In this document: positions 1 to 64,000 of the stretch, in pieces
How the letters are laid out: each line of letters opens with the position of its first letter
Numbering within the stretch: position 1 is the first letter of the stretch
From: Eubacterium sp.
GTDB lineage: Bacteria > Bacillota > Clostridia > Peptostreptococcales > Anaerovoracaceae
Assembly (NCBI GenBank): GCA_021769965.1
Contig: JAETRU010000012.1
Coordinates: forward strand, 1,215-65,214
Length of the DNA stretch: 64,000 nucleotides
Direction: 5' to 3'
The notes under the pieces: generated by a model
Told to the model about the DNA's origin: nothing
Seen by the model: the letters and a program-made list of their open reading frames with translations, nothing else
Database searches by the model: none
Position numbers and translations under genes: made by a program

Positions 1-1
1 T

Positions 2-244
2 TCTTACAGCAGTTATGAGAGAGGCATCGAGATCGAGATCGATACCAGAGAAGACTGCCGCAGGCAGGGGCTGGCGAGAATCTGCGCGGCAGCGCTGATT
101 CTGCAGTGTCTGGACCGGGGGCTGTATCCCAGCTGGGACGCGCATAACGAGGCTTCTTTAGCGCTGGCAAAACAGCTCGGTTATGTGTTTGACCATGCGT
201 ACACGGCTTACGAAGTTGATCTGAGCGGAAGATCTGGAGTATAA
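2..244 (+). CDS. GNAT-family acetyltransferase, 3' part only (5' end outside window)
   Basis: Open frame from base 2 to TAA 242-244: ...GIEIEIDTREDCRRQGLARICAAAL...YPSWDAHNEASLALAKQLGY; acetyl-CoA motif A (RRQGLA) and C-terminal N..S..LA..LG pattern. Confidence 0.8.
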   Translation, partial: SYSSYERGIEIEIDTREDCRRQGLARICAAALILQCLDRGLYPSWDAHNEASLALAKQLGYVFDHAYTAYEVDLSGRSGV

Positions 245-353
245 AACCTGCATCAGGACAAACGTGTCTGGTTAAAATACGGCATTTTTTCATTTTATGT
301 CGTGGAAATAACAGGACTTATGACGCACTCTATGAAGTAAGGAGGAATTTAAT

Positions 354-542
354 TTGAAAGTACAATCAAGAATGTCTTGTCCAGTCCGTAAAAAAGATGG
401 GACTTGGACGACAATAATAAAAGAGTTTGAAGAAGAGATTCCGGATCTAGGACGTGAAGAGCTGATATGTAATAAATGCGCATGGCCAAATTATCCGGAA
501 TGTAAAGAAACATTTTGCAAGGCATGGGTTTACCATGAATAA
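354..542 (+). CDS. small Cys-rich hypothetical protein (62 aa)
   Basis: AGGAGG RBS upstream of TTG start; CNKC...C...C cluster. Confidence 0.6.
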   Translation: MKVQSRMSCPVRKKDGTWTTIIKEFEEEIPDLGREELICNKCAWPNYPECKETFCKAWVYHE

Positions 543-688
543 GAAGTGAAAAAAACTTAGCTCGTAATTCAAGACGATATTTTGAAAATCGGAAAAGAGA
601 TTATGGAAGCGGCAGTCAGCACCACTATGACTTTCAATTAGCAGTTAAAACTATATATTGAATTTAAGTTATATTTATAACAGCTTAT

Positions 689-910
689 ATGAAAAGGGAC
701 AAAATGAAAGAAACAAAAGAAGATCGTCTGGCAGCTTTTGAAGAAATGCTGGTCTTTGTACAGAATGAGTACGAAAAGACAGCCGGCAGGATGGAAACGC
801 TGAAGGCCGAAGGCAGGGAGAAGTCGGCCACCTACAGACAGCTGATGGGCAACAAACTGACGTATCAGAACATCCTGTCCATGTACAGACTTTATGATTT
901 GATATCCTGA
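689..910 (+). CDS. small helical hypothetical protein (73 aa; start may be the second Met)
   Basis: Coding-like composition, amphipathic helix pattern, AAGGGA before the internal ATG. Confidence 0.65.
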   Translation: MKRDKMKETKEDRLAAFEEMLVFVQNEYEKTAGRMETLKAEGREKSATYRQLMGNKLTYQNILSMYRLYDLIS

Positions 911-970
911 TTTGGCAGGATGGAAAATGCGAATATGTACTGATAAGATTAAAAGGAGACGGGCAGTGAT

Positions 971-1297
971 ATTTCGTTACAATTCACAGTTAACATGGCG
1001 TACGCCACTTTTTTCGCTTTTTTGCATTCATACGGCGCCCTCGCTTTGATACGCGCCATATTTTCAGATGATTTTACAGCTACACGGCGCGCAAAGATGA
1101 AGATGTGCTGTTTTTTACTGTTTTTTGTCATCATGCGAAGCGTTCAAGCTGAAAGTATCTGTACAGCAAGGAGTGAAACGCCATATTGATGTGTTATTTA
1201 TCAAAAAAGTGGCGCGTATTCGGTAACAGGCGCCGTATGAAATGTTTTTTCTTCGAAATGTGGCGCGCAGGATGCCTGCTGTGAATCGTAACGATAT
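971..1297. repeat. non-coding palindromic element, copy A: four CGCCRY-N23/24-RYGGCG units, with 19-bp terminal inverted repeats
   Basis: Units 1003-1037, 1054-1089, 1179-1214, 1231-1265; terminal IR 971-989 / 1279-1297 (17/19 match); perfect 13-bp IR 1027-1039 / 1229-1241; colinear homolog at 41112-41380. Confidence 0.8.
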
Positions 1298-1331
1298 TTC
1301 ATCATTTCCCCGGTTTTGCTGTGCCTTTCCA

Positions 1332-1360
1332 TTGACTTCACAGCGGATGTTCTGTAAAAT
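1332..1360 (+). promoter_or_regulatory. sigmaA-type promoter of miaB
   Basis: TTGACT-17 bp-TAAAAT. Confidence 0.7.
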
Positions 1361-1393
1361 AGAAAAGTATCATATGAAGAACGGAGATTGCAA

Positions 1394-2707
1394 ATGACTA
1401 AAACATTTCATATAACGACTTTCGGCTGCCAGATGAATGAGCACGACTCTGAAATTATGGCAGGCATGCTTTTAGAAAAGGGCTTTACGCCGGTGAAGGA
1501 ACGAAAGGATGCTGACGTTGCGATTATCAATACCTGCAGTGTCAGGGAAAACGCGGACAAACGCTTTTTCGGCACCCTCGGTCAGCTGAAGCACCGCAAA
1601 AAAGAAAACCCTGACTTTATCGTCTGTGTCTGCGGCTGTATGATGCAGCAGCAGCATGTTATCGATACGATCAAGACCAAGTATCCGTGGGTGGATATCA
1701 TTTTCGGAACCCACAATATTCATCAGTTCCCGCAGCTGATCGAAAACGCTTTGAACGAGAAGAAGAAACAGATCGAGATCTGGCCCGACGGCGGTGAGAT
1801 CGTAGAAGGTCTGCCTGCCAAGCGGCTTCACCAGAGCAAAGCTCTTGTCAATATCATGTTCGGCTGCAATAATTTCTGCACCTACTGTATCGTGCCATAT
1901 ACCCGGGGCAGGGAGCGGAGCAGAAAGCCGGCGGAAATTGTTCGTGAGGTTCGCAATCTGGTCTCTGACGGTGTAAAGGAGATCATGCTTTTGGGTCAGA
2001 ATGTAAACTCCTATAAAGGAGAGGGCGGCACGGATTTCGCCGATCTGATCTACCAGCTCAACGAAGTAGAAGGGCTTGAGCGAATCCGTTTTATGACTTC
2101 CCATCCGAAAGATTTGTCGGATAAACTGATTCAGGCATTTGTAGACTGCGATAAACTCTGTAAAAATATTCATCTGCCGGTACAGTCAGGCAGCAGCAGG
2201 ATCCTCAAAGCGATGAACCGCCATTATGACAAAGAGCAGTATCTGAATTTAGTAGAAAAGCTGAAAAATGCTGTGCCGGGCATTACCATGTCCACGGATA
2301 TTATCGTAGGATTTCCGGGAGAAACAGAGGAAGATTTTGAGCAAACCCTGGATCTGATCAGCAGAGTCCGCTATGATTCTGCCTTTACCTTCCTGTATTC
2401 TATCAGAAAAGGTACGCCGGCAGAAAAATACGAAGATCAGATACCGGAAGAGATCAAACATGAACGCTTCAACCGTCTGGTGGATCTGGTGAATTCCATC
2501 AGTGCCGAAAAGAACGCCGCGTATGTGGGTACCGTACAGAAAGTGCTGGTGGAAGGTCCTGCGAAAAGCGGCAGCAAAACTTTTGCGGGCAGAACTGACG
2601 GTTTTAAGCTGGTAAATTTCCGCGGTGAGCCGCAGCTGACCGGTAAGCTGGTCGATGTAAAGATCACAAAGAGCAATACGTTCAGTCTGGAAGGAGAGGT
2701 TCTATGA
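1394..2707 (+). CDS. miaB: tRNA-2-methylthio-N6-dimethylallyladenosine synthase
   Basis: N-terminal TFGCQMN and NTCSVRE motifs, radical SAM CNNFCTYC, DIIVGFPGET, C-terminal TRAM domain. Confidence 0.95.
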   Translation: MTKTFHITTFGCQMNEHDSEIMAGMLLEKGFTPVKERKDADVAIINTCSVRENADKRFFGTLGQLKHRKKENPDFIVCVCGCMMQQQHVIDTIKTKYPWVDIIFGTHNIHQFPQLIENALNEKKKQIEIWPDGGEIVEGLPAKRLHQSKALVNIMFGCNNFCTYCIVPYTRGRERSRKPAEIVREVRNLVSDGVKEIMLLGQNVNSYKGEGGTDFADLIYQLNEVEGLERIRFMTSHPKDLSDKLIQAFVDCDKLCKNIHLPVQSGSSRILKAMNRHYDKEQYLNLVEKLKNAVPGITMSTDIIVGFPGETEEDFEQTLDLISRVRYDSAFTFLYSIRKGTPAEKYEDQIPEEIKHERFNRLVDLVNSISAEKNAAYVGTVQKVLVEGPAKSGSKTFAGRTDGFKLVNFRGEPQLTGKLVDVKITKSNTFSLEGEVL

Positions 2708-3306
2708 ACCCGAAATTAAGAGGCCTTTCTGCTGTTATTTCGGACTTTGTACCGGGCTGTGAGCAGGAAGAAAGAGACCGGAAGATCATGCTGAAGTTCC
2801 TAAAGGACAACGATAATTGTCTGGAGCGGGCGAATTTAACGGCGCATTTTACAGCCTCCTCGTGGATCGTAAACGAGGCAGGCGATGGCATGGGTGACGA
2901 TAAAGTACTTATGGTCTATCACAACCTGTATAACTCCTGGTCGTGGACAGGCGGTCACGCTGACGGCGAAGCAGACCTTCTTTCCGTTGCGATCCGTGAA
3001 GCGCAGGAAGAAACCGGGGTACAGGATTTCAAAGTACTTCGGCGCGAGCCGGTTTCTCTCGAAATCATTACCGTGGACGGTCATATGAAGCGCGGCATTT
3101 ACGTGCCGTCACATCTGCATTTAAACCTGACGTATCTGCTGCAGGCTGACGAGACACAGAAGCTGTCTGTAAAGCCTGACGAAAACAGCGGAGTCGCATG
3201 GATTCCTGCCGGAGAACTTGCTGAACGTGTCAGTGAGCCGTGGATGATGAGATGGGTCTATGAGAAGCTGATGGCGAGAGTGAAGAAAGTTTTAACTGAG
3301 GATTGA
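2704..3306 (+). CDS. NUDIX hydrolase
   Basis: Nudix box GGHADGEADLLSVAIREAQEETG; ATGA overlap with miaB stop. Confidence 0.9.
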   Translation: MNPKLRGLSAVISDFVPGCEQEERDRKIMLKFLKDNDNCLERANLTAHFTASSWIVNEAGDGMGDDKVLMVYHNLYNSWSWTGGHADGEADLLSVAIREAQEETGVQDFKVLRREPVSLEIITVDGHMKRGIYVPSHLHLNLTYLLQADETQKLSVKPDENSGVAWIPAGELAERVSEPWMMRWVYEKLMARVKKVLTED

Positions 3307-3444
3307 CGAACTCATATATAAGTGTACATATAATCGAAAAAATTCCTGAATATATGCACGTGTAATCACAAGGTCGTGCATATTTTAGGAGTTTTTTTGT
3401 TATATATGCATTTTGACATGATAAAAAATGAAGGGAGAGTGAAG

Positions 3445-4290
3445 ATGGAAGAGAGAATTCTGACTGTTGATTTGATTGAGGCATTTTGTACCTACTTGTA
3501 TCAGGAGGAGAAAAGCGAAGCAACCATTGAAAAATACCGTCGCGATGTAAAAAAATTTGCGGATTATTTAAACGGTGAAGCCGCAGTAAAGGAAAGGCTG
3601 ATTGCATACAAACAGTATTTAATTACGGAGGGCTATGCACTCAGCAGCGTCAATTCTATGCTGGTTGCAGTTAACAGCTTTTTTTCGTACGCAGGTTGGG
3701 AAGATTTGAGAATCAAACTGGTAAAAGTCCAAAAACAGATTTTTTGTGCAGAAGAAAAGGAACTGACGAGGTCGGAGTACTTACGCCTGGTAGATTGTGC
3801 GCGCAGGAGTGGAAAGGAAAGACTGGCGATGATCTTGTGGACTATGGGAACTACAGGAATCCGTATCAGTGAACTGAAGTTCATTACAGTAGAGTCAGTA
3901 AAACAAGGGAAACTGCAGGTGTGCAGCAAGTCAAAGAATCGAACTGTGTTTCTGGTAAAAAGGTTACGAAAAAAACTGCTTGCATACATAAAAAAGAAGA
4001 AAATTATATCTGGAAATATTTTTCTAACTCGCAGCGGGAGACCAGTCAATCGGACTAATATTTGGAAAGAGATGAAAACACTTTGTAAAGCAGCTGAGGT
4101 TTCAGAGAAAAAGGTTTTTCCGCATAACCTCCGGCACCTCTTCGCAAGAGTGTTTTATCAAGTGGAAAAGGATATCGCAAAATTGGCAGATATTCTGGGA
4201 CATAGCAGTATCAATACGACTCGGATTTATATGGCTTCATCGGGCTGTGAGCATCTGCGCTGCATGGAGAAAATGAAGATGTTGATGTGA
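3445..4290 (+). CDS. tyrosine recombinase (Xer/phage-integrase family), 281 aa
   Basis: Catalytic motifs GIRISEL, FPHNLRHLFA, LGHSSINTTRIY; ATG 3445 with GGGAGAG upstream. Confidence 0.93.
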   Translation: MEERILTVDLIEAFCTYLYQEEKSEATIEKYRRDVKKFADYLNGEAAVKERLIAYKQYLITEGYALSSVNSMLVAVNSFFSYAGWEDLRIKLVKVQKQIFCAEEKELTRSEYLRLVDCARRSGKERLAMILWTMGTTGIRISELKFITVESVKQGKLQVCSKSKNRTVFLVKRLRKKLLAYIKKKKIISGNIFLTRSGRPVNRTNIWKEMKTLCKAAEVSEKKVFPHNLRHLFARVFYQVEKDIAKLADILGHSSINTTRIYMASSGCEHLRCMEKMKMLM

Positions 4291-4299
4291 TAGATCAGA

Positions 4300-4327
4300 A
4301 TGCAACATAATTATGATTATGTTACAA
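4300..4327 (+). repeat. dif-like recombination site, left (IRL)
   Basis: ATGCAACATAA-TTATGA-TTATGTTACAA (11-6-11); right arm resembles the XerD arm TTATGTTAAAT; core 4306-4324 is the exact reverse complement of 4544-4562. Confidence 0.85.
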
Positions 4328-4351
4328 ATGTGTATAGCAACACATAAAAAG

Positions 4352-4380
4352 ATTATACTTTGAAATAGTGCAAAAATCAA
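4352..4380 (-). promoter_or_regulatory. sigmaA-type promoter inside the invertible segment, pointing away from the downstream operon
   Basis: Minus strand TTGATT (4380-4375)-17 bp-TATAAT (4357-4352); small IR ATGTGT-N6-ACACAT at 4328-4345 just downstream. Confidence 0.75.
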
Positions 4381-4540
4381 CATTTTCTGATAATATTTGT
4401 GACATTGATAGTTTTTTCTAATTTTGTCCATGACAAATAAGCTGTTTCGACTATTGCGGCATTAAATAACGAAAGAGCTTGTTTTGTTGTATCTGTAATT
4501 CTGTTTTGCAGTAATGGTTTTAGCTGAAAAAGAGTGCTAA

Positions 4541-4568
4541 TTATAACATAATCATAATTATGCTGTAA
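4541..4568 (-). repeat. dif-like recombination site, right (IRR), inverted relative to IRL
   Basis: Minus strand TTACAGCATAA-TTATGA-TTATGTTATAA; same 6-bp spacer as IRL. Confidence 0.85.
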
Positions 4569-4589
4569 TTGTTTTTTGAGGAGGATGAA

Positions 4590-5774
4590 ATGGCAAAGAT
4601 TGCAGATGTAATCAAGTATGAAGGAGATAACAGCACCTTTATATGGAAACATCCCAGTGAGGATTTTAACAGTTTGACACAACTGATTGTCCACGAAAGC
4701 CAGGAGGCTGTTTTCTTTATGAATGGACAGGCACTGGATTTATTCGGACCGGGCAGATATACATTGGAAACCCAGAATATTCCTAAGATCGGAAAACTCT
4801 TGAATCGCTCGACAGGAGATACAACGCCTTTTCACTGCGAGGTTTACTTTATTAATAAAACTGAACAGATGGCAATTAAGTGGGGTACTGACAGCAAAGT
4901 ACAGTACATAGAACCGACCTATGGATTTCCAATTTCTATCGGTGCTTCGGGCGAAATGAGTCTGCGGGTAGAGGATAGCAGAAAGCTTTTAATCAAGGTA
5001 GTAGGTACGGAGAGCTCTCTTGGTCAGCAGAATCTTACGACTTTCTTCCGTGGGTTTCTGATGGCTCGTGTAAAGACATATATCGCGCAGGTGATGAAGT
5101 CCAATGCGATTAATATCTTTGAAATTGACGAAAATCTGACTGTCTTTTCGGAAAACGTTCGGAATCTTTTAATAAATGATTTTGCTGATTACGGCGTCAG
5201 CCTGGAACGCTTTTTTGTAACCAACATTGTAAAGCCTGACGGTGAGCGACAGTTCGAAAAGTTCAAAGAACTGTATTTTCGCCAGTATGCTGATATTGCG
5301 GAGGCAAAGCTCCGTCAGCAGGTTGGAATCATCGACCAGCAGACCGAGGCACAGAAGATGGTGATTGAATCTCAGGCAATTGCGCAGAAACGAATGCAGG
5401 AAGGCTATACCTATCAGCAGGAAAGAGGTTTTGATGTTGCGCAGGACGCAGCTAAAAATGAGGCAGTAGGACAGTTTACCAATATGGGTATTGGACTTGG
5501 TGTCATGGGCGGCGTTGGCAGCAGTGTGGGCACTATGGTTGGCGGCGCAGTAAGCGGCGCTTTTGACGGAATGCAGGGTGTCGCAGCTGTACAGTCTGTA
5601 GGAAATACAGACACTTTTTGTGAAAACTGTGGTGCAAAGCTTGCTGCTGGTGCAGCATTTTGCGAGGAGTGCGGTATTGCCGTGCCTGTGGATACTTCAA
5701 AGTGTGTCGGCTGCGGGTTTGTCTTTGAACGTCCGGGTAAGTTCTGTCCAAAATGCGGTATGAAGAGAGGGTAG
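4590..5774 (+). CDS. SPFH/band-7 ('virion core protein'-type) protein with C-terminal double zinc ribbon, 394 aa
   Basis: LIVHESQEAVFF..GQALDLFGPGRYTL N-terminus, coiled middle, Gly-rich linker, CENC/CEEC/CVGC/CPKC; GAGGAGG RBS. Confidence 0.85.
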   Translation: MAKIADVIKYEGDNSTFIWKHPSEDFNSLTQLIVHESQEAVFFMNGQALDLFGPGRYTLETQNIPKIGKLLNRSTGDTTPFHCEVYFINKTEQMAIKWGTDSKVQYIEPTYGFPISIGASGEMSLRVEDSRKLLIKVVGTESSLGQQNLTTFFRGFLMARVKTYIAQVMKSNAINIFEIDENLTVFSENVRNLLINDFADYGVSLERFFVTNIVKPDGERQFEKFKELYFRQYADIAEAKLRQQVGIIDQQTEAQKMVIESQAIAQKRMQEGYTYQQERGFDVAQDAAKNEAVGQFTNMGIGLGVMGGVGSSVGTMVGGAVSGAFDGMQGVAAVQSVGNTDTFCENCGAKLAAGAAFCEECGIAVPVDTSKCVGCGFVFERPGKFCPKCGMKRG

Positions 5775-5778
5775 AAGG

Positions 5779-6486
5779 ATGAGTAAAAGATTTAAAATGT
5801 ACGCCTCCGTATGGGCGATTATGTTTATTGTATTTCAGATTATCTGTTTCGTAACGCCGACTGAGGCCGCAGGAATGAATAAATTCGGCGGCGCGTTTTG
5901 GGCAGGATATGTGTTTATCGATCTGGCTTTTGTCGGACAGCTGGTCTGCGCTTATATTGCACTGAAAGCAGAAAATATGCGGAAGCTGTTTTATAACCTG
6001 TCTCTGATTAATATCAGCTATACGGGACTTGTGCTTATGTTGATATGCGGTGCTGGAGTGATGATCGTGCCAGATATTCCAAACTGGGTTGGAATCATTC
6101 TATGTCTTCTAATTTTGGCCTTTACTGCAACATCCGTGATTGCGGCCAAAGCGACTGTGGATATTGTCGACCGCATGGACGATAAGTTAAAGGTTCAGAC
6201 CTTTTATATGAAAAATCTGCAGACAGAGGCGGAAACCTTGATGTCGCAGGCAAAATCGCCAGAAAGTAAAGCTGTTTGTAAAAAAGTCTACGAAGAAATT
6301 CGCTACGCTGATCCGATGAGCCACGAAGCTCTGACCACCTTAGAAGCACAGATTACTATTAAATTTGCAGAATTAAAAGAAGCCGTTGCCAGTGAAGATG
6401 ATTCGGCTGAGACTGTACAGCAATTGGCAAAAGAGGTAATTGTGCTGGTGCAGGAGAGAGGAAAGAAAGTAAAGCTGGTGAAGTAG
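5779..6486 (+). CDS. membrane protein, about 4 TM helices plus soluble helical C-terminus
   Basis: Four hydrophobic stretches in the N-terminal half; 4 bp after SPFH stop. Confidence 0.85.
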   Translation: MSKRFKMYASVWAIMFIVFQIICFVTPTEAAGMNKFGGAFWAGYVFIDLAFVGQLVCAYIALKAENMRKLFYNLSLINISYTGLVLMLICGAGVMIVPDIPNWVGIILCLLILAFTATSVIAAKATVDIVDRMDDKLKVQTFYMKNLQTEAETLMSQAKSPESKAVCKKVYEEIRYADPMSHEALTTLEAQITIKFAELKEAVASEDDSAETVQQLAKEVIVLVQERGKKVKLVK

Positions 6487-6487
6487 G

Positions 6488-7696
6488 ATGGGGAAAAGAG
6501 TATCTTTTTTATTTGGTTCAGGTGCGGATACTGCTGCATGCAAGAAGTTGAAATCAGGTGACTCTTTTGCTGAAGCGTTGCTATTGGGGAAATATAGAAA
6601 AGAAAGAAAAGAATTATTAGGTGAGGACTTTGCAGAATATCAACTTATATATCCACAGAGTAGCAAGGTCTTTATTCAAAGTATTGTTGAAAATAAAGAA
6701 GAAGCGCAAAAAATTTTCCCTGAAAAATTTGATATTTGTTATAATTATGCAACCCAAAAAGAGGAAATAGATTATAGTGGTGTGATAAGACCAATGTGCA
6801 AAGACTTTTATGATATTATCCATAGTGAAGAACAAGAAGAGACGAAAGACATCAGGAACTTCTTTTTGAAAAAAGCCGTTTTCTTTGATTCGCTAGATGA
6901 AAAATTCAACTCATTAAGGGATATTGAATTTAATAAAAATGGAAAAAGAGTTATTAATGCGTATGTTACTATTTTTATTCTCATGTTCAAAAGCCTTTAT
7001 GATATACCTGAAGAGTTTCAATGGACATATGAAAACATATTCAACGTATTGAAGAAAGACTACGATATTTTGTCCGATATAACAAATGAGAATTATTATA
7101 GTATTGTAAAGAACAGTGGAATTTCGTGTAAAATTATCACAACAAACTATACTGAATTATCGGAGAAGCTAACAGAAAAACCAGTAACATACTTGCATGG
7201 AAAACTGAATTGGTTTGAGGATTTAAAGAATTTAACTGTTTATGATTGTACGAATAAAGAGGAACTGAATAAGATGAAACCTCTTATTAAATCTTGCTGT
7301 TTAATACCGTTTATATTAATACCTAGCGGAATCAAGCCAATCATATGCAAAAGACAAATCAAAGAATTTTATAAAATGATTGAGAAATTGGATAATAGCA
7401 ATATTCTATGTGTCGTTGGATACCGATTTAATAGTGAGGATAATCACATAAATTCAATTATTGCTGAGTGGATTAGAGAACCTAATCATCAGCTATTTTA
7501 TTTCAATTTTAATGAAGATGTAAGTTTTTCAAGATTAAGATGGGCGGACTTGTTTTCGATAAAAGATATAGAATATCGTGACAATTATGAGATAAATTTT
7601 ATAAAAATCGAAGAAAAAATTGTAAATATCATTGTAAATGAGAGCAATAGTATAAAGGCATTTTCTACATTTATGAATCAACTTGAAAGGAGTTAA
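6488..7696 (+). CDS. SIR2-like (SIR2_2-type) protein, putative NADase, 402 aa
   Basis: FLFGSGAD, IITTNYT, YLHGKL, ILIPS, VVGYRFNSEDNHIN motifs in sirtuin order; very AT-rich. Confidence 0.75.
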   Translation: MGKRVSFLFGSGADTAACKKLKSGDSFAEALLLGKYRKERKELLGEDFAEYQLIYPQSSKVFIQSIVENKEEAQKIFPEKFDICYNYATQKEEIDYSGVIRPMCKDFYDIIHSEEQEETKDIRNFFLKKAVFFDSLDEKFNSLRDIEFNKNGKRVINAYVTIFILMFKSLYDIPEEFQWTYENIFNVLKKDYDILSDITNENYYSIVKNSGISCKIITTNYTELSEKLTEKPVTYLHGKLNWFEDLKNLTVYDCTNKEELNKMKPLIKSCCLIPFILIPSGIKPIICKRQIKEFYKMIEKLDNSNILCVVGYRFNSEDNHINSIIAEWIREPNHQLFYFNFNEDVSFSRLRWADLFSIKDIEYRDNYEINFIKIEEKIVNIIVNESNSIKAFSTFMNQLERS

Positions 7697-7703
7697 TCTA
7701 ATA

Positions 7704-10208
7704 ATGTCAATATTCAAATGCAAAATGTGCGGCGGTACACTGGAAATCACAAATAATGAAACTGTAGCAGTCTGTGAGTACTGCGGCACTAAGCAGACTT
7801 TACCAAAACTTGATGATGAAAAACGCGCTAATCTTTACGACCGTGCAAACCATTTCAGACGTAGTAACGAGTATGATAAAGCGATGGGAATTTATGAACA
7901 GATTCTTAACGAGGACAGCACGGATGCAGAAGCGTACTGGTCGCTGGTGCTTTGCCGCTATGGTATTGAGTATGTAGAAGATCCAGCTACTCACAAGCGC
8001 GTGCCGACAGTGAACCGTGCACAATATGCTTCTATTTTCACTGATGAAGACTATAAAGCGGCATTACAACATGCTGACGGATATCAGAGGGTAGTTTACG
8101 AAGAAGAAGCGCAGGCAATCGACAATATCCAGAAAGGTATTCTTGCTATATCACAGCGTGAAGAACCTTTTGACGTGTTTATTTGCTACAAAGAAACGGA
8201 CAATCAAGGACGGAGAACGCCTGACTCTGTGCTTGCCAACGACCTGTATCATCAGCTGACACAGGAGGGCTTTCGCGTATTCTTTGCGAGAATTACCTTG
8301 GAGGATAAGCTGGGTTCTGCATATGAGCCGTACATATTTGCAGCATTGAACTCCGCAAAGGTTATGGTTGTGCTTGGAACAAAGCCAGAGCATTTTCAGG
8401 CTGTATGGGTAAAAAATGAGTGGAGCAGATATCTTTCATTAATTAAGAATGATGCTAAGAAAATGCTGATTCCAGCTTACAAGGATATGGATCCATATGA
8501 TTTACCGGAAGAATTTTCTCATCTGCAAGCACAGGATATGTCCAAGCTTGGCTTTATGCAGGATTTGATTCGTGGAATTAAGAAAATTACGGCGTTAGAA
8601 AAACCAAAGACTACAGCAAAGGAAACCGTAGTCGTAAGCAGTGCCGCCGGCAATGCAGAATCGCTATTAAAGCGTGCCTTTATGTTTCTTGAAGATGGTG
8701 ATTTTGCAAGTGCAAACGAATACTGTGAGAAAGTGCTGGATTTAGATCCAGAAAATCCAAGAGGCTATCTGGGCAAACTGATGGCAGAGCAGAATGTCAG
8801 AACAAAAGAAGCCTTGAAAGATTGTAAAGAATCCTTTGAGGAAGCGAATAACTATCAGAAGGTGGTTCGCTTTGGTGATGCTGCTTTAGTTGCTGAACTA
8901 CAAGGATATGTTAAATATATCAATGACAGAAATGAACTGGATAGAAAGATGTTTGCTTATGATACTGCAAAATCTTTAATGGAAAGGGCTAAAAGTGAAA
9001 ATGATTTCAAAGAAGCTGCAGAAAAATTCCAGATAGCAGCAGGTTATGAGGACGCAGATAATTTGGCTGATGAATGTCTGGAAAAGGCAGAAATTGCAAG
9101 GAAAGATGCGATCTATGATGCCGCACAGATGCAGATGAAAAGAAATACAATTTCTGATTATGAGAAAGCAATAGAAGGATTTCAGAGTATTGTAGACTGG
9201 AAAGACTCAGAAGAACAGAAAGTTGTTTGTCAACAGGCGTTATCCAAACTTCAGGCTGAACGAGAGGTGAGGAGTAAGACAACTAAAAAATGGATTAAAA
9301 TATTAGTTCCTCTGGCAATTATATGTGCTGTTTTAGGAATTGTCGTAAAAACGATAATTATACCAGAAAGTCAATATAAAAACGCAATAAGTTTAATGGA
9401 GCAAAACCAATACGAAAAAGCAATTAAAGAGTTTGAAAAGCTTAATGGATACAAAGATAGTAGAAATAAAATCAGTGAAGCAGAAGAATTGTTTTTAGAA
9501 AACAAATACCAATATGCGGTTGAATTATATCAGAATAAAGAATTTGAAAAGGCCAGGAAAGAATTTGAACTGTTAGGCGATTATAAGAACTCTAAAGTTT
9601 TAATTAAGAAGTATTTAATGGAAAGTGGAGTGGATTACTCTAAAATAGGTGATTCCTATTATTTTGGATCTTATGAACAAGATAATGATAGGAGTAATGG
9701 CAAAGAGAAAATAGAGTGGCTTATTATTGAAAGAAATGATAACAAGGCATTATTAATTAGCAAGTATGTATTGGACTATAGAAAATATAATAGTGACGCT
9801 GTTGTTGTAAAGAGCCTCAACGATTACGATGAAACAACAGGAACAATGAGCTGGGAACAGTGTGATTTAAGAAGTTGGCTTAATAATGAGTTCCTAAAAA
9901 ATGCATTTACTTTAAAAGAAAGAAATCAAATACGAGATGATATTTTTATCCTATCATCGAATGAAGTTGAAAAATATTTCCCTTCGAGCGAACTTAGGGT
10001 TTGTGAGCCAACGGTTTATGTAAAGAAAAAAGGTGTTAAGACAAATTCTTATGGGAAATGCGATTGGTGGCTAATAGCTAGTGAGAGTATAGAATCTTCA
10101 TATAGATTATCTACATCAATTGTGTCTGGTGTTGGAGAAATTTCTAAAGCGGGTGTTGATTCACAAATTGGTGTTCGCCCAGCCATCTGGCTTGACCTTG
10201 CTAAATAA
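7704..10208 (+). CDS. Zn-ribbon/TPR/TIR/TPR/TM/DUF6273-like multidomain membrane protein, 834 aa
   Basis: CKMC..CEYC; TPR helices; TIR FDVFICYK...VWVKNEW with the conserved Glu; one TM (ILVPLAIICAVLGIVV); C-terminal IEW...LLISKY...W..CDLRSWLN...WWL...GVRPAIWLDL. Confidence 0.85.
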   Translation: MSIFKCKMCGGTLEITNNETVAVCEYCGTKQTLPKLDDEKRANLYDRANHFRRSNEYDKAMGIYEQILNEDSTDAEAYWSLVLCRYGIEYVEDPATHKRVPTVNRAQYASIFTDEDYKAALQHADGYQRVVYEEEAQAIDNIQKGILAISQREEPFDVFICYKETDNQGRRTPDSVLANDLYHQLTQEGFRVFFARITLEDKLGSAYEPYIFAALNSAKVMVVLGTKPEHFQAVWVKNEWSRYLSLIKNDAKKMLIPAYKDMDPYDLPEEFSHLQAQDMSKLGFMQDLIRGIKKITALEKPKTTAKETVVVSSAAGNAESLLKRAFMFLEDGDFASANEYCEKVLDLDPENPRGYLGKLMAEQNVRTKEALKDCKESFEEANNYQKVVRFGDAALVAELQGYVKYINDRNELDRKMFAYDTAKSLMERAKSENDFKEAAEKFQIAAGYEDADNLADECLEKAEIARKDAIYDAAQMQMKRNTISDYEKAIEGFQSIVDWKDSEEQKVVCQQALSKLQAEREVRSKTTKKWIKILVPLAIICAVLGIVVKTIIIPESQYKNAISLMEQNQYEKAIKEFEKLNGYKDSRNKISEAEELFLENKYQYAVELYQNKEFEKARKEFELLGDYKNSKVLIKKYLMESGVDYSKIGDSYYFGSYEQDNDRSNGKEKIEWLIIERNDNKALLISKYVLDYRKYNSDAVVVKSLNDYDETTGTMSWEQCDLRSWLNNEFLKNAFTLKERNQIRDDIFILSSNEVEKYFPSSELRVCEPTVYVKKKGVKTNSYGKCDWWLIASESIESSYRLSTSIVSGVGEISKAGVDSQIGVRPAIWLDLAK

Positions 10209-10266
10209 AAATAATTTCAATAAATTACGCTTACGGTATATTTGAAATTAACAAATAATTCATTAC

Positions 10267-10303
10267 AAATGGCACTATGCACTAGATTTGTATAGTGCCA
10301 TTT
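10267..10303 (+). terminator. stem-loop after the TIR gene (probable terminator and intron target)
   Basis: AAATGGCACTAT (10267-10278) / ATAGTGCCATTT (10292-10303) perfect 12-bp IR. Confidence 0.6.
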
Positions 10304-10309
10304 ATAGTG

Positions 10310-10420
10310 GAGTGCCGGGCATGACACAGTTCTAAGATGATCCTAAGCTCAGGTTGAGAGTCAGCACCACCAAAACAAAGGTCGTGAGACCTGCCAGGAG
10401 CAATTTCTTAGGTTTATCTT
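10310..10420 (+). pseudogene. group IIC intron relic (5' end plus reverse-transcriptase fragment)
   Basis: GAGTGCCGGGCATG resembles the IIC 5' end GTGTGCCCGGCATG, 6 nt after a stem-loop; frame from 10339 reads PKLRLRVSTTKTKVVRPARSNFLG, like RT domains 6-7. Confidence 0.55.
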
Positions 10421-10528
10421 CTGAAAAGACAGGGAATGTCTATATATAGTTGTTGCTATTTTCAAAACTGTGTGCTACAATAACTGCGTACATTATTTAT
10501 TTTTTGCGTGTGGAAAGTTGGTGTCTGC

Positions 10529-11134
10529 TTGAGTAAAAAAGAAATTTTGAAAACGGTAATTGAAAATAACGGCGGCATTGCAAAAACTTCGGATTTTGCC
10601 ACTAACGGTATAAATAAATACGAGGTAGCGGCTTTTTGTAAAGAAGGAGTCATTGAAAGAATTCGCAGAGGATTTTACCAGCTCCCCCAAAGTAAAAGCA
10701 TTACCGAAGAACAGCTCATACGGGAGCTTCTTCCGCAGGGAATTATTTGTGTGGAGTCCGCTTTGTTTCACTACGGATATAGTGATTTTTCTCCCCGTGA
10801 ATGGACGATTGCTGTACCAAGAACAGCGTCCCGTGTTGTAAAGAACATTGAAGAATTTCCGATGAAAGCTTACTATATTCAAAAAAGCTTTTTAGATATA
10901 GGTAAGTCCACAGGCAATTTTAACGGTGTAATATTGTCTGTGTATGATCGTGAGCGAACAATATGTGATTGCTTTAAGTACCGCACTAAACTTGACAACG
11001 AAATTTTTAATAAGGCTGTCAATGCCTATGCTGCTGACGAAAAAAAGAATCTTGCAAATTTGTCTAAATACGCAAAGGAAATGAAGCTTTATACAAAGAT
11101 TATGAATGTAATGGAGGTGCTGCTTAATGGCTGA
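10529..11134 (+). CDS. abiEi: type IV TA antitoxin, AbiEi family
   Basis: N-terminal wHTH (IERIRRGFY), GIICVESALFHYG, YDRERTICD; overlaps the toxin start. Confidence 0.85.
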   Translation: MSKKEILKTVIENNGGIAKTSDFATNGINKYEVAAFCKEGVIERIRRGFYQLPQSKSITEEQLIRELLPQGIICVESALFHYGYSDFSPREWTIAVPRTASRVVKNIEEFPMKAYYIQKSFLDIGKSTGNFNGVILSVYDRERTICDCFKYRTKLDNEIFNKAVNAYAADEKKNLANLSKYAKEMKLYTKIMNVMEVLLNG

Positions 11135-12026
11135 TATAGCTGCGTCCGTGCTGGCACGGCTCAAAAACAAAGCTGCTGAAAACGGCAGAAGCTATCAGCT
11201 CTGCCTGCAGCTCTTTTGCCAAGAGGAATTCTTGCGCCGTTTGGAAAAGTCTAGGTATGCTGAAAACCTCGTGTTGAAAGGCGGCTTGTTCCTCTATTCC
11301 CTCACTGACTTTGACAGCCGGGTAACGGTTGATGTTGATTTTTTGCTTCGGAAAATGCCCAATACACCGGAGCAGTTAAAGGGTATACTTGAGGAAATTA
11401 TTGCGGTTCATACCGGCAATGATTTTATTACCTTTGAGATAAAGGATGTTGCACCTATTGCTGCTCAGAAGAAATATGCCGGTATAGGTGCATCAATAGT
11501 TGCTCGTGTAAAAAACACACGCACACCCTTTGGCATTGACTTCGGCGTTGGGGATGTTATCGTGCCGAAACAGGAAAAAAGAAAGATTCCCACTCAGCTT
11601 GATGATTTTGCTGCACCTACAGTTAATACTTATTCCATTGAAACGACTGTTGCTGAGAAAATTGACGCGATCCTCAGCCTGATGGAGTTCTCCAGCCGCA
11701 TGAAAGACTATTACGATATTTATTATCTTGCCAATAAGTTTGACTTTGACGGTATGGTGCTGACCGAAGCACTCAGAAGAACCTTTGCGAACCGTGAGCA
11801 CAATTTTACGGGAGAACAGTTTGAACAGGTTATGGGCTTCGATGGAGATACGGCAATGCAGAAGAAATGGAAAGCCTTTGTCCGTAAAATCGACACGAAA
11901 ACCGATGATTACAGTACCGTGTTGAAAATAATAAAGGCTTTCCTGACAAAACCGTTTACTGCGGCGACCAGCGGTAAAGAATTTACTGAAAAATGGTCTG
12001 CAATTAATGGCAAATGGATGCAATAG
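11127..12026 (+). CDS. abiEii: nucleotidyltransferase toxin, AbiEii family
   Basis: VLKGG, RVTVDVDF, ETTVAEKIDA, SRMKDYYD motifs. Confidence 0.88.
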   Translation: MADIAASVLARLKNKAAENGRSYQLCLQLFCQEEFLRRLEKSRYAENLVLKGGLFLYSLTDFDSRVTVDVDFLLRKMPNTPEQLKGILEEIIAVHTGNDFITFEIKDVAPIAAQKKYAGIGASIVARVKNTRTPFGIDFGVGDVIVPKQEKRKIPTQLDDFAAPTVNTYSIETTVAEKIDAILSLMEFSSRMKDYYDIYYLANKFDFDGMVLTEALRRTFANREHNFTGEQFEQVMGFDGDTAMQKKWKAFVRKIDTKTDDYSTVLKIIKAFLTKPFTAATSGKEFTEKWSAINGKWMQ

Positions 12027-12101
12027 GATGTAGCTGTTCGGCCACGTCTTCACGCTCTGCCATCTGATTTAGCAGAGCTGACAGATCCCGCCGAAAAACA
12101 C

Positions 12102-13331
12102 TTACGACTTTTTGATTTGAACCTTCTCGATTTCTCCCGCCAGTTCAAATCCTTTTTTGGCGGCGATTACAGCGATGATCTCATTGATTACAGCGGCAGC
12201 GGCGATGGTTCCCTGCAGGATGCCGACAAGGGCAGGCTGCGATGCCAAAGTAGCGCAGGCGATTCCGGTAAAGACGAGGGAAACACCGGAATGGGGCAGC
12301 AGGGTAAGGCCGAGATATTTCTGTACGGTTTCGGGCATTTTAGTTGCTTTTGCGCCAAACCTGGCTCCGAAATATTTTCCGGCGCCTCTTGCCGCGATAT
12401 ATAAAACAGTGTAGGATCCGGCGCCGAGAATCAAATGATAGTTCAGCGGAGCGCCGAGGTCAACAATGGCGGCCAGCAGACTGACCGCAAGGACAGGGTG
12501 AAAATAGTCTGTGATTTCTTCCAACCGCTCTTTATCGACCATATTGGTAAATACAGCCGAGAAGGAAACCCCCATCAGCATATAGTTCAGCGTAATGCCG
12601 GACAGTATTTTTGTATTTATGAACCAGCCAATGCCGGCTGTCAGTGTGATGCCGCAAAGCAAAACGATTAATGTCTGCCCGCGGCCGCATCCTCTGCTTA
12701 ACAGCCTGCCTGCGGGAAGTCCTGTTACAAGGCCGATGATGACCGGCAAAAGGACCATCACGGGAATCATATACAGAGGAACCGTGCCGCCGGATACGGA
12801 GCTGGCCACAACGGAATTGACCGTGAAGAATACAATGATCGCCACGATATCATCTAACACTGCCATTGGCAGCAATGTGCTGGTTACAGGTCCTTTTGCG
12901 TGAAATTCATTTACAATGGATAACGCAGGCGCAGGCGCGGTAGCCAGTGCGATCCCGCCGAAGATGAAGGCGAGGAAAACAGGCACGCCCGCCGCGAGAA
13001 ACGCGATTCCAAAGACGATCGTGATGAAACAGAAAGTGCCTAAAGACTGAGTCAATGTAGTGATGATCAGTCCTTTGCCGTAGGTTTTGAGTTCTTTCCA
13101 TACGAGTTCTGTTCCGAGCATCAGACCAAAGGCGCACTGCATCCACATGATAACGGTCTTATACCATCCGGCAGTGAGGATAGAATCCGGCATGAGTCCG
13201 AGCGCGTGCGGTCCGAATATCATACCGATGATCAGCCATCCTAAAATAGAAGGAAGCTTGATTTTAGAAAACAGTTTGCCGGTAAACAGCGCCAGCGCAA
13301 GTACGAGCAGCCATCGAAGCAGTTGTATCAT
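12102..13331 (-). CDS. cation:proton antiporter (CPA2/Na+/H+ exchanger family)
   Basis: About 12 TM segments; ATAPA and AVLDD motifs. Confidence 0.85.
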   Translation of the reverse strand: MIQLLRWLLVLALALFTGKLFSKIKLPSILGWLIIGMIFGPHALGLMPDSILTAGWYKTVIMWMQCAFGLMLGTELVWKELKTYGKGLIITTLTQSLGTFCFITIVFGIAFLAAGVPVFLAFIFGGIALATAPAPALSIVNEFHAKGPVTSTLLPMAVLDDIVAIIVFFTVNSVVASSVSGGTVPLYMIPVMVLLPVIIGLVTGLPAGRLLSRGCGRGQTLIVLLCGITLTAGIGWFINTKILSGITLNYMLMGVSFSAVFTNMVDKERLEEITDYFHPVLAVSLLAAIVDLGAPLNYHLILGAGSYTVLYIAARGAGKYFGARFGAKATKMPETVQKYLGLTLLPHSGVSLVFTGIACATLASQPALVGILQGTIAAAAVINEIIAVIAAKKGFELAGEIEKVQIKKS

Positions 13332-13939
13332 TTCCGGGTACCTCCTTTTGCAATTCCGTATAACATAAAGTCAAGCAGCTTAGAAAGAGTGAGCTCATGT
13401 TCTTTGATCCGATCTTCAAGGGCCGTATTGCGGCAGGCGGGGCTGCTGAAATATCCATTGAACATTCGCTGCATCTGACGGAAATAAGCGATAGAATCTT
13501 CTTCTGTGATACCGTCCCGCAGTGTGAGGCCGGAGATCACATGACGGTATATTTTTTCGTTCATTTCTTCAAACGGTTCTAAAACCTCATTGATCCTGTC
13601 CAGTAATTTCTCCTGGGGCTGCAGAACTGCCTCAAAGAAAATGTGCGCTTCGTTAGGGCATTCTGTAAAAAAGCGCATACGCAGTTTCAGGTACTGCAGC
13701 GGATCAGAAGCGCAGCCGCTTTCCTGAATCATAGAGATCAGCTTCCGGCAGCTGTTCTCAAGGCATACAAGATAGAGCGCGTCTTTATTTTTAAAGTTAT
13801 GATAAATCAGCCCTTTGTTGATTCCTCTTTTACAGATATTGTTAATCGTTCCTTTGGCGTAACCCTTTGTGCCAAATTCCGCAAGGGCCGCTTCCAGTAT
13901 TTTTGATACAGTTAATTCTGTACGTTCGGTTCTTTTCAT
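13328..13939 (-). CDS. TetR/AcrR family regulator
   Basis: N-terminal HTH (ILEAALAEFGTKGY...INKGLIYHNFKNKDALY); overlaps antiporter start. Confidence 0.9.
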   Translation of the reverse strand: MKRTERTELTVSKILEAALAEFGTKGYAKGTINNICKRGINKGLIYHNFKNKDALYLVCLENSCRKLISMIQESGCASDPLQYLKLRMRFFTECPNEAHIFFEAVLQPQEKLLDRINEVLEPFEEMNEKIYRHVISGLTLRDGITEEDSIAYFRQMQRMFNGYFSSPACRNTALEDRIKEHELTLSKLLDFMLYGIAKGGTRK

Positions 13940-13987
13940 TTTGTTTGATCAATACCTTTCTGATAGGATTTATCTGCCACGGTGACT

Positions 13988-14019
13988 ATGGTAACATAAA
14001 TTGACCGGTTAGTCAATTT
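13988..14019 (-). promoter_or_regulatory. tetR promoter with overlapping palindromic operator
   Basis: Minus TTGACT-17-TACCAT; IR AAATTGAC (13998-14005) / GTCAATTT (14012-14019). Confidence 0.7.
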
Positions 14020-14128
14020 TCAGAATGAGAAAACTACACGGGAAGAAAAAGAGCAAAAAGAAAAAGTTGTGCGTCCTGGCCTTAAAAAGACAGATTCGCA
14101 CAACTTTCAACTTATATGATTTCAATGA

Positions 14129-14968
14129 TTATATCGCGCTGATATATTCCTCCAGGGTTTTCAGGCATTTTGGAACCGGCAGATCCGCAGACAGAATGCC
14201 TTTTTTTACGAGACTCTCAAAGAGCTCCATGGCGGCAGGCTTTTTGAGATTGGTCTGCTCGAGGATACTGTCATTGGAGAAAACCTCGACAGGCGTGCCG
14301 TGCATCAGCGTTTTGCCGCCAGCGATCAATACGATTTCGTCAGCCCATTCCAAAGCATAGTCTACGTTATGGGTGGACATGAGGACAGTAATGCCCTGTT
14401 CTACCAGCATATCTACAATTCTGTTGACGATGACAGTATGCTTGGGGTCAAGAGAGGAAGTCGGTTCATCCAGAATGATGATCTCCGGGTGCATGACTAA
14501 AACGTCCGCGATGGAGACCTGCTTTTTCTGACCGCCGGAGAGGGAATGGGTGGGTTTATGCTGAAAACCCGTGATCTCTAAAGTATCTATGACTTTCTCC
14601 ACTTCCTTTCGCGCCTCCTGCTCGGTCATACCCATGTTCAGAGCGCCAAAGGAGATCTCCTGTGTCACGGAAGCAGAAAACAGCTGGTTATCCGGATCCT
14701 GAAAGACGATGCCCACCTTGCTGCGAAGATCCAAGAGACCTTTTTTGCTGTAATCTACAGGTTTGCCGTCCAGATAGAGGGTGCCCTGCGAAGGCTTGTG
14801 AATGCCGTTTAAGCACAGAAAAAAAGTAGATTTTCCGGCGCCGTTGGCTCCCATAAACGCGACTTTTCTGCCGCGTTCAATTTCCAGATCGAGTCCGTTT
14901 AAGGAATAGCTTTTCTCATCATCATAGGAAAAATATAAATTTTCTGCTTTAATAATAATATCTTTCAT
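14129..14968 (-). CDS. cbiO: cobalt ECF transporter ATPase
   Basis: Walker A GANGAGKST, LSGGQ, ILDEPT; cluster context. Confidence 0.92.
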   Translation of the reverse strand: MKDIIIKAENLYFSYDDEKSYSLNGLDLEIERGRKVAFMGANGAGKSTFFLCLNGIHKPSQGTLYLDGKPVDYSKKGLLDLRSKVGIVFQDPDNQLFSASVTQEISFGALNMGMTEQEARKEVEKVIDTLEITGFQHKPTHSLSGGQKKQVSIADVLVMHPEIIILDEPTSSLDPKHTVIVNRIVDMLVEQGITVLMSTHNVDYALEWADEIVLIAGGKTLMHGTPVEVFSNDSILEQTNLKKPAAMELFESLVKKGILSADLPVPKCLKTLEEYISAI

Positions 14969-14976
14969 GGAAACTC

Positions 14977-15753
14977 CTATCTAAAGCATTTAAACCATAA
15001 TGTAAACAGCAAAAGGGCAGTCTCGTAAATGGCGATATAACAGATATTTCGCCTGCTGACCGGATGGCTCTCTTCCAAAACCTTTATTTCTCCGTCATAT
15101 CCTCTGGATTCCATGGCGTCATAAAGATTTCTGGAGCGTTTCATCGCCCTGACAAACAGTGCCTGTACCATAGCCGCAAAGGATTTTATGGAAGTTTTTA
15201 AATCTTTGTGACCAAGTCTTGCGTTTTGTGAAGTGGAAATGTAGTAGGCTACGTCCAGCAGCACAAAGATGTACCGGTAGATCAGCAGCATCAGCTCGAC
15301 CATCAGAGCAGGCACATGGAGTTTTCTCAGCACGCTGAGGATATCTGTCATAGTTGTGTTGAAGGACAGAAAATACAGACATGAAACAGATGCCAGCGCT
15401 GTGATGATAAGCTGCGCCCCGTGGGCGATACCCGCGAAACTTCCGGTAAGGTACCAGTTTCCAAGGGGGATCGCGAAAGCATCCAGCAGCTGCCTGCTGA
15501 TGTTGATGATAATGGCAGCAGTGCTCAGCACAAGAAAAGCCAGGGGAACCATCATCAGATTTCTGTATCTGACAGCGGAAATACCGCCGCGTACAATGGT
15601 CAGCCAGCTGTTGACCGCGATGGTAAGAATGCCGATCGCAATGGAACGACTGACGATACAGAAAATGAGCGTCAGCATTGCGAAAACAAACTTTTCCATC
15701 GGGTTTACATATCTGAGTTTTGATAAATAGCACAACTTATCTACAATGATCAT
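14977..15753 (-). CDS. cbiQ: cobalt ECF transporter T component
   Basis: TM-rich; YRYIF, ARLG and AMESRGY motifs. Confidence 0.92.
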   Translation of the reverse strand: MIIVDKLCYLSKLRYVNPMEKFVFAMLTLIFCIVSRSIAIGILTIAVNSWLTIVRGGISAVRYRNLMMVPLAFLVLSTAAIIINISRQLLDAFAIPLGNWYLTGSFAGIAHGAQLIITALASVSCLYFLSFNTTMTDILSVLRKLHVPALMVELMLLIYRYIFVLLDVAYYISTSQNARLGHKDLKTSIKSFAAMVQALFVRAMKRSRNLYDAMESRGYDGEIKVLEESHPVSRRNICYIAIYETALLLFTLWFKCFR

Positions 15754-15759
15754 GGTTAT

Positions 15760-16089
15760 TTATTCTTCCTTTTCGTCCTTCATCCATTTTCTCCTTTCGT
15801 AAAACCGGCCCATAAAGAATGCGAGGATTCCCACGCCGATACCGGTCTGTACGCAGAAGATCAGGCTTTCTATTTCTCCGGGGATCTCGCCGCCCAGATA
15901 TTTTTCCAGAACCGGTGTAAACCAGGGTTCGTATTCTTCACCCTGAATCTCTGTCACAACACCGCCGGCAGCATCATCAGAACCGCCGAATTCTGCGCCT
16001 TTGAGCGCAAGGAAAGGAACCACCGCAATGAGAATTGCCAGAATCAGAAGCAGGATCACGAGACCTTTTTTAGATTTCTTTTTGTCCAT
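15760..16089 (-). CDS. cbiN: cobalt transport protein CbiN
   Basis: FGGSDD, YEPWF, PGEIESLIFCVQ. Confidence 0.92.
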   Translation of the reverse strand: MDKKKSKKGLVILLLILAILIAVVPFLALKGAEFGGSDDAAGGVVTEIQGEEYEPWFTPVLEKYLGGEIPGEIESLIFCVQTGIGVGILAFFMGRFYERRKWMKDEKEE

Positions 16090-16090
16090 A

Positions 16091-16840
16091 TTATTTTCCC
16101 TCCTTGATAAATCCGATCGATTTCAGTTCCGGTTTCGCAAAGGATTCCAGTCCGATGACGATGATAACCGTTAAAATGCCTTCAACGATGGCAAGCGGCA
16201 CCTGTGTCGTTGCAAAGATTCCCAGAAATTTCAAAAGTGAAGCGCTGATGCCGCCCACTTCTGAAGGGTATGCCAGCGCCAGCTGCAGACTGGTAACGCA
16301 GTATGTAAGCAGATCGCCTAAGGCAGCTGCCAGAAATACGGAAAACATTTTGTTGATCTTTAACTTTTCGCACAGCTTATATACGCCGTATGCGATAAAC
16401 GGTCCCGCGATAGCCATGGAGAAGGTGTTTGCTCCAAGGGTGGTAAGTCCGCCGTGTGCCAGCAGAATTGCCTGAAACAAAAGCACGATGATCCCCAGAA
16501 TGCTGACTGCCGCCGGTCCGAAAAGGATCGCGCCAAGACCGGTTCCTGTCATATGGGAACAGCTTCCCGTGACAGACGGAATCTTCAGTGAGGAAATTAC
16601 AAAGATAAACGCGCCTGCCATAGCAAGCACAGTGATGACTTTTCTGTTATCGGCAAGAGTTTTTCTGATGGAGAAAAAACCCCAGACCAGGAATGGAATG
16701 CAGACAGCGCCCCAGACCAGGCAGTAGGTTCCGGGCAGGTAGCCCTCCATGATGTGCATGGCGCTTGCGGTAGGAACCACGCCGAAGATCAGTGAAAAAA
16801 CTGTTACAATTGATAAAACTAATTTTTGCCTTTTTGTCAT
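16091..16840 (-). CDS. cbiM: cobalt ECF transporter S component with leader peptide
   Basis: [10 protein letters not shown] mature N-terminus, GSCSHMTG; AGGAGA RBS before ATG 16840. Confidence 0.93.
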
Positions 16841-16900
16841 AATGTCTCCTTTCTCAATAAACGTAATGAACAAAACACGAAAGCCGCGGCTTTCAGGCAT

Positions 16901-16924
16901 AAAAAAACCTGTCAAATGACAGGT
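16901..16924 (-). terminator. intrinsic terminator in the cbiM leader (riboswitch expression platform)
   Basis: ACCTGTCA/TGACAGGT hairpin followed by T7 on the minus strand. Confidence 0.7.
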
Positions 16925-17009
16925 GCGGCGTTTGGAAGGTATGCAAAAAAATCTTTCCATTTCGTGTTCACACCCGGTCATCGTTCGTAACCTGTGTAAA
17001 TTGGCTGTA

Positions 17010-17180
17010 TTTGGGCAGTTCTTCTGACTTAGACATCGGACGCCCTTATCTTGCCTTCCCGGTTTCCCAGTGACATTTATTAAGAAAGAGCTACGTCATT
17101 ACAGCGGCGTGACCGTGCAGGAGTTTCACCTGCTTCTCTTTTGACCCCCCCTCAAAAGGGACCCGTATACATTCAATTGT
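17010..17180 (-). ncRNA. cobalamin riboswitch 1 (cbiMNQO)
   Basis: Minus: AAAAGAGAAGCAGGTGAAACTCCTGCACGGTCACGCCGCTGTAA...CACTGGGAAACCGGGAAGG...AAGTCAGAAGAACTGCC. Confidence 0.92.
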
Positions 17181-17186
17181 AATTCA

Positions 17187-17216
17187 ATTATATTACTGAA
17201 AGCCGCGTTTTGTCAA
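17187..17216 (-). promoter_or_regulatory. sigmaA promoter for riboswitch 1/cbiM
   Basis: Minus TTGACA-18-TATAAT. Confidence 0.7.
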
Positions 17217-17324
17217 GCGGGGCAGACAGAGTTAAACGCAAAAATTTTCCTATACAAATGAAAGATTGTATGGTACAATGACCCATGTGAGCATTTGTAA
17301 CTCGAACAAATGAATGACTGAATT

Positions 17325-17497
17325 ACAACTGAATGATAAGTATTTCTTGTCTGTTTTTACAGCAAAGAGGGAAACAGGTGTAAATCCTGTGCGGTTGCCG
17401 CCGCTGTAAGGGAGAAGTCATGCCGGTATACCACTGGGCGTAAGGGTCTGGGAAGGTGCGCATGATGCAGATACCCGAGCCAGAAGACCTGCATGAA
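17325..17497 (+). ncRNA. cobalamin riboswitch 2 (repeat-protein gene and cbiK)
   Basis: AGAGGGAAACAGGTGTAAATCCTGTGCGGTTGCCGCCGCTGTAA...CACTGGG...GGGAAGG...GAGCCAGAAGACCTGC. Confidence 0.92.
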
Positions 17498-17556
17498 ATA
17501 CAGGAAGTTCCCTGACGGTTATCAGGCATCCTGAAAACAGATACAGAAAATACGGG

Positions 17557-17583
17557 CTGTAGCACATTGTGCTGCAGTTTTTT
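17557..17583 (+). terminator. leader terminator downstream of riboswitch 2
   Basis: CTGTAGCAC-ATT-GTGCTGCAG followed by T6. Confidence 0.7.
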
Positions 17584-17657
17584 ATATTCCGGAAAGTCTG
17601 CTGCTGAGGAGAATCGGCACATCCGGCTTTCTGATTATTTGCTGAGGTGAGATCAAA

Positions 17658-18689
17658 GTGGAAGTATTAGAGTTAGAGCAGAAGAAGAGATACCTGATAG
17701 AAAAAGTCAGCCGTAACTCCGATAAACGATATGGACAGGATGAAAAAACATCTGAAGTCTGGCAGGCTTACGCGATGGCAAGCCGGCAGGGGAAAAGTGT
17801 TTATCAAAGCTTTTCTGATGAAGAGCTGCTCGCTTATTTGAGAACTCTGGCCGGGGAACTGGGCCATGGGCCTGCACAGGCAGAGGTTTTCTGGGTATTG
17901 CGGGACTACATCAAACACAGGTTTGGCAAATGGCCTTATGCGCTGCGCGCAGCCGGACTTTCCGCGTCGGCAGGCAGAGGCGGGAAAACCATGGAGCAGA
18001 TGGAAAAGGAGAAACAGCACAAGGCATCCCTTCTTGCCGCAGTCAGGAAAAAAGCGATGGAGCTTGGCAAAATTCCGCATCCGGGAGACTTACCGGAGGT
18101 CTGTGAAGAGCTGAAAAAGTATTACAGCGGATGGACTTCTGTAATCAAGGCAGCAAAGCTGGATTCTGATTTTTTTAAGAAAGCGGTCCATAAGATCCCT
18201 GATCTGGAAACAGAATATGTGGATATGCTGGAAAAGGTAAAGAATTTTGCCTATGAAATAGGAAGAAGCCCTCTTCATGGAGAGATCGATCCGGCCGTGA
18301 AACAGGCGCTTATAGAAAGGTGCGGTTCCTGGCGCAACGCGCTGTATCAGATCGATCTGGAACCGGTACTGCGGATGGAGCCTTTTCATGACATTTACAT
18401 CGATCATAGAATGGCGGAAAACAGAAAGTGTCATTCTGACAGCCTCTACGGATGTTATTATAAAGTCCTGAATCTGGATGAAAGTGACAGAAAACGTCTT
18501 GCGAAGGTCAGAAACCGCTATCTGCGGGATGGGAAAATTCCGATGAAAAAAGAAGTACCCAAACAGCTCCGGCAGGATCTGCAGGAAAAATGCGGATCCT
18601 GGGGAAATGTACTGTATCAGATCGGCGTTACGCCGAAAGAGTATTATTTGGAAAAGCATAAAAAGAAAAACATTGTTCGTGAAAAGTGA
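17658..18689 (+). CDS. protein of four homing-endonuclease-associated-type helical repeats, no nuclease domain seen, 343 aa
   Basis: Repeats ending RFGKWPYALRAAGL, YYSGWTSVIKAAKL, RCGSWRNALYQIDL, KCGSWGNVLYQIGV, each preceded by a helix and G..P; GAGGTG RBS, GTG start. Confidence 0.75.
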   Translation: MEVLELEQKKRYLIEKVSRNSDKRYGQDEKTSEVWQAYAMASRQGKSVYQSFSDEELLAYLRTLAGELGHGPAQAEVFWVLRDYIKHRFGKWPYALRAAGLSASAGRGGKTMEQMEKEKQHKASLLAAVRKKAMELGKIPHPGDLPEVCEELKKYYSGWTSVIKAAKLDSDFFKKAVHKIPDLETEYVDMLEKVKNFAYEIGRSPLHGEIDPAVKQALIERCGSWRNALYQIDLEPVLRMEPFHDIYIDHRMAENRKCHSDSLYGCYYKVLNLDESDRKRLAKVRNRYLRDGKIPMKKEVPKQLRQDLQEKCGSWGNVLYQIGVTPKEYYLEKHKKKNIVREK

Positions 18690-18700
18690 GGAGAATTGTG

Positions 18701-19501
18701 ATGATGAAACAGAAACAGGATACTGCGATTTTGGTAGTAAGTTTTGGCACCAGCTACAACGACAACAGAAAAGTTACCATCGACGCCATTGAGCAGGCAA
18801 TTGCGGAGGCTTTTCCGGATTATCCGGTGCGGCGCGCTTTTACCAGTCAGATGATTATCAACAAACTGAAAAAAAGAGACGGACTTCATATTGATAACGA
18901 AGCAGAGTCCCTGCAGCATGCGGCGGCGGACGGTTTTAGAAAGCTGGCAGTACAGCCGACTCACCTGATGAACGGAACAGAGTACCACGATCTTCTGCGC
19001 GATGTCAAGGCACACAGCGACCTCTTTGACGCAGTCGTCATGGGAGAGCCTCTTTTAACAGATCCGGAGGATTTTGAACAGGTGGCTGCCGCCATGGCAG
19101 AAGACACGAAAGCGCTGACGGACGAAAAGACTGCTGTGGTGCTGATGGGACACGGAACTGGCGCAGAAGCGAACAGGGTATATTTTGACCTGCAGGATGA
19201 ACTGAAAAAACAGGGACATCACAACTACTTTATCGCTACCGTCGAGGCAGTGCCGACCTTAGAGGACATTCTTCCTGCTTTAAAAGCAGGCGGCTATGAA
19301 AAAATCGTTCTGCAGCCTCTGATGATCGTTGCCGGCGACCATGCCAACAACGATATGGCAAGTGATGATGAGGATTCATGGAAAACGATTCTGGAAAAGG
19401 AAGGCTACGAAGTGCAGTGCGTGCTTCGGGGCATGGGCCAGATCCCGGCAATCAGGAAGATCTTTGCCCGTCATGCAGAGCGCGCGGTAAAACAGCTTTG
19501 A
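18701..19501 (+). CDS. cbiK: sirohydrochlorin cobaltochelatase
   Basis: ILVVSFGTS, AFTS, LMGHGT, LMIVAGDHANNDM. Confidence 0.95.
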   Translation: MMKQKQDTAILVVSFGTSYNDNRKVTIDAIEQAIAEAFPDYPVRRAFTSQMIINKLKKRDGLHIDNEAESLQHAAADGFRKLAVQPTHLMNGTEYHDLLRDVKAHSDLFDAVVMGEPLLTDPEDFEQVAAAMAEDTKALTDEKTAVVLMGHGTGAEANRVYFDLQDELKKQGHHNYFIATVEAVPTLEDILPALKAGGYEKIVLQPLMIVAGDHANNDMASDDEDSWKTILEKEGYEVQCVLRGMGQIPAIRKIFARHAERAVKQL

Positions 19502-19531
19502 CCGGCGGCTGAATCCGGCGTAAAATGGCAG

Positions 19532-19560
19532 TTGACAGTGGAATACGATTGTAATATAAT
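19532..19560 (+). promoter_or_regulatory. consensus sigmaA promoter of the main cbi/hem operon
   Basis: TTGACA-17-TATAAT. Confidence 0.85.
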
Positions 19561-19574
19561 TTTGTTAAGCAACT

Positions 19575-19748
19575 TGAAAATATTGGTTGATAAAATCGTA
19601 ATATGGAATCAGGTGAGAGTCCTGAACAGTCCTGCTGCCGTAATGACGGAGCTTTTTTGCAAGGCGTACAGCCAGTCACTGGGAATGTTTCCCGGGAAGG
19701 CGCATAGAGAGCATTGACGTCAGAGTCGGAAGACATCCCAATATTTGA
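19575..19748 (+). ncRNA. cobalamin riboswitch 3 (cbiD operon)
   Basis: P1 AATATTGG (19579-19586)/CCAATATT (19738-19745); GGAATCAGGTGAGAGTCCTGAACAGTCCTGCTGCCGTAA...CACTGGGAA...GGGAAGG...GAGTCGGAAGAC. Confidence 0.9.
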
Positions 19749-19868
19749 CCGTGAAAGTCACAGGATATGAGTTTTAGGGTAATAGATTTAGTTGATCTTT
19801 CGACGAACAGATTCCCGGTAAGCAGAAGATGCCCGCTCGAAGAAATCAACTTTATAGAGCAGATATCT

Positions 19869-19898
19869 AAGCCCGAATCCTGTGGATTCGGGCTTTTT
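19869..19898 (+). terminator. leader terminator before cbiD
   Basis: AAGCCCGAATCC-TGT-GGATTCGGGCTT then T-run. Confidence 0.75.
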
Positions 19899-19945
19899 CA
19901 GTTTTCGCCGGCGGCGAAAACTGAAAGGCTGGAAGAAAGGATAGT

Positions 19946-21118
19946 ATGGAGAAATTTACCGTCAAAAATGGAAAAAAACTAAAATATGGTTTTACGACCG
20001 GAAGCTGTGCTGCCGCGGCAGCTGCTTCGGCAGCGGCTATGCTTTTTTCGGGAGAAAAAATTTCAGAGGCGGAAATTATACTGCCGGCAGGTGAAAAAAT
20101 CACGCTGCAGGTCAGTAATATAGATATGCAGAAAAGTATCGTGCGCTGCGCCGTAATAAAAGACGGCGGTGATGATCCTGACGCGACCCACGGCGCGGAA
20201 ATCACCGCTGCTGTCAGCAGGAACCCTATTGATGCGGCTGTGCCGGCAGAAAGCAGAAACGGGATCACGCTCCTTGGAGGCAGCGGCGTTGGTATCGTTA
20301 CCGCGAGGGGGTTGCAGTGCTCTGTAGGCGAACCTGCCATCAACCCGGTGCCGCGGCGGATGATTTTTGAAAACGTAGAGCGGATGCGCGCAAAATTCGG
20401 AAAAACGGAAGAACCTCTGTATGTAGAAATCTCAGTGCCTTCAGGCGAGGAGACCGCGAAAAAAACATATAATCCGAGGCTGGGTATCGTCGGAGGCATC
20501 TCTATTCTCGGCACGACGGGAATTGTAGATCCGATGAGCGAGAAAGCCCTCGTGGATACCATCAAGATCGTAATTGACAAGCAGTATCAGGAAAATCCGA
20601 AGAGGATCCTGATCGCGCCGGGAAACTACGGCAGAGATTTCTGCAGAGATTATCTGGGTCTTGATGTGGAAAAGGCAGTACCTGTCTCCAATTACATTGG
20701 CGAAGCCCTGGATTATATAAAGTTTAAAGGCTTTGAGGAAATTCTGCTGGTAGGTCACACCGGAAAGCTGATCAAGCTGGCGGCGGGGATCATGAATACC
20801 CATTCTTCCTATGCAGACGGCAGAATGGAGATCATCGGCGTGCACAGCGCGATCTGCGGCGCAGACAGCGATACCGTAAAGGGCATAATGGAGTGCATTA
20901 CCACCGACGAAGCCTTCGGGCTGATTGAAACAAAACCCTATTATGAAGACGTGAAAGCGCGAATCCTGGAAAAGGTGCTGTATCATCTGCGCTTTCGTCT
21001 GAAAGAACAAGTGAAGATAGAAACAATTCTGTTTACCACAGACAGAAACCATATTATGAAAAGCGCCGGCGCGGACCGGCTTTCTGAAAAGATAAGAAAG
21101 GATATGAAACAAATATGA
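19946..21118 (+). CDS. cbiD: cobalt-precorrin-5B C1-methyltransferase
   Basis: LKYGFTTGSCAAAA, KDGGDDPDATHG, AINPVPR, GGISILGTTG. Confidence 0.95.
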   Translation: MEKFTVKNGKKLKYGFTTGSCAAAAAASAAAMLFSGEKISEAEIILPAGEKITLQVSNIDMQKSIVRCAVIKDGGDDPDATHGAEITAAVSRNPIDAAVPAESRNGITLLGGSGVGIVTARGLQCSVGEPAINPVPRRMIFENVERMRAKFGKTEEPLYVEISVPSGEETAKKTYNPRLGIVGGISILGTTGIVDPMSEKALVDTIKIVIDKQYQENPKRILIAPGNYGRDFCRDYLGLDVEKAVPVSNYIGEALDYIKFKGFEEILLVGHTGKLIKLAAGIMNTHSSYADGRMEIIGVHSAICGADSDTVKGIMECITTDEAFGLIETKPYYEDVKARILEKVLYHLRFRLKEQVKIETILFTTDRNHIMKSAGADRLSEKIRKDMKQI

Positions 21119-21801
21119 GCGGAAAATTTTATGCAGTGGGTGTGGGACCGGGAGACCCGCAGCTGCTTACAGTGAAAGCGATCAATGTGATGAAAGCCTG
21201 TCAGGTGATCGCAGTGCCGAAAAGCGGCGCGTCAGAAAATATTGCGCTGAAAATCGCCGGTGATTATATTCGCGGCAAAGAGATCCTGGAATGCGACATG
21301 CCTATGATCAAGGACAAAGAAGAACTGGAGCGGTATCACGAGCAGTCGGCGGATACGATTGCGGAAATTCTGACGCAGGGAAAAGACGTCGCTTTTCTGA
21401 CCCTGGGAGATCCTGCGATTTACAGCACGGTCATGTATGTACACAGAAAATTGACAGCGCGGGGTCATGAGACCGCTATGGTACCGGGCATCCCGTCTTT
21501 TTGCGGCGCGGCGGCAAGTCTGAACACGTCTCTGTGCGAGCGGGATGAAATGCTGCACGTGATTCCGGCAACCTATAAGGGCAGTCAGGCGGAAGTTCTG
21601 GACGGTACCAGAGTGCTGATGAAGTCAGGCAGAAGCATCATGCAGATCAAAGAGCAGCTGGCTGAGAAAAAAGCTATGATGGTAGAATGCGCCACCATGG
21701 AAAACGAAAAGGTCTATCATGATTTAAACGACCTGAAAGAACAGTCCAGTTATTTTTCGTTAATCGTAATTCCTTCAGAAGACAGACAAAAGGAGAGTTA
21801 A
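21115..21801 (+). CDS. cbiL: cobalt-precorrin-2 C20-methyltransferase
   Basis: GVGPGDPQLLT, FLTLGDP..YST. Confidence 0.9.
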   Translation: MSGKFYAVGVGPGDPQLLTVKAINVMKACQVIAVPKSGASENIALKIAGDYIRGKEILECDMPMIKDKEELERYHEQSADTIAEILTQGKDVAFLTLGDPAIYSTVMYVHRKLTARGHETAMVPGIPSFCGAAASLNTSLCERDEMLHVIPATYKGSQAEVLDGTRVLMKSGRSIMQIKEQLAEKKAMMVECATMENEKVYHDLNDLKEQSSYFSLIVIPSEDRQKES

Positions 21802-21804
21802 ACT

Positions 21805-22554
21805 ATGATCTATTTTATCGGAGCAGGACCGGGCGCGGCGGATCTGATTACGGTCAGAGGCGCGGAGCTTCTGAAAAAAGCAGATGTTATCATCTATGCG
21901 GGTTCTCTTGTGAATCCGGCGCTTCTGGACTACGCAAAAGAAACATGCAAGATTTATAACAGCGCGAAAATGACATTAGAAGAAGTCATCGATGTAATGA
22001 GAGAAAATCGCGGCAGGGAGGTCGTGAGACTTCACACGGGTGACCCCTGCATCTACGGCGCCATCAGAGAGCAGATGGATATTCTGGACCGGGAGCAGAT
22101 GGAATATGTTTCGGTACCGGGCGTCAGCTCCTTTATCGGCGCTGCCGCAGCGCTGAACGCAGAGTACACTCTGCCGAATGTGAGCCAGACCGTGATTCTG
22201 ACAAGAATGGCAGGAAGAACGCCGGTGCCTGAAAAGGAAGAGATTTCCAAACTGGCGGCCCACGGCGCGACCATGGTCGTTTTCCTGACTTCCACGATGC
22301 TGGAGGAGCTGTCTGAACGGCTCATCGCAGGCGGCTATGAACCGGACAGTCCGGCAGCCATCGTCTATAAAGCGACCTGGCCGGATGAAAAGGTAATTCG
22401 CACTACTGTGAAAGATATCGCGAAAGCCGCGGAAGAAAACGGCATCAATAAGATGGCACTGATTATGGTAGGTGGTTTTTTGGGCAGTGAATATGAGCGT
22501 TCCAAACTCTATGATCCATCCTTTACCCACCTGTTTCGAGAGGCAACGAAATAA
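21805..22554 (+). CDS. cbiF: cobalt-precorrin-4 C11-methyltransferase
   Basis: FIGAGPGAADLITVRG, RLHTGDP, SQTVILTR. Confidence 0.93.
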   Translation: MIYFIGAGPGAADLITVRGAELLKKADVIIYAGSLVNPALLDYAKETCKIYNSAKMTLEEVIDVMRENRGREVVRLHTGDPCIYGAIREQMDILDREQMEYVSVPGVSSFIGAAAALNAEYTLPNVSQTVILTRMAGRTPVPEKEEISKLAAHGATMVVFLTSTMLEELSERLIAGGYEPDSPAAIVYKATWPDEKVIRTTVKDIAKAAEENGINKMALIMVGGFLGSEYERSKLYDPSFTHLFREATK

Positions 22555-23567
22555 TGAAGAACATCGGTATTGTGGCCTTTACGGCAAGAGGCTGTCATCT
22601 GGCGCAAAAAATCGCAGGAAAAATCGCAGCAGATCTGCAGAATGCTTACAGCGTAGAGCTGTTTGAAAAAGAAAAAGAAGGCGCCAGAGAATATCTGGAA
22701 AGAAATTTCAATAAAAAAGACACCTTCCTTTTTATCTGCGCTGCGGGAATCGCGGTCCGTCTCATCGCGCCGCTGATCAAATCCAAAGACCAGGATCCCG
22801 CGGTGGTAGTCATGGATGAGTTCGGCAGATTTTCTGTTCCGCTGCTTTCCGGCCACCTGGGCGGCGCAAACGAAGCCGCGGCTGAATTCGCGAAGATGAC
22901 AGACGCGCAGCTGGTACTGACCACAGCCACCGATATCAACGGACAGTTTGCGGTGGATGTCTGGAGCAAATACGCAGGCTGTCACATCATGGACATCAGT
23001 AAGATCAAACTGGTTTCATCAGCCGTGCTGCGGGGAGAAAAGGTCGGCATTTCCAGCGGGTTTCCGTTTGAAGGGGATATGCCGGGCGCTCTGACCCTGG
23101 ACGATGTGGAAACCGGCATCTGCGTCAGTCTGGCAGGAAACCAGAAGACTTATGAGAATACCCTCAATCTGGTGCCCCGCATTGTGACAGTGGGCGCAGG
23201 CTGCAGAAAAGGCGTCAGCGCGGAAGTCTTTGAAAAATTCATTCTGAAGCAGCTGGCAATGAAAAATATCGCAATTGAGGCGGTAGAACAGGTTGCTTCC
23301 ATTGAACTGAAAAAATATGAGCCATGTATACTGGCTTTCTGTGACAAATACAAAATTCCTTTTGTCACTTTCACTGCCGAAGAGCTGCAGCGCGTGGAAG
23401 GCGACTTTCCGTCATCGGACTTAGTGAAAACAGTCACCGGTACGGATAATGTCTGCGAGCGCAGCGCAGTGCTGGCGAGCAGTTACGGAACAAGAATATT
23501 ATCGAAGACCAGCGGAAGCGGGTGTACCTGCGCCCTGGCTATGAGAGATTGGAAGTGTAAATTTTGA
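22554..23567 (+). CDS. cbiG: cobalt-precorrin-5A hydrolase
   Basis: AAGIAVR, KDQDPAVVV, LSGHLGGAN, VGAGCRKG, VCERSA. Confidence 0.93.
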   Translation: MKNIGIVAFTARGCHLAQKIAGKIAADLQNAYSVELFEKEKEGAREYLERNFNKKDTFLFICAAGIAVRLIAPLIKSKDQDPAVVVMDEFGRFSVPLLSGHLGGANEAAAEFAKMTDAQLVLTTATDINGQFAVDVWSKYAGCHIMDISKIKLVSSAVLRGEKVGISSGFPFEGDMPGALTLDDVETGICVSLAGNQKTYENTLNLVPRIVTVGAGCRKGVSAEVFEKFILKQLAMKNIAIEAVEQVASIELKKYEPCILAFCDKYKIPFVTFTAEELQRVEGDFPSSDLVKTVTGTDNVCERSAVLASSYGTRILSKTSGSGCTCALAMRDWKCKF

Positions 23568-24568
23568 ATATCATCATGTCATATATCGACTATAACATGG
23601 CGGGACTGGGAGAGAGAGAAGTATTCTCCTGCACCAAAACGCAGACTGCGGACATTTATGACAAGCTGAAAGCAAAGAAAGAAATACTGGGCGCGGTGCT
23701 GATCGCCACCTGCAACAGGACAGAGCTTTACCTTTCTCTTGCAGAAGGAGCGAGCCTGAATCCTTTCAGAGAGCTTTGCGCGGCGATCAATGTGGATTAT
23801 GATGCTTATGCGCATATGAACAGAACGATAGCGGGAGATGAGGCAATCGTTCATCTCTGCAAAGTCGCTTCAGGCGCGGAGTCTCAGATCTGGGGAGATG
23901 ATCAGATCGTGACACAGGTGGATGACGCTGTAAAAGCCGCACAGAAGGCAGGGGCTACGGATACGTATCTCAATGTGATTTTCCGAAATGGCGTCAGCGC
24001 CGGTAAAAAGGTGAAGACGCTGGTGGATTTTAAGGTGGATGATAATTCTACCGCTTCAAGGGCAGTCAGACTGATTCGTACCAACCCGGCGATCCACAAG
24101 GTGCTTGTCATCGGAAACGGGATGATCGGCCGTCTGGTAGCGGAGCTTCTGGCAAAAGAAGGACTCTCGCCGATGATGACCCTGCGTCAGTACAGACATG
24201 GGGAAAATATTATCCCAAAAGGCGTGGAAACGGTGAACTACGGCAGCCGCTACGAGGCCATCGCCAAGGCAGACGCAGTAGTCAGCGCGACTCTGAGTCC
24301 CCATTACACAGTGACTTATGAAGAAGTCAGCCGCATGGAAAGGATTCCGGAGGTTTTCATCGATCTGGCAGTGCCGAGAGATATCGATCCGAAAGTCGAG
24401 GAGATCTCCCATGTGCGCTATTACGATATCGACACCCTTGGCAGAGATGTAAGAGATGCCAAGCAGGAAGAACAGATGCAGGAGATCGAAGCGATCATTG
24501 ATAAATATATGGACGACTTCCACAAATGGCTCAGCTTTCGGGAGCGTCTTTTGAAAGAGGAAAACTAA
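23564..24568 (+). CDS. hemA: glutamyl-tRNA reductase (short form, 334 aa)
   Basis: ATCNRTELY catalytic motif, ESQIWGDDQIVTQV, VIGNGMIG, DLAVPRDID. Confidence 0.88.
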   Translation: MNIIMSYIDYNMAGLGEREVFSCTKTQTADIYDKLKAKKEILGAVLIATCNRTELYLSLAEGASLNPFRELCAAINVDYDAYAHMNRTIAGDEAIVHLCKVASGAESQIWGDDQIVTQVDDAVKAAQKAGATDTYLNVIFRNGVSAGKKVKTLVDFKVDDNSTASRAVRLIRTNPAIHKVLVIGNGMIGRLVAELLAKEGLSPMMTLRQYRHGENIIPKGVETVNYGSRYEAIAKADAVVSATLSPHYTVTYEEVSRMERIPEVFIDLAVPRDIDPKVEEISHVRYYDIDTLGRDVRDAKQEEQMQEIEAIIDKYMDDFHKWLSFRERLLKEEN

Positions 24569-25300
24569 ATGAAAATATATGTAGTAGGGATCGGTCCCGG
24601 AAATAAAGAATATATGACGCCGCAGGCAGAAGCTGCCATCAGAGAGAGCGACGTCGTGGTAGGCTACACACTGTATGTGGATCTGGTAAAAGATCTGACC
24701 GCTGGAAAAGAAATCAAATCAACCGCGATGAAACAGGAAGTGGATCGCTGCAAGCTGGCACTGGAATCTGCTCTTTCCGGAAAGACAGTTGCCTTTGTCT
24801 GCAGCGGCGACGCCGGCGTTTACGGCATGGCAGGGGTCATGGCAGAAGTAGCGGAGGAACATCCGGAAGTGGAGATCGTCACTGTGCCCGGCATTACAGC
24901 GGCATGCAGCGGCGCGGCAGTTCTGGGAGCGCCGCTGATCCACGACTTTGCGGTCATTTCCCTGTCTGACCTTCTGACGCCGTGGGAAAAGATCGAAAAG
25001 AGACTGCGCCTTGCGGCGGAAGCGGATTTTGTAGTCTGCATGTACAATCCGAAGAGCAAGAAGCGTCATGACTATATTGATAAAGCAGCCGAGATTATGA
25101 GCTGCGCCAAAGCATGGGATACGCCATGCGGCTATGTGAAAAATATCGGCAGAGACGGCGAAACCGCAGTAGTCTGCACTCTGGCTGATTTAAAGAACAA
25201 CGAAGATATCGACATGTTTACGACCGTTTTTGTGGGAAACAGTCAGACGAAAATCATCAACGGAAAGCTGGTAACTCCTCGTGGATACAAAGGCGTGTAA
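24569..25300 (+). CDS. cbiH: cobalt-precorrin-3B C17-methyltransferase
   Basis: VVGIGPG, SGDAGVYGMAG, ISLSDLLTPW, TPRGY. Confidence 0.95.
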   Translation: MKIYVVGIGPGNKEYMTPQAEAAIRESDVVVGYTLYVDLVKDLTAGKEIKSTAMKQEVDRCKLALESALSGKTVAFVCSGDAGVYGMAGVMAEVAEEHPEVEIVTVPGITAACSGAAVLGAPLIHDFAVISLSDLLTPWEKIEKRLRLAAEADFVVCMYNPKSKKRHDYIDKAAEIMSCAKAWDTPCGYVKNIGRDGETAVVCTLADLKNNEDIDMFTTVFVGNSQTKIINGKLVTPRGYKGV

Positions 25301-26066
25301 GAAAAAGAGGATTCTGGTCTTTGCCGGTACGAAGGAAGGACATCAGCTGGCAAAGGCATTCGAGGAGAAGGGATTTTTGCCCTTTGCTGATTTCTGCGTC
25401 GCCACAGAATATGGCAGCGAAGTGCTCTCCGATATCCCAGGTCTTTCTGTGATGGAGGGAAGGCTTACCCTTTCCGATATGAAGAAGCTTTTAGGAGATA
25501 AACCATACGGCCTGGTAATTGACGCGACGCATCCTTACGCTGCCGTCGTCACGGGAAATATCAGAAAGGCCTGCGAAAGCCGGACCATACCTTATGTAAG
25601 GCTTCTCCGGGATGCGGGAAGTACAGAATATGACGGCATTACGGCGGTTGCGTCCATCGAAGAGGCAGTAGAACTTCTGAATCGGTGCGACGATAAGGTC
25701 CTTTTGACGACCGGCGCCAAAGAGCTTGGAAAGTATAAGGGAATTAAAAATCTGAAGGAACGTGTGGCCGCCAGAGTCCTGCCAAGTCCTGCGTCGCTGG
25801 AAAGCTGCAGGGAGGCAGGAATCGCGCCAAAGCATATTATCGCCATGCAGGGACCTTTTACTGAAAAGATGAATCTGGCGATGATGGAGCAGTACGGATG
25901 CACGATTCTTGTGACAAAGAATACAGGTAAGGCCGGCGGGTTTGATGATAAGGTGGCATGCCTGCGCGCGGGATACCGGCTGATCGTTATCGGCAGACCT
26001 GCTGAGGAGACGGGTTTTAGCCTCGAAGAAGTGATGAGGAAAGTGGTGGCGTTTTATGCAGAATAG
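25281..26066 (+). CDS. cbiJ: cobalt-precorrin-6A reductase (start uncertain)
   Basis: ILVFAGTKEG, IDATHPYA, IAMQGPF, LVTKNTG. Confidence 0.92.
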   Translation: MDTKACKKKRILVFAGTKEGHQLAKAFEEKGFLPFADFCVATEYGSEVLSDIPGLSVMEGRLTLSDMKKLLGDKPYGLVIDATHPYAAVVTGNIRKACESRTIPYVRLLRDAGSTEYDGITAVASIEEAVELLNRCDDKVLLTTGAKELGKYKGIKNLKERVAARVLPSPASLESCREAGIAPKHIIAMQGPFTEKMNLAMMEQYGCTILVTKNTGKAGGFDDKVACLRAGYRLIVIGRPAEETGFSLEEVMRKVVAFYAE

Positions 26067-26520
26067 ATATTTTCCGATATTTGTACCTTCTGCGGAGAAA
26101 ACAGTGGTCGTCATCGGCGGAGGCAATATCGCTTCCAGAAGAATCAGGACCCTGATGGAATTTGACTTTCAGGTAACAGTGGCTGCGCCATGGGTTTCCG
26201 ATGAGGTGAAAGCGCTTTCCGAAGCGGGTAAACTGAAATGGATAGAGAAACCTTATGAAAAGCAGGTCATTGCGGACGCTTTCATGGTTCTCGCCTGTAC
26301 CGATGACAGAGAGACCAACAGAAGAATCGGTCTTGACGCAAAAGCCGCCGGCATTTTAGTCAGTGTCTGCGACAGCAGAGCAGAGTGCACGTTCTATTTT
26401 CCTGCCATTGCGGCGGGAGAGGAAGTGACCTGCGGCATTGTGGGAAGCGGCAAAGATCATCACGTAACCCGCAGGGCAGCGAAAAAAGTAAGAGAAATCA
26501 TAAAAGGAAAGGCGTACTGA
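26056..26520 (+). CDS. sirC: precorrin-2 dehydrogenase / sirohydrochlorin ferrochelatase family (SirC/CysG N-terminal)
   Basis: VVVIGGGNIASRR, LACTDD...N. Confidence 0.8.
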   Translation: MQNRYFPIFVPSAEKTVVVIGGGNIASRRIRTLMEFDFQVTVAAPWVSDEVKALSEAGKLKWIEKPYEKQVIADAFMVLACTDDRETNRRIGLDAKAAGILVSVCDSRAECTFYFPAIAAGEEVTCGIVGSGKDHHVTRRAAKKVREIIKGKAY

Positions 26521-27395
26521 TGAAAGTAATAGTAGGAAGCCGGGAAAGCAAACTGGCGGTGATCCAGTCAGAGATGGTAATTGACGCCATCAGAGAATTT
26601 GACAGTAACATAGATGTCAGCCTGATTACCATGAAGACTACAGGCGACATGATTTTAGATAAAACCCTTGATCAGATCGGCGGAAAAGGGCTTTTCGTCA
26701 AGGAGCTGGATAAGGCGCTCCTTGACCATCGGGCAGATCTGACAGTGCACAGCCTGAAAGATATGCCGATGGAAGTTTCAGAGGAGCTTCCGCTTCTGGC
26801 ATTTTCAAAGAGAGAAGATCCCAGAGACGCGCTGGTTCTTCGGGCGGGAATTTCAGAACTTCCCAAAAATCCGGTCATCGGCTGTTCTTCGAAGAGAAGA
26901 ACGCTGCAGGCGCAGAAACTGTACCCGGACGCAGTGATCAAACCAATTCGGGGCAATGTACAGACCAGACTCAGAAAACTGGACGAAGGCCAGTTTGACG
27001 CGATCATTCTGGCTTATGCGGGCCTGAAAAGACTGAATCTTGAGCCGCGGGTCAGTAAGCTGTTTTCGACTGAAGAAATTCTGCCCGCAGCCTGCCAGGG
27101 AATTCTGGCAGTACAGGGAAGAGCAGGCTATCAGGTGTCTTTCCTGAAAGATTTTGCCGATGAAGAGACAAAGCTGATCGCGCTGGCGGAAAGAAGCTTC
27201 GTGCGGACGCTGGACGGCGGCTGCAGTTCACCGGTTGCGGCTTACGCCGTGATAGACGGCGAAAGTATCACGATCACTGGTTTTTATGTAGATGAAAAAG
27301 AAAACCAGTACATAGATGCAGTTACCGGCAGCAAATATGAGGGAGAAGCTTTGGGAAGACAGCTGGCGCTGGCAATGAAAGGAGGCAGATCATGA
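26520..27395 (+). CDS. hemC: hydroxymethylbilane synthase
   Basis: GSRESKLA, GGKGLFVKE, VHSLKDMP, LDGGCSSPV. Confidence 0.96.
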   Translation: MKVIVGSRESKLAVIQSEMVIDAIREFDSNIDVSLITMKTTGDMILDKTLDQIGGKGLFVKELDKALLDHRADLTVHSLKDMPMEVSEELPLLAFSKREDPRDALVLRAGISELPKNPVIGCSSKRRTLQAQKLYPDAVIKPIRGNVQTRLRKLDEGQFDAIILAYAGLKRLNLEPRVSKLFSTEEILPAACQGILAVQGRAGYQVSFLKDFADEETKLIALAERSFVRTLDGGCSSPVAAYAVIDGESITITGFYVDEKENQYIDAVTGSKYEGEALGRQLALAMKGGRS

Positions 27396-28870
27396 GCAGA
27401 GGTAAGGTATATTTAGTGGGAGCAGGTCCCGGAGACAAGGATCTGCTGACTGTAAAGGCGGTCAGACTTATCGGTGAAGCCGACGTCATCGTCTATGACC
27501 GGCTGGTCAGCGAAAGCATCATGGATCTGATCCCTGATGGCGCGAAGCTGATCGATGTAGGCAAAAATGTCGGAAACCATCCGGTGCCCCAGCATGAGAT
27601 CAACAGAATTTTGCTGAGAGAGGCTGAGGCAGGAAATATGGTCGTACGCCTGAAGGGCGGTGACCCTTTCGTCTTTGGAAGAGGCGGTGAGGAACTGGAG
27701 CTGCTGTCTGAGAACGGGATACCTTTTGAAGTCGTTCCGGGCATTACGTCTTCCATTTCTGTGCCGGCATACGCGGGAATTCCTGTGACCCACAGAGATT
27801 TCTGCTCATCCCTGCATATTATCACAGGCCACGCGAAGGCGGGCGCAGAGCTTGATATTGATTTTGAGGCCCTGGTAAGACTGAAGGGAACACTGATCTT
27901 CATGATGAGCGTATCTACTGTCGGGCGCATTGCGAAAGGCCTGATGGAAGCAGGTATGGAGCAGGATATGCCATGCGCTGTCATTGAAAACGGGACTTAT
28001 CCGAAGCAGAGAAAGTTTATTTCGGATCTTGCGCATATAGAGGAAACGACAGCAGTAAATCATGTGAAATCTCCTGCAGTGATTGCAGTGGGAAAGGTCT
28101 GCAGTCTGTCCGATCGATTTGACTGGTTCAGCAGAAAACCTCTGAAGGGTAAACGTGTTCTGGTAACTCAGCCTCAAAGCAAGGCATCAAAACTGGAACA
28201 GAAACTGCGGAATCTGGGCGCGGATACGAAGTTATATCCATGTATCCGAACTGACTTTATCAGACCGATGGATCCTCCTTTTGAGGATTACGATACGCTG
28301 GTGTTTACCAGTACCGAGGGTGTTCGTTCTTTCTTCAGATGGCTGATGGAAGACGGCAGGGATGTTCGTGCGGCAGCTGGCAAACGTTTTGCCTGCATCG
28401 GCACAGCGACTGCGAAGGCCCTGGAAGAGTTCGGGCTGAAAGCCGACTTTATTCCGTCTGCTTTTTACGGAGAAACCCTGGGCAAGGAAATGGTATCAAC
28501 AGGATTTGTTACACCTGACAGTAAAGTGATCCTGCTTCGCGCAAAGATTGGAACCGCGGATCTGACCGATGCGCTGGATGCAGGAAACATTGCCTATCTG
28601 GATTATCCTGTTTACAATACAGATTATGTAGAACACGAGGAAATCGAAAACCTGGATGCATGGGATTATGTGACTTTTACCAGCAAATCCTGTGTAAACG
28701 GATTTGTGAATACACAGAAGCGAAAGGATTTTTCCGGCGTAAAAGCCCTCTGTATCGGTACGCAGACCGCATCTGAAGCGGCAAAGTTCGGATTTGACAC
28801 AGTGATTTCAGATATAGCGACCATCGACAGTATGGTAGAAAAAGTAAGGAGTGATTGCAATGATAACTAG
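27392..28870 (+). CDS. cobA-hemD: uroporphyrinogen-III C-methyltransferase / uroporphyrinogen-III synthase fusion
   Basis: LVGAGPGD, RLKGGDPFVFGRGGEE; C-terminal HemD (VFTSTEGV, TFTSKS). Confidence 0.93.
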   Translation: MSRGKVYLVGAGPGDKDLLTVKAVRLIGEADVIVYDRLVSESIMDLIPDGAKLIDVGKNVGNHPVPQHEINRILLREAEAGNMVVRLKGGDPFVFGRGGEELELLSENGIPFEVVPGITSSISVPAYAGIPVTHRDFCSSLHIITGHAKAGAELDIDFEALVRLKGTLIFMMSVSTVGRIAKGLMEAGMEQDMPCAVIENGTYPKQRKFISDLAHIEETTAVNHVKSPAVIAVGKVCSLSDRFDWFSRKPLKGKRVLVTQPQSKASKLEQKLRNLGADTKLYPCIRTDFIRPMDPPFEDYDTLVFTSTEGVRSFFRWLMEDGRDVRAAAGKRFACIGTATAKALEEFGLKADFIPSAFYGETLGKEMVSTGFVTPDSKVILLRAKIGTADLTDALDAGNIAYLDYPVYNTDYVEHEEIENLDAWDYVTFTSKSCVNGFVNTQKRKDFSGVKALCIGTQTASEAAKFGFDTVISDIATIDSMVEKVRSDCNDN

Positions 28871-29840
28871 ACCTAGAAGACTGAGAGCCAATCCGCTGAT
28901 TCGCGGCATGGTAAGAGAAACAAGAGCATCCGCAGACAGCCTGATCTATCCTGTTTTCTTTGAGGAAGGCAGCAATATCAAGGCGCCAATTGCAGCTATG
29001 GACGGACAGTTCCGCTACAGCCCTGACCGGGCGAAGGAGATCGCCGACCAGTGTCTGGAGCACGGCGTAAACAAGCTGCTTCTCTTCGGCATTCCGAAGG
29101 AAAAGGACGAAAAGGGCAGCCAGGCTTATGCGGAAAACGGCATCGTGCAGCAGGCCGTGCGCGCGCTGAAAAAAGAGTACGGCGATCAGCTTTATGTCAT
29201 TACCGATGTATGCATGTGCGAATATACGTCTCATGGTCACTGCGGCATTCTCTGCGGTCACGATGTAGATAACGATGAGACTTTGCAGTATCTTTCAAAG
29301 ATCGCGGTTTCCCATGCTGCAGCTGGCGCGGATATGGTCGCGCCGTCGGATATGATGGACGGTCATATTGCGGCTCTGCGGGGAGGTCTTGACGAAAACG
29401 GATTTAAGAATACGCCGATCATGAGCTATGCTGTAAAATACGCGTCCAAGTTCTATGGTCCGTTCAGAGACGCGGCGGGCAGCGCACCGTCTTTTGGCGA
29501 CAGAAAGACTTACCAGATGGATCCTCATAATCTGAGAGAGGGCATGAAAGAAGCCGCCATTGATGAGGAAGAGGGCGCAGACATTCTCATGGTAAAACCG
29601 GCGCTTTCCTATTTAGATGTGATCAGAGAGCTTTCCTATAACACGAATCTTCCGATTGCAACTTACAGTGTCAGCGGCGAATACGCCATGATCAAAAACG
29701 CCGGAAAAGCTGGACTCATCGATGAGTACGGCATCATGTGCGAAACAGCTGCATCCATGTACAGAGCGGGTGCGGACATCATCATGACTTATTACGCCAT
29801 GGAGATCGCAGACGCTATCAGAAAAGGAGATATCGGATAA
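28860..29840 (+). CDS. hemB: porphobilinogen synthase
   Basis: RPRRLR, DVCMCEYTSHGHCG, APSDMMDG, MVKPA. Confidence 0.96.
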   Translation: MITRPRRLRANPLIRGMVRETRASADSLIYPVFFEEGSNIKAPIAAMDGQFRYSPDRAKEIADQCLEHGVNKLLLFGIPKEKDEKGSQAYAENGIVQQAVRALKKEYGDQLYVITDVCMCEYTSHGHCGILCGHDVDNDETLQYLSKIAVSHAAAGADMVAPSDMMDGHIAALRGGLDENGFKNTPIMSYAVKYASKFYGPFRDAAGSAPSFGDRKTYQMDPHNLREGMKEAAIDEEEGADILMVKPALSYLDVIRELSYNTNLPIATYSVSGEYAMIKNAGKAGLIDEYGIMCETAASMYRAGADIIMTYYAMEIADAIRKGDIG

Positions 29841-31111
29841 TGGGAAAGAATTCAGAAACGCTCTTTGAGAGAGCAAAAAAAGTGATGCCCGGCGGCGTCA
29901 ACAGCCCGGTCAGAGCATTTAAGTCTGTAGGGATGACCCCGAGATTTATCGACAAAGCCTGCGGCAACAAGATCTATGATATAGAAGGAAAAGAATATCT
30001 GGATTATGTCGGCTCCTGGGGTCCGATGATCTTAGGCCACGCAGACCCGAAAGTGATCGCGGCGGTACAGAAGAGAGTGGAAAAAGGACTCAGCTTCGGC
30101 GCCTGCACAGAGCTTGAAGTGGAGCTGGCGGAACTGATCTGCGAGAACATTCCGCACGTGGAGATGATCCGCATGGTCAACAGCGGCACAGAGGCGGTCA
30201 TGAGCGCTCTCCGCGCAGCCAGAGGTTATACGAAGAAGAACAAGATCATTAAATTTGAAGGCTGTTATCACGGCCACAGCGACGCCATGCTGGTCAAAGC
30301 AGGTTCCGGCGCTATGACCTTCGGAGATCCTGACAGCGCGGGCGTGACAAAAGGCGCGGCAGAAGACACTTTGCTGGCCAGATATAACGACCTTGCCAGT
30401 GTGGAAGCGCTGATGAAGGAGAATAAAGAGGACGTAGCCTGTGTAATTGTAGAAGCAACGGCGGCTAACATGGGCGTAGTACCTGCGGCAGAAGGATTCC
30501 TGGCCGGTCTGCGCGCCCTCTGCGACAAATACGGCGCGCTTCTGATTTTCGATGAGGTCATCACGGGCTTCCGTCTTGCCTTTGGCGGCGCGGCAGAGTA
30601 TTTTGGCGTTACGCCGGATCTGGTAACTTACGGAAAGATCATCGGCGGCGGTATGCCGGTGGGCGCTTACGGCGGTAGAAAAGAGATCATGGAATGCGTT
30701 TCTCCGCTGGGCAGTGTATATCAGGCAGGCACTCTGTCAGGAAACCCGATCGCCATGACCGCGGGAATCGAAACACTGAAGCAGCTGCTGGCTGATCCGG
30801 GCATCTACGACCGGCTCAATGAGATGGGCGCTTATCTTGCAGACGGCCTGCGTCAGAGCTGCGGCTTCACGGTCAACAACATCGGATCCCTGGCCTGCAT
30901 GTTCTATACGACAGAGCCGGTAACCGATTATGAGAGCGCCCAGAAATCGGATACAGTCCGTTTCAGCCATGTCTTTTCCGGACTGCTGGACGCTGGCATC
31001 TATGTGGCGCCGTCTCAGTACGAAGCCATGTTTATCAACAGCTGCTTTACCAGAAGCGAGCTGGACTACACCATCGAAACCTATAGCAAGCTGATCAATG
31101 GAGTGAAATAG
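29840..31111 (+). CDS. hemL: glutamate-1-semialdehyde 2,1-aminomutase
   Basis: PGGVNSPVRAF, NSGTEA, FDEVITGFR, YGKIIGGGMP, QAGTLSGNP. Confidence 0.96.
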   Translation: MGKNSETLFERAKKVMPGGVNSPVRAFKSVGMTPRFIDKACGNKIYDIEGKEYLDYVGSWGPMILGHADPKVIAAVQKRVEKGLSFGACTELEVELAELICENIPHVEMIRMVNSGTEAVMSALRAARGYTKKNKIIKFEGCYHGHSDAMLVKAGSGAMTFGDPDSAGVTKGAAEDTLLARYNDLASVEALMKENKEDVACVIVEATAANMGVVPAAEGFLAGLRALCDKYGALLIFDEVITGFRLAFGGAAEYFGVTPDLVTYGKIIGGGMPVGAYGGRKEIMECVSPLGSVYQAGTLSGNPIAMTAGIETLKQLLADPGIYDRLNEMGAYLADGLRQSCGFTVNNIGSLACMFYTTEPVTDYESAQKSDTVRFSHVFSGLLDAGIYVAPSQYEAMFINSCFTRSELDYTIETYSKLINGVK

Positions 31112-32323
31112 ATGAAAGTGATCGTTGCAGGCGCCGGTCCCGGCGCAGCTTCAACCTATACCGTACAGGCGCTGGAGTGCATCAGAGATTCTGACGTGGT
31201 CCTGACGGCGGCCCGGCTGGCAGAACCGCTGAAAGCGCTGCGGCCCGATGTGAAGGTCTTAGGCGTTATGGATACAGTGGCGTATATCAACAGCCATGCG
31301 AAAGAGGATATGACCGTCTGCGTCGCTGCCTCCGGAGATACCGGTTTTTACAGCATCGCCTCTACTATCGCCAAGCGGATCGATGAATCGGCAGAACTTG
31401 AATTTATCAGCGGTATCGGCAGCCTGTCCTATTTTACGTCGAAGCTGAAGATGGGATATGAGGATCTGAAGCTGATCAGTCTTCACGGACGGAACGCATC
31501 TATCGTGCCTTACGTATGCTATAACCCAAGGGTCTTTGCGCTGACCGGCGGGGCAGTCAAAGTGGGAGATGTAGTAAACCAGCTGGTGGAAGCGGAGTTG
31601 ACAGAGGTGAGGGTCCATGTTGGAGAAAATCTGTCTTCAGAAAAAGAACGGATCGTCAGCAGTACGCCGGAGGAACTGGCAGGACAGGACTTTGACGATC
31701 TGGCTGTTGTGATCGTCGAGAATAAGGATTATGTAAACCGATACAGAACGCTGAAAGACAGTGATTTTATCCGGGGTAAAAGCCCGATGACCAAAGAAGC
31801 CGTGCGGAATCTGGCTGTGGCAGCGCTGGAGATCCAGCCGTCTGATATCGTTTACGACATCGGAGCCGGAACTGGTTCCGTGACCTGCGCCATGGCCTGC
31901 AGAGCCTGTGAGTCCATGGTCTATGCTGTGGAGAAAGAGGACTATGCCGTAGAACTGGTCCGGGAGAATATGAAAAAGACCGGCGCGCGGAACATCGTCA
32001 TCAGGCAGGCTCTGGCGCCGGAAGGACTGGAAGCTTTTCCGCCTGCGGATAAGGTTTTCATCGGAGGAAGCACCGGCAATCTGGCGGAGATCATGACGGC
32101 GGTTCTGGACCGGAATGAACACGCTGTTTTCGTTGTCACGGCTGTAACTTTGGAGACTATCGCCCAGACTGCCGATGTATGCGGCGCGCTGGGCCTTGAA
32201 ACAGAAATTACCTGCGCCAACATTTCCACGGCGCAGAAACTGGGACGATATCATCTGATGAAGGCTGAGAACCCGGTATATATCATTAAAGGAGCAAAGA
32301 AATTTGAAAACGGATGTGAATAG
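31112..32323 (+). CDS. cbiET: cobalt-precorrin-7 C5-MT / cobalt-precorrin-6B C15-MT fusion
   Basis: ASGDTGFYS, SLHGR; TKEAVR, DIGAGTGSV, FIGGS. Confidence 0.92.
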   Translation: MKVIVAGAGPGAASTYTVQALECIRDSDVVLTAARLAEPLKALRPDVKVLGVMDTVAYINSHAKEDMTVCVAASGDTGFYSIASTIAKRIDESAELEFISGIGSLSYFTSKLKMGYEDLKLISLHGRNASIVPYVCYNPRVFALTGGAVKVGDVVNQLVEAELTEVRVHVGENLSSEKERIVSSTPEELAGQDFDDLAVVIVENKDYVNRYRTLKDSDFIRGKSPMTKEAVRNLAVAALEIQPSDIVYDIGAGTGSVTCAMACRACESMVYAVEKEDYAVELVRENMKKTGARNIVIRQALAPEGLEAFPPADKVFIGGSTGNLAEIMTAVLDRNEHAVFVVTAVTLETIAQTADVCGALGLETEITCANISTAQKLGRYHLMKAENPVYIIKGAKKFENGCE

Positions 32324-33662
32324 GATCATGCTGGTCGGCACCGGCAGCGGCTGCGGCAAGACCACAGTCACCTGCGGGCTGCTGCAGGCGCTGAAGGACA
32401 GAGGGATCAAGGCTGCCAGCTTTAAATGCGGGCCAGATTATATCGACCCCATGTTTCACAGCGAGATCATAGGAACCAAATCCAGAAATCTGGACCTGTT
32501 TCTGTGCGGTGAAAATACAGTCAGATATCTCCTTTCGGAAAATGGAAAGGATGCAGATATCGCTGTGATAGAAGGAGTCATGGGCATGTATGACGGCCTG
32601 GGTTTTGAAGACGACAGCTTTTCCGCCAACCACATTTCCCGCGTCACCGCAGCGCCGGAGATCCTCATTGTCAGCGCAGGCGGCAAGAGTATTTCCCTGC
32701 TTGCGGAGCTGTCCGGCTACCTGAATTTCGGAGAAAATCAGATCGCCGGAGTGATCCTGAATCACTGCTCTGCCGGTATGTATCCGGTCTATAAGAACAT
32801 GATAGAAGAGAAGCTGTCTGTCAGGTGTTACGGATTCATGCCGAAGGTCGCGGAAGCTGAACTGGGCAGCCGTCATCTGGGACTGGTCACAGCGGAAGAG
32901 GTCGATGACCTTCGTGACAAGATGGAAGCCCTTGGCAGGGCCGCCGCTGGTTCTCTGGATATCGACGGCATTCTGGAACTGGCCGCTTCAGCGCCGTCAC
33001 TGGAATGTGAGGAAATCCGCGTCGCGCCCGTCACGGACCGGCCGGTAAAGATCGCCGTGGCCCGGGACAAAGCTTTCTGCTTTTACTATGAAGATAATTT
33101 CATGCTGCTGCGGCGTCTGGGCGCGGAGCTGATCCCTTTTTCTCCATTGGAGGACATAGGACTACCGGATGGGATCAGCGGTATGATCTTAGGCGGCGGT
33201 TACCCGGAGGAGCATCTTGAAAAGCTGTCTGCCAACAAGGCCATGCGCTGTGCCGTCAGACAGGCGGTACAGTCCGGCATGCCGGTCTACGCCGAGTGCG
33301 GCGGCTTCATGTATCTGGGTGAGTCAATAGAGAGGAATGGCAGAGCTTATGCTATGGCCGGGGCGCTGCCGGGATGTTCTCATATGACAGAAAAACTGGT
33401 CCGCTTCGGTTATAAGACTTTGACAGCCAATGAAGACAACCTGATGTGCAGCTGCGGCGAGCAGATCCGCTGCCATGAGTTTCATTACAGTGACAGCGAT
33501 AATGCGGGAGACGGATTTACCGCTTCCAAAGGGAAACGGAGCTGGCAGGCTGTTCAGACAGGGGATACGGTCTTTGCCGGTTATCCTCATCTTCATCTGT
33601 GGAGCAATCTGCGCTTCGCGGAGAATTTTGTGAAGAAATGTGAGGCGTTCAAATGGAAATAG
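32304..33662 (+). CDS. cbiA: cobyrinate a,c-diamide synthase
   Basis: SGCGKTT, FKCGPDYIDP, YAECGGFMYL, HEFHYS. Confidence 0.95.
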   Translation: MKTDVNRIMLVGTGSGCGKTTVTCGLLQALKDRGIKAASFKCGPDYIDPMFHSEIIGTKSRNLDLFLCGENTVRYLLSENGKDADIAVIEGVMGMYDGLGFEDDSFSANHISRVTAAPEILIVSAGGKSISLLAELSGYLNFGENQIAGVILNHCSAGMYPVYKNMIEEKLSVRCYGFMPKVAEAELGSRHLGLVTAEEVDDLRDKMEALGRAAAGSLDIDGILELAASAPSLECEEIRVAPVTDRPVKIAVARDKAFCFYYEDNFMLLRRLGAELIPFSPLEDIGLPDGISGMILGGGYPEEHLEKLSANKAMRCAVRQAVQSGMPVYAECGGFMYLGESIERNGRAYAMAGALPGCSHMTEKLVRFGYKTLTANEDNLMCSCGEQIRCHEFHYSDSDNAGDGFTASKGKRSWQAVQTGDTVFAGYPHLHLWSNLRFAENFVKKCEAFKWK

Positions 33663-34618
33663 TCATCGTGGTTCTGGCAGGATTTGTGCTGGACTGTCTC
33701 TTTGGAGACCCCCAGTGGCTGCCTCATCCCATCCGCTTCATCGGATGGCTGATCTCGTCAGGAGAAAAACTGCTGCGGAAGATCTTTCCGAAGACCAGAG
33801 GGGGAGAGATCGCAGCGGGCGCGGTGCTGGCCGCTGCGGTTCCAGCTGTATCCTTCGCCGTTTCGTGGCTGATCCTTGAGGGAGCGGCCCTGATACACGT
33901 GTGGCTTAAGTATGGGCTGGAAGTTCTGTTCTGCTATCAGATATTTGCGGCCAGATCCCTGCGGGACGAGAGCATGCGGGTCTATAAGCATATCAAAGCA
34001 GAAGATATCGAAGGTTCCCGGAAGTATCTGTCATGGATCGTGGGAAGAGATACGGAGCATCTGGATTTCAGACAGATCACGAAAGCGGTGGTGGAGACTA
34101 TCGCGGAAAATACCTCTGACGGCGTTATCGCGCCTATGATCTTTATGGTTCTCGGCGGCGCGCCCCTGGGCTTTCTGTATAAGGGCGTCAATACGCTGGA
34201 TTCCATGGTCGGGTACAAGAATGAGAAGTATATCAATTTCGGAAAAGTATCTGCGATTTCCGATGATGTGTTCAACTACATACCGGCCAGACTGACGGCA
34301 CTGGCTATGGTGGCGGCGTCTTTCTTTACCGGATTTGATGGAAAGAACGCGTGGAAGATATACAGGCGGGACAGGCATAACCACGCAAGTCCCAACAGCG
34401 CCCATCCGGAATCAGCCTGCGCCGGCGCGCTGCGGGTCCAGCTGGCGGGGGACGCCTACTATTTTGGCAGACTGTATAAAAAGAAGACCATCGGAGACGA
34501 TCTGCGTCCTGTAGAAGCGGAGGACATACCTCGGACAGCACGGCTGATGTACGGCGCAGCGTTTCTGAGCCTGGCGGTCTATGAAGGAATTAGAATAATA
34601 TTGGTGAATGCATTATGA
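33653..34618 (+). CDS. cbiB: adenosylcobinamide-phosphate synthase
   Basis: GDPQWLPHP, IVGRDT, ENTSDG, NTLDSMVGY, SPNS. Confidence 0.95.
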   Translation: MEIVIVVLAGFVLDCLFGDPQWLPHPIRFIGWLISSGEKLLRKIFPKTRGGEIAAGAVLAAAVPAVSFAVSWLILEGAALIHVWLKYGLEVLFCYQIFAARSLRDESMRVYKHIKAEDIEGSRKYLSWIVGRDTEHLDFRQITKAVVETIAENTSDGVIAPMIFMVLGGAPLGFLYKGVNTLDSMVGYKNEKYINFGKVSAISDDVFNYIPARLTALAMVAASFFTGFDGKNAWKIYRRDRHNHASPNSAHPESACAGALRVQLAGDAYYFGRLYKKKTIGDDLRPVEAEDIPRTARLMYGAAFLSLAVYEGIRIILVNAL

Positions 34619-35700
34619 TGAAAGAAATCCACGGCGGAAATATCTACAAATTTGATCATCGGGTCTATGATTTTTCTGCCAACCTGAACCCTCTGGGCAT
34701 GCCTCAGGAGGTCAAGCAGGCGCTCATTGACAATATAGACAAATATGAAAGTTACCCCGATCCCTGGAATCGCGAGCTGACGGCTGCCCTGAGCCGGTAT
34801 CACGACGTGGATCCGGACTGTATCTGCTGCGGCAACGGCGCGGCTGACATCATCTTTCGGGCAGTACTGGCGCTGCGGCCGAAGAAGGCTTTGATTGTGT
34901 CGCCGACCTTTTCGGAGTATGAACAGGCCCTTCAAAGCGCAGGCTGCTGCGTCGATCACTTCCTTCTGCGGGAAGATCAGGAATTCCGGCTGGGGGAAGA
35001 CGTTCTTGCGGCTGTTGACGGATCCTATGACATGATGTTTCTCTGCAATCCCAACAATCCGACGGGACTGCCCGCTTCCCGGGAGCTGGTTCTTGCTGTT
35101 GCGGAGAAATGCGGCCAAAGCGGCGTGATCCTGATGCTGGACGAGTGTTTTTCCGAGTTTCTTGCTGAGGAAGAGAAATACTCTGTTCTGAAGGACATCG
35201 GCCGCCTGCCCTCGGTGGTGATCCTGAAAGCCTTTACCAAGCTGTACGCCATGGCCGGTCTGCGGCTGGGGTACTGCATCTGCGGTGACAGAAATATCTG
35301 TGAGAAGATCGCGGGAACTCTGCAGCCGTGGGCTGTATCCACGCCGGCATCAAAAGCGGGAGTCGCGGCGCTGAAGACCGCTGAAACAGGCTTTGTGGAG
35401 AGGACAAAGCTTTATGTGGCTGAGAACCGGTCTTTTCTGGCGGACGGGCTGAAGGCTCTGGGGTACCGTGTCTACGACGGGCAGGCAAACTATATCTTTT
35501 TCCGCAGCGAATCTGATCTGACCGGACCTTTGATGGAGCGGAACATTATGATAAGAAGCTGCGCCAATTATATTACATTAGATGAACACTACTATCGCAT
35601 CGCGGTACGGACCCGGGAGGAAAATGCGTACTTCCTTCAGAGTCTGGCAGCGGTAACGAAGAGAAATGAGGGAAATTATGACAGACAGATCAAAGGCTAA
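34615..35700 (+). CDS. cobD: L-threonine-O-3-phosphate decarboxylase
   Basis: [35 protein letters not shown]. Confidence 0.9.
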
Positions 35701-37162
35701 GACGATCATGGTACTGGGTACCTGTTCCAACGCGGGAAAAAGCCTGCTGGCGGCCGGCCTGTGCAGGATCTTCAAGCAGGACGGATACAGGGTGGCGCCG
35801 TTTAAAGCGCAGAACATGGCGCTGAATTCCTTTATCACCAAAGACGGATTTGAAATGGGCAGAGCGCAGGTCATGCAGGCAGAGACCTGCCAGATCGAAC
35901 CGGACTGCCGGATGAACCCTATTCTGCTGAAGCCGACCAGCGATCAGGGTTCTCAGGTCATCATCAACGGTGAAGTTCATGGCAATCTGACAGCAAAGGA
36001 ATTCTACGCCTGCAAAGACAATTTCCGCACCGAGGTGAAGAAGGCTTTTGATTCTCTGGCAGAAGAATATGACGTCATCGTCCTGGAGGGAGCAGGAAGT
36101 CCGGCGGAGATCAATCTGATGGAAAACGATCTGGTCAATATGGGCATGGCGAAAATGGCCGACGCTCCGGTGCTGCTGGTAGGCGACATCGACCGGGGCG
36201 GCGTATTCGCGTCGCTGGCTGGAACTATGCTGCTCTTTGACGAAGAGGACAAGGCGAGGGTCAAAGGCGTGGTCATCAACAAATTCCGGGGCGATGTGAC
36301 CATTCTGCAGCCGGGACTTGACATGCTGGAGGATATCATCAAAGTGCCGGTGGCAGGTGTGGTTCCGTATATGAAGCTGGATGTAGACGATGAGGACAGC
36401 CTGACAGACCGCTTCGCCGGAAGAAAGGCAGAGTCCATCATCGATATCGCGGTGATCAGAACGCCTCGTATCTCCAACTTTACAGATTTTAACGCACTGG
36501 AATATATAGACGGCGTAGGCGTGCGCTATGTAGGATCCGTCCACGAGCTGGGAGATCCGGATCTGATCATCCTGCCGGGAACAAAGAACACCATGGGCGA
36601 TCTTTTGTGGCTGAGACAGTCCGGCCTGGAAGCTGCGATCCTGAAATTTCACGCCAGAAACAAGCCGATCTTCGGCATATGCGGCGGCTATCAGATGCTG
36701 GGCCAGAGCCTGTCAGATCCAAACGGCGTAGAACATGGCGGAGACATGGCAGGGATCGGCCTGCTGCCTCACAGTACAGTTTTTGAGGATGAGAAGGTTA
36801 GAACCAACGCAACCGGGGTACTTTCTAATGTAGGAGGCATTTTTGCCGGCCTGTCGGGGAAGGCCTATCAGGGATATGAGATCCATATGGGCGTTTCCGG
36901 CGTCGACGGCAATCTGATCAACGAAGGAAATGTTTACGGAACCTATATCCACGGCGTCTTTGACAGGGAAGAGATCGCGAGAACCATCATTGAGGCGCTC
37001 CTTGCGGCCAAGGGGCTCGATTTTTCCGATGTGAAAGCCTTTGATGTAGACGCGTACAAGCAGGAACAGTACGACATTCTTGCTGACGGCCTGCGGAAGT
37101 CGCTGGATATGGATCTGATCTACAGAATTTTAAACGGGGAGGATAATGATGAAAAAGAATGA
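35678..37162 (+). CDS. cbiP: cobyric acid synthase
   Basis: [45 protein letters not shown]. Confidence 0.96.
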
Positions 37163-37685
37163 TTTAGGATTGGTGCACATTTATTGCGGTGAGGGAAAAG
37201 GCAAGACCACTTGCAGCGTAGGTCTGACAGTGCGAGCAGCCGGATACGGCCTGCGTGTGCTGTTCATGCAGTTCCTCAAATCAGGAGACAGCAGTGAACT
37301 GAAGGTGCTGCGCAGTCTGGACAATGTGGAAGTGGTCGGCATGAAGCCGGTAAAGAAATTTTCTTTTCAGATGACTGAGGAGGAGAAGGAAGAGACCAGA
37401 AACTCCAACGCGGAGCAGTTTGCTGATGTGGTAAAGAGGCTGGAGACGGAACACTTTGATATGCTGGTGCTGGACGAGACCTTAGGCGCTATCGAGGCGG
37501 GACTGCTGGACGAAAATGTGATCGCGGACTTTCTGGAAAACAGACCGGAGCAGCTGGAAGTGGTCATGACCGGCCGTTATCCGTCTGAGAGACTGGTCGA
37601 GCTGGCAGACTACGTATCCAGGATCGATAAAGTAAAACACCCGTTTGACAGGGGAATCGGAGCAAGGGCAGGTATCGAAGGTTAA
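37149..37685 (+). CDS. cobO: cob(I)yrinic acid a,c-diamide adenosyltransferase (CobO/BtuR type)
   Basis: [26 protein letters not shown]. Confidence 0.92.
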
Positions 37686-38311
37686 TGAAGATAGAAAACA
37701 TCAAACCCGATCAGATCGAAACGAGAAGTTTCGAGATCATAACAGAAATTCTGGGCGATAAAAAACTGGACCCAAGATATGAGGCAGTGATCAAGAGGTG
37801 CATCCATACATCGGCGGATTTTGAGTATGCCGACAGTCTGTATTTTACGGAGGGCATTATCGAGAAGATCCAGGACGCCATCAAAAGCGGCGCTTATATC
37901 GTTACTGATACCCGTATGGCTCAGGCGGGCATCAACAAAAGAAGGATAGAAAAATACGGCGGTGAAGTCCTGTGCTTCATCGGTGACGCGGATGTTGCGG
38001 CAGAAGCCAGAGAAAGAGGCGTTACCCGATCTCTGGTCAGCATGGAGAAGGCCAGCCGTCTGGACAGACCGGTGATCTTCGCCATCGGAAACGCGCCGAC
38101 AGCACTTTTGTCTATCTATGATCTGGTCAAAGCCGGCAGACTGGATCCGGCAGCTGTAGTCGGCGTGCCGGTAGGCTTTGTCAATGTGGTAGAGTCCAAA
38201 GAAAAGCTCATCGAGCTGGGCGTTCCGGCCATCGTGGCACGAGGCCGCAAAGGAGGCAGCAACATTGCCGCGGCCATCATCAACGCCATCCAGTACAAAA
38301 TCGAAGACTAA
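37685..38311 (+). CDS. cbiC: cobalt-precorrin-8 methylmutase
   Basis: RCIHTSADF, IGNAPTAL, PVGFVNVVESK, GRKGGS. Confidence 0.95.
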   Translation: MKIENIKPDQIETRSFEIITEILGDKKLDPRYEAVIKRCIHTSADFEYADSLYFTEGIIEKIQDAIKSGAYIVTDTRMAQAGINKRRIEKYGGEVLCFIGDADVAAEARERGVTRSLVSMEKASRLDRPVIFAIGNAPTALLSIYDLVKAGRLDPAAVVGVPVGFVNVVESKEKLIELGVPAIVARGRKGGSNIAAAIINAIQYKIED

Positions 38312-38320
38312 AACTTTCAG

Positions 38321-38358
38321 GAACCGTCCCAGAATCGTCATATCCGGGACGGTTCTTT
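38321..38358 (+). terminator. hairpin ending the cbi operon
   Basis: GAACCGTCCC ... GGGACGGTTC then TTT. Confidence 0.6.
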
Positions 38359-38366
38359 CATATATT
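38338..38366 (+). promoter_or_regulatory. probable sigmaE promoter of spoIVA
   Basis: TCATATC-14 bp-CATATATT matches sigmaE geometry. Confidence 0.55.
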
Positions 38367-38399
38367 CTCATAGAGTTATGTGAGAAAGAGGACGAAGGT

Positions 38400-39881
38400 A
38401 TGACGGATGGAACGATTTATAAGAATATAGCAGAAAGAACGGGAGGAGAGATCCACGTAGGCGTTGTGGGGCCTGTCAGAACAGGGAAGTCGACGTTTAT
38501 CAAGCGGTTCATGGAACTGTTTGTGGTACCGGGCATCGAAAACACCTATGTGAGAAGCCGGGTTGTAGACCTGCTGCCGCAGAGCGGAGACGGCCGGACC
38601 ATCACTACGACGGAACCCAAGTTCATCCCGGAAGAAGCGGTGAAGATCAAAGTGGGAAGCGCTTCCATGTCTGTTCGGCTGGTGGACTGTGTCGGGTATC
38701 TGGTGCCGGGCGTCCTGGGACATCAGGAAGAGGGCAGGAGCCGTATGGTCAAGACGCCATGGAGCGGCGAGCCGATCCCCTTTGAGGAAGCCGCGGAGCT
38801 GGGAACGGAAAAGGTCATTACGGATCACTCTACTGTGGGCGTGCTGCTTACCTGTGACGGCAGCTTCGGAGAACTGCCCAGAGAAAGCTACATCAAAGCG
38901 GAAGAAAAGACGGCGGCGCAGCTGAAGGCGCTGGGCAAGCCATTTGTGATCGTATTGAACAGCAGTCAGCCGGCCGCGCCGAAGACCAGAGAACTGACTG
39001 GCTTTTTGGAAGAGACCTACGGCGTGCCTGTCATCGCGGCAGACTGCATGCATATGAACAGTGACGTGCCGGGGCAGATCTTTGACGCGCTGCTGCGGGA
39101 ATTTCCGGTCAGCGAAATATGTATCGATTTGCCGGAATTCATGGACGCACTGCCGCCGGATCACAGTATCAAAGCTGGTCTGGTCGACGCTGTACGGGGC
39201 TGGATGGAGACCGTGGATACGGTCAGCAGCGCAGCGGCGTCTGTAGGAATGCTGTCGGCGTGTCCTTTTGTGAAGAAGGCTTCCGTGAGCAGCTGCGAGA
39301 TGGCTACAGGAAGGCTGTTTGTGGATATCGGTCTGCAGGACGGACTGTATTATGAGATCGTCAGTGAGCTGCTGCATCATCCTGTGGCTGATGATCGGGA
39401 AATGTTCCTGCTGATGAAGGATTACGCCAAGGCGAAGGAATCCTACGACACCATGGAGGCAGCGCTGATGAATGTGGGACGCACTGGTTACGGCATTGTT
39501 CATCCTAAACTGTCACAGATGCACCTGGGTCAGCCTGAGGTATTTCATCAGGGAAATAAATACGGCGTGCGTCTGGTGGCTTCGGCTCCGTGCCTGCATA
39601 TCATCCGCACGGATATCACTACGGAGATATCGCCTATCGTGGGAAGCGAACAGCAGTCGGAAGATCTGGCAAAATATCTGATGGAGAAATTCCAGGCTTC
39701 GGATGAAGAAGAGGATATCTGGGAGACCAACCTCTTTGGAAAGTCCCTGCAGGATATGGTGGTAGAGCAGATGAACGGAAAGCTGACATCCATGCCTGCT
39801 GTGCTGCAGGATAAAGTTCAGAAGTCTCTGCAGAAGATCAGCAACGAAGGAAAAGATTATTTTATCTGTATCATATTGTAG
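38400..39881 (+). CDS. spoIVA: stage IV sporulation protein A
   Basis: IAERTGGEIHVGVVGPVRTGKSTFIKRF, TTEPKF, LVDCVG; 493 aa. Confidence 0.95.
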   Translation: MTDGTIYKNIAERTGGEIHVGVVGPVRTGKSTFIKRFMELFVVPGIENTYVRSRVVDLLPQSGDGRTITTTEPKFIPEEAVKIKVGSASMSVRLVDCVGYLVPGVLGHQEEGRSRMVKTPWSGEPIPFEEAAELGTEKVITDHSTVGVLLTCDGSFGELPRESYIKAEEKTAAQLKALGKPFVIVLNSSQPAAPKTRELTGFLEETYGVPVIAADCMHMNSDVPGQIFDALLREFPVSEICIDLPEFMDALPPDHSIKAGLVDAVRGWMETVDTVSSAAASVGMLSACPFVKKASVSSCEMATGRLFVDIGLQDGLYYEIVSELLHHPVADDREMFLLMKDYAKAKESYDTMEAALMNVGRTGYGIVHPKLSQMHLGQPEVFHQGNKYGVRLVASAPCLHIIRTDITTEISPIVGSEQQSEDLAKYLMEKFQASDEEEDIWETNLFGKSLQDMVVEQMNGKLTSMPAVLQDKVQKSLQKISNEGKDYFICIIL

Positions 39882-39921
39882 GCGTTGTTGGCGGCGAGCA
39901 GGCGCGCGCTGCGAAAAAAGA

Positions 39922-39970
39922 AACCCCTGACAGAGGCCGGGACCGCGTTGTCCGAACTGTCAGGGGTTTT
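39922..39970 (+). terminator. hairpin after spoIVA
   Basis: AAACCCCTGACAG ... CTGTCAGGGGTTT. Confidence 0.6.
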
Positions 39971-40056
39971 GGGCTAACAGGCTGGATTCTACTTTTAAGG
40001 GGTGTTCATCTGTTCAAATAACAGATATAATTACTTTGAAGGGAGGCAGCATCAGC

Positions 40057-40956
40057 ATGGATCTTATCAAAATAGGAAAGCATATTGCAGAGAAGCGAAA
40101 AGACTTAGGATTAACGCAAAAACAGCTCGCGGAGAAACTGGGCATGAGTGATAAATCCGTTTCCAAGTGGGAACGGGGCATATGCCTGCCGGACGTATCG
40201 GTCTATATGGAGTTATGTAATATCCTTGGGATCAGCATCAATGAATTCCTGGCCGGGGAAGATATCAAAGAGGAAGATATAGCAAAGCGGTCTGAAGATA
40301 ATCTGATTCAGATCACAAAGGACAGCAGACACAGGCAGAAGAATCTCAAAACCATCATAGCTGTTCTGATCATCATTACGATGATCGCGGTTGTTTCACT
40401 GGGAACTGTTATATTCCGCAGTTCAAGTCAGCCGCAGAATTACATCACCGCTTTTGACCGGGACAGCGCGGAGATGAAGACGGCACAGCTATTGTCCGGC
40501 ATAGACGGCGCGCTGCTTTTCAGATATTATTCAAAAGAAGAATTTAAGCAGCTGACGATATACATGTCCGAATACCGGTCAGGAAAGCTGATAACAAAGG
40601 AGTGTGCTGCGTCTTTCTCATATGAAGACATTGATTCTGCATCAGAGGGTATCATCGCCATTGTACCGGATTTTGAAGATTTTACGGTCAAGCTGGTCGT
40701 CGCAGATCAATCTGGCAGCGTTTCAACGGATATTCCGATTCTGGAGAATGTAAAGGACAGAGAATACTACGGAAGATCAGCTGTGCAGATCGAAGAAGCG
40801 GTCCCGATTCAGTATAGTGAAGAGCAGGGGCTGGCGGCGCTAATATACGGCAAAGACGGGCTGCATGCCAGTCCTGTTTCTGACATGGAAAGCGGGAATT
40901 TTGATACCGATAATGATTATGTCTACTATTTCTCATTTCAGTTTGAAAAATATTGA
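40057..40956 (+). CDS. membrane-anchored XRE-family HTH protein with C-terminal extracellular domain
   Basis: RKDLGLTQKQLAEKLGMSDKSVSKWERG HTH; one TM (IIAVLIIITMIAVVSLGTVIF). Confidence 0.88.
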   Translation: MDLIKIGKHIAEKRKDLGLTQKQLAEKLGMSDKSVSKWERGICLPDVSVYMELCNILGISINEFLAGEDIKEEDIAKRSEDNLIQITKDSRHRQKNLKTIIAVLIIITMIAVVSLGTVIFRSSSQPQNYITAFDRDSAEMKTAQLLSGIDGALLFRYYSKEEFKQLTIYMSEYRSGKLITKECAASFSYEDIDSASEGIIAIVPDFEDFTVKLVVADQSGSVSTDIPILENVKDREYYGRSAVQIEEAVPIQYSEEQGLAALIYGKDGLHASPVSDMESGNFDTDNDYVYYFSFQFEKY

Positions 40957-41111
40957 ATCGCGTGCGTTGCAGTAAGCTGTGCGTAAAGCTCGATCAGGAA
41001 CTGAGCAGAGGTTTTAGAACGGCCTTTACTCAGTTTTTTAGTGCGCTAAATTTTTATGCAGGTGAGTTTTTCTGTGATATCTTTCAAATAGGTATTAGAT
41101 ACAATCTGTGC

Positions 41112-41380
41112 CGCCGCTTTTTTTGCTTTTTGGCGCTTATACGGCGTTGCCTGACTGTCGCGCGCCGCTTTTTCGCAGTATTTTACGGATATACGGCGCG
41201 AAAAGACAGATGTAAGCTTGCTTTTACTTTTTCTTTACAGCTGCATGGAGCATACAGACTGAAAATATCTGTACAGCAGAGTGCAGCGCGCCGTATAGCC
41301 GCATTATGGATCATAAATGTAGCGTGAATCAGATAACGGGCGCCGTATGAGGCATTTTTTTCGCAAAAAATGGCGCGCAG
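41112..41380. repeat. non-coding palindromic element, copy B
   Basis: Units 41112-41146, 41163-41198, 41289-41324, 41341-41375; motif blocks align to copy A at constant offset 40109-40110. Confidence 0.78.
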
Positions 41381-41666
41381 TCGGTACAATACAAGAATTC
41401 TCCGCAGAAAAGATGGATCATTCTGTACGGCAGCAGGTTTTACATGGCGGCTGTAGAGTAGAAAACAGCAATTGACTGTGAACAGTAATATGTATGTAAA
41501 GGCATACACAAACTTTCCAACTTTTCTGTGGCATATCGCGGAAGAGTATGATAAAATATTCCTGTTAGTGTATATTAAGAAGAGAAACGAAAGCGCGTTT
41601 CCGCGTTTCAAAGAAGAGATTTCCAGACTACGTCTGATATATTATAACCAGGAGGAATGAAGAAAC

Positions 41667-43019
41667 ATGAAATTTTATCTCGCACTGTGGTTTGCGAAAC
41701 TGATCAACGTGATCATTAACATTGTGGACAAGAGCTGCGGATCCAACTTTTCCGGGGAGAAGGCCATGCGGATCGATCCGCAGATGGTAGCTCACTTTAA
41801 GGGGATCGACTATTCCAAGGTCCTTTTTATCACCGGAACCAACGGCAAGTCCACCACGAATAACCTGATCACTCATATTTTCCGTTCAAACGGCAAGAAG
41901 GTGGTGGCCAATCTGGAAGGAGCTAATCTGATCTATGGTGTGGCTACGGCTTTATCAAAGGCTTCTACGCTGACGGGCCGCATCAAGGCGGATTATATCA
42001 TCTTTGAGACGGACGAGCGGTATCTGCCGCTGATCCACAAGCAGCTGCCTGCCGGCAACATCATGATCACCAATCTGCAGAAGGATCAGGTGCAGAGAAA
42101 CGGAGACCCGGATTTCATTTACCGCAAGATCTTTGACGGACTGCCATCGGGAATCAGATTCTTCCTCAATAACGAAGAACCGAGGACCCGTTCTTTCGAC
42201 GCCAAGTCTGATCATATCGTTACCTACGGCGTGGAGCGTCATCCGGAATCCTTTACCAAAGGCGGCAGCTTTCCGACCATGGCGTGTCCGCGGTGCAGAC
42301 ACAAGATCGTCTTTGATTATTACAACAATGACGGCGTGGGAAAATTCCACTGCAGCCACTGCGATCTGGCCAGCAGCGAGAAGGCAGATTACACGATCAC
42401 TGATGTGGACTTTGCGGGCCGCAGCTTCAAGCTGGGCGATGTGGCGTTCACGATGCCGTACGATACGCCGTATATGTGCTATAATTACGCTGGGGCGCTG
42501 GCCGTGGCAAAGGAGCTGGGCGGCATAGAGCCTGCGGACGCAGCAAAGGCTTTCGGCAGCTTCAAAAATGTGGGCGGCCGGTTTGAGATCCTGAAATACA
42601 AGGATAAGACGATCAAATACATGCGTATCAAACAGGAAAATCCAGAGACGCTGCAGACCTGTATCAACGTTATGGCGGCGGATCCTGAGAAAAAGATGAT
42701 CTGCCTGGGGCTGTGTCCTCTCATCGACATGATCCCGCATTACACCAATTCTTTCTACGCGTTTGACTGCGATCTGTCTGAGCTGGTGAAATCTGATGTG
42801 GAAAAGTATTTCTGCTTCTCGGAAGCAGTCTGCTACGATACGGCAAACCGTCTGATCTATGAAGGAGTGGACCCGTCTGTGATCTCCATTGAAGAAACGG
42901 AAGAGGTGGAGACCATTTTCCGCCAGATCGAAGAAGCGGAGACAAAGAATATTTACCTGATCACATGGCTGCATACCTTTGATCATATGAAGAAGTACAT
43001 TGAAAAGGAGGGAAAATAA
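41667..43019 (+). CDS. murT: MurT-like Mur ligase (lipid II amidotransferase ligase subunit, divergent)
   Basis: ITGTNGKSTT P-loop, CPRC/CSHC zinc finger, VGGRFE; adjacent to gatD-like gene. Confidence 0.8.
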   Translation: MKFYLALWFAKLINVIINIVDKSCGSNFSGEKAMRIDPQMVAHFKGIDYSKVLFITGTNGKSTTNNLITHIFRSNGKKVVANLEGANLIYGVATALSKASTLTGRIKADYIIFETDERYLPLIHKQLPAGNIMITNLQKDQVQRNGDPDFIYRKIFDGLPSGIRFFLNNEEPRTRSFDAKSDHIVTYGVERHPESFTKGGSFPTMACPRCRHKIVFDYYNNDGVGKFHCSHCDLASSEKADYTITDVDFAGRSFKLGDVAFTMPYDTPYMCYNYAGALAVAKELGGIEPADAAKAFGSFKNVGGRFEILKYKDKTIKYMRIKQENPETLQTCINVMAADPEKKMICLGLCPLIDMIPHYTNSFYAFDCDLSELVKSDVEKYFCFSEAVCYDTANRLIYEGVDPSVISIEETEEVETIFRQIEEAETKNIYLITWLHTFDHMKKYIEKEGK

Positions 43020-43781
43020 ATGAGAGAGTTAAGAATCGCATGGCTTTTCCCTGATACCCTGTATCTTCACGGAGAGAGAGGGAATATACTGGCATTACAG
43101 AGGATCATCGCTCTGAAAGGACTGGAAGCGGCGGTGGATCAGATCGACTTTGAAACAGAGGGCTTTGACCCGATGAATTACGATATCATCTTCTGTCCGC
43201 CGGGAGAAATCGTATCTTTTCCTGTAGTGTTAGAGTATCTAAAGCCGTTAAAGTCCAGGTTTGAGGAGTTCGTGTCCGATGGACGCCCTTTGATCGCGAC
43301 GGGAACATCTGCAGGTCTGTGGTGCCGTCAGGTGCAGCGGGCTGACGGAAGCTCCTTTGAGGCGATGGGGCTTCTGCAGGCGACAGCAAAGGAGAATGAA
43401 GCCGTTTACGGGGACGACGTGTATTTTACCTGTCAGTACGGCGGCGCGGAAATGGAGGTCCTGGGCAACCAGATCCAGATGGCGGATCTTATTTCGGAGG
43501 GCGAGGAGCCTTTCGGACGGCTGATCTACGGCTACGGCAACACGGGCAGAGACCGGCAGGAGGGATTCAGGAAGGAAAACTCTGTTTTCACCAATACTCT
43601 GGGGCCGATGCTGGTGACCAATCCGTGGCTGACGGAAAAGATCGTGGAAACGGCGGCAGAGAAGGCCGGACTTGCGATATCCGGCGGAGCGCTGGATACC
43701 AGTCTGGAGCAGAGATCCTTTGACGCGAAGAAAAAGTTTATAGCGGGCAAGACGACCCGGTTAACGAATTGTAAAGAATAG
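43020..43781 (+). CDS. gatD: GatD/CobQ-like glutamine amidotransferase subunit, catalytic residues apparently lost
   Basis: WLFPDTLYLHGERGNILAL N-terminus, GYGN, GPML..NP; G in place of the catalytic Cys and L in place of His. Confidence 0.75.
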   Translation: MRELRIAWLFPDTLYLHGERGNILALQRIIALKGLEAAVDQIDFETEGFDPMNYDIIFCPPGEIVSFPVVLEYLKPLKSRFEEFVSDGRPLIATGTSAGLWCRQVQRADGSSFEAMGLLQATAKENEAVYGDDVYFTCQYGGAEMEVLGNQIQMADLISEGEEPFGRLIYGYGNTGRDRQEGFRKENSVFTNTLGPMLVTNPWLTEKIVETAAEKAGLAISGGALDTSLEQRSFDAKKKFIAGKTTRLTNCKE

Positions 43782-43798
43782 CTTTAGGAGGAAGAAAT

Positions 43799-44062
43799 AT
43801 GGCTTTTTTGGACAAATTAACAGACGCGGCTGCAGCCATCGGCGATAAAGCCAGTGACGCAGTAGAGATCACGAAAATCAAGACAAAGATCAACGGGGAA
43901 AAGAAGGATGTTGAGGCAGAGCTGGCAAACCTGGGCCGGATCTTCTATGAGAAGGCAAAGGCAGGCGAAGCGCTGACACCGGAGGCAATGGAGATCGTAT
44001 GCCGTGTCGACGGGCATTATGATGAGATCGCGACGCTGGAGGATCAGCTGGCTCAGATTTAG
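43799..44062 (+). CDS. small coiled-coil hypothetical protein (87 aa)
   Basis: AGGAGG RBS; heptad pattern. Confidence 0.75.
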   Translation: MAFLDKLTDAAAAIGDKASDAVEITKIKTKINGEKKDVEAELANLGRIFYEKAKAGEALTPEAMEIVCRVDGHYDEIATLEDQLAQI

Positions 44063-44084
44063 CCGCGGGCGACGGAGGAAAACT

Positions 44085-44336
44085 ATGGAGAAGGAAAAAA
44101 CATGCAGGCCCTGCAGGATCAAGGCATTTCTGGAAAGAGAGCATACGCCGGCGGAGAAGGGCGTTATGGCGGCTGCCGCGCTGCTGACAGGTGTGGCGTT
44201 AGGCTTGTTTTTGGCGCCTGCCACAGACGGGATCCATCTGGAGATTTCCATCGGTTCCCATAACGGCTGCTATAACAGAGACTGCGGCAGCAATAACAGC
44301 AGCAAAAGCTTAGCTAAGAAAAAGCGGGCGAAATAA
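44085..44336 (+). CDS. small single-TM hypothetical protein (83 aa)
   Basis: GGAGG RBS; hydrophobic segment; stop lies within the 22-bp direct repeat. Confidence 0.7.
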   Translation: MEKEKTCRPCRIKAFLEREHTPAEKGVMAAAALLTGVALGLFLAPATDGIHLEISIGSHNGCYNRDCGSNNSSKSLAKKKRAK

Positions 44337-44360
44337 GTATTGAGAAAAAGGAACGGACTT

Positions 44361-44894
44361 TTATTGCAGGTTATGGCTTGCGGGGAGAGCCGTTTCTTTT
44401 TTGATATTCAGCATGTCGTACAGATATAACTTGTTATCAGCAGAATGACGAACAAGAAGCTCTGCACGAAATGTATTATAACGAATCAATTTGCCATGAT
44501 TATCAAACACGGGGAGGGCGAAACGTGTAGTATAATGATACCAGCCGTTTCTTGCATGATATTGGTGTTTGACGGCTTTGTTCGCAGTATAATATTTGTC
44601 TGAAGCAATTTTAATCATTTCTGGAAGCCCTAGAGAAGCGTTAGCTTTGGCCTTTGCGAGGGTTCCTTTTAACTTCGCAGTATATTTTGAACTGGAAAAT
44701 TCATCAGGAAAATCATTGCCGATAGAGATAAGATCGGATGTTTCTAAAATCCGATAGGCTGTACCGATATATTGTTTCAGATGATGTTCGACCTGGTTCC
44801 AGTTGATGTGCTGCCGCCCTTCAAATTCAATGTTGTGGATAAGCACTACATTTTTTCCTTGATCATCTATTATGATTTCTGTGTCTTTAATCAT
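44361..44894 (-). CDS. LPD3-like (polyvalent-protein-associated, predicted BECR-fold) protein, 177 aa
   Basis: GAGGAG RBS; FPDEF, KAKANA, GWYHY.TRF, YLYD..NIKKET motifs recalled for this family (not database-verified). Confidence 0.55.
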   Translation of the reverse strand: MIKDTEIIIDDQGKNVVLIHNIEFEGRQHINWNQVEHHLKQYIGTAYRILETSDLISIGNDFPDEFSSSKYTAKLKGTLAKAKANASLGLPEMIKIASDKYYTANKAVKHQYHARNGWYHYTTRFALPVFDNHGKLIRYNTFRAELLVRHSADNKLYLYDMLNIKKETALPASHNLQ

Positions 44895-44942
44895 GATGTC
44901 ATCTCCTCAATATTCTTGTGGAAGTAGTTTAATTGTAACATA

Positions 44943-44954
44943 GAACACATGTTC
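44943..44954. promoter_or_regulatory. LexA (Firmicutes SOS) box between the -35 and -10 of the LPD3-like gene
   Basis: GAAC-ACAT-GTTC inside minus-strand TTTACA-18-TACAAT. Confidence 0.65.
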
Positions 44955-45003
44955 TTGTAAACAAAAGATTGACAAAATGATCCGACTAAGTTAAACTATC
45001 AAT

Positions 45004-45060
45004 AGAAACGAGTTTTTAACCGTACGGCTAGCGCTTAAGCGGGGTACCCGTTTCTTTTTT
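45004..45060 (+). ncRNA. candidate ~57-nt sRNA
   Basis: TTGACA (44969-44974)-17-TAAACT (44992-44997); AGAAACG/CGTTTCT closing stem followed by a T-run; no ORF. Confidence 0.45.
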
Positions 45061-45113
45061 ATATTTATTTCCTGTAAGCCGTGTCTACGGGCGAAATAAG
45101 TATTGAGAATATG

Positions 45114-45151
45114 AAAGGGACATCGAAGCACGCATGCTTTGATGTCCCTTT
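45114..45151. terminator. bidirectional terminator
   Basis: AAAGGGACATC ... GATGTCCCTTT between convergent genes. Confidence 0.7.
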
Positions 45152-45165
45152 TATCATGTCATTTC

Positions 45166-45531
45166 CTACAGCGGAATGACCAGTTCTGTGCCGATCATCA
45201 GATTATACGGGTCGATAGCAGGGTTTGCTCCCATGATATCGTCCAGTTTTACGCCGTGTTTCTTTGCGATTAAGTAAAGTGTGTCGCCGGCTTCGACCAT
45301 GTGAACGGTCTGCTGCGGCCGGGAAGGTTCTTCTTCAGCAGGAGGCTTCGGCAGCTGGGAAGGATCGCCGGGAATGCAGAGCCTGGCGCCGATCTGCAGA
45401 TTGTATGGATTGGTGATACAGTTGACTTTCATCAGAAGAGCCACTGGCAGATCGTATTTTTCCGCGATGCTGTAAAGGGTGTCTCCGGCAGAAATCGTAT
45501 AGACGTCGACACAGACAAGTGAATGATTCAT
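45166..45531 (-). CDS. two-LysM-domain protein (possibly spore coat associated)
   Basis: YTISAGDTLYSIA and HMVEAGDTLYLIA LysM motifs, Pro-rich linker, no signal peptide. Confidence 0.88.
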   Translation of the reverse strand: MNHSLVCVDVYTISAGDTLYSIAEKYDLPVALLMKVNCITNPYNLQIGARLCIPGDPSQLPKPPAEEEPSRPQQTVHMVEAGDTLYLIAKKHGVKLDDIMGANPAIDPYNLMIGTELVIPL

Positions 45532-45626
45532 AAAAAAACCACCTTTCGTTTTTTAGGCTTTGTAATATCATATTTGCAAACCGGCGGAAATGTGATAAAA
45601 TATTAGAAATATATTGGGAAGGAGTA

Positions 45627-46349
45627 ATGTTTTTGAAACGATTTATCAAATCGCCAGCGTTTATCATCATTATCGCGCTGGTCGTTCTTAATTTTTTAGA
45701 CGGAGAGTTCAGCGATCCTATGGGCTGGCTGATGAATAAGCTGATTTTGCTGCCGGGTATCGTCATCGGACTTTCTTTTCACGAATTCGCTCATGGTATT
45801 GTCAGCTACGCGCTCGGGGATCCTACGCCAAAGCAGCAGGGCAGACTGACGATCAATCCAGCTGCCCATATGGATCCTTTCGGATTCATAGCTTTGCTTT
45901 TTGCCGGATTCGGCTGGGGCGTTCCTGTACAGATCGATCCAAGATATTATAAGCACCGCCGCAGAGACGAACTGCTGGTATCTCTGGCCGGCGTGGTCAT
46001 GAATTTCATCATCGCTGTGATCTTTGCCTTTCTCGTAAAGCTGCTCTTTATGACCGGCCCCGGCTGGCTCAGCGGCAGTATAGGCGAGATCGTCATTGAG
46101 ATCATGATGTATGTGATCCAGATCAATCTGGTTCTGATGATCTTCAACCTGCTGCCGGTACCGCCGCTGGATGGTTTCGGCATTATCACCGAGCTCTTTG
46201 ATCTGCGGAAATACAGCTGGTATTATAATGTCTACGACAAAGGTTTTCTGATCCTGCTGGTGCTGATCCTGCTGGGCATTACTGATAAAGTGCTGACGCC
46301 GGCAGTAACTGTCGTGTGGAGCTGGATGGTGAACAGTATTATCTTTTGA
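45627..46349 (+). CDS. site-2 protease (M50 family)
   Basis: HEFAH and FNLLPVPPLDG motifs. Confidence 0.92.
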   Translation: MFLKRFIKSPAFIIIIALVVLNFLDGEFSDPMGWLMNKLILLPGIVIGLSFHEFAHGIVSYALGDPTPKQQGRLTINPAAHMDPFGFIALLFAGFGWGVPVQIDPRYYKHRRRDELLVSLAGVVMNFIIAVIFAFLVKLLFMTGPGWLSGSIGEIVIEIMMYVIQINLVLMIFNLLPVPPLDGFGIITELFDLRKYSWYYNVYDKGFLILLVLILLGITDKVLTPAVTVVWSWMVNSIIF

Positions 46350-46422
46350 TCAAACGGCGTAAGAAGAACTTCACGGCCTGTAAGAGGCTGAGAGGTTCTT
46401 TTTTTGCGCCAGAATAAAATTA

Positions 46423-46449
46423 TTAGCACTCTTTTGAGGTGAGTGCTAA
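46423..46449 (+). promoter_or_regulatory. CIRCE element (HrcA operator)
   Basis: Perfect TTAGCACTC-N9-GAGTGCTAA. Confidence 0.95.
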
Positions 46450-46532
46450 AAAAGTACTTTACTTTTTGTTTCTGCGGGTATAGAATAATACCAGAGTTTG
46501 AAACTATTCGTATATATATTGGGGGTGACATT

Positions 46533-49124
46533 ATGAATATAGAGAAATTTACACAAAACGCGCAGTCTGCTATCATGGACTGTCAGAACATCGCGATCTC
46601 GGAAGGTCATCAGATGCTGGATGGAGAACATCTGCATCTGGCGCTGCTGATGCAGAAGGACGGTCTGATCGGAAAGCTTCTGAAATACATGGAAGTGGAG
46701 CCATCTTATCTGATCGCTGATCTGCAGGCAGAGATCGAAAAGCTGCCGAAGGTTTCAGGGGACGCAGGCAATATCTACGCCTCCAGACGGCTGAATCAGA
46801 TCCTGATGAACGCGGAAAAACAGGCAGAGCAGTTTAAAGACGAGTATGTCAGTGTGGAACACCTGTATCTGGCGCTTCTGTCCGAGAGAGGAACTCCATC
46901 CGCAAAGATCTTCGCGAAGTACCATATCACGAAGGACAAGTTTCTGGAAGCCCTGGCAAAGGTCAGAGGCAATCAGAGAGTGACCAGTCAGAATCCGGAG
47001 GAAAACTACGACGCGCTCAACAAATACGGCCGTGATCTGGTTGAGATGGCCAGAGAAGGCAAGCTGGATCCTGTTATCGGAAGAGACAGCGAGATCAGAC
47101 ATACGATCCAGATCCTGTCCAGGAGAACCAAAAACAATCCGGTCCTCATCGGCGAACCGGGCGTCGGCAAGACGGCGGTCGTCGAAGGTCTGGCGCAGCG
47201 TATCTTAAACGGAGATGTGCCGGAAGGGCTGAAGGATAAGACCATCTTTGCTCTGGATATGGGAGCGCTGATCGCGGGCGCTAAGTTCCGCGGCGAGTTT
47301 GAGGAACGTCTGAAAGCCGTACTCAGCGAGGTGGAAAAATCTGAGGGCAGAATCATTTTGTTCATCGATGAGATCCACAATATCGTCGGAGCAGGACGGA
47401 CAGAAGGATCCATGGATGCCGGAAACCTGCTGAAGCCGAAACTGGCAAGAGGAGAACTGCACTGCATCGGCGCGACCACGCTGGACGAGTACAGAAAATA
47501 TATTGAAAAGGACGCCGCGCTGGAACGTCGTTTCCAGAAAGTGCTGGTCGATCAGCCAAGCGTCGAGGATACGATCTCTATCCTTCGCGGCCTGAAAGAG
47601 CGGTTCGAGATCCATCACGGCGTGAGAATCACAGACAACGCTTTGATCGCCTGCGCGACTTTGTCAGACCGGTATATCAGCGACAGATTCCTGCCGGATA
47701 AGGCCATTGATCTGATGGACGAGGCGGCATCCAAGATCAGAACAGAGATCGACAGTCTGCCGACAGAACTGGATGAGATCTCGCGTAAGATCATGCAGCT
47801 GGAGATCGAGAAACAGGCACTTTCCAAAGAGAGTGACCGCGGCTCTGCGGCGCGGCTGGAAACGCTGGAAAAAGAGCTTTCCCAGCTGAAGGAAGAGAAC
47901 GCGGCCATGCGCGCGCAGTGGGAAAATGAGAAGAAAGCCATCACCGAGCTGAAGGGAACAAAGGAGCAGATCGAGGAAGTCCGCCGTCAGATGGAAGACG
48001 CGGAGAGAAACTATGATCTGGAAAAGCTGGCGCAGCTGAAGTACGGCACGCTGCCGGAACTGGAAAAGAAGCTGGACGCAGAGAAAATCAAGGCAGAAGC
48101 GGCCGAGGAAAACCGTCTGCTGAAGGAAGAGGTAGGCGAAGAGGAGATCGCAGAAGTTGTATCCGGCTGGACCGGTATCCCGGTAGCAAAGCTGGTGGAA
48201 TCAGAGAAGGAGAAGCTGCTGAAGCTGCCGGAGATCCTGCACCAGAGAGTGGTCGGCCAGGAGGAAGGCGTGCTGGCTGTTTCCGAGGCGATCCTGCGCG
48301 CGAGAGCCGGTCTGAAAGACGAGAACCGGCCGATCGGATCCTTCATTTTCCTGGGGCCTACCGGCGTAGGAAAGACCGAGCTGGCAAAGGCTTTGTCCGA
48401 ATCCCTCTTTGATACAGAGAAAAACATGATCCGTATCGACATGTCGGAGTACATGGAGAAGCATTCTGTGTCCAGACTGGTAGGAGCGCCTCCAGGATAC
48501 GTAGGCTACGATGAGGGTGGACAGCTGACTGAGGCGGTGCGCAGACGGCCGTACAGCGTGATACTTTTCGATGAGATCGAGAAAGCGCATCCGGATGTAT
48601 TCAACATCCTGCTGCAGCTGCTGGATGACGGACGGCTGACCGACAATCAGGGAAGAACTGTGGACTTTAAGAATACCGTGGTCATCATGACTTCCAATAT
48701 CGGCAGCAGCCAGCTGATCGACAATATCAAAGCTGACGGCACCATCGACGCTGCTACCAAGGAAGCGGTGGAAAACCAGCTGAAAAACTATTTCCGTCCG
48801 GAATTCCTCAACCGTATCGACGATATCGTGGTGTTCAGTCCGCTGACCGAAGCGCAGATCATGCAGATCATCCAGCTTTCCTTAAAGGGTCTGGAACATC
48901 GGCTTGCCGAACGGGATATCAGACTGGAGCTGACCGAGAAAGGCAGAAAATTCATCGCGAGAGAAGCCTACGATCCGAATTACGGCGCGCGTCCTGTCAA
49001 ACGGTTCCTGCAGAAGAACGTAGAGACGGCGCTGGCGTCAAAGCTGATCAAAGGGGAAATCGTCGACGGAGATACTGTCGTCATAGATTCCGATGGAGAC
49101 AAGCTGACCTTTACAGCAAAATAG
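46533..49124 (+). CDS. clpB: ATP-dependent disaggregase ClpB
   Basis: Two AAA+ modules ([16 protein letters not shown]), long coiled-coil middle domain; 863 aa. Confidence 0.96.
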
Positions 49125-49256
49125 AGATAGATATATGGGGAGAATCGTCATTGCGGCGGTTCTCTTTTTTATTTTACCGATATTTTACACGATCATGATT
49201 TCAGTGTTAACACAGGCAGACTAGAATATTATATTGAATTAGAGAGGAGATGAAAC

Positions 49257-50192
49257 ATGTATTTTGTAATAGATATCGGTTCCAATACCATCCGGGCTGT
49301 GGTCTTCAGAGTCGAAGAGGGCCATCTGATCCCGGTCCTGAACAAAAAGTATTCTGCCGGACTGGTCAACTACGTCGGACTTGACGGCGCTTTGAACAGA
49401 GAAGGCATAGAAGTGTGCGTAGACGCGTTGTCGGAGCTTAGGATCATTCTGGACGCGTTTCCCTTTGACGGCGTGTATCCTTTTGCTACAGCGTCCCTTA
49501 GAAACATCACAAACACCGCGGAGGTGGTCGGTGAGATACACAGGCGGTGCGGTCTTTGCGTGCGGGTTCTGTCGGGAAGAGAGGAGGCCTTCTTCGACTA
49601 TTACGGCTCAGTGAGTCAGAGCGGAGAGACAGAGGGCATTTTGATCGATATTGGAGGCGGCAGTACAGAACTGGTGCTCTATAGAGACGGAAAGCCTCAG
49701 CTCATTGAATCTCTGCATATGGGATCGCTGAATATGTATAACCGCTTCGTGAACGGCGTGCTGCCGGCAAAAGAGGAGCTGAAGGCGATCCAGTGTGCGG
49801 CGAAGAAGCAGCTGGCGGACATATCGGCGTTAAACCGGCGTCAGGATGTGGAAGCCGGTCTTGGCCGCCTGAAGCAGATCAAAGCCGTTGGAGGAAGCGC
49901 CAGAGCGATCCTGAAGCTGTATCAGGGCATGTACAGCCAAGAGAAGAACTGCATATCATATCCTCAGAAATATCTGAAGACGCTGCTTTCGATGAAATGG
50001 GAAGAAAAGAAGATAGCGGGCTGCATTCTCAAATACGCGCCGGAACGGATCCACACACTGCTTCCGGGCGCGGCTATTCTGTACGCGGCGGCAAAGTTTT
50101 ACGACGCTGATGTGATCACCACCGGTTCTCACGGTGTAAGAGAGGGGTATCTGCAATATATACTGGATCAGGAGGGATGCGCCTATGTATAG
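49257..50192 (+). CDS. ppx: Ppx/GppA family exopolyphosphatase
   Basis: IDIGSNT, SGREEA, DIGGGSTEL, GVREG. Confidence 0.88.
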   Translation: MYFVIDIGSNTIRAVVFRVEEGHLIPVLNKKYSAGLVNYVGLDGALNREGIEVCVDALSELRIILDAFPFDGVYPFATASLRNITNTAEVVGEIHRRCGLCVRVLSGREEAFFDYYGSVSQSGETEGILIDIGGGSTELVLYRDGKPQLIESLHMGSLNMYNRFVNGVLPAKEELKAIQCAAKKQLADISALNRRQDVEAGLGRLKQIKAVGGSARAILKLYQGMYSQEKNCISYPQKYLKTLLSMKWEEKKIAGCILKYAPERIHTLLPGAAILYAAAKFYDADVITTGSHGVREGYLQYILDQEGCAYV

Positions 50193-52308
50193 GGATTACA
50201 CGCAGAACAGAGAGCTGTCATGGCTGAAATTTAACGAAAGAGTTCTGATGGAGGCTGTGGATGAGACAGTGCCGCTGCTGGAACGACTCAGGTTCATCGC
50301 CATTTTTACCAGCAATCTGGATGAGTTTTTTATGATCCGGGTAGGAAGCCTGTCGGAACTGATGCGGCTGAAGGAGAGCAGCGTAGATAATAAGTCAGGC
50401 ATGAGTCCGGAGGAACAGCTGAAGGCTATCTACAAGGAGGTCAGAAGGCTCTATGAGAAGAGAGAGAAGATTTATCAGGATCTGAAGCGTGAGCTTCGGA
50501 TCCATGGGATCTGCAATCTGTCTTATCGGGAAACAGACAGCGCGGACCGGAAATTTCTAAAGAAGTATTTTTTCGAATATGTTCAGCCTATCCTGTCTCC
50601 GCAGATCGTCGACGAGCATCATCCTTTTCCGCATCTGCAGAACAAGACGGTGCATATCGGTGTCAGACTGAGTGTCAAAGGCAGGGACGTCTTCGCGTTT
50701 ATTCCGCTGCCCGCAGTGCTGCCGCCGGTTCTGTATCTGGACGAGGATGAAGCCAGATATATCCGGATGGAGGAAGTCGTCAGCGCGTACGCGGAGGACA
50801 TCTTCGCCAGCTATGAGGTAAAGGAAAAGATCTGTTTCTGCGTTACCAGGAACGCGGATATCAACGCGGAGGATGAGGAGTTCGATTTTGGCTATGATTT
50901 TCGAAAGAAGATGAAGAAAGTCCTGAAAGAGCGCAGGCGGCTTGCTGCTGTCCGGTTGGAGCTGTCGGGCGAGATCAGCAAAGGGTTTCAGGCGTATCTG
51001 TCCGATAAGCTTAACGTTTCACAGGAGCAGATCTACGTCACCAGTCTGCAGTTTAAGATGAGCTATGTATTTTCTGTGGGCGCGCATCTTTCGCCTGAGA
51101 AGGTCTGCGCGCTGTCCTATCCTGATTACGTTCCACAGGCAAATCCTTTGATCGATCTTTCCCGGAGCATTATCAGCCAGGTGGAAAAGAAAGACCTGGT
51201 TCTGTCACTGCCGTATGAATCGCTGCAGCCGTTTGTTCTGCTTTTGAAAGAGGCATCAGAGGATCCAGCCGTGATCTCCGTAAAAATTACGATTTATCGG
51301 CTGGCAAGCAATGCCAAGGTGGTGGACTATTTGTGCAATGCGGCGGAAAACGGCAAGGATGTGACGGTCATCATCGAGCTTCGGGCCAGATTTGATGAGC
51401 AGAACAACATCGACTGGCCGGAGCGTCTTGAAGAGGCCGGATGCAATGTGATCTACGGTCTGGAAGGGTACAAGGTACATTCAAAGATCTGCCTGATCAC
51501 CAGACGGGAGAAGAACGGCATCCGCTATATCACTCAGATCGGTACGGGTAATTACAATGAGAAGACCGCCTGCCAGTATACGGATCTGTCTCTGATCACG
51601 GCAGACCCGGGCATCGGCATGGACGCCGTTCGGTTCTTCCACAACATAGCTATCGGCGACCTTGCCGGAAGCTATGAGCATCTGCTGGCAGCGCCGAACT
51701 CTCTGAAGAACCATATTATCGCCTGCATCGATGAAGAGATAGTAAAGGGAAACGAAGGCCGTATCCTGCTGAAGCTGAACTCCATTACGGATCTGGACAT
51801 CATTGAAAGGCTGAAGCAGGCTTCCTGCGCCGGTGTGCAGATACAGATGATCGTAAGGGGTATCTGCTGTATTCTGCCCGGGGTGGCGGGGAAGACGGAG
51901 AATATCTGTGTGAAAAGCATCGTTGGGCGCTTTCTGGAACACGCAAGGGTCTATTGCTTCGGCAGCGGAGATTCGGAAAAGATGTTTATTTCCTCAGCGG
52001 ACTTTATGACCAGAAACACAGAGAGGCGGGTTGAAGTGGCCTGTCCGGTCTTTGACAGGGAGGCAAAGGAAAAGATCCACCGCATACTGGATGCCTGTCT
52101 GGCGGATAACACAAAGAGCAGGATACTGGGAAGTGACTCATGCTACCGCATGGTGCCTGTGAGTGAAGACGGAAAGAGGGTGGACTGCCAGCAGAAGCTG
52201 ATGCAGGACGCTGTCAGAGCCGCTGCGGAGCGTAAACAAAAAACAGGGGAAAGAAGGCCTGTGATTAGACGCTTTCTCTCTGCCCTGTTTGCACGCGATG
52301 CTATTTAA
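50185..52308 (+). CDS. ppk1: polyphosphate kinase 1
   Basis: NRELSWLKFNERVL, SNLDEFFMIRV, ELRARFDE, KVHSK, GRFLEHAR. Confidence 0.95.
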   Translation: MYRDYTQNRELSWLKFNERVLMEAVDETVPLLERLRFIAIFTSNLDEFFMIRVGSLSELMRLKESSVDNKSGMSPEEQLKAIYKEVRRLYEKREKIYQDLKRELRIHGICNLSYRETDSADRKFLKKYFFEYVQPILSPQIVDEHHPFPHLQNKTVHIGVRLSVKGRDVFAFIPLPAVLPPVLYLDEDEARYIRMEEVVSAYAEDIFASYEVKEKICFCVTRNADINAEDEEFDFGYDFRKKMKKVLKERRRLAAVRLELSGEISKGFQAYLSDKLNVSQEQIYVTSLQFKMSYVFSVGAHLSPEKVCALSYPDYVPQANPLIDLSRSIISQVEKKDLVLSLPYESLQPFVLLLKEASEDPAVISVKITIYRLASNAKVVDYLCNAAENGKDVTVIIELRARFDEQNNIDWPERLEEAGCNVIYGLEGYKVHSKICLITRREKNGIRYITQIGTGNYNEKTACQYTDLSLITADPGIGMDAVRFFHNIAIGDLAGSYEHLLAAPNSLKNHIIACIDEEIVKGNEGRILLKLNSITDLDIIERLKQASCAGVQIQMIVRGICCILPGVAGKTENICVKSIVGRFLEHARVYCFGSGDSEKMFISSADFMTRNTERRVEVACPVFDREAKEKIHRILDACLADNTKSRILGSDSCYRMVPVSEDGKRVDCQQKLMQDAVRAAAERKQKTGERRPVIRRFLSALFARDAI

Positions 52309-52963
52309 ACTTTCTGTCCAGCGCGTTTTCCATATGCCGGGCCATGGCCAGCGCGCCGCCTTCGACGTCTTCCGCGATAAACGCGTTGTAGATGGCGCGG
52401 TGCTCTTCCAGAACAACAGATAAGTAATCCGGAACGTAAAAGTTTGACGGATTGCAGTATTTCAGATAGTTTTGATAGCTTAACAGCTGCTGCTGCAGCA
52501 TCCGGTTGTGGGTGGCGGCGTATATGATCTGATGAAAGGCGGCATTGATGCTCTGCATTTTGTTGATGTCGTTTTTCATCGTGTAGAATTCCATGAACTC
52601 AAATGTTTCATCCATCTCATCCCGTTCTTCATCTGTAATACGCTCAATGGCCCATCTGACCGCCTGGATCTCGCAAGAGGTGCGAAGAAGCTGCATATCC
52701 TGAATATCCTGCGCAGACAGTCCGAGGACAAAAGCGCCCCTGTTAGGAATCTTTTCAATCAGGCCGTCTATTTCCAGCTGGTGCAGAGCTTCTCTGACCG
52801 GGATCCGGCTGACCTTGTATTCGTTGCATATCTTCTGCTCTGTCAGCTTTTCTCCGGGCTGCAGTTTTCCCGTCAGGATGTCCTCCTGCAGTTCCGCGTA
52901 CAGATTGGTGGACAAAGGCTGATTTCCGGTTTTTCCGTCCTCTAAATATTGTATAATAGACAT
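52301..52963 (-). CDS. GntR family regulator (FCD type)
   Basis: wHTH LQPGEKLTE...VSRIPVREAL, FCD C-terminus. Confidence 0.92.
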   Translation of the reverse strand: MSIIQYLEDGKTGNQPLSTNLYAELQEDILTGKLQPGEKLTEQKICNEYKVSRIPVREALHQLEIDGLIEKIPNRGAFVLGLSAQDIQDMQLLRTSCEIQAVRWAIERITDEERDEMDETFEFMEFYTMKNDINKMQSINAAFHQIIYAATHNRMLQQQLLSYQNYLKYCNPSNFYVPDYLSVVLEEHRAIYNAFIAEDVEGGALAMARHMENALDRKFK

Positions 52964-52991
52964 GATCTTCCTCCTGCTCTGAACCTATACA

Positions 52992-53020
52992 ATTATATGG
53001 GCATGTTTTTCTTTTGTCAA
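52992..53020 (-). promoter_or_regulatory. sigmaA promoter of the gntR gene
   Basis: Minus TTGACA-17-TATAAT. Confidence 0.75.
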
Positions 53021-53031
53021 GAGATGGGTGG

Positions 53032-53060
53032 TTGTCAAAAAAGATTTTTTTTTGTATAAT
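53032..53060 (+). promoter_or_regulatory. sigmaA promoter of nth
   Basis: TTGTCA-17-TATAAT, 7 bp before the ATG. Confidence 0.7.
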
Positions 53061-53067
53061 TCTAAGT

Positions 53068-53691
53068 ATGAAGAAAGAAACAGTAAACAAAATTTTAGAT
53101 GTGCTGGAGGATACTTATCCGGAGGCGGAATGCGCCCTCCATCACCAGAACGTATTTCAGCTTATCGTGGCGGTGGCTTTGTCAGCTCAGACCACGGATA
53201 AGAGTGTCAATCAGGTAACGCCCGCTCTGTTTGAGGCATATCCAGACGCTTTCGCGCTTGCAGAAGCCGACCCGGAGGAGGTCAGTCAATACATAAAAAG
53301 GATCGGCATGTATAAGACCAAGTCGAAGAATATCGTGGGTATGGCGAAGGTCCTTGCGAAACAGTATGACGGACAGGTGCCTGATGATTACGACAAGCTG
53401 GTCGCATTGCCGGGTGTCGGCCGGAAGACGGCTAACGTAGTCCTGTCGGTAGGGTTTAACCATCAGAGGATCGCTGTGGACACCCATGTGTTCAGAGTTG
53501 CCAACCGGATCGGTCTGGTCTGTGAGAAAGACGTACTGAAGACGGAACTGGCTTTGATGGAATGTATTCCGGAGGACCGATGGTCCCGGACCCATCACTC
53601 TTTGATCTTTCATGGAAGAAACTGCTGCGCGGCGAGAAAGCCGGACTGCGCGCATTGTACGATCGCGGATCTGTGCGAGAAGCATCTTTGA
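53068..53691 (+). CDS. nth: endonuclease III
   Basis: LSAQTTD, HhH LPGVGRKTA, VDTHV, 4Fe-4S C-x6-C-x2-C-x5-C. Confidence 0.96.
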   Translation: MKKETVNKILDVLEDTYPEAECALHHQNVFQLIVAVALSAQTTDKSVNQVTPALFEAYPDAFALAEADPEEVSQYIKRIGMYKTKSKNIVGMAKVLAKQYDGQVPDDYDKLVALPGVGRKTANVVLSVGFNHQRIAVDTHVFRVANRIGLVCEKDVLKTELALMECIPEDRWSRTHHSLIFHGRNCCAARKPDCAHCTIADLCEKHL

Positions 53692-53703
53692 CAGGAGGAA
53701 ATG

Positions 53704-54834
53704 ATGAAAAAGAAATTTGTACCTCTTTTGATAACGGTATTGATGATTTTCTGCGCTGTGCCTTTTGAAGCTGCAGCGTGGAGCGCGACCTTTGATCAGT
53801 CGCCGCTTACCGGAAGCGACTGCACGTCCAATAAGACGGCAGCGGCAACCATTGACTACGTGCTCAACAAGTATAAGCAGGATGCGGTCTATCCCGGAAG
53901 CGGGGAGTGCTGGGGTTATGCGGAAAAAGTCAGCACTCTGCTGGCGTCTTCCCGCGATACCAGATACTATACCGGACTGAAATTCAACGCCGCTAATTTT
54001 AAGAAAAAATGCCTGGGCGCCAAGGCCGGGACGCACATCCGGCTTGGCAACGACAAGAAATTCAACGGGTGGAGCGGTCATTCCGTGGTGCTTCTGAAGG
54101 TCACGGAGAATCAGATGATCTGGGCGGACAACAACTTTGGCCGCGACAACCGAGTATGTTATTACTCCGGCACTCTGGACGATTTTCTCTGGACCTACGG
54201 ATACACGTATCTGCAGATGGTATCAGAGCCGGTCAGTTACAGGACTTACAAGGAGCCTCAGGTTTCTTCCGGTCTGGACAGTCAAAAGAGCGGCGTCCGG
54301 CTGACCTGGGTGAAGACGGCTGGCGCGGCCCGTTATGACATATACCGCAGCTATGCCAAAACCGGCACATACAAGCGGATCGCGAAGGTGACGGGAACCA
54401 GCTATACTGACGTTTCGGCTGTTTTGGGAAAGACTGCGTATTACAAGGTCAAAGCGGTGAAAAGCAGCGGCAGCAAGTACAGCAATATAACCAGCCGCAT
54501 GGCAAAACTCTGCGCGCCGCAGGCCGTGTGGAGCAATGAAGAGGGAACAGGCCGCATCGTACTCAGCTGGAACAAAGTGCCGAAGGCTGACAGGTATGCT
54601 GTCTATCGGTATGATTTTTCCTTAAGCAAGTACAGGCTGATCAAAAAAACTACAGAATGCACGTTTACTGATATAACAGCCGATGGCAGCGGAGGCGAAT
54701 ACTATTTCTACAAGATCCGCGCGGTCTGCGATGCGGATTCCAAAGGAAATTCCGCGTTTGCCTTTGTAGATTACTGCTATTATGATCCTCCGTATGATCC
54801 CGGATACGACGATACAGATGAAGAAGAATGGTAG
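53704..54834 (+). CDS. secreted protein: papain/CHAP-like Cys-His domain plus two FN3-like repeats
   Basis: Signal peptide; ECWGYA and GHSVVLL; FN3-like (RLTW...YDIYRS, VLSWNKV...YAVYR); acidic tail. Confidence 0.7.
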   Translation: MKKKFVPLLITVLMIFCAVPFEAAAWSATFDQSPLTGSDCTSNKTAAATIDYVLNKYKQDAVYPGSGECWGYAEKVSTLLASSRDTRYYTGLKFNAANFKKKCLGAKAGTHIRLGNDKKFNGWSGHSVVLLKVTENQMIWADNNFGRDNRVCYYSGTLDDFLWTYGYTYLQMVSEPVSYRTYKEPQVSSGLDSQKSGVRLTWVKTAGAARYDIYRSYAKTGTYKRIAKVTGTSYTDVSAVLGKTAYYKVKAVKSSGSKYSNITSRMAKLCAPQAVWSNEEGTGRIVLSWNKVPKADRYAVYRYDFSLSKYRLIKKTTECTFTDITADGSGGEYYFYKIRAVCDADSKGNSAFAFVDYCYYDPPYDPGYDDTDEEEW

Positions 54835-54847
54835 GACGAGGTGAGCA

Positions 54848-55351
54848 ATGGAGCTGTATAACAAAGTCATAGATAAACTGAAAGAACTTGGCATCGAATT
54901 TGAAATCGTTGAACACGAGCCGGCGCTGACCACAGAGCAGGCGGACGCTTTCATTGAAGGTATCGAGGGCGTTCGTACGAAAACGATGTTTTTGACGAAT
55001 AAGAAGAAGACCCTGTACTATCTTCTCATTATGGATGATCAGAAGAGACTGGACATGAAACAGTTTGGCGAACTAGTGCAGGCGAAAGGCATCAAAATGG
55101 CGTCGGCAGACAGCTTATACGAAAAGATGCTGCTGCCGCCGGGCGTAGTGTCGCCCTTCGGACTTCTGAACAACCCGGAAAGAGATATTCAGGTGTTTAT
55201 TGACCGTGAGATCATCACAGAAAAGCGTATGAGTTTTCATCCTAATACCAATGAAAAGACCATTTTTCTGGATACGTCAGATTTGCTTAGATTTATGGAA
55301 TCCTTAGGCTATGGAGTGAATGTTATTGAATTTAACATTGACAATCGGTAG
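54848..55351 (+). CDS. YbaK/ProX-family (PrdX-like) aminoacyl-tRNA editing protein
   Basis: EHEP..T.E, KTMFL, PGVVSPFGL, FHPNTN. Confidence 0.88.
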   Translation: MELYNKVIDKLKELGIEFEIVEHEPALTTEQADAFIEGIEGVRTKTMFLTNKKKTLYYLLIMDDQKRLDMKQFGELVQAKGIKMASADSLYEKMLLPPGVVSPFGLLNNPERDIQVFIDREIITEKRMSFHPNTNEKTIFLDTSDLLRFMESLGYGVNVIEFNIDNR

Positions 55352-55430
55352 AATTTTCGGTAAAATTTAATAGTAACTATGAGGGTAATGGGCCTGGAGA
55401 TGAACATTTTGTTCAATCTGAGGAGGACCC

Positions 55431-56246
55431 ATGAAGAGAAAAATACTGACTGCTTTTTTTGCAGTGATCTTGTCGGCAGCAGCGCTTCCGCTGTTTACAG
55501 CAGAGGCTGCAGCCTACAGCGAAGGTGCTACGTATCGCGGCGCCGACTGTACGGAAAATGAAACCGCGGCGGCTACCATCGATTATCTGATGGGCCGTTA
55601 TCCCCACGGAAAGGCTTTTGACAGCGCCGGAACCTGCTGGGGCTACGCGGTGAAGATCAACGAACATCTGTCAGACGACAATAAGACCAGTTATTATAAC
55701 GGGCTTCGCTTTACCAAAGCGAATTTTAAGAAAAAGTGTCTGAACGCCAAGGCGGGGACACACATCCGGTTTTCCCGCGGCAGCTCTTTCAACAGAGGCT
55801 ATGGCCACTCTGTCATATTGTTGAGCGTCGATGAAAACAAAGTGTACTGGGCGGACAATAACTACTACGCGTACAATACAGTCTGCTATTACCAGGGCAC
55901 GATGAACGATTTCTATAATTGCTATGGCCAGTACGGGTATATCAATATGGTATCAAAACCGACCGGATACAAGAGCTATGTGACGCCGAGAGTATCCGCA
56001 AAGGCGTTGAAGGCGGCGGGGAGTATCCGTCTGACATGGCTGAAATCCACATCGGCGGACAGCTACCAGATCTACCGCAGCTATGCAAAGGACGGCGATT
56101 ATAAGCTGATCGGCGAAGTTCAGGCAGACACCTTCCGTTATACCGATGATACAGTCAAAGAGAACAAAAAGGCATGGTATAAGGTGAAAGCCATCAGGGA
56201 AAGCGGAAATAAGTGCAGCGCGGCTGTAAGCTGCACCGCCAACTGA
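55431..56246 (+). CDS. secreted paralog of 53704-54834 with one FN3-like repeat
   Basis: Signal peptide; TCWGYA, GHSVILL, WADNN; shared ANFKKKCL.AKAGTHIR. Confidence 0.75.
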   Translation: MKRKILTAFFAVILSAAALPLFTAEAAAYSEGATYRGADCTENETAAATIDYLMGRYPHGKAFDSAGTCWGYAVKINEHLSDDNKTSYYNGLRFTKANFKKKCLNAKAGTHIRFSRGSSFNRGYGHSVILLSVDENKVYWADNNYYAYNTVCYYQGTMNDFYNCYGQYGYINMVSKPTGYKSYVTPRVSAKALKAAGSIRLTWLKSTSADSYQIYRSYAKDGDYKLIGEVQADTFRYTDDTVKENKKAWYKVKAIRESGNKCSAAVSCTAN

Positions 56247-56387
56247 ATAAAGATCCATACTGCGCAGTGTTTTCAGCGCCGGGTGCGGCGGTGAAGTGAA
56301 ACTGCGCAGTTTGTATGTGGAGAAAAATCTCGTTTTGGTGCATAGCTTTATAAATCAGCACGGTAAACGCGCGAAAACGAAGTAGTG

Positions 56388-56647
56388 TGACAAATGTCCG
56401 TGATTTCTTTATTTTTGTCAACATTTCATTCAATTTGTTCTCGAAGACGCCTGTAAATCAATCAGTTCAGTGACAAAAGTGACAAAAAATCAAAAAAGTG
56501 TCACTCCTGTCAACATTTCAGAATATTAACGTTGACAAAAGTGACAGATTATCGAATTTCTGTCACTTTTGTCAATGCTTAAGGGTATTTTAATCCACCG
56601 TTCAGAACATTTGTTGACTAAAATACGCAAAATAATGAAATTTGTCA
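56388..56647. repeat. array of six TGACA-N23-TGTCA inverted units
   Basis: Starts 56388/56416, 56471/56499, 56480/56508, 56533/56561, 56542/56570, 56615/56643 (last left box TGACT); perfect 17-bp IR 56532-56548 / 56559-56575. Confidence 0.8.
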
Positions 56648-56776
56648 CCGCTGATAGAATAAAAGAATTTTCCTATGCTTACCACGATAAATCAGCAGTA
56701 ACCCTTGATTTCGGAACTGAAATATGTGATACTAAACCTATATAATTATCTTTACCCGAAAGTACGGAGGTGCGAA

Positions 56777-57381
56777 ATGGCGCTTGAAAATAAATTAGGA
56801 CTGACAAGTTCCGCTGACCTTGCCCGTGAAGAAGAACGAATCAGTAAAAAAAGGCTGCGGAGCTTTTTGAAAATGGTATACTGGATCAGATCAAGCCCGG
56901 TAATTTTTCCGCACTTCAGGCAATTCACAGATATCTCTTTGATGAAATTTACAGGTTTGCCGGAGAGATCAGAACCGTGAATATCGCAAAGGGTAATTTC
57001 CGCTTTGCCCCGGTAATATATCTTGAGGCAGCGCTTGAAAATATTGATAAAATGCCGCAGTCAGACTTTGATGAGATCGTCGAGAAGTATGTGGAAATGA
57101 ATATTGCTCACCCGTTCCGCGAGGGTAACGGCCGCAGCACCCGCATCTGGCTGGATCACATCCTGAAAAGTAAAATCGGCAAGGTGGTGGATTGGAGTAG
57201 GGTAGATAAGGAAGATTATCTGCTCGCAATGGAGCGCAGCCCGATCAGGGATATTGAGATCAAATACCTGCTCAAAAACGCCTTGACCGATGACATCGAC
57301 AGCCGCGAAATCTATCTGAAGGGTATCGACCACAGTTACTACTATGAGGGCTATACAGCCTTTAAGACGGAAGAATTGTAA
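56777..57381 (+). pseudogene. fic: class III Fic AMPylase (NmFic-like), frameshifted in an A7 tract
   Basis: GGAGG RBS, MALENKLG start; one extra A at 56846-56852 restores [13 protein letters not shown]...; [12 protein letters not shown] and C-terminal SYYYEG. Confidence 0.85.
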
Positions 57382-57398
57382 AGAGTGTTTTTGTTAAA

Positions 57399-57478
57399 AT
57401 GATGGCTGAACTTTAAGATGTCAGTGTATCTGTGATAGATCATCACATAAAAAGATATTTGATGATGGGGATAGATTA
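57399..57478 (+). pseudogene. RhuM-family fragment
   Basis: MMAEL*DVSVSVIDHHIK then, after a frameshift, KIFDDG; resembles the RhuM N-terminal motif. Confidence 0.5.
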
Positions 57479-57649
57479 AAGTTTTCTTGCACGAATAACA
57501 AAACACACCTCTGTCCAAAGCAGGGTGTTCATATGACAGCTAACAGTCACAGTAATTTGCTCTGCTGTGGCTGTTCTTGAATCCTTTCCTGTTATGTAAT
57601 AGTATGAAGCCAAACAGACCTACAAATCGGAATTGATAGAGGTATTACA

Positions 57650-57844
57650 ATGTATCCAGTTAGTGAAATGTTTCACAAAAAATACTACGATATGTATGAT
57701 AAGATTGTAAAAGTAATCTTCAAAGATGGCTCAGAGCGTGTAGGCTTGTTCAATGATGAATTTTTTGAAGATAGTGCTATTTTAGTAAGTTGTGAAGTGA
57801 TTAAAATAGCAGATATTGAAAGAATGGAATTAGTAGAGGATTAA
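57650..57844 (+). CDS. small acidic AT-rich hypothetical protein (64 aa)
   Basis: GAGG RBS; beta-rich pattern; flanked by inverted 13-bp motifs. Confidence 0.65.
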   Translation: MYPVSEMFHKKYYDMYDKIVKVIFKDGSERVGLFNDEFFEDSAILVSCEVIKIADIERMELVED

Positions 57845-58014
57845 ATTCCAGTTTGTCGAACAGATAAGAATGCACTTCTATACACTGCTCGGCGTAGTGC
57901 ATAACAGGAAAATCCGACCTATGATTGCAGCCATGGGTCGGACTGTTTTGGGCGCTTTAGCTTGAGAAAAAATACCCCATCCAATCGGACGGGGCATTGA
58001 TTTATTTAGATTTT

Positions 58015-58515
58015 TTAAGCATTCTTCCCGCAGCACTTCTTATATTTCTTGCCGCTGCCGCAAGGACACGGGTCGTTTCTGCCAGGTTTCTTTTCTACAT
58101 GAACGATCTTGGAACGCTTGTAAGCTTTGACGATCGCGAGACGCTTTTCCTCGCTGAGTACGTCCTCCCATGCAGGGATCGTGAACAGATAGTCGGCTTC
58201 TGCCTTCAGCATGTTGAAGAAGAGCTTCTCAAAGTCGATATCCAGATCGATGGCAGTATCGTCTGTAACTGCTTCCAGATCGATCTCCGTGTTAAGACTG
58301 CTATTGATGCCGTCCAGGAAACCGACGAAGATCGTCTTACTGCATTCAAACTTTTCCACAAGCTCTGCGACGGTGCCGGTCATATGCTCAGCAGGGTTTT
58401 CCAGAATATGCGTGTAAAGCTTTGTCTCTGTAGCGGAATATTCCTTCCAGAAATCCTCAAAAGTCGCTTCGGTCTGATTGTTGATCAGTTCTTTCCAGTC
58501 TTGATATAAGCTCAT
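58015..58515 (-). CDS. SEC-C motif protein
   Basis: C-terminal [18 protein letters not shown]. Confidence 0.92.
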
Positions 58516-58545
58516 AGTGTAAATTTCCTCCTAATTAACCCAGTA

Positions 58546-59511
58546 CTACAGTTCTTTGGCAATAGCCAGAATATCTCCGACGATAGCGCTGCCGGTAGGC
58601 AGGGCTCCGGCGCCTTTACCGTAGAACATGACCTCGTCTACAGCATTGCCGGTGACGTAAATGGCGTTGAATTCATTGGATACGCCGGCCAGAGGATGAG
58701 AATTTTCGATCTCCATCGGTTTAACACTGTATTCAACAGTATCGCCGGCCTTTTTAGCGCAGGCGATCAGCTTGATCCTGCAGTTCTTTGCCTTAGCCGC
58801 TTCGATGTCTTCCATAGTGATCTTGCTGATGCCTACGGTAGGGATCTCTGTCGGCGGCACGTATTTGTCAAAGCATAACGCCATGAGAATAGACAGCTTG
58901 TTGGCTACGTCGATACCTTCTACGTCGGCTGTCGGGTCTGCTTCTGCGAATCCTTTTGCCTGTGCGTCTTTCAGAACGTCGGCATAGTCAAGGCCCAGAT
59001 CAGTCATCTTTGTCAGAATGTAGTTTGTGGTGCCGTTGAGGATGCCCATGACCTCTGTGAACTCGTTGCCGGCCAGAGCTTCCTGGATCGCAGTCAGAGC
59101 AGGGATACCGCCGCCTACGCTGGCTTCAAAACGGAAAGACACACCGTGGTCGGCAGCAGTTTTCTGCAGCTTGTCGAAGTTTGCCGCGACGGCGGCTTTG
59201 TTCGGGGTGACTACGCTCTTGCCGTTTTCCATGGCAGTCAGCATGAAAGTGGTGGACGGTTCAATTCCTCCCAGAGATTCTACTACGATGTCGATCTCAG
59301 GATTTTTCAAAATATCATCAGGATCCTGTGTCGCGCACGACTCAGGCAGCCCAAGGGTCTTCAGTCTGTCCATATTCTTTTCCAGGACCCGCACGACTTT
59401 GATCTCTTTTCCGATTCTTTTCTCAATCAGTTCCTTGTTCATGTCCAGGATCTGGTAGGTTCCTCCGCCTACAGTACCCAGACCGAGTATTCCGATTTTT
59501 ACTGTTTTCAT
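58546..59511 (-). CDS. hom: homoserine dehydrogenase (no ACT domain)
   Basis: IGILGLGTVGGG, EASVGGGIP, GILNGTTNYIL, AEADPTADV, GKGAG. Confidence 0.93.
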   Translation of the reverse strand: MKTVKIGILGLGTVGGGTYQILDMNKELIEKRIGKEIKVVRVLEKNMDRLKTLGLPESCATQDPDDILKNPEIDIVVESLGGIEPSTTFMLTAMENGKSVVTPNKAAVAANFDKLQKTAADHGVSFRFEASVGGGIPALTAIQEALAGNEFTEVMGILNGTTNYILTKMTDLGLDYADVLKDAQAKGFAEADPTADVEGIDVANKLSILMALCFDKYVPPTEIPTVGISKITMEDIEAAKAKNCRIKLIACAKKAGDTVEYSVKPMEIENSHPLAGVSNEFNAIYVTGNAVDEVMFYGKGAGALPTGSAIVGDILAIAKEL

Positions 59512-59631
59512 AACAGCCTCCTTGTACAATTTTTACGCTAAAAAAATTATATACTAAAATTCGTTTTTTGTCTTTAAATTTTTGCAAAAAACCTTTATGA
59601 TGTTAGAGGAATTGTTTTTTAGGAGGAAAAA

Positions 59632-60102
59632 ATGTCACTGCATATTGTTTTTGTCGAACCTGAGATACCGCCTAATACAGGAAATATTGCCAGAACCTGT
59701 GCCGCGACGGACACCTGTCTGCATCTTGTGGAGCCTCTGGGATTTTCCATTGACGACAAGGCTGTCAGAAGAGCGGGGCTGGATTACTGGCCCTATGTGA
59801 AACTGGAGGTTCATCCGAGTCTGGAAGCTTTCATGGACAAATACGGAGATCGAAACATGTATCTGGCCACGACTAAAGGCGGAATGCTGTACACGGAACC
59901 CGCTTACCGGGATGAGGATATGTTCCTCTTCGGCAGAGAAACAGCCGGACTTCCGAAGGATTTCATTCAGGAGCATCAGGACAGGGCTATCCGTATTCCC
60001 ATGAGCGAGAGCACGCGGCTGCGTTCTTTCAATCTTTCTAATTCTGCGAACATCATCCTGTTTGAAGCGCTGAGACAATTAAACTTTCCGGGACTGAAAT
60101 AA
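59632..60102 (+). CDS. trmL: tRNA (cytidine/uridine(34)-2'-O)-methyltransferase
   Basis: PEIPPNTGNIAR, RRAGLDYW, FGRETAGLP, NLSN. Confidence 0.95.
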   Translation: MSLHIVFVEPEIPPNTGNIARTCAATDTCLHLVEPLGFSIDDKAVRRAGLDYWPYVKLEVHPSLEAFMDKYGDRNMYLATTKGGMLYTEPAYRDEDMFLFGRETAGLPKDFIQEHQDRAIRIPMSESTRLRSFNLSNSANIILFEALRQLNFPGLK

Positions 60103-60157
60103 GCGTTGAAATAAACCCTTGCAGTATGGTATACTATTTGCATAGGAGATGGGAAAC

Positions 60158-61519
60158 ATGAAACTAGGTTACGAGCTAACAATTGAACAGACCCAGAAGC
60201 TTTCTATGACGCCGGAGCTGATACAGGCCATCCAGATCCTGCAGTTTAATAATCAGGAACTGGTGGACTATGTACAGAACGAGCTGATGGAGAATCCTGT
60301 GCTGGAAGCAGAAAAGAGCTATGACGCTCAGGATGTGGACATCAGAGCCAAGATCAGGGAAGCAGATTATGAGGAGCAGAGTTTCCGTCAGTGGGAGTAT
60401 TCACCTGATGACGATGATGACTATACCTATGAACAGTATGCCTGGGAAGAGGATACGCTGACAGATTATCTGCTCAGCCAGCTGCAGTTTTCTTCCCTGA
60501 AGGATATCAAAGCCAAAATTGGCCGTTATATCATTGAGGCTATCGATGATAACGGCTATTTGACTGTGTCTGTAGAAGAGATCGCGGAAGCGCTTCACGT
60601 GGAGACGGATATCGTGGAGGAGACGCTTAACTTTATTCAGACGTTTGAGCCATCCGGCGTGGCGGCGAGAAATCTGCGGGAATGCCTGATCATCCAGCTG
60701 GCGGCAAAGGGTCTCCTTACCGATGAGATCGAATATATCATAGAAAATATGCTGCAGGATCTGGCGGATAACCGTATCGCTTTCATTGCCAAAACGCTGG
60801 GAATGAAGAATCAGGAGGTCCAGCAGATCGCGGACCTGATCCGTACACTGGAACCGAAGCCGGGCAGACTGTTCTCTTCCGGCGAGACGATCCGTTACGT
60901 GGTGCCGGATATCTTTGTTGAAAAGGTAAACGGCGAATATGTGGTCACCAATAATGATACCAGTGTGCCGAAGCTGATGGTCAGCTCGTATTACAATAAG
61001 CTGACGGCGGAAGCCGATAAGGATGAAGAACTGGACAAGTATCTGAATGACCGGTTCAACGCCGCGGTATGGCTGATACGCAGCATCGAGCAGCGCAAGC
61101 AGACCATCTTCAATGTTGCCAGTGCCGTGGTCAAATATCAGCAGGAGTTTTTTGACAAAGGAGAAAAGTTCCTGAAAACTTTGACGCTGAAGCAGATCGC
61201 CGACGAGATCGGTGTCCATGAGTCTACGGTCAGCCGGTCTATAAACGGAAAATATATGCAGAGCCCCCGGGGCGTCTTTGAGATGAAATATTTCTTCTCC
61301 AGCGGCGTGTCAGGCGGCGATGGGGAAGGCGTCTCGTCCAACAGCGTCAAATCCATCATCAAAGAGATCATCGCGGAGGAAGATCCGAGAAAACCTTACA
61401 GCGATCAGGATATGGTAGAGATCCTCAAAGAGAAGGGCATCGATATATCCCGCCGGACGGTGGCAAAATACAGAGAAGGTATGAATATACTGTCTTCTTC
61501 AAAACGAAGAAGATTCTAG
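60158..61519 (+). CDS. rpoN: RNA polymerase sigma-54 factor
   Basis: L.QAI.ILQ region I, HESTVSR HTH, RpoN box SRRTVAKYRE. Confidence 0.96.
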   Translation: MKLGYELTIEQTQKLSMTPELIQAIQILQFNNQELVDYVQNELMENPVLEAEKSYDAQDVDIRAKIREADYEEQSFRQWEYSPDDDDDYTYEQYAWEEDTLTDYLLSQLQFSSLKDIKAKIGRYIIEAIDDNGYLTVSVEEIAEALHVETDIVEETLNFIQTFEPSGVAARNLRECLIIQLAAKGLLTDEIEYIIENMLQDLADNRIAFIAKTLGMKNQEVQQIADLIRTLEPKPGRLFSSGETIRYVVPDIFVEKVNGEYVVTNNDTSVPKLMVSSYYNKLTAEADKDEELDKYLNDRFNAAVWLIRSIEQRKQTIFNVASAVVKYQQEFFDKGEKFLKTLTLKQIADEIGVHESTVSRSINGKYMQSPRGVFEMKYFFSSGVSGGDGEGVSSNSVKSIIKEIIAEEDPRKPYSDQDMVEILKEKGIDISRRTVAKYREGMNILSSSKRRRF

Positions 61520-61567
61520 TAAATATAATATAACTTTAATCCAAAAAAAGAGATATGGAGGTAAATT

Positions 61568-62587
61568 ATGGCAATTAAAGTTGGTATTAGCGGATTCGGA
61601 AGAATCGGAAGAGTGGTAATCAGAGCGGCAATGGATATGCCTGATATTGAGATCGCAGGCATCAACGTTCGTAACGCGGACATCGATTATCTGATCTACA
61701 TGTTGAAGTACGACACCACCTTTGGACGTTTTCCGAAGAGTCTGGAGAAGTATGAGGAAGGCATCGTTATCGACGGAAAAAAGGTTCCTGTATACAGTGA
61801 ATCCGAAGCAAAGAACATTCCGTGGAGCAGATGCGGAGCTGAATACATAGTTGAGGCTACTGGTGCCTATACTACTACAGAGAAAGCTATGGATCATATT
61901 AAAGCCGGAGCGAAGAAGGTCATCATCTCTGCGCCTGCAAAGGACAAGACGACCCCTACCTTCGTCTTTGGTGTCAACTCCGATGAATATACCAGCGATA
62001 TGCATGTTGTTTCCAACGCGTCCTGTACTACGAACTGTCTGGCGCCGCTGTGCAGAGTTCTGGAAGAGAACTTCGGTATCGAGCAGGGTCTCATGTCCAC
62101 GATCCATTCTGCTACAGCAAAGCAGAAGGTCGTAGACGCTCGTTCTATGAAGGACTGGAGAACCGGCAGAAGCGTATTCGGCAATGTGATTCCGTCTACC
62201 ACAGGAGCAGCCAAGGCGGTAGGTCTGGTTATTCCTTCTCTGGCAGGCAAGATGACAGGCATCTCCTACAGAGTGCCGACCGCAGACGTATCCGTGATCG
62301 ACCTGAACGTAGTTCTGAAGAAATCCGCATCCTATGACGCTATCTGCAGAGCTGTCAAGAAAGCATCCGAGACTTATCTCCACGGCGTTATCGAATATGT
62401 GGATGATGAAGTGGTCTCCGGTGATTTCGTAGGCGATCCGCATACTTCCATCTTTGATGCGAGAGAAGGTATCGAACTGAACGATAAGTTCTTTAAACTG
62501 ATCGCCTTCTATGACAACGAGTACGGTTATTCCAGCAAAACTCTGGAACTGATCCGTCATATGTACGAAGTTGACAATGCGAAATAG
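61568..62587 (+). CDS. gap: type I glyceraldehyde-3-phosphate dehydrogenase
   Basis: GFGRIGR, SNASCTTNCL, FYDNEYGYS. Confidence 0.96.
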   Translation: MAIKVGISGFGRIGRVVIRAAMDMPDIEIAGINVRNADIDYLIYMLKYDTTFGRFPKSLEKYEEGIVIDGKKVPVYSESEAKNIPWSRCGAEYIVEATGAYTTTEKAMDHIKAGAKKVIISAPAKDKTTPTFVFGVNSDEYTSDMHVVSNASCTTNCLAPLCRVLEENFGIEQGLMSTIHSATAKQKVVDARSMKDWRTGRSVFGNVIPSTTGAAKAVGLVIPSLAGKMTGISYRVPTADVSVIDLNVVLKKSASYDAICRAVKKASETYLHGVIEYVDDEVVSGDFVGDPHTSIFDAREGIELNDKFFKLIAFYDNEYGYSSKTLELIRHMYEVDNAK

Positions 62588-62661
62588 ACTTTGATTTTCA
62601 TGGGGAAATGCTGCGGCGCAGTGTTTCCCCATAGCTTATGACAATAAAGAGGTATACTACG

Positions 62662-63846
62662 ATGAAAAAAACAGTGAGAGATATTGATGTGAAGGGCAGA
62701 AGATGCCTGGTGCGCTGCGACTTTAACGTGCCGCAGAAGGACGGAAATATCACAGATGATAAACGTATCGTCAGCGCGCTGCCTACGATCGATTATTTGA
62801 GAGAGCATGGCGCGAAGATCATTTTGATGTCCCATCTGGGCAGACCAAAAGGTGAGCCGAAGATGGAATATACTCTGAAGCCGGTCGCGGACAGACTCTC
62901 TGAACTGCTGGGCACAGAAGTGAAGTTCCAGAGCTGCCCGACGGTGGTCTGCGATACCATAAGAGCTATGGCAGACAGCCTGCAGGACGGCGAAATCATG
63001 CTGCTTGAGAATGTCCGTTTCCGGAAGGAAGAGACAGAAAACGGCGCTGAATTCGCAAAAGAGCTGGCTTCTCTGGGAGACATCTTTGTGCAGGAGGCCT
63101 TCGGCACAGCTCATAGAGCCCACGCGTCCACAGCCGGTGTGGCAGATTATCTGCCGGCAGTTTCCGGATTTCTCATTGAGAAAGAAGTGAAATTCCTGGG
63201 AAGCGCTGTGGAGGATCCGCAGCGGCCGTTTATCGCTATCATGGGAGGCGCAAAAGTCGGCGATAAGATCCCTGTGATCGAAAATCTGCTGCAGAAGGTA
63301 GATACGCTGATCATTGGCGGCGGCATGGCATATACTTTCTTTAAAGCCATGGGCCTTGAGATCGGCACATCCATTCTAGATGAAGAGAATATCGGCCTTG
63401 CCGGAGAACTGCTGGCGAAAGCGGAAAAAGCAGGCGTTAAAATGCTGCTGCCTGTAGACGTGGTCTGCGCAGAACGTTTTGAAAACGACGCTCCGTCAAA
63501 GGTGGTCAGCAGGGAGAATATACCGGCAGATATGATGGGACTGGATATCGGACCTGCTACAGTAGAACTGTACAGAGAAGCGCTGCAGGAAGCAAAGACA
63601 GTGGTCTGGAACGGCCCGATGGGCGTTTTCGAGATGCCGTCCTTTGAAAAGGGAACCAAGGCTGTCGCGGAGATCCTGGCCGGCAGCGATGCTGTAACAG
63701 TTATCGGCGGAGGAGATTCTGCCGCGGCTACAGAGCAGTTCGGACTGGCAGATAAGATGACACACATTTCCACTGGCGGCGGCGCTTCGCTGGAGTTCCT
63801 GGAAGGCAAAGTCCTGCCGGGTATCGCGGTCATCGAAGACAAATGA
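62662..63846 (+). CDS. pgk: phosphoglycerate kinase
   Basis: [40 protein letters not shown]. Confidence 0.97.
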
Positions 63847-63875
63847 GAAGATAAGGATAGAAGGGAAGTATCGTA

Positions 63876-64000
63876 ATGAGAATACCGTTCATTTGCGGCA
63901 ATTGGAAGATGTATAAAACAAAGGAAGAAGCGGCGGCCTTTGCCGCCGCCTTCCGCAAACTGTACGAGGAAGCGGACACTGATATCAGGGCTGCCATCTG
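63876..64000 (+). CDS. tpiA: triosephosphate isomerase, 5' part only
   Basis: MRIPFICGNWKM after pgk. Confidence 0.9.
   Translation, partial: MRIPFICGNWKMYKTKEEAAAFAAAFRKLYEEADTDIRAAI

Follow-up and report, generated by a model that had tools for sequence, protein, structure and literature searches.

Two intergenic repeats with inverted ends and phased internal units in an Emergencia-like gut genome probably represent a new MITE family

The window, by which we mean the whole 64,000-nt stretch of DNA analysed here, belongs to a host that MiaB homologues place beside Emergencia (Anaerovoracaceae, Peptostreptococcales; 83-90% protein identity), and an identical locus is present in the MAG GCA_021769805.1. 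It contains two related palindromic stretches, copy A and copy B, both of which are intergenic and lie upstream of plus-strand genes, with miaB as the neighbour of copy A and murT as the neighbour of copy B. A promoter match, TTGACT-17-TAAAAT at 1332-1360, lies outside copy A, at a distance of 40 bp, and is presumably the promoter of miaB. An earlier reading of the letters alone (the sequence-only reading) had placed a plus-strand promoter downstream of both copies; this holds for copy A, whereas the sites found for copy B occur at chance level. A tyrosine recombinase gene, the only recombinase gene in the window, starts 2 kb downstream of copy A (3376-4290), and neither a transposase gene nor a RAYT-like gene was found in the window. 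The recombinase gene opens a stretch (3376-10208) that continues with a Band_7/zinc-ribbon protein, two domainless proteins and an 834-aa protein carrying TPR, TIR_2 and DUF6273 domains, and that may be a small defence islet; the genes that follow miaB-NUDIX differ in Emergencia relatives. Elsewhere in the window, three cobalamin riboswitches are located at 16997-17181 (-), 17330-17510 (+) and 19567-19756 (+), two of them in a back-to-back arrangement, one on each strand, before the cobalamin transport/biosynthesis genes. In the murT leader, a 34-bp stretch (41577-41610) that overlaps a terminator-like hairpin (41583-41602) is missing from contigs of two metagenome runs (X5 and X6) and represents a strain polymorphism.

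Copy A extends from 976 to 1292, since assembly breakpoints set these borders and position 976 is precisely where the sequences of other copies part (Table 1). The extent proposed at first, 971-1297, had reached into the flanks on both sides, and the 19-bp terminal inverted repeat described with it resolves into a 14-bp terminal repeat and part of the octamer GATATTTC. This octamer abuts both ends of the element and matches at all eight positions, for which we estimate a chance of ~4^-8 per fixed position. As the octamer is nearly self-complementary, an alternative view is that it extends the inverted repeat outward with a weaker match (7/9). The flanking sequences yielded a putative target-site duplication, a feature that the sequence-only reading had suggested looking for, in copy A, the one MITE copy in which such a duplication can be checked. 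Between the termini, four units of the form CGCCRY-N23/24-RYGGCG are separated by gaps of 16, 89 and 16 bp, exactly as they had been laid out from the letters, and a repeat finder recovered the perfect 13-bp inverted repeat (1027-1039/1229-1241) reported there. The block CTGAAAGTATCTGTACAGCA in the centre is also present in copy B, and the motif GTTACTATTCACAG forms the end of other copies as well as that of an unrelated element on a viral contig (L132, see below). Copy A appears intact and is possibly still mobilisable.

Copy B is a member of a B-type sister subfamily. Aligned over 276 nt, the two copies are ~70% identical, and the alignment needs one gap of a single base (blastn E = 2e-35). 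Within the window, the 20-nt block CTGAAARTATCTGTACAGCA is confined to these two copies, and no match is expected by chance. CGCCRY starts are found at 41112, 41163, 41289 and 41341 around a 90-bp centre, and the 3' half of the third unit is degenerate (GTAGCG). The spacing therefore agrees with that of copy A to within 1 bp, as had been claimed, whereas the extent given alongside, 41112-41380, falls short of the 41102-41489 that we find. Selection on geometry rather than sequence, proposed for the pair on the strength of this spacing, is not needed because identity of 70%, gapless apart from the one base, corresponds to substitution-only divergence between two subfamilies. Relative to copy A, copy B carries ~95 extra bases (41381-41475), a stretch that is indel-variable among B-type copies. 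A profile built from both copies detected no third copy in the 64-kb window.

The ends of copy B and of its relatives outside the window help to define the family. Copy B has no left terminal repeat, and unrelated sequence occupies that position, so this copy is truncated or decayed at its left; in other copies, GTTACTATTCACAGT(CAATCTG) directly precedes the base aligned with 41102. The right ends of other copies read CTGTGAAT[A/G]GTAAC, followed by diverse flanks. Taken together, these ends point to family termini of the form 5'-GTTAC[T/A]ATTCACAG. No flanking duplication surrounds copy B, which is probably fixed in place with its left terminus lost. As a separate feature, B-type termini (window 41471-41489 and other copies) carry an outward-facing TTGACT 13 bp from the tip that could combine with a -10 element in the flank to give a hybrid promoter; within the window, no hybrid promoter at a B-type terminus passed the promoter scan.

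Table 1 Features of copies A and B in window coordinates
Feature	Position	Strand	Basis or remark
Left flanking direct repeat GATATTTC, 8 bp	968-975	.	identical to 1293-1300; putative target-site duplication of copy A
Copy A, apparently intact 317-bp MITE-like element, A subfamily	976-1292	+	depth, breakpoints, fold-back
Left terminal inverted repeat GTTACAATTCACAG	976-989	+	13/14 vs reverse complement of 1279-1292
Left arm, two tandem ~51-bp units	1003-1089	+	direct repeats spaced 51-52 bp
Unit 1, CGCCAC-N23-ACGGCG, 35 bp	1003-1037	+	left arm of copy A
Unit 2, CGCCAT-N24-ACGGCG, 36 bp	1054-1089	+	left arm of copy A
Centre of copy A, T-tract hairpin (~1096-1135) and block CTGAAAGTATCTGTACAGCA (1149-1168)	1090-1178	+	
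Right arm, left-arm units inverted, 1179-1214 (36 bp) and 1231-1265 (35 bp)	1179-1265	+	inverted repeats; direct repeat spaced 51 bp
Right terminal inverted repeat CTGTGAATCGTAAC	1279-1292	+	
Right flanking direct repeat GATATTTC, 8 bp	1293-1300	.	
Copy B, B subfamily, ~388 bp	41102-41489	+	depth excess; alignment to copy A
Four units of copy B, 41112-41146, 41163-41198, 41289-41324 and 41341-41375	41112-41375	+	
Right terminal inverted repeat of copy B CTGTGAACAGTAAT	41476-41489	+	2 mismatches vs family form CTGTGAATAGTAAC

We compared both copies with contigs from gut/faecal metagenomes, using eight DNA runs for copy A and four for copy B. Copy A is covered at a depth of 30-270x and its flanks at ~4-10x; for copy B, the corresponding values are 15-330x and 3-8x. 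Dozens of variant contigs, with many substitutions and small indels relative to the window, account for the excess depth. Metagenome contigs stop at the element borders, and the sequence outside 976, 1292/1293, 41102 and 41482 varies by copy (loose-end consensus agreement 0.56-0.62). Same-species short-read contigs that carry the flanking genes break inside both copies. The depth excess, the breaks at the borders and the unrelated flanks together identify an interspersed repeat of tens of copies, so that the twin pair described from the letters gives way to a family with many further copies. Copy number was derived from assembler word depth, and since the ratio of element to flank varies from ~3x to 25x between samples, the number of copies per genome is approximate and some of them may sit in other species. 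No joint that skips copy A was found in the eight DNA metagenomes, and the relatives examined are without synteny at both loci.

Some metagenome copies appear to be interrupted after unit 1 (contigs at 41146/41152; runs X1, X6, X13 and X17). The interrupting sequence starts with TGATATGCTTCCTTCTAGGTAGACAAGT, of which an exact 20-mer and the neighbouring bases match locus L159 (2440-4100). The matching sequence in L159 lies just upstream of HTH_Tnp_1 and rve ORFs and corresponds to the left end of an IS3-family element. The interrupted copies are best read as insertions of an IS3-type element into a copy of the MITE, judging from this shared end. Contigs that diverge after the left end and unit 1 had been considered as remnants of a larger parent element; this candidate was rejected because the 20-mer is shared with the IS3-family left end.

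Neither copy was found to have coding capacity or a described relative. No reading frame is open in both copies (317 and 388 bp), and for the longest open frame in copy B no protein homologue turned up. With Rfam 15, no family matched copy A or copy B at cutoffs as loose as E <= 10, the three cobalamin riboswitches being its only matches in the window; the comparison with described families that the sequence-only reading had proposed thus came back empty. Neither copy matched plasmids or phages by BLAST, and the family resembles no sequence in Rfam, PLSDB, INPHARED or IMG/VR. Pattern scans were similarly unproductive: (i) a scan of the genome collection with GAAARTATCTGTACAGC, a pattern too short for this purpose, gave 109 loci, all of them chance matches by an nhmmer check; (ii) a metagenome scan with GGCGCCGTATGA-N18-22-TGGCGCGC gave 20 matches, all of them chance, in unrelated and mostly coding DNA; and (iii) scans of viral contigs with the central block, the unit-4 pattern and the extended end motif gave no match. 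Nothing relevant emerged when the literature was searched for the terminal-repeat sequences and for MITEs of gut Clostridia.

Within ~200 kb around miaB and murT in eight Emergencia-related genomes, no copy of the element was detected, and over these parts of the relatives' genomes the family is lineage-restricted. In several of these relatives, the start of miaB lies <= ~25 bp from the preceding gene. As their gene order differs from that of the window, the comparison documents absence of the element and not a strict empty site.

The termini, unlike the interior, do recur elsewhere. When viral contigs were scanned for the terminus, five loci matched, and one of them, L132 (IMGVR_UViG_2524614690_000001, 2933-3687), contains a 739-bp element bounded by the identical 14-bp ends GTTACTATTCACAG and CTGTGAATAGTAAC in inverted orientation and flanked by its own perfect 8-bp duplication AAGCGGCC (8/8). 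Its interior is unrelated to that of the window element and holds a GNAT acetyltransferase gene only, behind a terminator-like hairpin and without a transposase. The right 90 bp of this element are 78% identical to a solo end on plasmid pCY186 of Butyrivibrio proteoclasticus B316 (L158 617-720, corresponding to NC_014390.1 104616-104719), which stops at the same GTAAC and precedes a caspase-family gene; we saw no transposase next to this solo end and no partner end within 30 kb. No other such terminus pair was detected in 1.27 Mb of fetched DNA, and no transposase-coding element with these ends was found in the window or the fetched loci. The ends and duplication of the L132 element show that Clostridia harbour a transposition system characterised by these tips and a duplication of 8 bp. 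By its terminal sequences, the same system appears to move both the gene-less elements of the window and a gene cassette.

We consider it probable that copies A and B belong to a family of non-autonomous DDE-type transposable elements, that is, MITEs, with tens of copies in this Emergencia-like genome and perhaps also in co-resident relatives. The element is short and non-coding, it ends in terminal inverted repeats, it is flanked by an 8-bp duplication, and its copies are dispersed. A DDE-type transposase encoded elsewhere would recognise the 14-bp termini, cut out or copy the element and insert it through staggered cuts 8 bp apart, the repair of which would leave the duplication seen around copy A. 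As the L132 element has the layout of a mobile insertion cassette and the same ends, the MITE and the cassette would share one type of trans-acting transposase. The two ~51-bp units per arm, each corresponding to about five helical turns, could represent subterminal sites for transposase binding or synapsis; that a protein binds the putative sites, most plausibly the mobilising transposase itself, is a reasonable idea. Since both ends must fit one protein, the left and right arms are expected to change together between subfamilies, which would account for seemingly compensatory differences between copies A and B without invoking RNA. Assignment to a known IS family was attempted and abandoned: the tips were matched to none, and an 8-bp duplication fits several families, among them IS6, IS66, IS256, ISL3 and IS1595. 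A more far-reaching reading, in which the four phased dyads are binding sites for the transposase of an undescribed IS group with GTTAC...GTAAC tips and an 8-bp duplication that also moves cassettes such as the GNAT element, is in our estimate doubtful, and so is a second possibility, suggested by contigs from putative RNA runs (see below), that the copies give rise to long hairpin transcripts acting on miaB and murT.

The same palindrome could instead mark multi-copy genes for a structured non-coding RNA, in which ~300 nt are transcribed and act as RNA in the shape of a long hairpin bearing four side stems. The ability of copy A to fold back on itself, already seen in the letters, is pronounced: the predicted fold of the plus strand is one long fold-back far more stable than that of shuffled sequences (z = -6.2). 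The central hairpin arms differ between copies A and B and yet stay complementary, with five pairs changed on both sides, and some mismatches between the left and right arms become G-U pairs on the plus strand. However, the minus strand of copy A folds equally well or better (z = -7.5), copy B folds weakly (z = -1.9), and the consensus fold of the two copies amounts to -53.9 kcal/mol on the plus strand versus -51.2 kcal/mol on the minus strand, with nine versus seven pairs kept through double changes in a comparison of two sequences only. Because both strands fold alike, the symmetry belongs to the DNA duplex and not to one transcript, and the folds contain no signal of strand. Four runs hold short contigs that cover the elements only (975-1270 and 41103-41482), with flanks at about zero depth, as expected if the elements were transcribed; these contigs are directionless and the runs are RNA by a guessed run type, and a copy excess of about 10-30-fold could let background signal assemble the element but not its flanks. 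No sigma-70-type promoter and no intrinsic terminator was found in or at either copy, Rfam is silent as described above, and terminal inverted repeats with an 8-bp duplication are features of transposons and not of RNA genes. We therefore regard RNA genes as an unlikely explanation of the family.

A fixed local array of protein-binding sites, in the form of an inverted-iteron origin, accessory sites of a tyrosine recombinase or an invertible promoter switch, would explain why four GC-rich dyads are phased ~51 bp apart around a T-rich centre, why both copies precede plus-strand genes in intergenic DNA and why a tyrosine recombinase gene lies near copy A. Tens of copies with unrelated flanks are nevertheless unfit for an origin or a one-locus site. 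Copy B, moreover, has neither a rep gene nor a recombinase gene beside it, its neighbourhood being that of murT, as that of copy A is miaB; neither strand-changing (inversion) joints nor excision joints were found across copy A in the eight DNA metagenomes, and relatives have the same genes without the element. A local array is accordingly very unlikely.

Movement of palindromic units as single-stranded hairpins by a RAYT, an IS200/IS605-like tyrosine transposase, instead of a DDE enzyme, would place the element among REP/REPIN-type repeats, in line with its GC-rich 35-bp dyads in inverted doublets and the capacity of the whole element to form a hairpin. The units, however, have stems of 4-6 bp and spacers of 23-24 nt and do not resemble tight REP hairpins, no RAYT-like gene accompanies them in the window, and both defined terminal inverted repeats and an 8-bp duplication are present; to our knowledge, IS200/IS605 and RAYT systems make neither. 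This alternative is highly improbable. That two copies only in 64 kb, 70% identical, reflect chance resemblance or an old decaying local duplication is hardly credible and already refuted by the blastn match between them and by many metagenome variants with breakpoints at the same ends. In sum, among the three options that the sequence-only reading had left open, the mobile element is upheld by its ends, its duplication, its dispersed copies and the L132 relative, the recombinase site or origin fails on copy number, and the structured RNA gained no positive support.

The family has several practical consequences. The repeat fragments short-read assemblies of a little-studied gut lineage, as MAG and Logan contigs end inside it, and it can be used as a strain marker. 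Its ends offer an entry point to an IS group with activity across gut Clostridia, as they define a transposition system that also carries a passenger gene on a phage-like contig in another Clostridia setting. MITEs beside promoters can alter the expression or mRNA stability of their neighbours, which here would concern miaB and the murT/gatD operon. The analysis is useful chiefly because it removes a candidate for a novel regulatory array or ncRNA, an outcome that will not surprise a specialist.

The family is a new one of a well-known kind of element. By general description, it can be compared with the Correia/NEMIS elements known from Neisseria and with RUP from Streptococcus pneumoniae. These elements are 100-400 bp long, non-coding and mostly intergenic, with terminal inverted repeats and a target duplication; their diverged copies, tens to hundreds in number, group into subfamilies and are able to form a long hairpin. 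Mobilisation occurs in trans, RUP being linked to IS630-Spn1. The window family shares with them the short, non-coding format, the inverted ends, the duplication, the subfamilies and the hairpin. It differs in its duplication of 8 bp, where Correia/NEMIS and RUP duplicate TA, and in the two tandem ~51-bp subterminal units of each arm; we know of no tandem subterminal units in Correia/NEMIS or RUP.

Mobile insertion cassettes (MICs) such as MIC231 of Bacillus cereus consist of IS ends around a passenger gene and have no transposase. The 739-bp L132 element, with a GNAT gene only between the 14-bp ends of the window family and an 8-bp duplication, resembles them, whereas the window copies carry no gene. 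MIC231 itself has ends of IS231 (IS4 family), different in sequence, and a duplication of 10-12 bp. With REP, BIME and REPIN sequences the window element has in common GC-rich dyads in inverted pairs and a dispersed, intergenic distribution; unlike them, it has terminal inverted repeats, an 8-bp duplication and long unpaired spacers, and no RAYT was seen. Phased repeated motifs inside the ends, inverted between left and right, are also a property of IS21, Tn7, Mu and Tn402-type elements, in which several subterminal repeats bind the transposase. Those elements have TG...CA-type tips and duplications of 4-8 bp (IS21) or 5 bp (Tn7, Mu and Tn402-type), and it is in its GTTAC...GTAAC tips and its 8-bp duplication that the window family departs from them.

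Follow-up and report, generated by a model that had tools for sequence, protein, structure and literature searches.

What is the short non-coding stretch behind a tyrosine recombinase gene in this clostridial genome, and if it is a genetic switch, in which state has it been assembled? An earlier note on the window (the whole stretch of 64,000 nucleotides analysed here) had read it as an invertible promoter in the OFF orientation, placed before an operon with TIR and SIR2 genes. Our results reveal that the segment of 240 bp does flip in nature and is a genuine ON/OFF phase-variation switch, and we consider it highly probable that the locus as a whole is a site-specific DNA inversion switch (inverton) composed of a recombinase, a promoter, a terminator and a four-gene operon. 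The features on which the argument is built are collected in Table 1.

Table 1. Coordinates in the window of the recombinase gene, the recombination sites, the signals between them and the downstream operon
Feature	Position	Strand	Details
Xer-like tyrosine recombinase, presumed invertase	3445..4290	+	281 aa; 297 aa with upstream start (some gene callers, public call)
IRL, left recombination site, 11-6-11	4300..4327	+	ATGCAACATAA-TTATGA-TTATGTTACAA; identical core 4306-4324
Interior of invertible segment	4328..4540		With inner arms, 4325-4543 differs between ON and OFF
Predicted sigma-70-type promoter TTGATT-17-TATAAT	4352..4380	-	-35 at 4380-4375, -10 at 4357-4352; 10/12 consensus matches
Terminator-like hairpin	4438..4491	+	AAGCTGTTTCG...CGAAAGAGCTT then GTTTTGTTGT; strand opposite promoter
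IRR, right recombination site	4541..4568	+	TTATAACATAA-TCATAA-TTATGCTGTAA; core 4544-4562
SPFH/Band-7 protein, C-terminal double zinc ribbon	4590..5774	+	Pfam Band_7_1 1.6e-40, DZR 2.5e-08
235-aa membrane protein	5779..6486	+	About 4 predicted TM helices in N-terminal half (hydropathy scan)
SIR2-fold protein, predicted NADase or sirtuin-like enzyme	6488..7696	+	402 aa; motifs and fold match
TPR - TIR - DUF6273 protein	7704..10208	+	834 aa; Pfam TIR_2 9.5e-11, TPR families, DUF6273 4.6e-15

The two recombination sites were found just as the earlier note had described them, as inverted 28-bp sequences of 11-6-11 layout that share a core of 19 identical nucleotides and the spacer TTATGA, which reads in IRR as its exact reverse complement TCATAA; a repeat search returned the inverted arms as 4303-4327 and 4541-4565, 25 nt long, 92% complementary and 213 nt apart. 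The enclosed length had been given as 219 bp, a figure that is right for the stretch differing between the two orientations and has to be corrected to 213 bp for the distance between the 28-bp sites. As for the architecture, the sites have the layout of a dif-type target, with 11-bp arms, a 6-bp spacer and the inner arms CATAA and TTATG, the E. coli dif string GGTGCGCATAATGTATATTATGTTAAAT attested in the literature having been used for comparison; the likeness to dif had been limited to its XerD arm, and here the claim is too narrow, both arms being alike. The pattern CATAA-N6-TTATG occurs twice in the 64 kb, at IRL and at IRR, with 0.06 occurrences expected, and none of 100 shuffles contained two or more. 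When JGI metagenome contigs were scanned for the exact pattern of the window's own site RCATAATTATGATTATGTTAYAA, no match came up. A pair of attL/attR sites of an integrated element was considered and rejected, since the sites are inverted, the segment of 240 bp is non-coding and inversion is observed.

Such paired sites are by no means confined to this locus. Among 84 loci with homologous recombinases, which belong to several Clostridia families, 66 carry a pair after the recombinase stop in the form (T)ACAACATAA-N6-TTATGTTGT(A), located 5-95 bp past the stop codon and with 210-280 bp between the partners (888 bp in L007/L023). Across these 66 loci 15 distinct 6-nt spacers are used, none of them palindromic, and the partner is always the exact reverse complement; for example, close relatives have TTGTGA/TCACAA where the window has TTATGA/TCATAA, which is a paired compensatory change. 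This covariation over 15 types points to selection for recombination competence.

The decisive observation is that the same strain is found in both orientations, as expected from inversion at sites with matching spacers. A Logan contig from run SRR13008597 (L025) matches the window at every position of 6,924 bp apart from 4325-4543, which it carries in inverted form, and when compared with an inversion made in silico with the crossover in the spacer it shows 0 mismatches over the same 6,924 bp, so that the ON form is the exact predicted crossover product. The first difference between the two forms is at 4325, position 4305 being retained, and the last is at 4543; the crossover therefore took place inside the core. 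Because the flanks are 100% identical over 6.9 kb, the inversion is recent. The window orientation is present in GCA_021769805.1 (L024), in SRR13008598 (L026) and in L027, L028 and L030, and the ON form of the exact locus in one assembly among the matches listed, the evidence in all cases being assembled contigs. The earlier reading of the window as the OFF orientation is thus borne out by an ON form of the same strain. Moreover, the 19-nt core is shorter than the 31-mer assembly word, a size inferred from the 31-letter-word index described for the search tool, and the ON junctions must therefore exist in the reads.

One further contig (L029) starts at 4544, the first base past the polymorphic position 4543, as would be expected if mixed orientations had formed a bubble in the assembly graph. 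We applied this argument to that contig only, where the shared core is 19 nt. Contigs of relatives also end just past IRL (L081-L083, L085 and L087) and were considered as a similar sign of mixed orientation; this was rejected for the L084/L085/L087 lineage, whose shared repeat of 30 nt alone would break a k=31 graph, and the breaks of L081-L083 were left uninterpreted. The Logan contigs of 12 DNA runs, when compared with the window, showed either the OFF form or fragments of low coverage, and no joint at which the strand changes; as contigs drop minority variants, this result is silent on rare ON cells.

As to what the flipping segment carries, the minus-strand promoter TTGATT-17-TATAAT predicted by the earlier note is present and aimed, in the window orientation, at the 3' end of the recombinase gene. 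Promoter candidates on the plus strand, toward the operon, are weaker, with 9/12 matches and a -10 that coincides with the CATAAT of the recombination site, in agreement with the claim that a comparable promoter facing the operon is lacking. After inversion the predicted -10 would come to lie at 4511-4516, about 67 nt upstream of the SPFH ATG, close to the roughly 70 nt anticipated. In relatives with 79-91% identical recombinases both hexamers are invariant, and the spacer between them varies. In most family members examined an equivalent promoter is found 50-90 bp from one end, some having a weaker -10 or none passing the scan; where a single strong outward promoter lies near one end of the element, it is directed at the cargo in L002, L006 and L011 and at the recombinase in the window, L001, L003, L012 and L014-L019. 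Four runs labelled 'RNA?' gave sparse, low-depth, scattered pieces of 151 nt, or pieces of a 93% relative, which do not serve to place transcription starts or to compare expression between orientations.

Besides the promoter, the segment contains on the opposite strand a terminator-like hairpin, which the earlier note had overlooked and which a consensus terminator scan misses because its loop is longer than 8 nt. The RNA of 4430-4495 on the plus strand folds with -18.5 kcal/mol (z -3.5), and the hairpin has an A-tract on its upstream side and a T-tract on its downstream side. Invariant blocks in close relatives are the two promoter hexamers (-35 and -10), the stems of the hairpin together with its T-tract, and the arms of the inverted repeats; the hairpin loops and the remainder drift. 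In the wider family, a hairpin at the matching relative position and with differing stem sequences is found in 12/12 elements from 11 loci, where L011/L012 and L014/L016 share one hairpin; the single-locus statistics are modest, with per-locus shuffle p values from 0.005 to 0.5, and the T-tract is imperfect in several members. Human-gut relatives have a textbook terminator at this position. The orientation of the promoter and that of the hairpin in the window both indicate the OFF state, to which the conserved hairpin probably contributes.

With a hairpin of this kind in the segment, one may ask if it is the terminator rather than the promoter that is switched, the operon being transcribed mainly by read-through that begins in the recombinase gene or before it, the hairpin terminating in one direction only and the promoter being weak or irrelevant. 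That the hairpin, as the window is oriented, lies on the plus strand fits this explanation, as do the co-directional genes and the distance of only 13 nt from the recombinase stop to the IRL core, and the cwpV switch of C. difficile is a reported precedent (PMC2784873). We nevertheless regard it as unlikely: it leaves aside that the -35 and -10 hexamers stay invariant while the spacer between them varies and that a near-consensus outward promoter recurs at a corresponding position in most of the family, and with an A-tract on one side and a T-tract on the other the hairpin may terminate in both directions. In any case an invertible terminator would have the same polarity, with the window in the OFF state, and is a refinement of the invertible promoter rather than a contradiction to it.

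For the enzyme, the gene directly before the sites encodes, as had been claimed, a tyrosine recombinase with intact catalytic motifs. It matches Pfam Phage_integrase (2.2e-24) and Phage_int_SAM_1 and aligns end to end with the structures of XerA (4a8e, 5hxy) and XerD (1a0p), in which alignment the catalytic Arg, Lys, His-x-x-Arg, His and Tyr are conserved within GIRISEL, KSKNR, HNLRH, GHSS and TRIY. Its closest relatives in sequence and structure are XerA (4a8e, E 9e-22), then XerD and XerH. The top NCBIfam match is XerA_Arch with 140.9 bits against a cutoff of 220, and the scores for XerD (119.1 against 329.6 bits) and XerC (113.2 against 335 bits) are likewise below the equivalog cutoffs; also below cutoff are those for the FimB/FimE-type invertase models PRK09870 and PRK09871 (29.7 and 21 bits against 221 and 222). 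At least 8,000 sequence clusters belong to the recombinase family, their sole annotation being 'tyrosine-type recombinase/integrase'.

Since the sites share with dif the CATAA-N6-TTATG core and the 11-6-11 layout, they could also be flipped by the host's Xer recombinases of chromosome dimer resolution, the adjacent recombinase being incidental or otherwise employed. This seems very unlikely in view of the family, where recombinase gene and site pair are found together, with a fixed spacing, in the 66 of 84 loci and the arm sequence tracks the recombinase clade (for example CACATAA in L014-L019); moreover, each site has near-palindromic arms, as would suit a single recombinase species better than a XerC/XerD heterodimer, and the cargo differs between loci while the recombinase is constant. 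The adjacent recombinase, rather than the host Xer proteins, is thus the presumed catalyst of the flipping. At the level of sequence, dozens of Clostridia loci have the whole module in common: a recombinase, inverted dif-like sites and a predicted promoter pointing outward.

A check proposed in the earlier note, that of homologous loci occurring in both orientations, has a positive outcome in two other members of the family. The interiors of L011 and L012 are 91% identical only as reverse complements, with the inner-arm bases swapped, and the contigs of a human-gut lineage (96-100% identity) divide into 14 in one orientation and 8 in the opposite one. That no programmed switching takes place, and that the single ON contig of the exact locus arose through misassembly or through one isolated event of homologous recombination at short inverted repeats, is therefore scarcely credible, given also that a de Bruijn assembler with the word size inferred above cannot join across a 19-nt core without spanning reads, that the identical flanks make the event recent, and that the spacers covary.

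The operon behind the switch is compact: the SPFH gene has a ribosome binding site GAGGAGG at 4578-4584, the gaps between the first three cargo genes are 1-4 nt, and the ATG of the TIR gene is 7 nt past the stop of the SIR2-like gene, all genes being co-directional (the mechanical open reading frame of the TIR gene starts at the TTG at 7683 and has 841 aa, and public gene calls give 834 aa). Both domain labels of the earlier note were confirmed. The TIR_2 match reaches 42.7 bits against a gathering cutoff of 28, over residues 165-288 of the 841-aa frame. The 402-aa protein has no Pfam match and weak SIR2 matches in PADLOC (E 1e-3) and NCBIfam; among 42 aligned SIR2-like homologs the motifs F-G-x-G, T-N-Y-T, the G of a near-invariant H-G and G-Y-x-F-N-x-E-D are invariant, and its AlphaFold2 model (pLDDT 91.9) has as top PDB fold matches the SIR2 proteins of SIR2-HerA antiphage complexes and sirtuins (E 2e-6 to 1e-4, TM about 0.44). 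By these motifs and the modelled fold it can be assigned to the SIR2 (sirtuin-fold) proteins, with a predicted NADase or sirtuin-like function. For the 235-aa membrane protein, which is the second cassette gene elsewhere too, Pfam, PADLOC and NCBIfam gave no significant match. PADLOC and NCBIfam assigned no known defence system to the operon; Thoeris is not indicated either, with no Thoeris match in PADLOC and no SLOG domain in Pfam, and the NCBIfam ThcB4 score is 23.4 bits against a cutoff of 220. In a survey of TIR systems published in 2025, SPFH proteins do not figure as partners. As the four-gene core also occurs elsewhere without any switch, the switch is not integral to the function of the operon, which is a candidate for a NAD-targeting, membrane-associated defence or abortive-infection cassette.

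Putting these elements together, we propose for the promoter switch the following scenario. The Xer-like recombinase would bind the two inverted dif-like sites just downstream of its own gene, and strand exchange in the shared asymmetric spacer would flip about 240 bp of DNA that bears its signals on opposite strands, an outward sigma-70-type promoter on one and a hairpin with T-tract terminator on the other. In the OFF orientation, that of the window, the promoter would fire toward the recombinase gene and the terminator would meet transcripts leaving this gene, so as to shield the operon; the antisense transcription might also provide a feedback on the recombinase. Once flipped to ON, the promoter would lie about 67 nt ahead of the SPFH start codon and drive the SPFH, four-TM, SIR2-like and TPR-TIR genes. 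The population would then be a mix of ON and OFF cells, that is, phase variation as a form of bet-hedging.

Switches of this kind have been described before and abound in gut Clostridia. Among the main sources of heritable differences between the cells of gut bacteria are invertible promoters, and to our knowledge mechanistic work on invertons has been done almost entirely on Bacteroides, E. coli and C. difficile; the locus described here adds a clean example that can be verified, from a gut clostridial lineage not yet in culture and with Emergencia sp. as a close relative. It also provides a rule by which switches can be annotated without reads, namely CATAA-N6-TTATG just 3' of a recombinase gene with a partner of reverse-complement spacer 200-300 bp off. 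The locus-specific spacers suggest how paralogous switches stay independent and form a potential set of orthogonal recombination sites, and the candidate SIR2/TIR immune cargo adds to the evidence that costly defence expression can be phase-variable, which matters for predicting phage susceptibility from genomes alone. A broader picture can be offered only tentatively, and we hold it to be rather doubtful at present: a very large and largely uncharacterised family of domesticated Xer/dif systems in gut Clostridia, with an arm sequence common to all members, private spacers as an address code, two-signal cassettes and, at this locus, stochastic control of an immune operon. If it were true, the private 6-bp spacers would let many switches coexist in one genome without cross-recombination, and only a subpopulation would pay for the abortive-infection-type immunity of the costly NAD-targeting SPFH/SIR2/TIR operon.

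Among the known systems, the fimS switch of E. coli type 1 fimbriae, operated by FimB and FimE, resembles the locus in having a short invertible promoter segment (about 0.3 kb there) with inverted repeats, tyrosine recombinase genes upstream and co-directional cargo. It has 9-bp repeats and needs IHF and Lrp, whereas here the sites are dif-like with 28 bp in 11-6-11 layout, and there is one recombinase rather than two, Xer-like rather than Fim-like. In fim, the 3' end of the recombinase mRNA depends on the orientation of the switch; the structure of the locus would permit this here too, as a transcript of the recombinase gene has to enter the switch. With the single-recombinase Xer/dif systems (archaeal XerA, XerH/difH, XerS/difSL) the locus shares the 11-6-11 layout, CATAA-N6-TTATG and the near-palindromic arms, but it has two inverted sites 240 bp apart beside the gene in place of one site at the replication terminus, it leads to inversion and not to dimer resolution, its spacer is locus-specific, and its recombinase scores below every Xer equivalog cutoff. 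The RecV-dependent switches of C. difficile (cwpV, flgB, cmrRST, pdcB) likewise invert segments of 150-300 bp in front of operons by means of a tyrosine recombinase. There a single unlinked enzyme, RecV, serves many switches with dissimilar repeats, in contrast to the family described here, in which each switch has its own adjacent recombinase and the sites follow a family-wide consensus. An orientation-dependent terminator has been reported for cwpV and termination in the OFF state for flgB (PMC2784873, PMC7446863), and by analogy the terminator-like hairpin of our segment suggests a related logic. In Mycoplasma, the adjacent Xer-like recombinase Xer1 is reported to invert vpma/vsa loci and thereby cause phase variation (PMC2268961); there one promoter is shuffled among several surface-protein genes, unlike the two-state promoter flip proposed here, and hosts and sites are unrelated. 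A further counterpart comes from a survey of 2025 (Microbiome, PMC11892184), which reports a Clostridia inverton group 139 with an adjacent tyrosine recombinase of invertase group 35, inverted repeats of 14-26 nt and a total length of about 255 bp. Its members include Clostridium sp. D5 3525576-3525832 and Intestinimonas butyriciproducens 1750639-1750893, nearly every one adjoins a 'tyrosine-type recombinase/integrase', and flipping was shown there by read counts from cultures. The accessible text of the survey does not describe a dif-like architecture, locus-specific spacers, an internal terminator or SIR2/TIR cargo. Compared by description only, group 139 and the window's family agree in dimensions, taxon, gene name and adjacency, and as far as that text goes the survey probably already lists this family as a Clostridia inverton group with adjacent tyrosine recombinases.

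The tyrosine recombinase gene and the two inverted sites behind it (IRL on the left and IRR on the right, each with an 11-6-11 layout), which an earlier note had described, are confirmed in the window sequence. From end to end the recombinase can be aligned with XerA (4a8e, 5hxy) and XerD (1a0p), and it has the full catalytic set of Arg, Lys, His-x-x-Arg, His and Tyr. A repeat finder returns the sites as 25-nt arms lying 213 nt apart and 92% complementary, with an identical core of 19 nt; moreover the pattern CATAA-N6-TTATG occurs twice in the 64-kb window, namely at IRL and IRR, while 0.06 occurrences are expected and no shuffle reached two. A promoter scan of the window gave no clear promoter for the recombinase on the plus strand. 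Between the preceding NUDIX gene and the recombinase start lies a 34-nt imperfect inverted repeat (3327-3408; 71% complementary, 14 nt between arms), which could be a NUDIX terminator or a recombinase operator.

Features of the recombinase, the switch and the genes downstream (window positions)
Feature	Position	Strand	Description
Tyrosine recombinase gene	3445-4290		281 aa; Pfam Phage_integrase and SAM_1 domains
IRL	4300-4327		ATGCAACATAA-TTATGA-TTATGTTACAA; directly after the recombinase gene
Predicted promoter	4380..4352	minus	TTGATT-17-TATAAT; promoter scan
Predicted hairpin	4438-4479	plus	followed by GTTTTGTTGT; -18.5 kcal/mol, z -3.5
IRR	4541-4568		TTATAACATAA-TCATAA-TTATGCTGTAA; second site
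Cargo gene 1			SPFH/Band-7 protein with double zinc ribbon
Cargo gene 2			235-aa protein, about four TM helices
Cargo gene 3			402 aa; without any Pfam hit; family with sirtuin-like motifs
Cargo gene 4			834-aa TPR-TIR-DUF6273 protein
AbiEi/AbiEii pair	10508-12026		after the cargo operon

The mechanism proposed in that note, inversion of the segment between the sites with the window in the OFF orientation (promoter facing the recombinase), is right in outline, as both forms occur naturally. Searching for exact copies of the SPFH protein located the same locus in seven other public assemblies. Five of them (L024, L026, L027, L028 and L030) have the window orientation and are identical to the window across the switch, the sole difference in L024 and L028 being G>A at 8409. 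The ON form, with the promoter turned to the SPFH operon, is found in L025, a contig of SRR13008597 which spans 1851-8774, departs from the window only at 4325-4543, and shows zero mismatches to an in-silico inversion with crossover in the spacer. IRL and IRR are unlike at 4305 and 4325, and the ON form carries the IRL base at 4305 and the IRR-derived base at 4325; therefore strand exchange took place inside the 19-bp core, as a tyrosine recombinase would predict. The ON junctions are not made by the assembler, because the 19-nt core is shorter than the assembly word, taken as a 31-mer as inferred from a 31-letter-word index. The sibling run SRR13008598 (L026) has the identical sequence in the OFF form, and the contig L029 (SRR13008591) starts at 4544, the first base past the polymorphic position 4543, as would be expected of a graph bubble where the population is mixed. 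Twelve further runs yielded OFF forms or fragments only, as contigs, in which minority forms stay hidden. In one run assembly (X4) the IRR inner arm carries T>A at 4549, turning CATAA into CAAAA at a family-invariant base, and this might slow the switch or lock it in the OFF orientation.

Polymorphic orientation is also seen among homologous loci. The left flanks of the loci L011 and L012 are 90% identical, while their interiors are 91% identical as reverse complements only (40% in direct comparison), with the distal inner-arm bases swapped. A human-gut lineage whose spacer is TTTTTC also has both forms: its interiors are 96-100% identical, and the element lies one way round in 14 independent contigs and the other way round in 8.

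To describe the family, 61 loci were taken from recombinase scans of one-genome-per-species and metagenome contigs, and look-ups of close homologs added 12. The recombinase family comprises at least 8,000 clusters, whose sole name is 'tyrosine-type recombinase/integrase'. In 66/84 loci examined the site pair lies just past the recombinase stop codon (5-95 bp), with sites 210-280 bp apart, or 888 bp in one lineage. Their consensus is (T)ACAACATAA-N6-TTATGTTGT(A), with near-palindromic arms that are similar to dif on either side of the spacer; the E. coli dif string used for comparison was verified in the literature. The 888-bp lineage (L007 and L023, Acutalibacteraceae MAGs) has the same sites, compared with about 240 bp elsewhere; a strong promoter near the element ends was not found there, and the larger segment may carry something else. 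There are 15 distinct 6-nt spacers, none palindromic, and the partner is the exact reverse complement in every pair. In the close relatives of the window locus, among them Emergencia sp. 1XD21-10, the recombinases are 79-91% identical and the order MiaB-NUDIX-recombinase-switch-SPFH is kept, while the spacers are TTGTGA/TCACAA against TTATGA/TCATAA in the window, a paired compensatory change. Such covariation is the signature of sites maintained competent to recombine together. Moreover, in two MAGs there are two modules apiece, which share the arm consensus and differ in spacer, namely TTCTGA and TTTGAA (L003/L007, JAZUHA01) and TTTTGA and TATCGA (L006/L008, JAZUDP01). Spacer variants of Cre/lox and Flp/FRT are a precedent, and by this analogy the pairs suggest that paralogous switches are held apart by spacer heterology.

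As for the signals inside the element, the scan bore out the minus-strand promoter of the earlier note; on the plus strand the candidates score lower and take the CATAAT of the recombination site as their -10. Most elements examined have one near-consensus sigma-70-type promoter, directed outward and 50-90 bp from one end, and a few (e.g. L004, human-gut lineage) have none above the scan threshold. The predicted promoter points to the cargo in L002, L006 and L011, and to the recombinase in the window, L001, L003, L012, L014-L019 and, besides these, every close relative of the window locus. A hairpin lies upstream of the promoter in every element, with a stem sequence varying by lineage. Single hairpins are modest against shuffles (p 0.005 to 0.5), and it is the constant relative position that makes the hairpin convincing. 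The hairpin of the human-gut lineage has the textbook form of an intrinsic terminator, GACCAATGAA...TTCATTGGTC then TGTTTTTTTG, on the strand opposite the promoter. Among the four closest relatives the site arms, the -35/-10 hexamers and the hairpin stems with T-tract are invariant while other DNA drifts. From this layout and conservation, the element is best read as a two-signal cassette of predicted promoter and predicted terminator. In the OFF form the terminator would oppose read-through out of the recombinase gene and the promoter would be directed away from the operon; in the ON form the promoter would lie ~67 nt upstream of the SPFH ATG. In the OFF form an active promoter would, by the structure of the module and throughout the family, unavoidably give convergent transcription that enters the recombinase gene at its 3' end, and the 3' end of the recombinase mRNA must differ between orientations. 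Such antisense transcription may feed back on the recombinase, as the earlier note proposed.

A motif CACAACAAA(T/A)A is located ~10 nt 5' of the hairpin in promoter-forward elements (window 4480-4491, plus strand). It resembles the half-site ACAACATAA, and may be simply the A/T-tract of a bidirectional terminator, or an accessory recombinase-binding site. In another run (X3, one gut metagenome) the locus falls into two contigs sharing 5 bp (4386-4390), which run on into foreign sequence, GACTGTGAAG... and ...CTATTTTACACTA. The break looks like an insertion in the invertible segment just upstream of the -35, perhaps an IS element with 5-bp target duplication, and would disrupt the switch in that population.

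The window cargo consists of four tightly packed genes, in which neither PADLOC nor NCBIfam recognised a known defence system. For gene 3, the best matches of the AlphaFold2 model (pLDDT 91.9) are sirtuins and the SIR2 subunit of SIR2-HerA antiphage complexes. The same four-gene core is present in other gut contigs without any switch, where the C-terminal domain of the TIR protein is different. G+C is 38.5% at 4001-12000, covering recombinase, switch, operon and AbiEi/AbiEii, while the remainder of the window has 45-54%. A Na+/H+ exchanger gene and the MiaB-like/NUDIX pair bound this stretch, which has the look of a defence island gained by horizontal transfer. The setting of the operon is defence-island-like, and we infer that the operon itself may act in defence.

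In two syntenic loci with recombinases about 80% identical, L076 (Emergencia sp. 1XD21-10, GCA_009936045.1; 6544-7131) and L038 (7043-7630), an unrelated 195-aa gene without Pfam hit replaces the SIR2-like gene, and the genes for SPFH, the TIR protein and the 235-aa membrane protein are retained; the cassette has thus exchanged one effector module for another. SIR2-like homologs (429 aa, 170 member sequences) are also paired with an RCC1/WD40-repeat protein in human-gut defence islands (L031-L034, 8001-9290). There they adjoin AAA_21 ATPases and fragments of type I R-M systems, and are located on or next to an integrative element that encodes Rep, FtsK and an integrase.

Other family members have quite different cargo, such as agr quorum sensing, VWA and Cna_B adhesins, SipW- and TasA-like matrix proteins, a tubulin-like system, YpsA-SLOG followed by a type IIG restriction enzyme or NACHT protein, and DUF4379 zinc-finger proteins. 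Thus the recombinase-switch unit is a portable regulatory module.

To sum up, the window switch is real and of a kind already known. Its way of working resembles that of fimS with FimB/FimE and that of the C. difficile RecV switches. The recombinase sequence is Xer-like, with XerA, XerD and XerH as best matches, yet it falls under every Xer equivalog cutoff, and it scores far under Fim-type invertase models. Some novelty lies in a site architecture derived from dif in which each locus has its private spacer, in the predicted terminator inside the element, and in a candidate SIR2/TIR immune operon under phase-variable control. The family is very probably that of 'inverton group 139', as judged by its published description in a survey of a defined gut community from 2025 (PMC11892184). 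That group comprises 33 invertons, of which 32 come from Clostridia; they measure about 255 bp, their repeats 14-26 nt, and nearly all adjoin a tyrosine recombinase of 'invertase group 35', with flipping shown by reads.

Follow-up and report, generated by a model that had tools for sequence, protein, structure and literature searches.

Genetic organisation of the locus

The window, that is, the whole 64-kb stretch of DNA that was analysed, contains four plus-strand genes encoding an SPFH protein with zinc ribbons, a four-transmembrane (4TM) protein, a SIR2-like protein (SIR2L) and a TIR receptor, with a tyrosine recombinase gene and an invertible promoter segment upstream and an AbiE pair downstream (Table 1). 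The four genes are co-directional and separated by gaps of 4, 1 and 7 nt, bearing out the tight coupling proposed in the first-pass annotation, whose four domain calls were also upheld by Pfam, AlphaFold and Foldseek. The ribosome binding site of the TIR gene, which it had placed inside the 3' end of the SIR2-like gene, was found there as an AAGGAG within the last SIR2-like codons. Moreover, as it had expected, genes 1, 2 and 4 are covered by no known system of PADLOC, the SPFH, 4TM and receptor proteins giving zero matches to its models. The operon looks like a bacterial surface-sensing immune module of an undescribed kind; its anatomy, together with the inverton and the cassette structure, is assigned with high confidence.

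Table 1. Features of the operon and its surroundings (positions in the window)
Feature	Position	Strand	Evidence or remarks
Tyrosine recombinase, invertase candidate	3376..4290	+	Phage_integrase 2.6e-24 and SAM-like N domain
Left inverted repeat	4303..4327		Core recombination site ACATAATTATGATTATGT at 4305-4322
Invertible segment, 213 bp	4328..4540		Carries promoter; both orientations among public assemblies
Right inverted repeat	4541..4565		Core site ACATAATCATAATTATGC at 4546-4563
Gene 1, SPFH + double zinc ribbon	4590..5774	+	Band_7_1 1.6e-40, DZR 2.5e-8 (Pfam)
Gene 2, 4TM protein	5779..6486	+	Four hydrophobic helices, residues 7-122
Gene 3, SIR2-fold protein, 402 aa	6488..7696	+	AlphaFold, Foldseek, profile match, motifs
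Gene 4, single-pass TIR receptor, 834 aa	7704..10208	+	Pfam, TM prediction, conservation
AbiEi/AbiEii pair	10508..12026	+	PADLOC 4.5e-62, 1.7e-92

The invertible promoter

The recombinase flips the promoter segment between two ACATAAT-N4-ATTATGT sites, lying in inverted repeats of 25 nt each. The right core site has one mismatch and a reversed 4-nt spacer, and the motif occurs exactly twice in the 64-kb window (0.01 expected). A promoter scan located TTGATT-17-TATAAT within the segment on the minus strand (4380..4352), facing away from the operon, and the window is therefore in the OFF state; flipping the segment would place the -10 box some 70 nt before the ATG at 4590. In one public contig of the same strain (L021) the segment is inverted, with no mismatches and identical flanks, and in L020, L022, L023, L024 and L026 it has the window orientation, so that OFF is found in 5 of 6 same-strain contigs, as assembly consensus only. 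The phase variation proposed at first reading is thus directly supported by the recombinase, the paired sites and the inverted segment.

The start of the recombinase is uncertain: GTG 3376 opens the reading frame, and the start was placed at about 3397 because gene callers give 297 aa on identical contigs. Its NCBIfam matches are to XerA/XerD-like proteins and tyrosine-type DNA invertases, all below the cutoffs. L011, L012 and L018 have homologs with 46-55% identity at this position, and in 9 of 44 related loci the SPFH gene is preceded by the same recombinase and site.

The membrane proteins and the SIR2-like protein

The SPFH protein has a Gly-rich low-complexity linker, C-terminal zinc ribbons and no predicted TM helix. 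The 4TM protein belongs to no family of Pfam, PADLOC or NCBIfam, and its AlphaFold model (pLDDT 77) has no fold match in the PDB; its C-terminus is predicted to form a cytoplasmic helical bundle, and its invariant residues R175, Y176, P179 and S181 all fall in an 'RYxDPMS' stretch.

The SIR2-like protein stands alone, without a sensor domain. It has no match in Pfam and only a weak one to the PADLOC SIR2 model (E 1e-3), and its SIR2 fold is confirmed at the level of modelling and profile comparison: the AlphaFold model (pLDDT 91.5) has as top Foldseek matches the SIR2 chains of SIR2-HerA complexes and classical sirtuins (probability 1.0), and a profile match to the SIR2 of SIR2-HerA aligns TTNY. 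The motifs FGSGAD (G10, G12), TTNYT (N220) and LHG (H237) are present; in the family, GxG and TTNY are invariant and H237-G238 are conserved in at least 90%. Gene 3 probably encodes an enzyme in which the sirtuin-type motif of the NAD pocket is intact, and the catalytic-motif calls made earlier for TTNY, LHG and the TIR Glu all stood. Neither SLOG, Macro nor any other ligand-binding domain was found with Pfam, the AlphaFold model or NCBIfam; since no signal-binding domain is recognisable, there is no obvious route from a TIR product to activation of the SIR2-like protein, and direct TIR-to-SIR2 signalling appears unlikely.

The TIR receptor and its family

The receptor reading frame opens at TTG 7683, and homologs begin at ATG 7704 ('MSIFKCKMCGG'). 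From this point follow a Zn ribbon, TPR, the TIR domain (TIR_2 9.3e-11, residues 158-281, ~8175-8546), TPR/coiled coil, one TM helix (residues 535-553, ~9306-9362), a TPR-like stalk and a C-terminal DUF6273 (4.5e-15, ~9738-10205), a C-type-lectin-like ectodomain. The TM helix and its positive-inside flank predict an N-in/C-out topology. The Zn-ribbon-TPR-TIR module, predicted to be cytoplasmic, is extremely conserved and keeps the catalytic Glu, E239 (WVKNEW, ~8418-8420), which is conserved in at least 95% of 63 relatives. Defined by this N-terminal module, the family is very large: clustering at 90% identity yields at least 8000 groups. Of 56 receptors, 48 are predicted to have just one TM helix, and the ectodomains vary: among 52 receptors, 31 have DUF6273, 8 RCC1, 3 RHS and 2 BspA-LRR (the LRR carriers being L066 and L103).

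DUF6273 is a C-lectin-like DGR target domain (PMC10743442; bioRxiv 2024.10.15.618418). In L029, Avd and RT are present and the TR/VR pair has mismatches solely at TR adenines; L094 also has a complete DGR, and those of L027/28 and L050 are degraded. From these sequences, the DUF6273 end of the receptor is evidently a genuine DGR target in relatives, hypermutated by the adjacent DGR; in the window, a DGR was looked for and none was found. The first reading had overlooked the size of the family, the variability of its ectodomains and the DGR targeting of DUF6273 in relatives.

A conserved core with an exchangeable slot

About 100 related loci were compared. In 54/58 loci, the gene immediately 5' of 4TM encodes the SPFH protein; on the downstream side, a TIR receptor follows in 41/52, adjacent to 4TM in 17 and with one slot gene in between in 24. 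The conserved core visible in these gene orders is therefore SPFH-ZnR, 4TM and one or more single-pass TIR receptors. The slot, flanked by the 4TM and receptor genes, holds HEPN-like proteins with an R-[ND]-xxx-H-G motif, DUF2971/PDC-S31 (PADLOC 2.8e-26), TM proteins, SIR2L or a second SIR2-like protein, or is empty (17/52 loci), and the core must therefore function cassette-free. A four-gene 'TIR-SIR2 system' is not supported as the unit, the SIR2-like gene being swapped or missing in most loci; by comparison of these loci, it is one of many exchangeable low-GC cassettes.

This structure raises the alternative that the SIR2-like gene works by itself as a defence or toxin module of one gene, inserted at a hot spot of recombination between two conserved genes, where it only borrows the phase-variable promoter and has no mechanistic tie to the receptor, SPFH or 4TM proteins. 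We consider this possible, if rather unlikely. Its GC content is 0.295, against 0.43 and 0.41 in the flanking genes, and nearly everywhere slot genes fall 10-20 points under both flanks; relative to the ortholog of Emergencia sp. 1XD21-10, homology breaks exactly at 6488/7699, the borders of the SIR2-like gene, as in a precise swap. An empty slot or unrelated genes elsewhere are consistent with the same idea, as is the slot family PDC-S31, a single-gene candidate of PADLOC. Moreover, SIR2L occurs without SPFH, 4TM or TIR in 7 of 15 genome loci, adjoining other surface-protein genes, it is rare among the 4TM-anchored loci (1/52, at a different position), and among 150 listed of its 713 family representatives (103-488 aa) no larger fusion protein occurs. 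However, all cassettes share the orientation of their neighbours and most are coupled to them in translation, with junctions of -32 to +87 nt, and here the receptor ribosome binding site lies within the SIR2L coding sequence itself. The four-gene version is found in 8 of the 15 species-level genomes having SIR2L, including Oscillospiraceae, Ruminococcaceae and Erysipelotrichaceae, so that the genes are linked across orders despite a rearranged gene order in two. Even outside the operon, SIR2L adjoins receptor-type genes with the same TPR/coiled-coil/TM stalk (L001-4, L010), TIR-less in L001-4, or keeps the same recombinase and site (L011, L018).

In L018 and L014, SIR2L adjoins exported LRR proteins; as these have no cytoplasmic part, a receptor-docking model does not account for this arrangement, and the two loci were counted against a conflict-system reading. 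A set of 2.9 M viral contigs gave one match and plasmids gave none: the system is cellular, neither viral nor plasmid-borne.

Genomic context and possible roles

The AbiE pair that had been reported to follow the operon gives strong PADLOC matches, and is a separate unit rather than an operon member, with a promoter-like site of its own (10453-10481). The segment 9236-14127, with the pair inside, is missing from the Emergencia ortholog, and metagenome depth over AbiE is far above that over the operon, and polymorphic. The defence-island enrichment survey suggested at first reading gave no clear signal, because about 6 of 148 flanking proteins match PADLOC families (recombinase excluded); the flanking genes are mostly housekeeping ones.

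These flanks (miaB, NUDIX and cobalamin genes) would suit a non-immune system for surface binding or envelope signalling, variable by phase and by DGR. The receptor would then serve in adhesion to, or sensing of, host glycans, particles or cells nearby, SPFH/4TM a SamGHI-like envelope-stress module, and TIR and SIR2 would tune NAD metabolism or signalling instead of killing. Phase variation and DGRs typically act on surface structures, most cellular DGR targets are binding proteins with a membrane anchor (PMC8144416), SamGHI senses stress and development and is not a defence system, and SIR2L appears co-transcribed with exported LRR, RCC1 or DUF6273 proteins. Against this, the TIR catalytic Glu and the SIR2 NAD motifs are strongly conserved, the slot genes encode effectors of the kind usual in biological conflict (HEPN-like, DUF2971/PDC-S31, SIR2, small TM proteins), and the operon encodes neither a transcription factor nor a kinase output; furthermore, AbiE adjoins here, and L001-4, where AAA_21, type I RM and ResIII adjoin, look like defence islands. 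A non-immune role is distinctly unlikely, and the balance tilts slightly towards biological conflict or immunity.

The reading that we prefer, at roughly even chances, is that of a modular conflict system which works from outside in and through NAD, is built on a YdjI/SamI-like membrane module and is encoded by an inverton-gated operon. With the promoter ON, receptors would be placed in membrane assemblies organised by SPFH/4TM, where they would be clustered by binding of an external ligand, a phage particle or a surface structure of another cell being the most plausible, or by a membrane perturbation that the SamGHI-like module senses. Clustering would bring the TIR domains together, the general activation route of TIR NADases, and NAD+ would be cleaved, being either depleted or converted to a signal. 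The cassette protein, here a SIR2-like NADase and elsewhere a HEPN-like RNase, DUF2971 or TM proteins, may then execute or reinforce growth arrest or abortive infection, and phase variation would limit how costly the system is and how much the surface domain is exposed. Against this reading, cellular DGR targets are usually taken as adhesion or binding proteins (PMC8144416), the window lacks a DGR, the flanks give no clear defence signal, and 17/52 loci have no slot gene.

Comparison with known systems

Thoeris combines a ThsB TIR protein with ThsA SIR2-SLOG or Macro/TM effectors. As in Thoeris, a TIR with catalytic Glu is encoded here beside a SIR2-fold, NAD-utilising protein, which makes an NAD-based conflict logic plausible. 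A divergent Thoeris, with the TIR as a ThsB that produces a cADPR isomer as signal and the SIR2 as the ThsA NADase which this signal activates, could invoke this adjacency and a weak TIR match to NCBIfam type III ThcB4 (E 2.4e-5, 23 bits against a cutoff of 220), but the ThsA and ThsB models of PADLOC match nothing, SIR2L has no sensor domain, the TIR is the predicted cytoplasmic part of an 834-aa transmembrane receptor with an extracellular domain, and the SIR2 gene is dispensable and exchangeable across the family. Membership is close to refuted and would be very surprising; the earlier statement that this is not canonical Thoeris was correct, the operon further differing by its SPFH-ZnR and 4TM proteins and its invertible promoter.

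The SamGHI/YdjGHI complex of B. subtilis, with PspA, is an SPFH-based membrane stress sensor (PMC8581546; PMC9239133; bioRxiv 10.64898/2026.02.06.704340). Gene 1 has the YdjI/SamI architecture (soluble Band-7 SPFH, low-complexity linker, C-terminal zinc finger) and is likewise encoded with integral membrane partners. By analogy, the receptor may correspond to YdjG, as the partner with an N-terminal zinc ribbon, and the 4TM protein possibly to YdjH. Unlike SamGHI, the operon has no PspA gene, its zinc-ribbon partner carries TPR, TIR and an ectodomain in addition, and an inverton stands where B. subtilis uses sigma-W.

The DGR-diversified 'putative antigen sensors' of multicellular bacteria (Dore et al. 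2024, PMC10907252) likewise fuse a variable C-type-lectin fold to conflict-type effector domains, TIR included, and relatives of the receptor hold a genuine TR/VR/Avd/RT cassette; membrane-bound cellular DGR targets have also been described (Roux et al. 2021, PMC8144416). However, the antigen sensors are mostly cytoplasmic STAND or MoxR-vWA proteins of Proteobacteria and Cyanobacteria, and the receptor is a single-pass protein of gut Firmicutes, predicted to have C-lectin outside and TIR inside, with SPFH/4TM partners and an effector slot; in the window, the DGR was either lost or never present. With gut invertons (PMC11602134) the locus shares short inverted repeats, an adjacent tyrosine recombinase, an internal promoter and both orientations in the data, but its cargo is a TIR/SIR2 membrane operon instead of capsule, fimbriae or RM specificity genes, and its site is a defined 7-4-7 motif common to a family of loci.

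Gene 3 has its closest structural matches among defence sirtuins such as SIR2-HerA (Nezha) and DSR1/DSR2, and like them lacks the Zn-binding module and has a helical insertion; in contrast, it has neither a HerA partner nor a large sensor domain, and forms its own sequence family without a Pfam model. Finally, the receptor may be likened to animal Toll-like receptors, being single-pass with an extracellular repeat or lectin ligand-binding domain (LRR in L066 and L103) and a cytoplasmic TIR. Its topology is reversed, however, with the TIR N-terminal and the ectodomain C-terminal, the BspA-type LRRs of the family are unrelated to those of TLRs, and the TIR retains its enzymatic Glu, the similarity being almost certainly convergent.

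Operon organization

As far as gene content can tell, the object of interest is a phase-variable, cassette-bearing system composed of an SPFH protein, a four-helix membrane protein (4TM) and a TIR receptor, the last belonging to a very large family which is hypermutated in relatives. The first-pass annotation had described four tightly coupled genes, and this layout has been confirmed, together with the domain calls, by the ORFs, the intergenic gaps (4, 1 and 7 nt), Pfam and hydropathy. The ORF of gene 4 opens with a TTG at 7683, and its homologs all start with MSIFKCKMCGG, that is, at the ATG at 7704; its AAGGAG lies within the final codons of gene 3. Rfam and tRNA scans gave no feature within the locus. 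In one run guessed to be RNA, short fragments 100% identical to parts of the SIR2-like (SIR2L) and receptor genes were found, which are too weak for a claim of transcription or of a polycistronic message.

Features of the operon and its surroundings (window positions)
Feature	Position	Strand	Evidence or remark
MiaB-like radical-SAM methylthiotransferase and NUDIX hydrolase	2704-3306 and 1388-2707		immediately upstream of recombinase
Tyrosine recombinase	ends at 4290		Phage_integrase 2.6e-24
Inverted repeats, 25 nt	4303-4327 / 4541-4565		enclose 213 bp
SPFH-ZnR (gene 1)	4590-5774	+	ORF; Pfam Band_7_1 1.6e-40, double zinc ribbon DZR 2.5e-8
4TM (gene 2)	5779-6486	+	ORF; four hydrophobic helices, residues 7-122; hydropathy
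SIR2L (gene 3)	6488-7696	+	ORF; no Pfam family
TIR receptor (gene 4)	7704-10208	+	ORF; TIR_2, TPRs, TM helix, DUF6273
AbiEi/AbiEii pair	10508-12026	as operon (downstream)	PADLOC 4.5e-62 and 1.7e-92; genes overlap 8 nt
Multi-pass membrane protein, 409 aa	12102-13331	-	within 9236-14127
TetR-like regulator	13328-13939	-	within 9236-14127
Cobalamin riboswitch	16997-17181	-	three riboswitches, 82-112 bits
Cobalamin riboswitch	17330-17510	+	as above
Cobalamin riboswitch	19567-19756	+	as above

[quoted passage not shown] The operon of YdjI/SamI includes PspA and YdjG/YdjH; in the window, membrane partners are encoded, and Pfam gave no PspA domain among the operon proteins. Since the receptor likewise has an N-terminal zinc ribbon, as well as a TM helix, the core may, by analogy, be a SamGHI-like module whose zinc-ribbon partner gained a TIR domain and an ectodomain. 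The 4TM protein matches no Pfam, NCBIfam or PADLOC family, and no PDB structure matched its model, which is of moderate confidence (best E 0.1). Its invariant residues, R175, Y176, P179 and S181, fall in an 'RYxDPMS' stretch of a predicted cytoplasmic helical bundle.

Phase variation

The core site of the inverton, ACATAAT-N4-ATTATGT, is present in exactly two copies in the 64-kb window, against 0.01 expected. The invertible segment contains a single good sigma-70-like promoter (TTGATT-17-TATAAT, 10/12), which lies on the minus strand and reads away from the operon, so that the window represents the OFF state. Seven contigs of the same strain were retrieved from public assemblies through the exact SPFH protein, six of them with the segment. 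Its orientation is that of the window in five of the six (L020, L022, L023, L024 and L026), while in the remaining same-strain contig, L021, the flanks are identical and the segment matches the reverse complement of that in the window with 0 mismatches. The promoter there lies ~70 nt upstream of the ATG, and this contig is direct evidence of inversion. The phase variation proposed in the first-pass annotation is therefore real: both orientations occur in assemblies of one strain, inverted repeats flank the promoter and a site-specific recombinase adjoins them.

Orientation was compared across independent assemblies. The public runs with the locus were available as Logan contigs, in which no joints at the repeats were seen; the one break (X3) that falls within the segment is not informative. 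Of 44 related loci, 9 have the same recombinase and site pair upstream of SPFH; the site pair was also seen in further contigs, and otherwise not at all in the ~1 Mb of fetched loci. Among relatives with a recognisable promoter, most of the assembled ones are also OFF-like.

Core genes and exchangeable cassette

The four genes had been taken as one TIR-SIR2 unit, and this part of the proposal has not stood. In a survey anchored on SIR2L, homologs of all four proteins occurred together in 8 of 15 species-level genomes (gene order as in the window in 6, rearranged in 2), the hosts of this version including Oscillospiraceae, Ruminococcaceae and Erysipelotrichaceae. A second survey was anchored on 4TM and covered 80 metagenome loci plus genome loci. 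The SPFH-ZnR gene was directly upstream of 4TM in 54 of 58 loci, and a TIR receptor downstream in 41 of 52, either directly (17) or after exactly one gene in the slot between them (24); a further 10 loci carried a ZnR-TPR-coiled-coil protein devoid of TIR. SIR2L was rare among these loci (1/52, at another position). The genes filling the slot belong to mutually unrelated families: SIR2L, a second and shorter SIR2-like protein, 1-TM and 2-TM proteins, several small proteins that carry an R-[ND]-xxx-H-G motif and match HEPN weakly, DUF2971 proteins matching the PADLOC single-gene candidate PDC-S31 (2.8e-26), and unknowns. They are co-oriented with their neighbours and mostly tightly joined (junctions of -32 to +87 nt), and their GC content is typically 10-20 points under that of both neighbours; for SIR2L it is 0.295, vs 0.43 and 0.41.

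The orthologous locus of Emergencia sp. 1XD21-10 retains the miaB-NUDIX-recombinase-inverton-SPFH-4TM context of the window. Both DNAs are ~80% identical up to 6488 and again from 7699, homology being lost exactly over SIR2L, in whose place Emergencia has a gene for a 2-TM protein. The linkage counts, the unrelated slot genes and this break define the core as SPFH-ZnR, 4TM and receptor, and SIR2L is, by the same comparisons of gene content, an accessory, one cassette among many.

SIR2L has also been found in other company. In human gut contigs L001-L004 (6413-9290), the gene for a TIR-less receptor, made up of TPR/coiled coil, TM helix and RCC1 propeller, overlaps with the beginning of a SIR2L homolog, and AAA_21, type I RM and ResIII genes surround the two. 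The SIR2L cluster concerned comprises 170 sequences from 43 contigs, and the arrangement resembles a two-gene variant. In the relative loci L018 (6619-11245) and L011 (7212-11143), a recombinase of the family seen in the window lies upstream, and its gene is followed by one strict copy of ACATAAT-N4-ATTATGT (positions 8058 and 8105, respectively). In the former, a BspA-LRR lipoprotein gene is joined stop-to-start with SIR2L; in the latter, SIR2L accompanies DUF6273/CUB fragments; both arrangements suggest pairs of a phase-variable surface protein with SIR2. SIR2L also accompanies exported LRR proteins without a cytoplasmic part (L018 and another relative locus, L014), and it may be speculated that in such loci an effector gene is expressed together with a surface protein open to exploitation by phages. 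In two TIR-less loci (L046, 3864-5162; L049, 10256-11668), an IS3-type transposase lies directly 3' of a 461-aa ZnR-TPR-coiled-coil gene after 4TM, consistent with an insertion hot spot in this region.

The SIR2-fold protein

Sequence libraries gave weak matches for gene 3 (PADLOC SIR2, E 1e-3; NCBIfam deacylase, 5.7e-4), and none of 226 close homologs had a Pfam domain. An exhaustive profile search yielded 713 representatives; the 150 listed span 103-488 aa, and no Rosetta-stone fusion was found among them. The AlphaFold model, built on a 49-sequence alignment, is confident (pLDDT 91.5, pTM 0.89), and its best PDB matches by Foldseek are the SIR2 subunits of SIR2-HerA/Nezha, followed by the classical sirtuins Sir2Af2, Sir2Tm, PfSir2A and SIRT5, all with prob 1.0. 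The family profile also matches the SIR2 of SIR2-HerA (8w9l) at the sequence level, with TTNY aligned on TTNY. Invariant in the 49 sequences are G10 and G12 of the NAD loop, T218, N220, Y221, T222 and G238, and H237 is conserved in at least 90%. The spacing from Asn to His, N-x16-H, is that of classical sirtuins. By predicted fold and NAD-pocket motifs (GxG(A/S) loop, TxN and downstream HG), gene 3 is a member of the SIR2 superfamily, and the earlier SIR2-like call on TTNY and LHG was right. The model shows one SIR2 domain only, and searches with Pfam, NCBIfam and PADLOC gave no sensor domain, whether SLOG, Macro or another.

The receptor family

Gene 4 encodes a TIR_2 domain (9.3e-11, residues 158-281), TPRs and a C-terminal DUF6273 (4.5e-15), together with one TM helix (residues 535-553) preceded by a Lys/Arg-rich flank (RSKTTKKWIK). 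Following the positive-inside rule, the N-terminal 534 residues, including TIR, should be cytoplasmic and DUF6273 extracellular. The cytoplasmic module, in the order Zn ribbon-TPR-TIR-TPR, is found in at least 8000 clusters at E <= 1e-10, typically with ~70% identity, and 63 diverse sequences share long stretches at least 95% conserved, with the Glu of WVKNEW among the residues concerned. Of 56 receptors, 48 have one predicted TM helix, and many loci encode two or three receptors.

Ectodomains are far more varied. Among 52 receptors, 31 have DUF6273, 8 RCC1 propellers, 3 RHS repeats and 2 BspA-type LRRs (L066, 2701-7227; L103, 9267-11717), with Flg_new and Sel1 as further types. The LRR-TM-TIR layout of these two loci, in which the Zn-ribbon-TPR-TIR module and one TM helix are retained, is formally like that of Toll-like receptors with the topology inverted. 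DUF6273 has been identified as the C-type-lectin-like domain of targets of diversity-generating retroelements (DGRs) and of phage receptor-binding proteins (PMC10743442; bioRxiv 2024.10.15.618418). In the related locus L029, Avd-like genes and a reverse transcriptase follow the receptor gene, and a 127-nt template repeat differs from the 3' end of that gene at template adenines only, which is the DGR signature. The DGR is also complete in L094, and degraded in L027/28 and L050. In the window, no template-like copy of 9400-10260 (at least 70% over 60 nt) and, by tblastn, no reverse transcriptase or Avd was found; AbiE fills the side corresponding to the DGR position in relatives.

Genomic context

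The AbiE pair has its own promoter-like site. In gut metagenome contigs, the region 10356-12100 has 5-20x the depth of the operon and many variants, so that AbiE is also carried by further genomes which outnumber this one in those samples. A second break with Emergencia covers 9236-14127, where the TM/ectodomain part of the receptor and the downstream genes are replaced: the window has its receptor part, AbiEi/AbiEii and the two genes following them, and Emergencia a different ectodomain, DGR remnants and a RelB-like pair. Further downstream, the three cobalamin riboswitches adjoin cbi/ECF-type transporter genes, syntenic with a CbiM/N/Q/O cluster downstream of the Emergencia ortholog. The miaB/NUDIX order kept in Emergencia places the operon in a housekeeping context rather than in an obvious mobile element. 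A search for mobile carriage gave one viral contig and no plasmid match, and gut phages had weak DUF6273-type matches (28% identity); by these searches the system is carried by cells rather than by phages or plasmids.

Genes 1, 2 and 4 matched no PADLOC v2 family at E <= 0.01, in line with the expectation that no full known system would be recognised. The idea of a defence island fared less well: when 148 flanking proteins were scanned with PADLOC, only a handful of matches came up (PDC-S05, PbeC, dCTPase, PDC-S23, LmuA and mad8, with recombinases as mad3), and this count, made without a matched background, amounts to no clear enrichment.

Proposed function

A role in biological conflict is favoured by the kinds of protein found as cassettes, the conserved catalytic residues, the DGR link, the AbiE neighbour and the defence-island-like setting of L001-L004. 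Against confidence in it stand the flanks without clear defence enrichment, the position of SPFH, 4TM and receptor outside PADLOC, a SIR2L with no visible signal receiver, the 17 of 52 loci with no cassette, the occurrence of SIR2L beside exported LRR proteins, and the same recombinase with one site copy in L011 and L018.

Under the favoured reading, turning the promoter ON would embed the receptors in an SPFH/4TM assembly, where they would be bound by an external ligand or would sense a perturbation of the membrane. Their clustering would allow the TIR domains to assemble into an active NADase, so that NAD+ would be depleted or turned into a signal, and the cassette protein would add a second lethal or static activity.

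A more far-reaching proposal, which we consider rather improbable at present, is that gut Firmicutes possess a very large family of outside-in immune receptors analogous to Toll-like ones. Ectodomains of the C-lectin-like (DGR-hypermutated in some strains), RCC1, RHS and LRR types would recognise phage particles before or during adsorption and signal to the cytoplasmic TIR NADase, within an SPFH/4TM scaffold with exchangeable effectors (SIR2, HEPN, DUF2971) and with the inverton providing bet-hedging. If true, it would be the first bacterial defence to sense the invader from outside the cell by a somatically diversified receptor. Bacterial immunity would gain a new principle of sensing from a widespread receptor family with a cytoplasmic TIR and, on the outside, a binding domain open to diversification, coupled to an SPFH scaffold and swappable effectors, and one locus would join DGR hypermutation, phase variation, NAD-based abortive infection and SPFH microdomains. 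DUF6273 would also acquire a concrete function, as would thousands of unannotated 'TIR domain-containing' proteins of human and animal gut microbiomes. Even without an immune role, the locus offers a clean natural case of cassettes being exchanged within an operon slot, along with a defined 7-4-7 recombinase site controlling a family of surface-protein operons.

Comparison with known systems

The first-pass reading is, as a whole, partly supported: phase variation and the distinction from Thoeris stand, and SIR2 as a core member does not. The TIR domain keeps the catalytic Glu expected of a ThsB-type protein but has no match to PADLOC ThsB and a sub-threshold one to NCBIfam ThcB4 (23 bits vs a cutoff of 220), and gene 3 matches no ThsA model. 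Membership in Thoeris is made very unlikely by this lack of model matches and by the absence of a ThsA-type SLOG/Macro sensor, bearing out the earlier 'not canonical Thoeris'. SIR2-HerA (Nezha) is ruled out, as no HerA-like ORF was found in the operon or its flanks, and the locus is not DSR. To our knowledge, the well-studied TIR and SIR2 defence systems all detect infection from within the cell.

DGR-diversified sensors fused to conflict domains have been described mostly as cytoplasmic STAND or MoxR proteins of other phyla (PMC10907252); the concept of a diversified sensor on conflict domains is shared, whereas here the sensor is a predicted transmembrane receptor of gut Firmicutes. In a global DGR survey, membrane-bound targets were described only as binding proteins (PMC8144416). 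The literature search found no paper combining SPFH, TIR, SIR2 and phage; the papers with DGR and TIR-domain terms dealt with cytoplasmic sensors or were general, none of those found describing the gut receptor family, and SPFH and DGR terms came together only in a 2020 eLife survey, with SPFH in its reference list only. Judged from its genes, the locus combines known kinds of element, namely NAD-based TIR/SIR2 conflict modules, DGR-diversified sensors and invertons, its unusual part being the predicted transmembrane, outside-in architecture.
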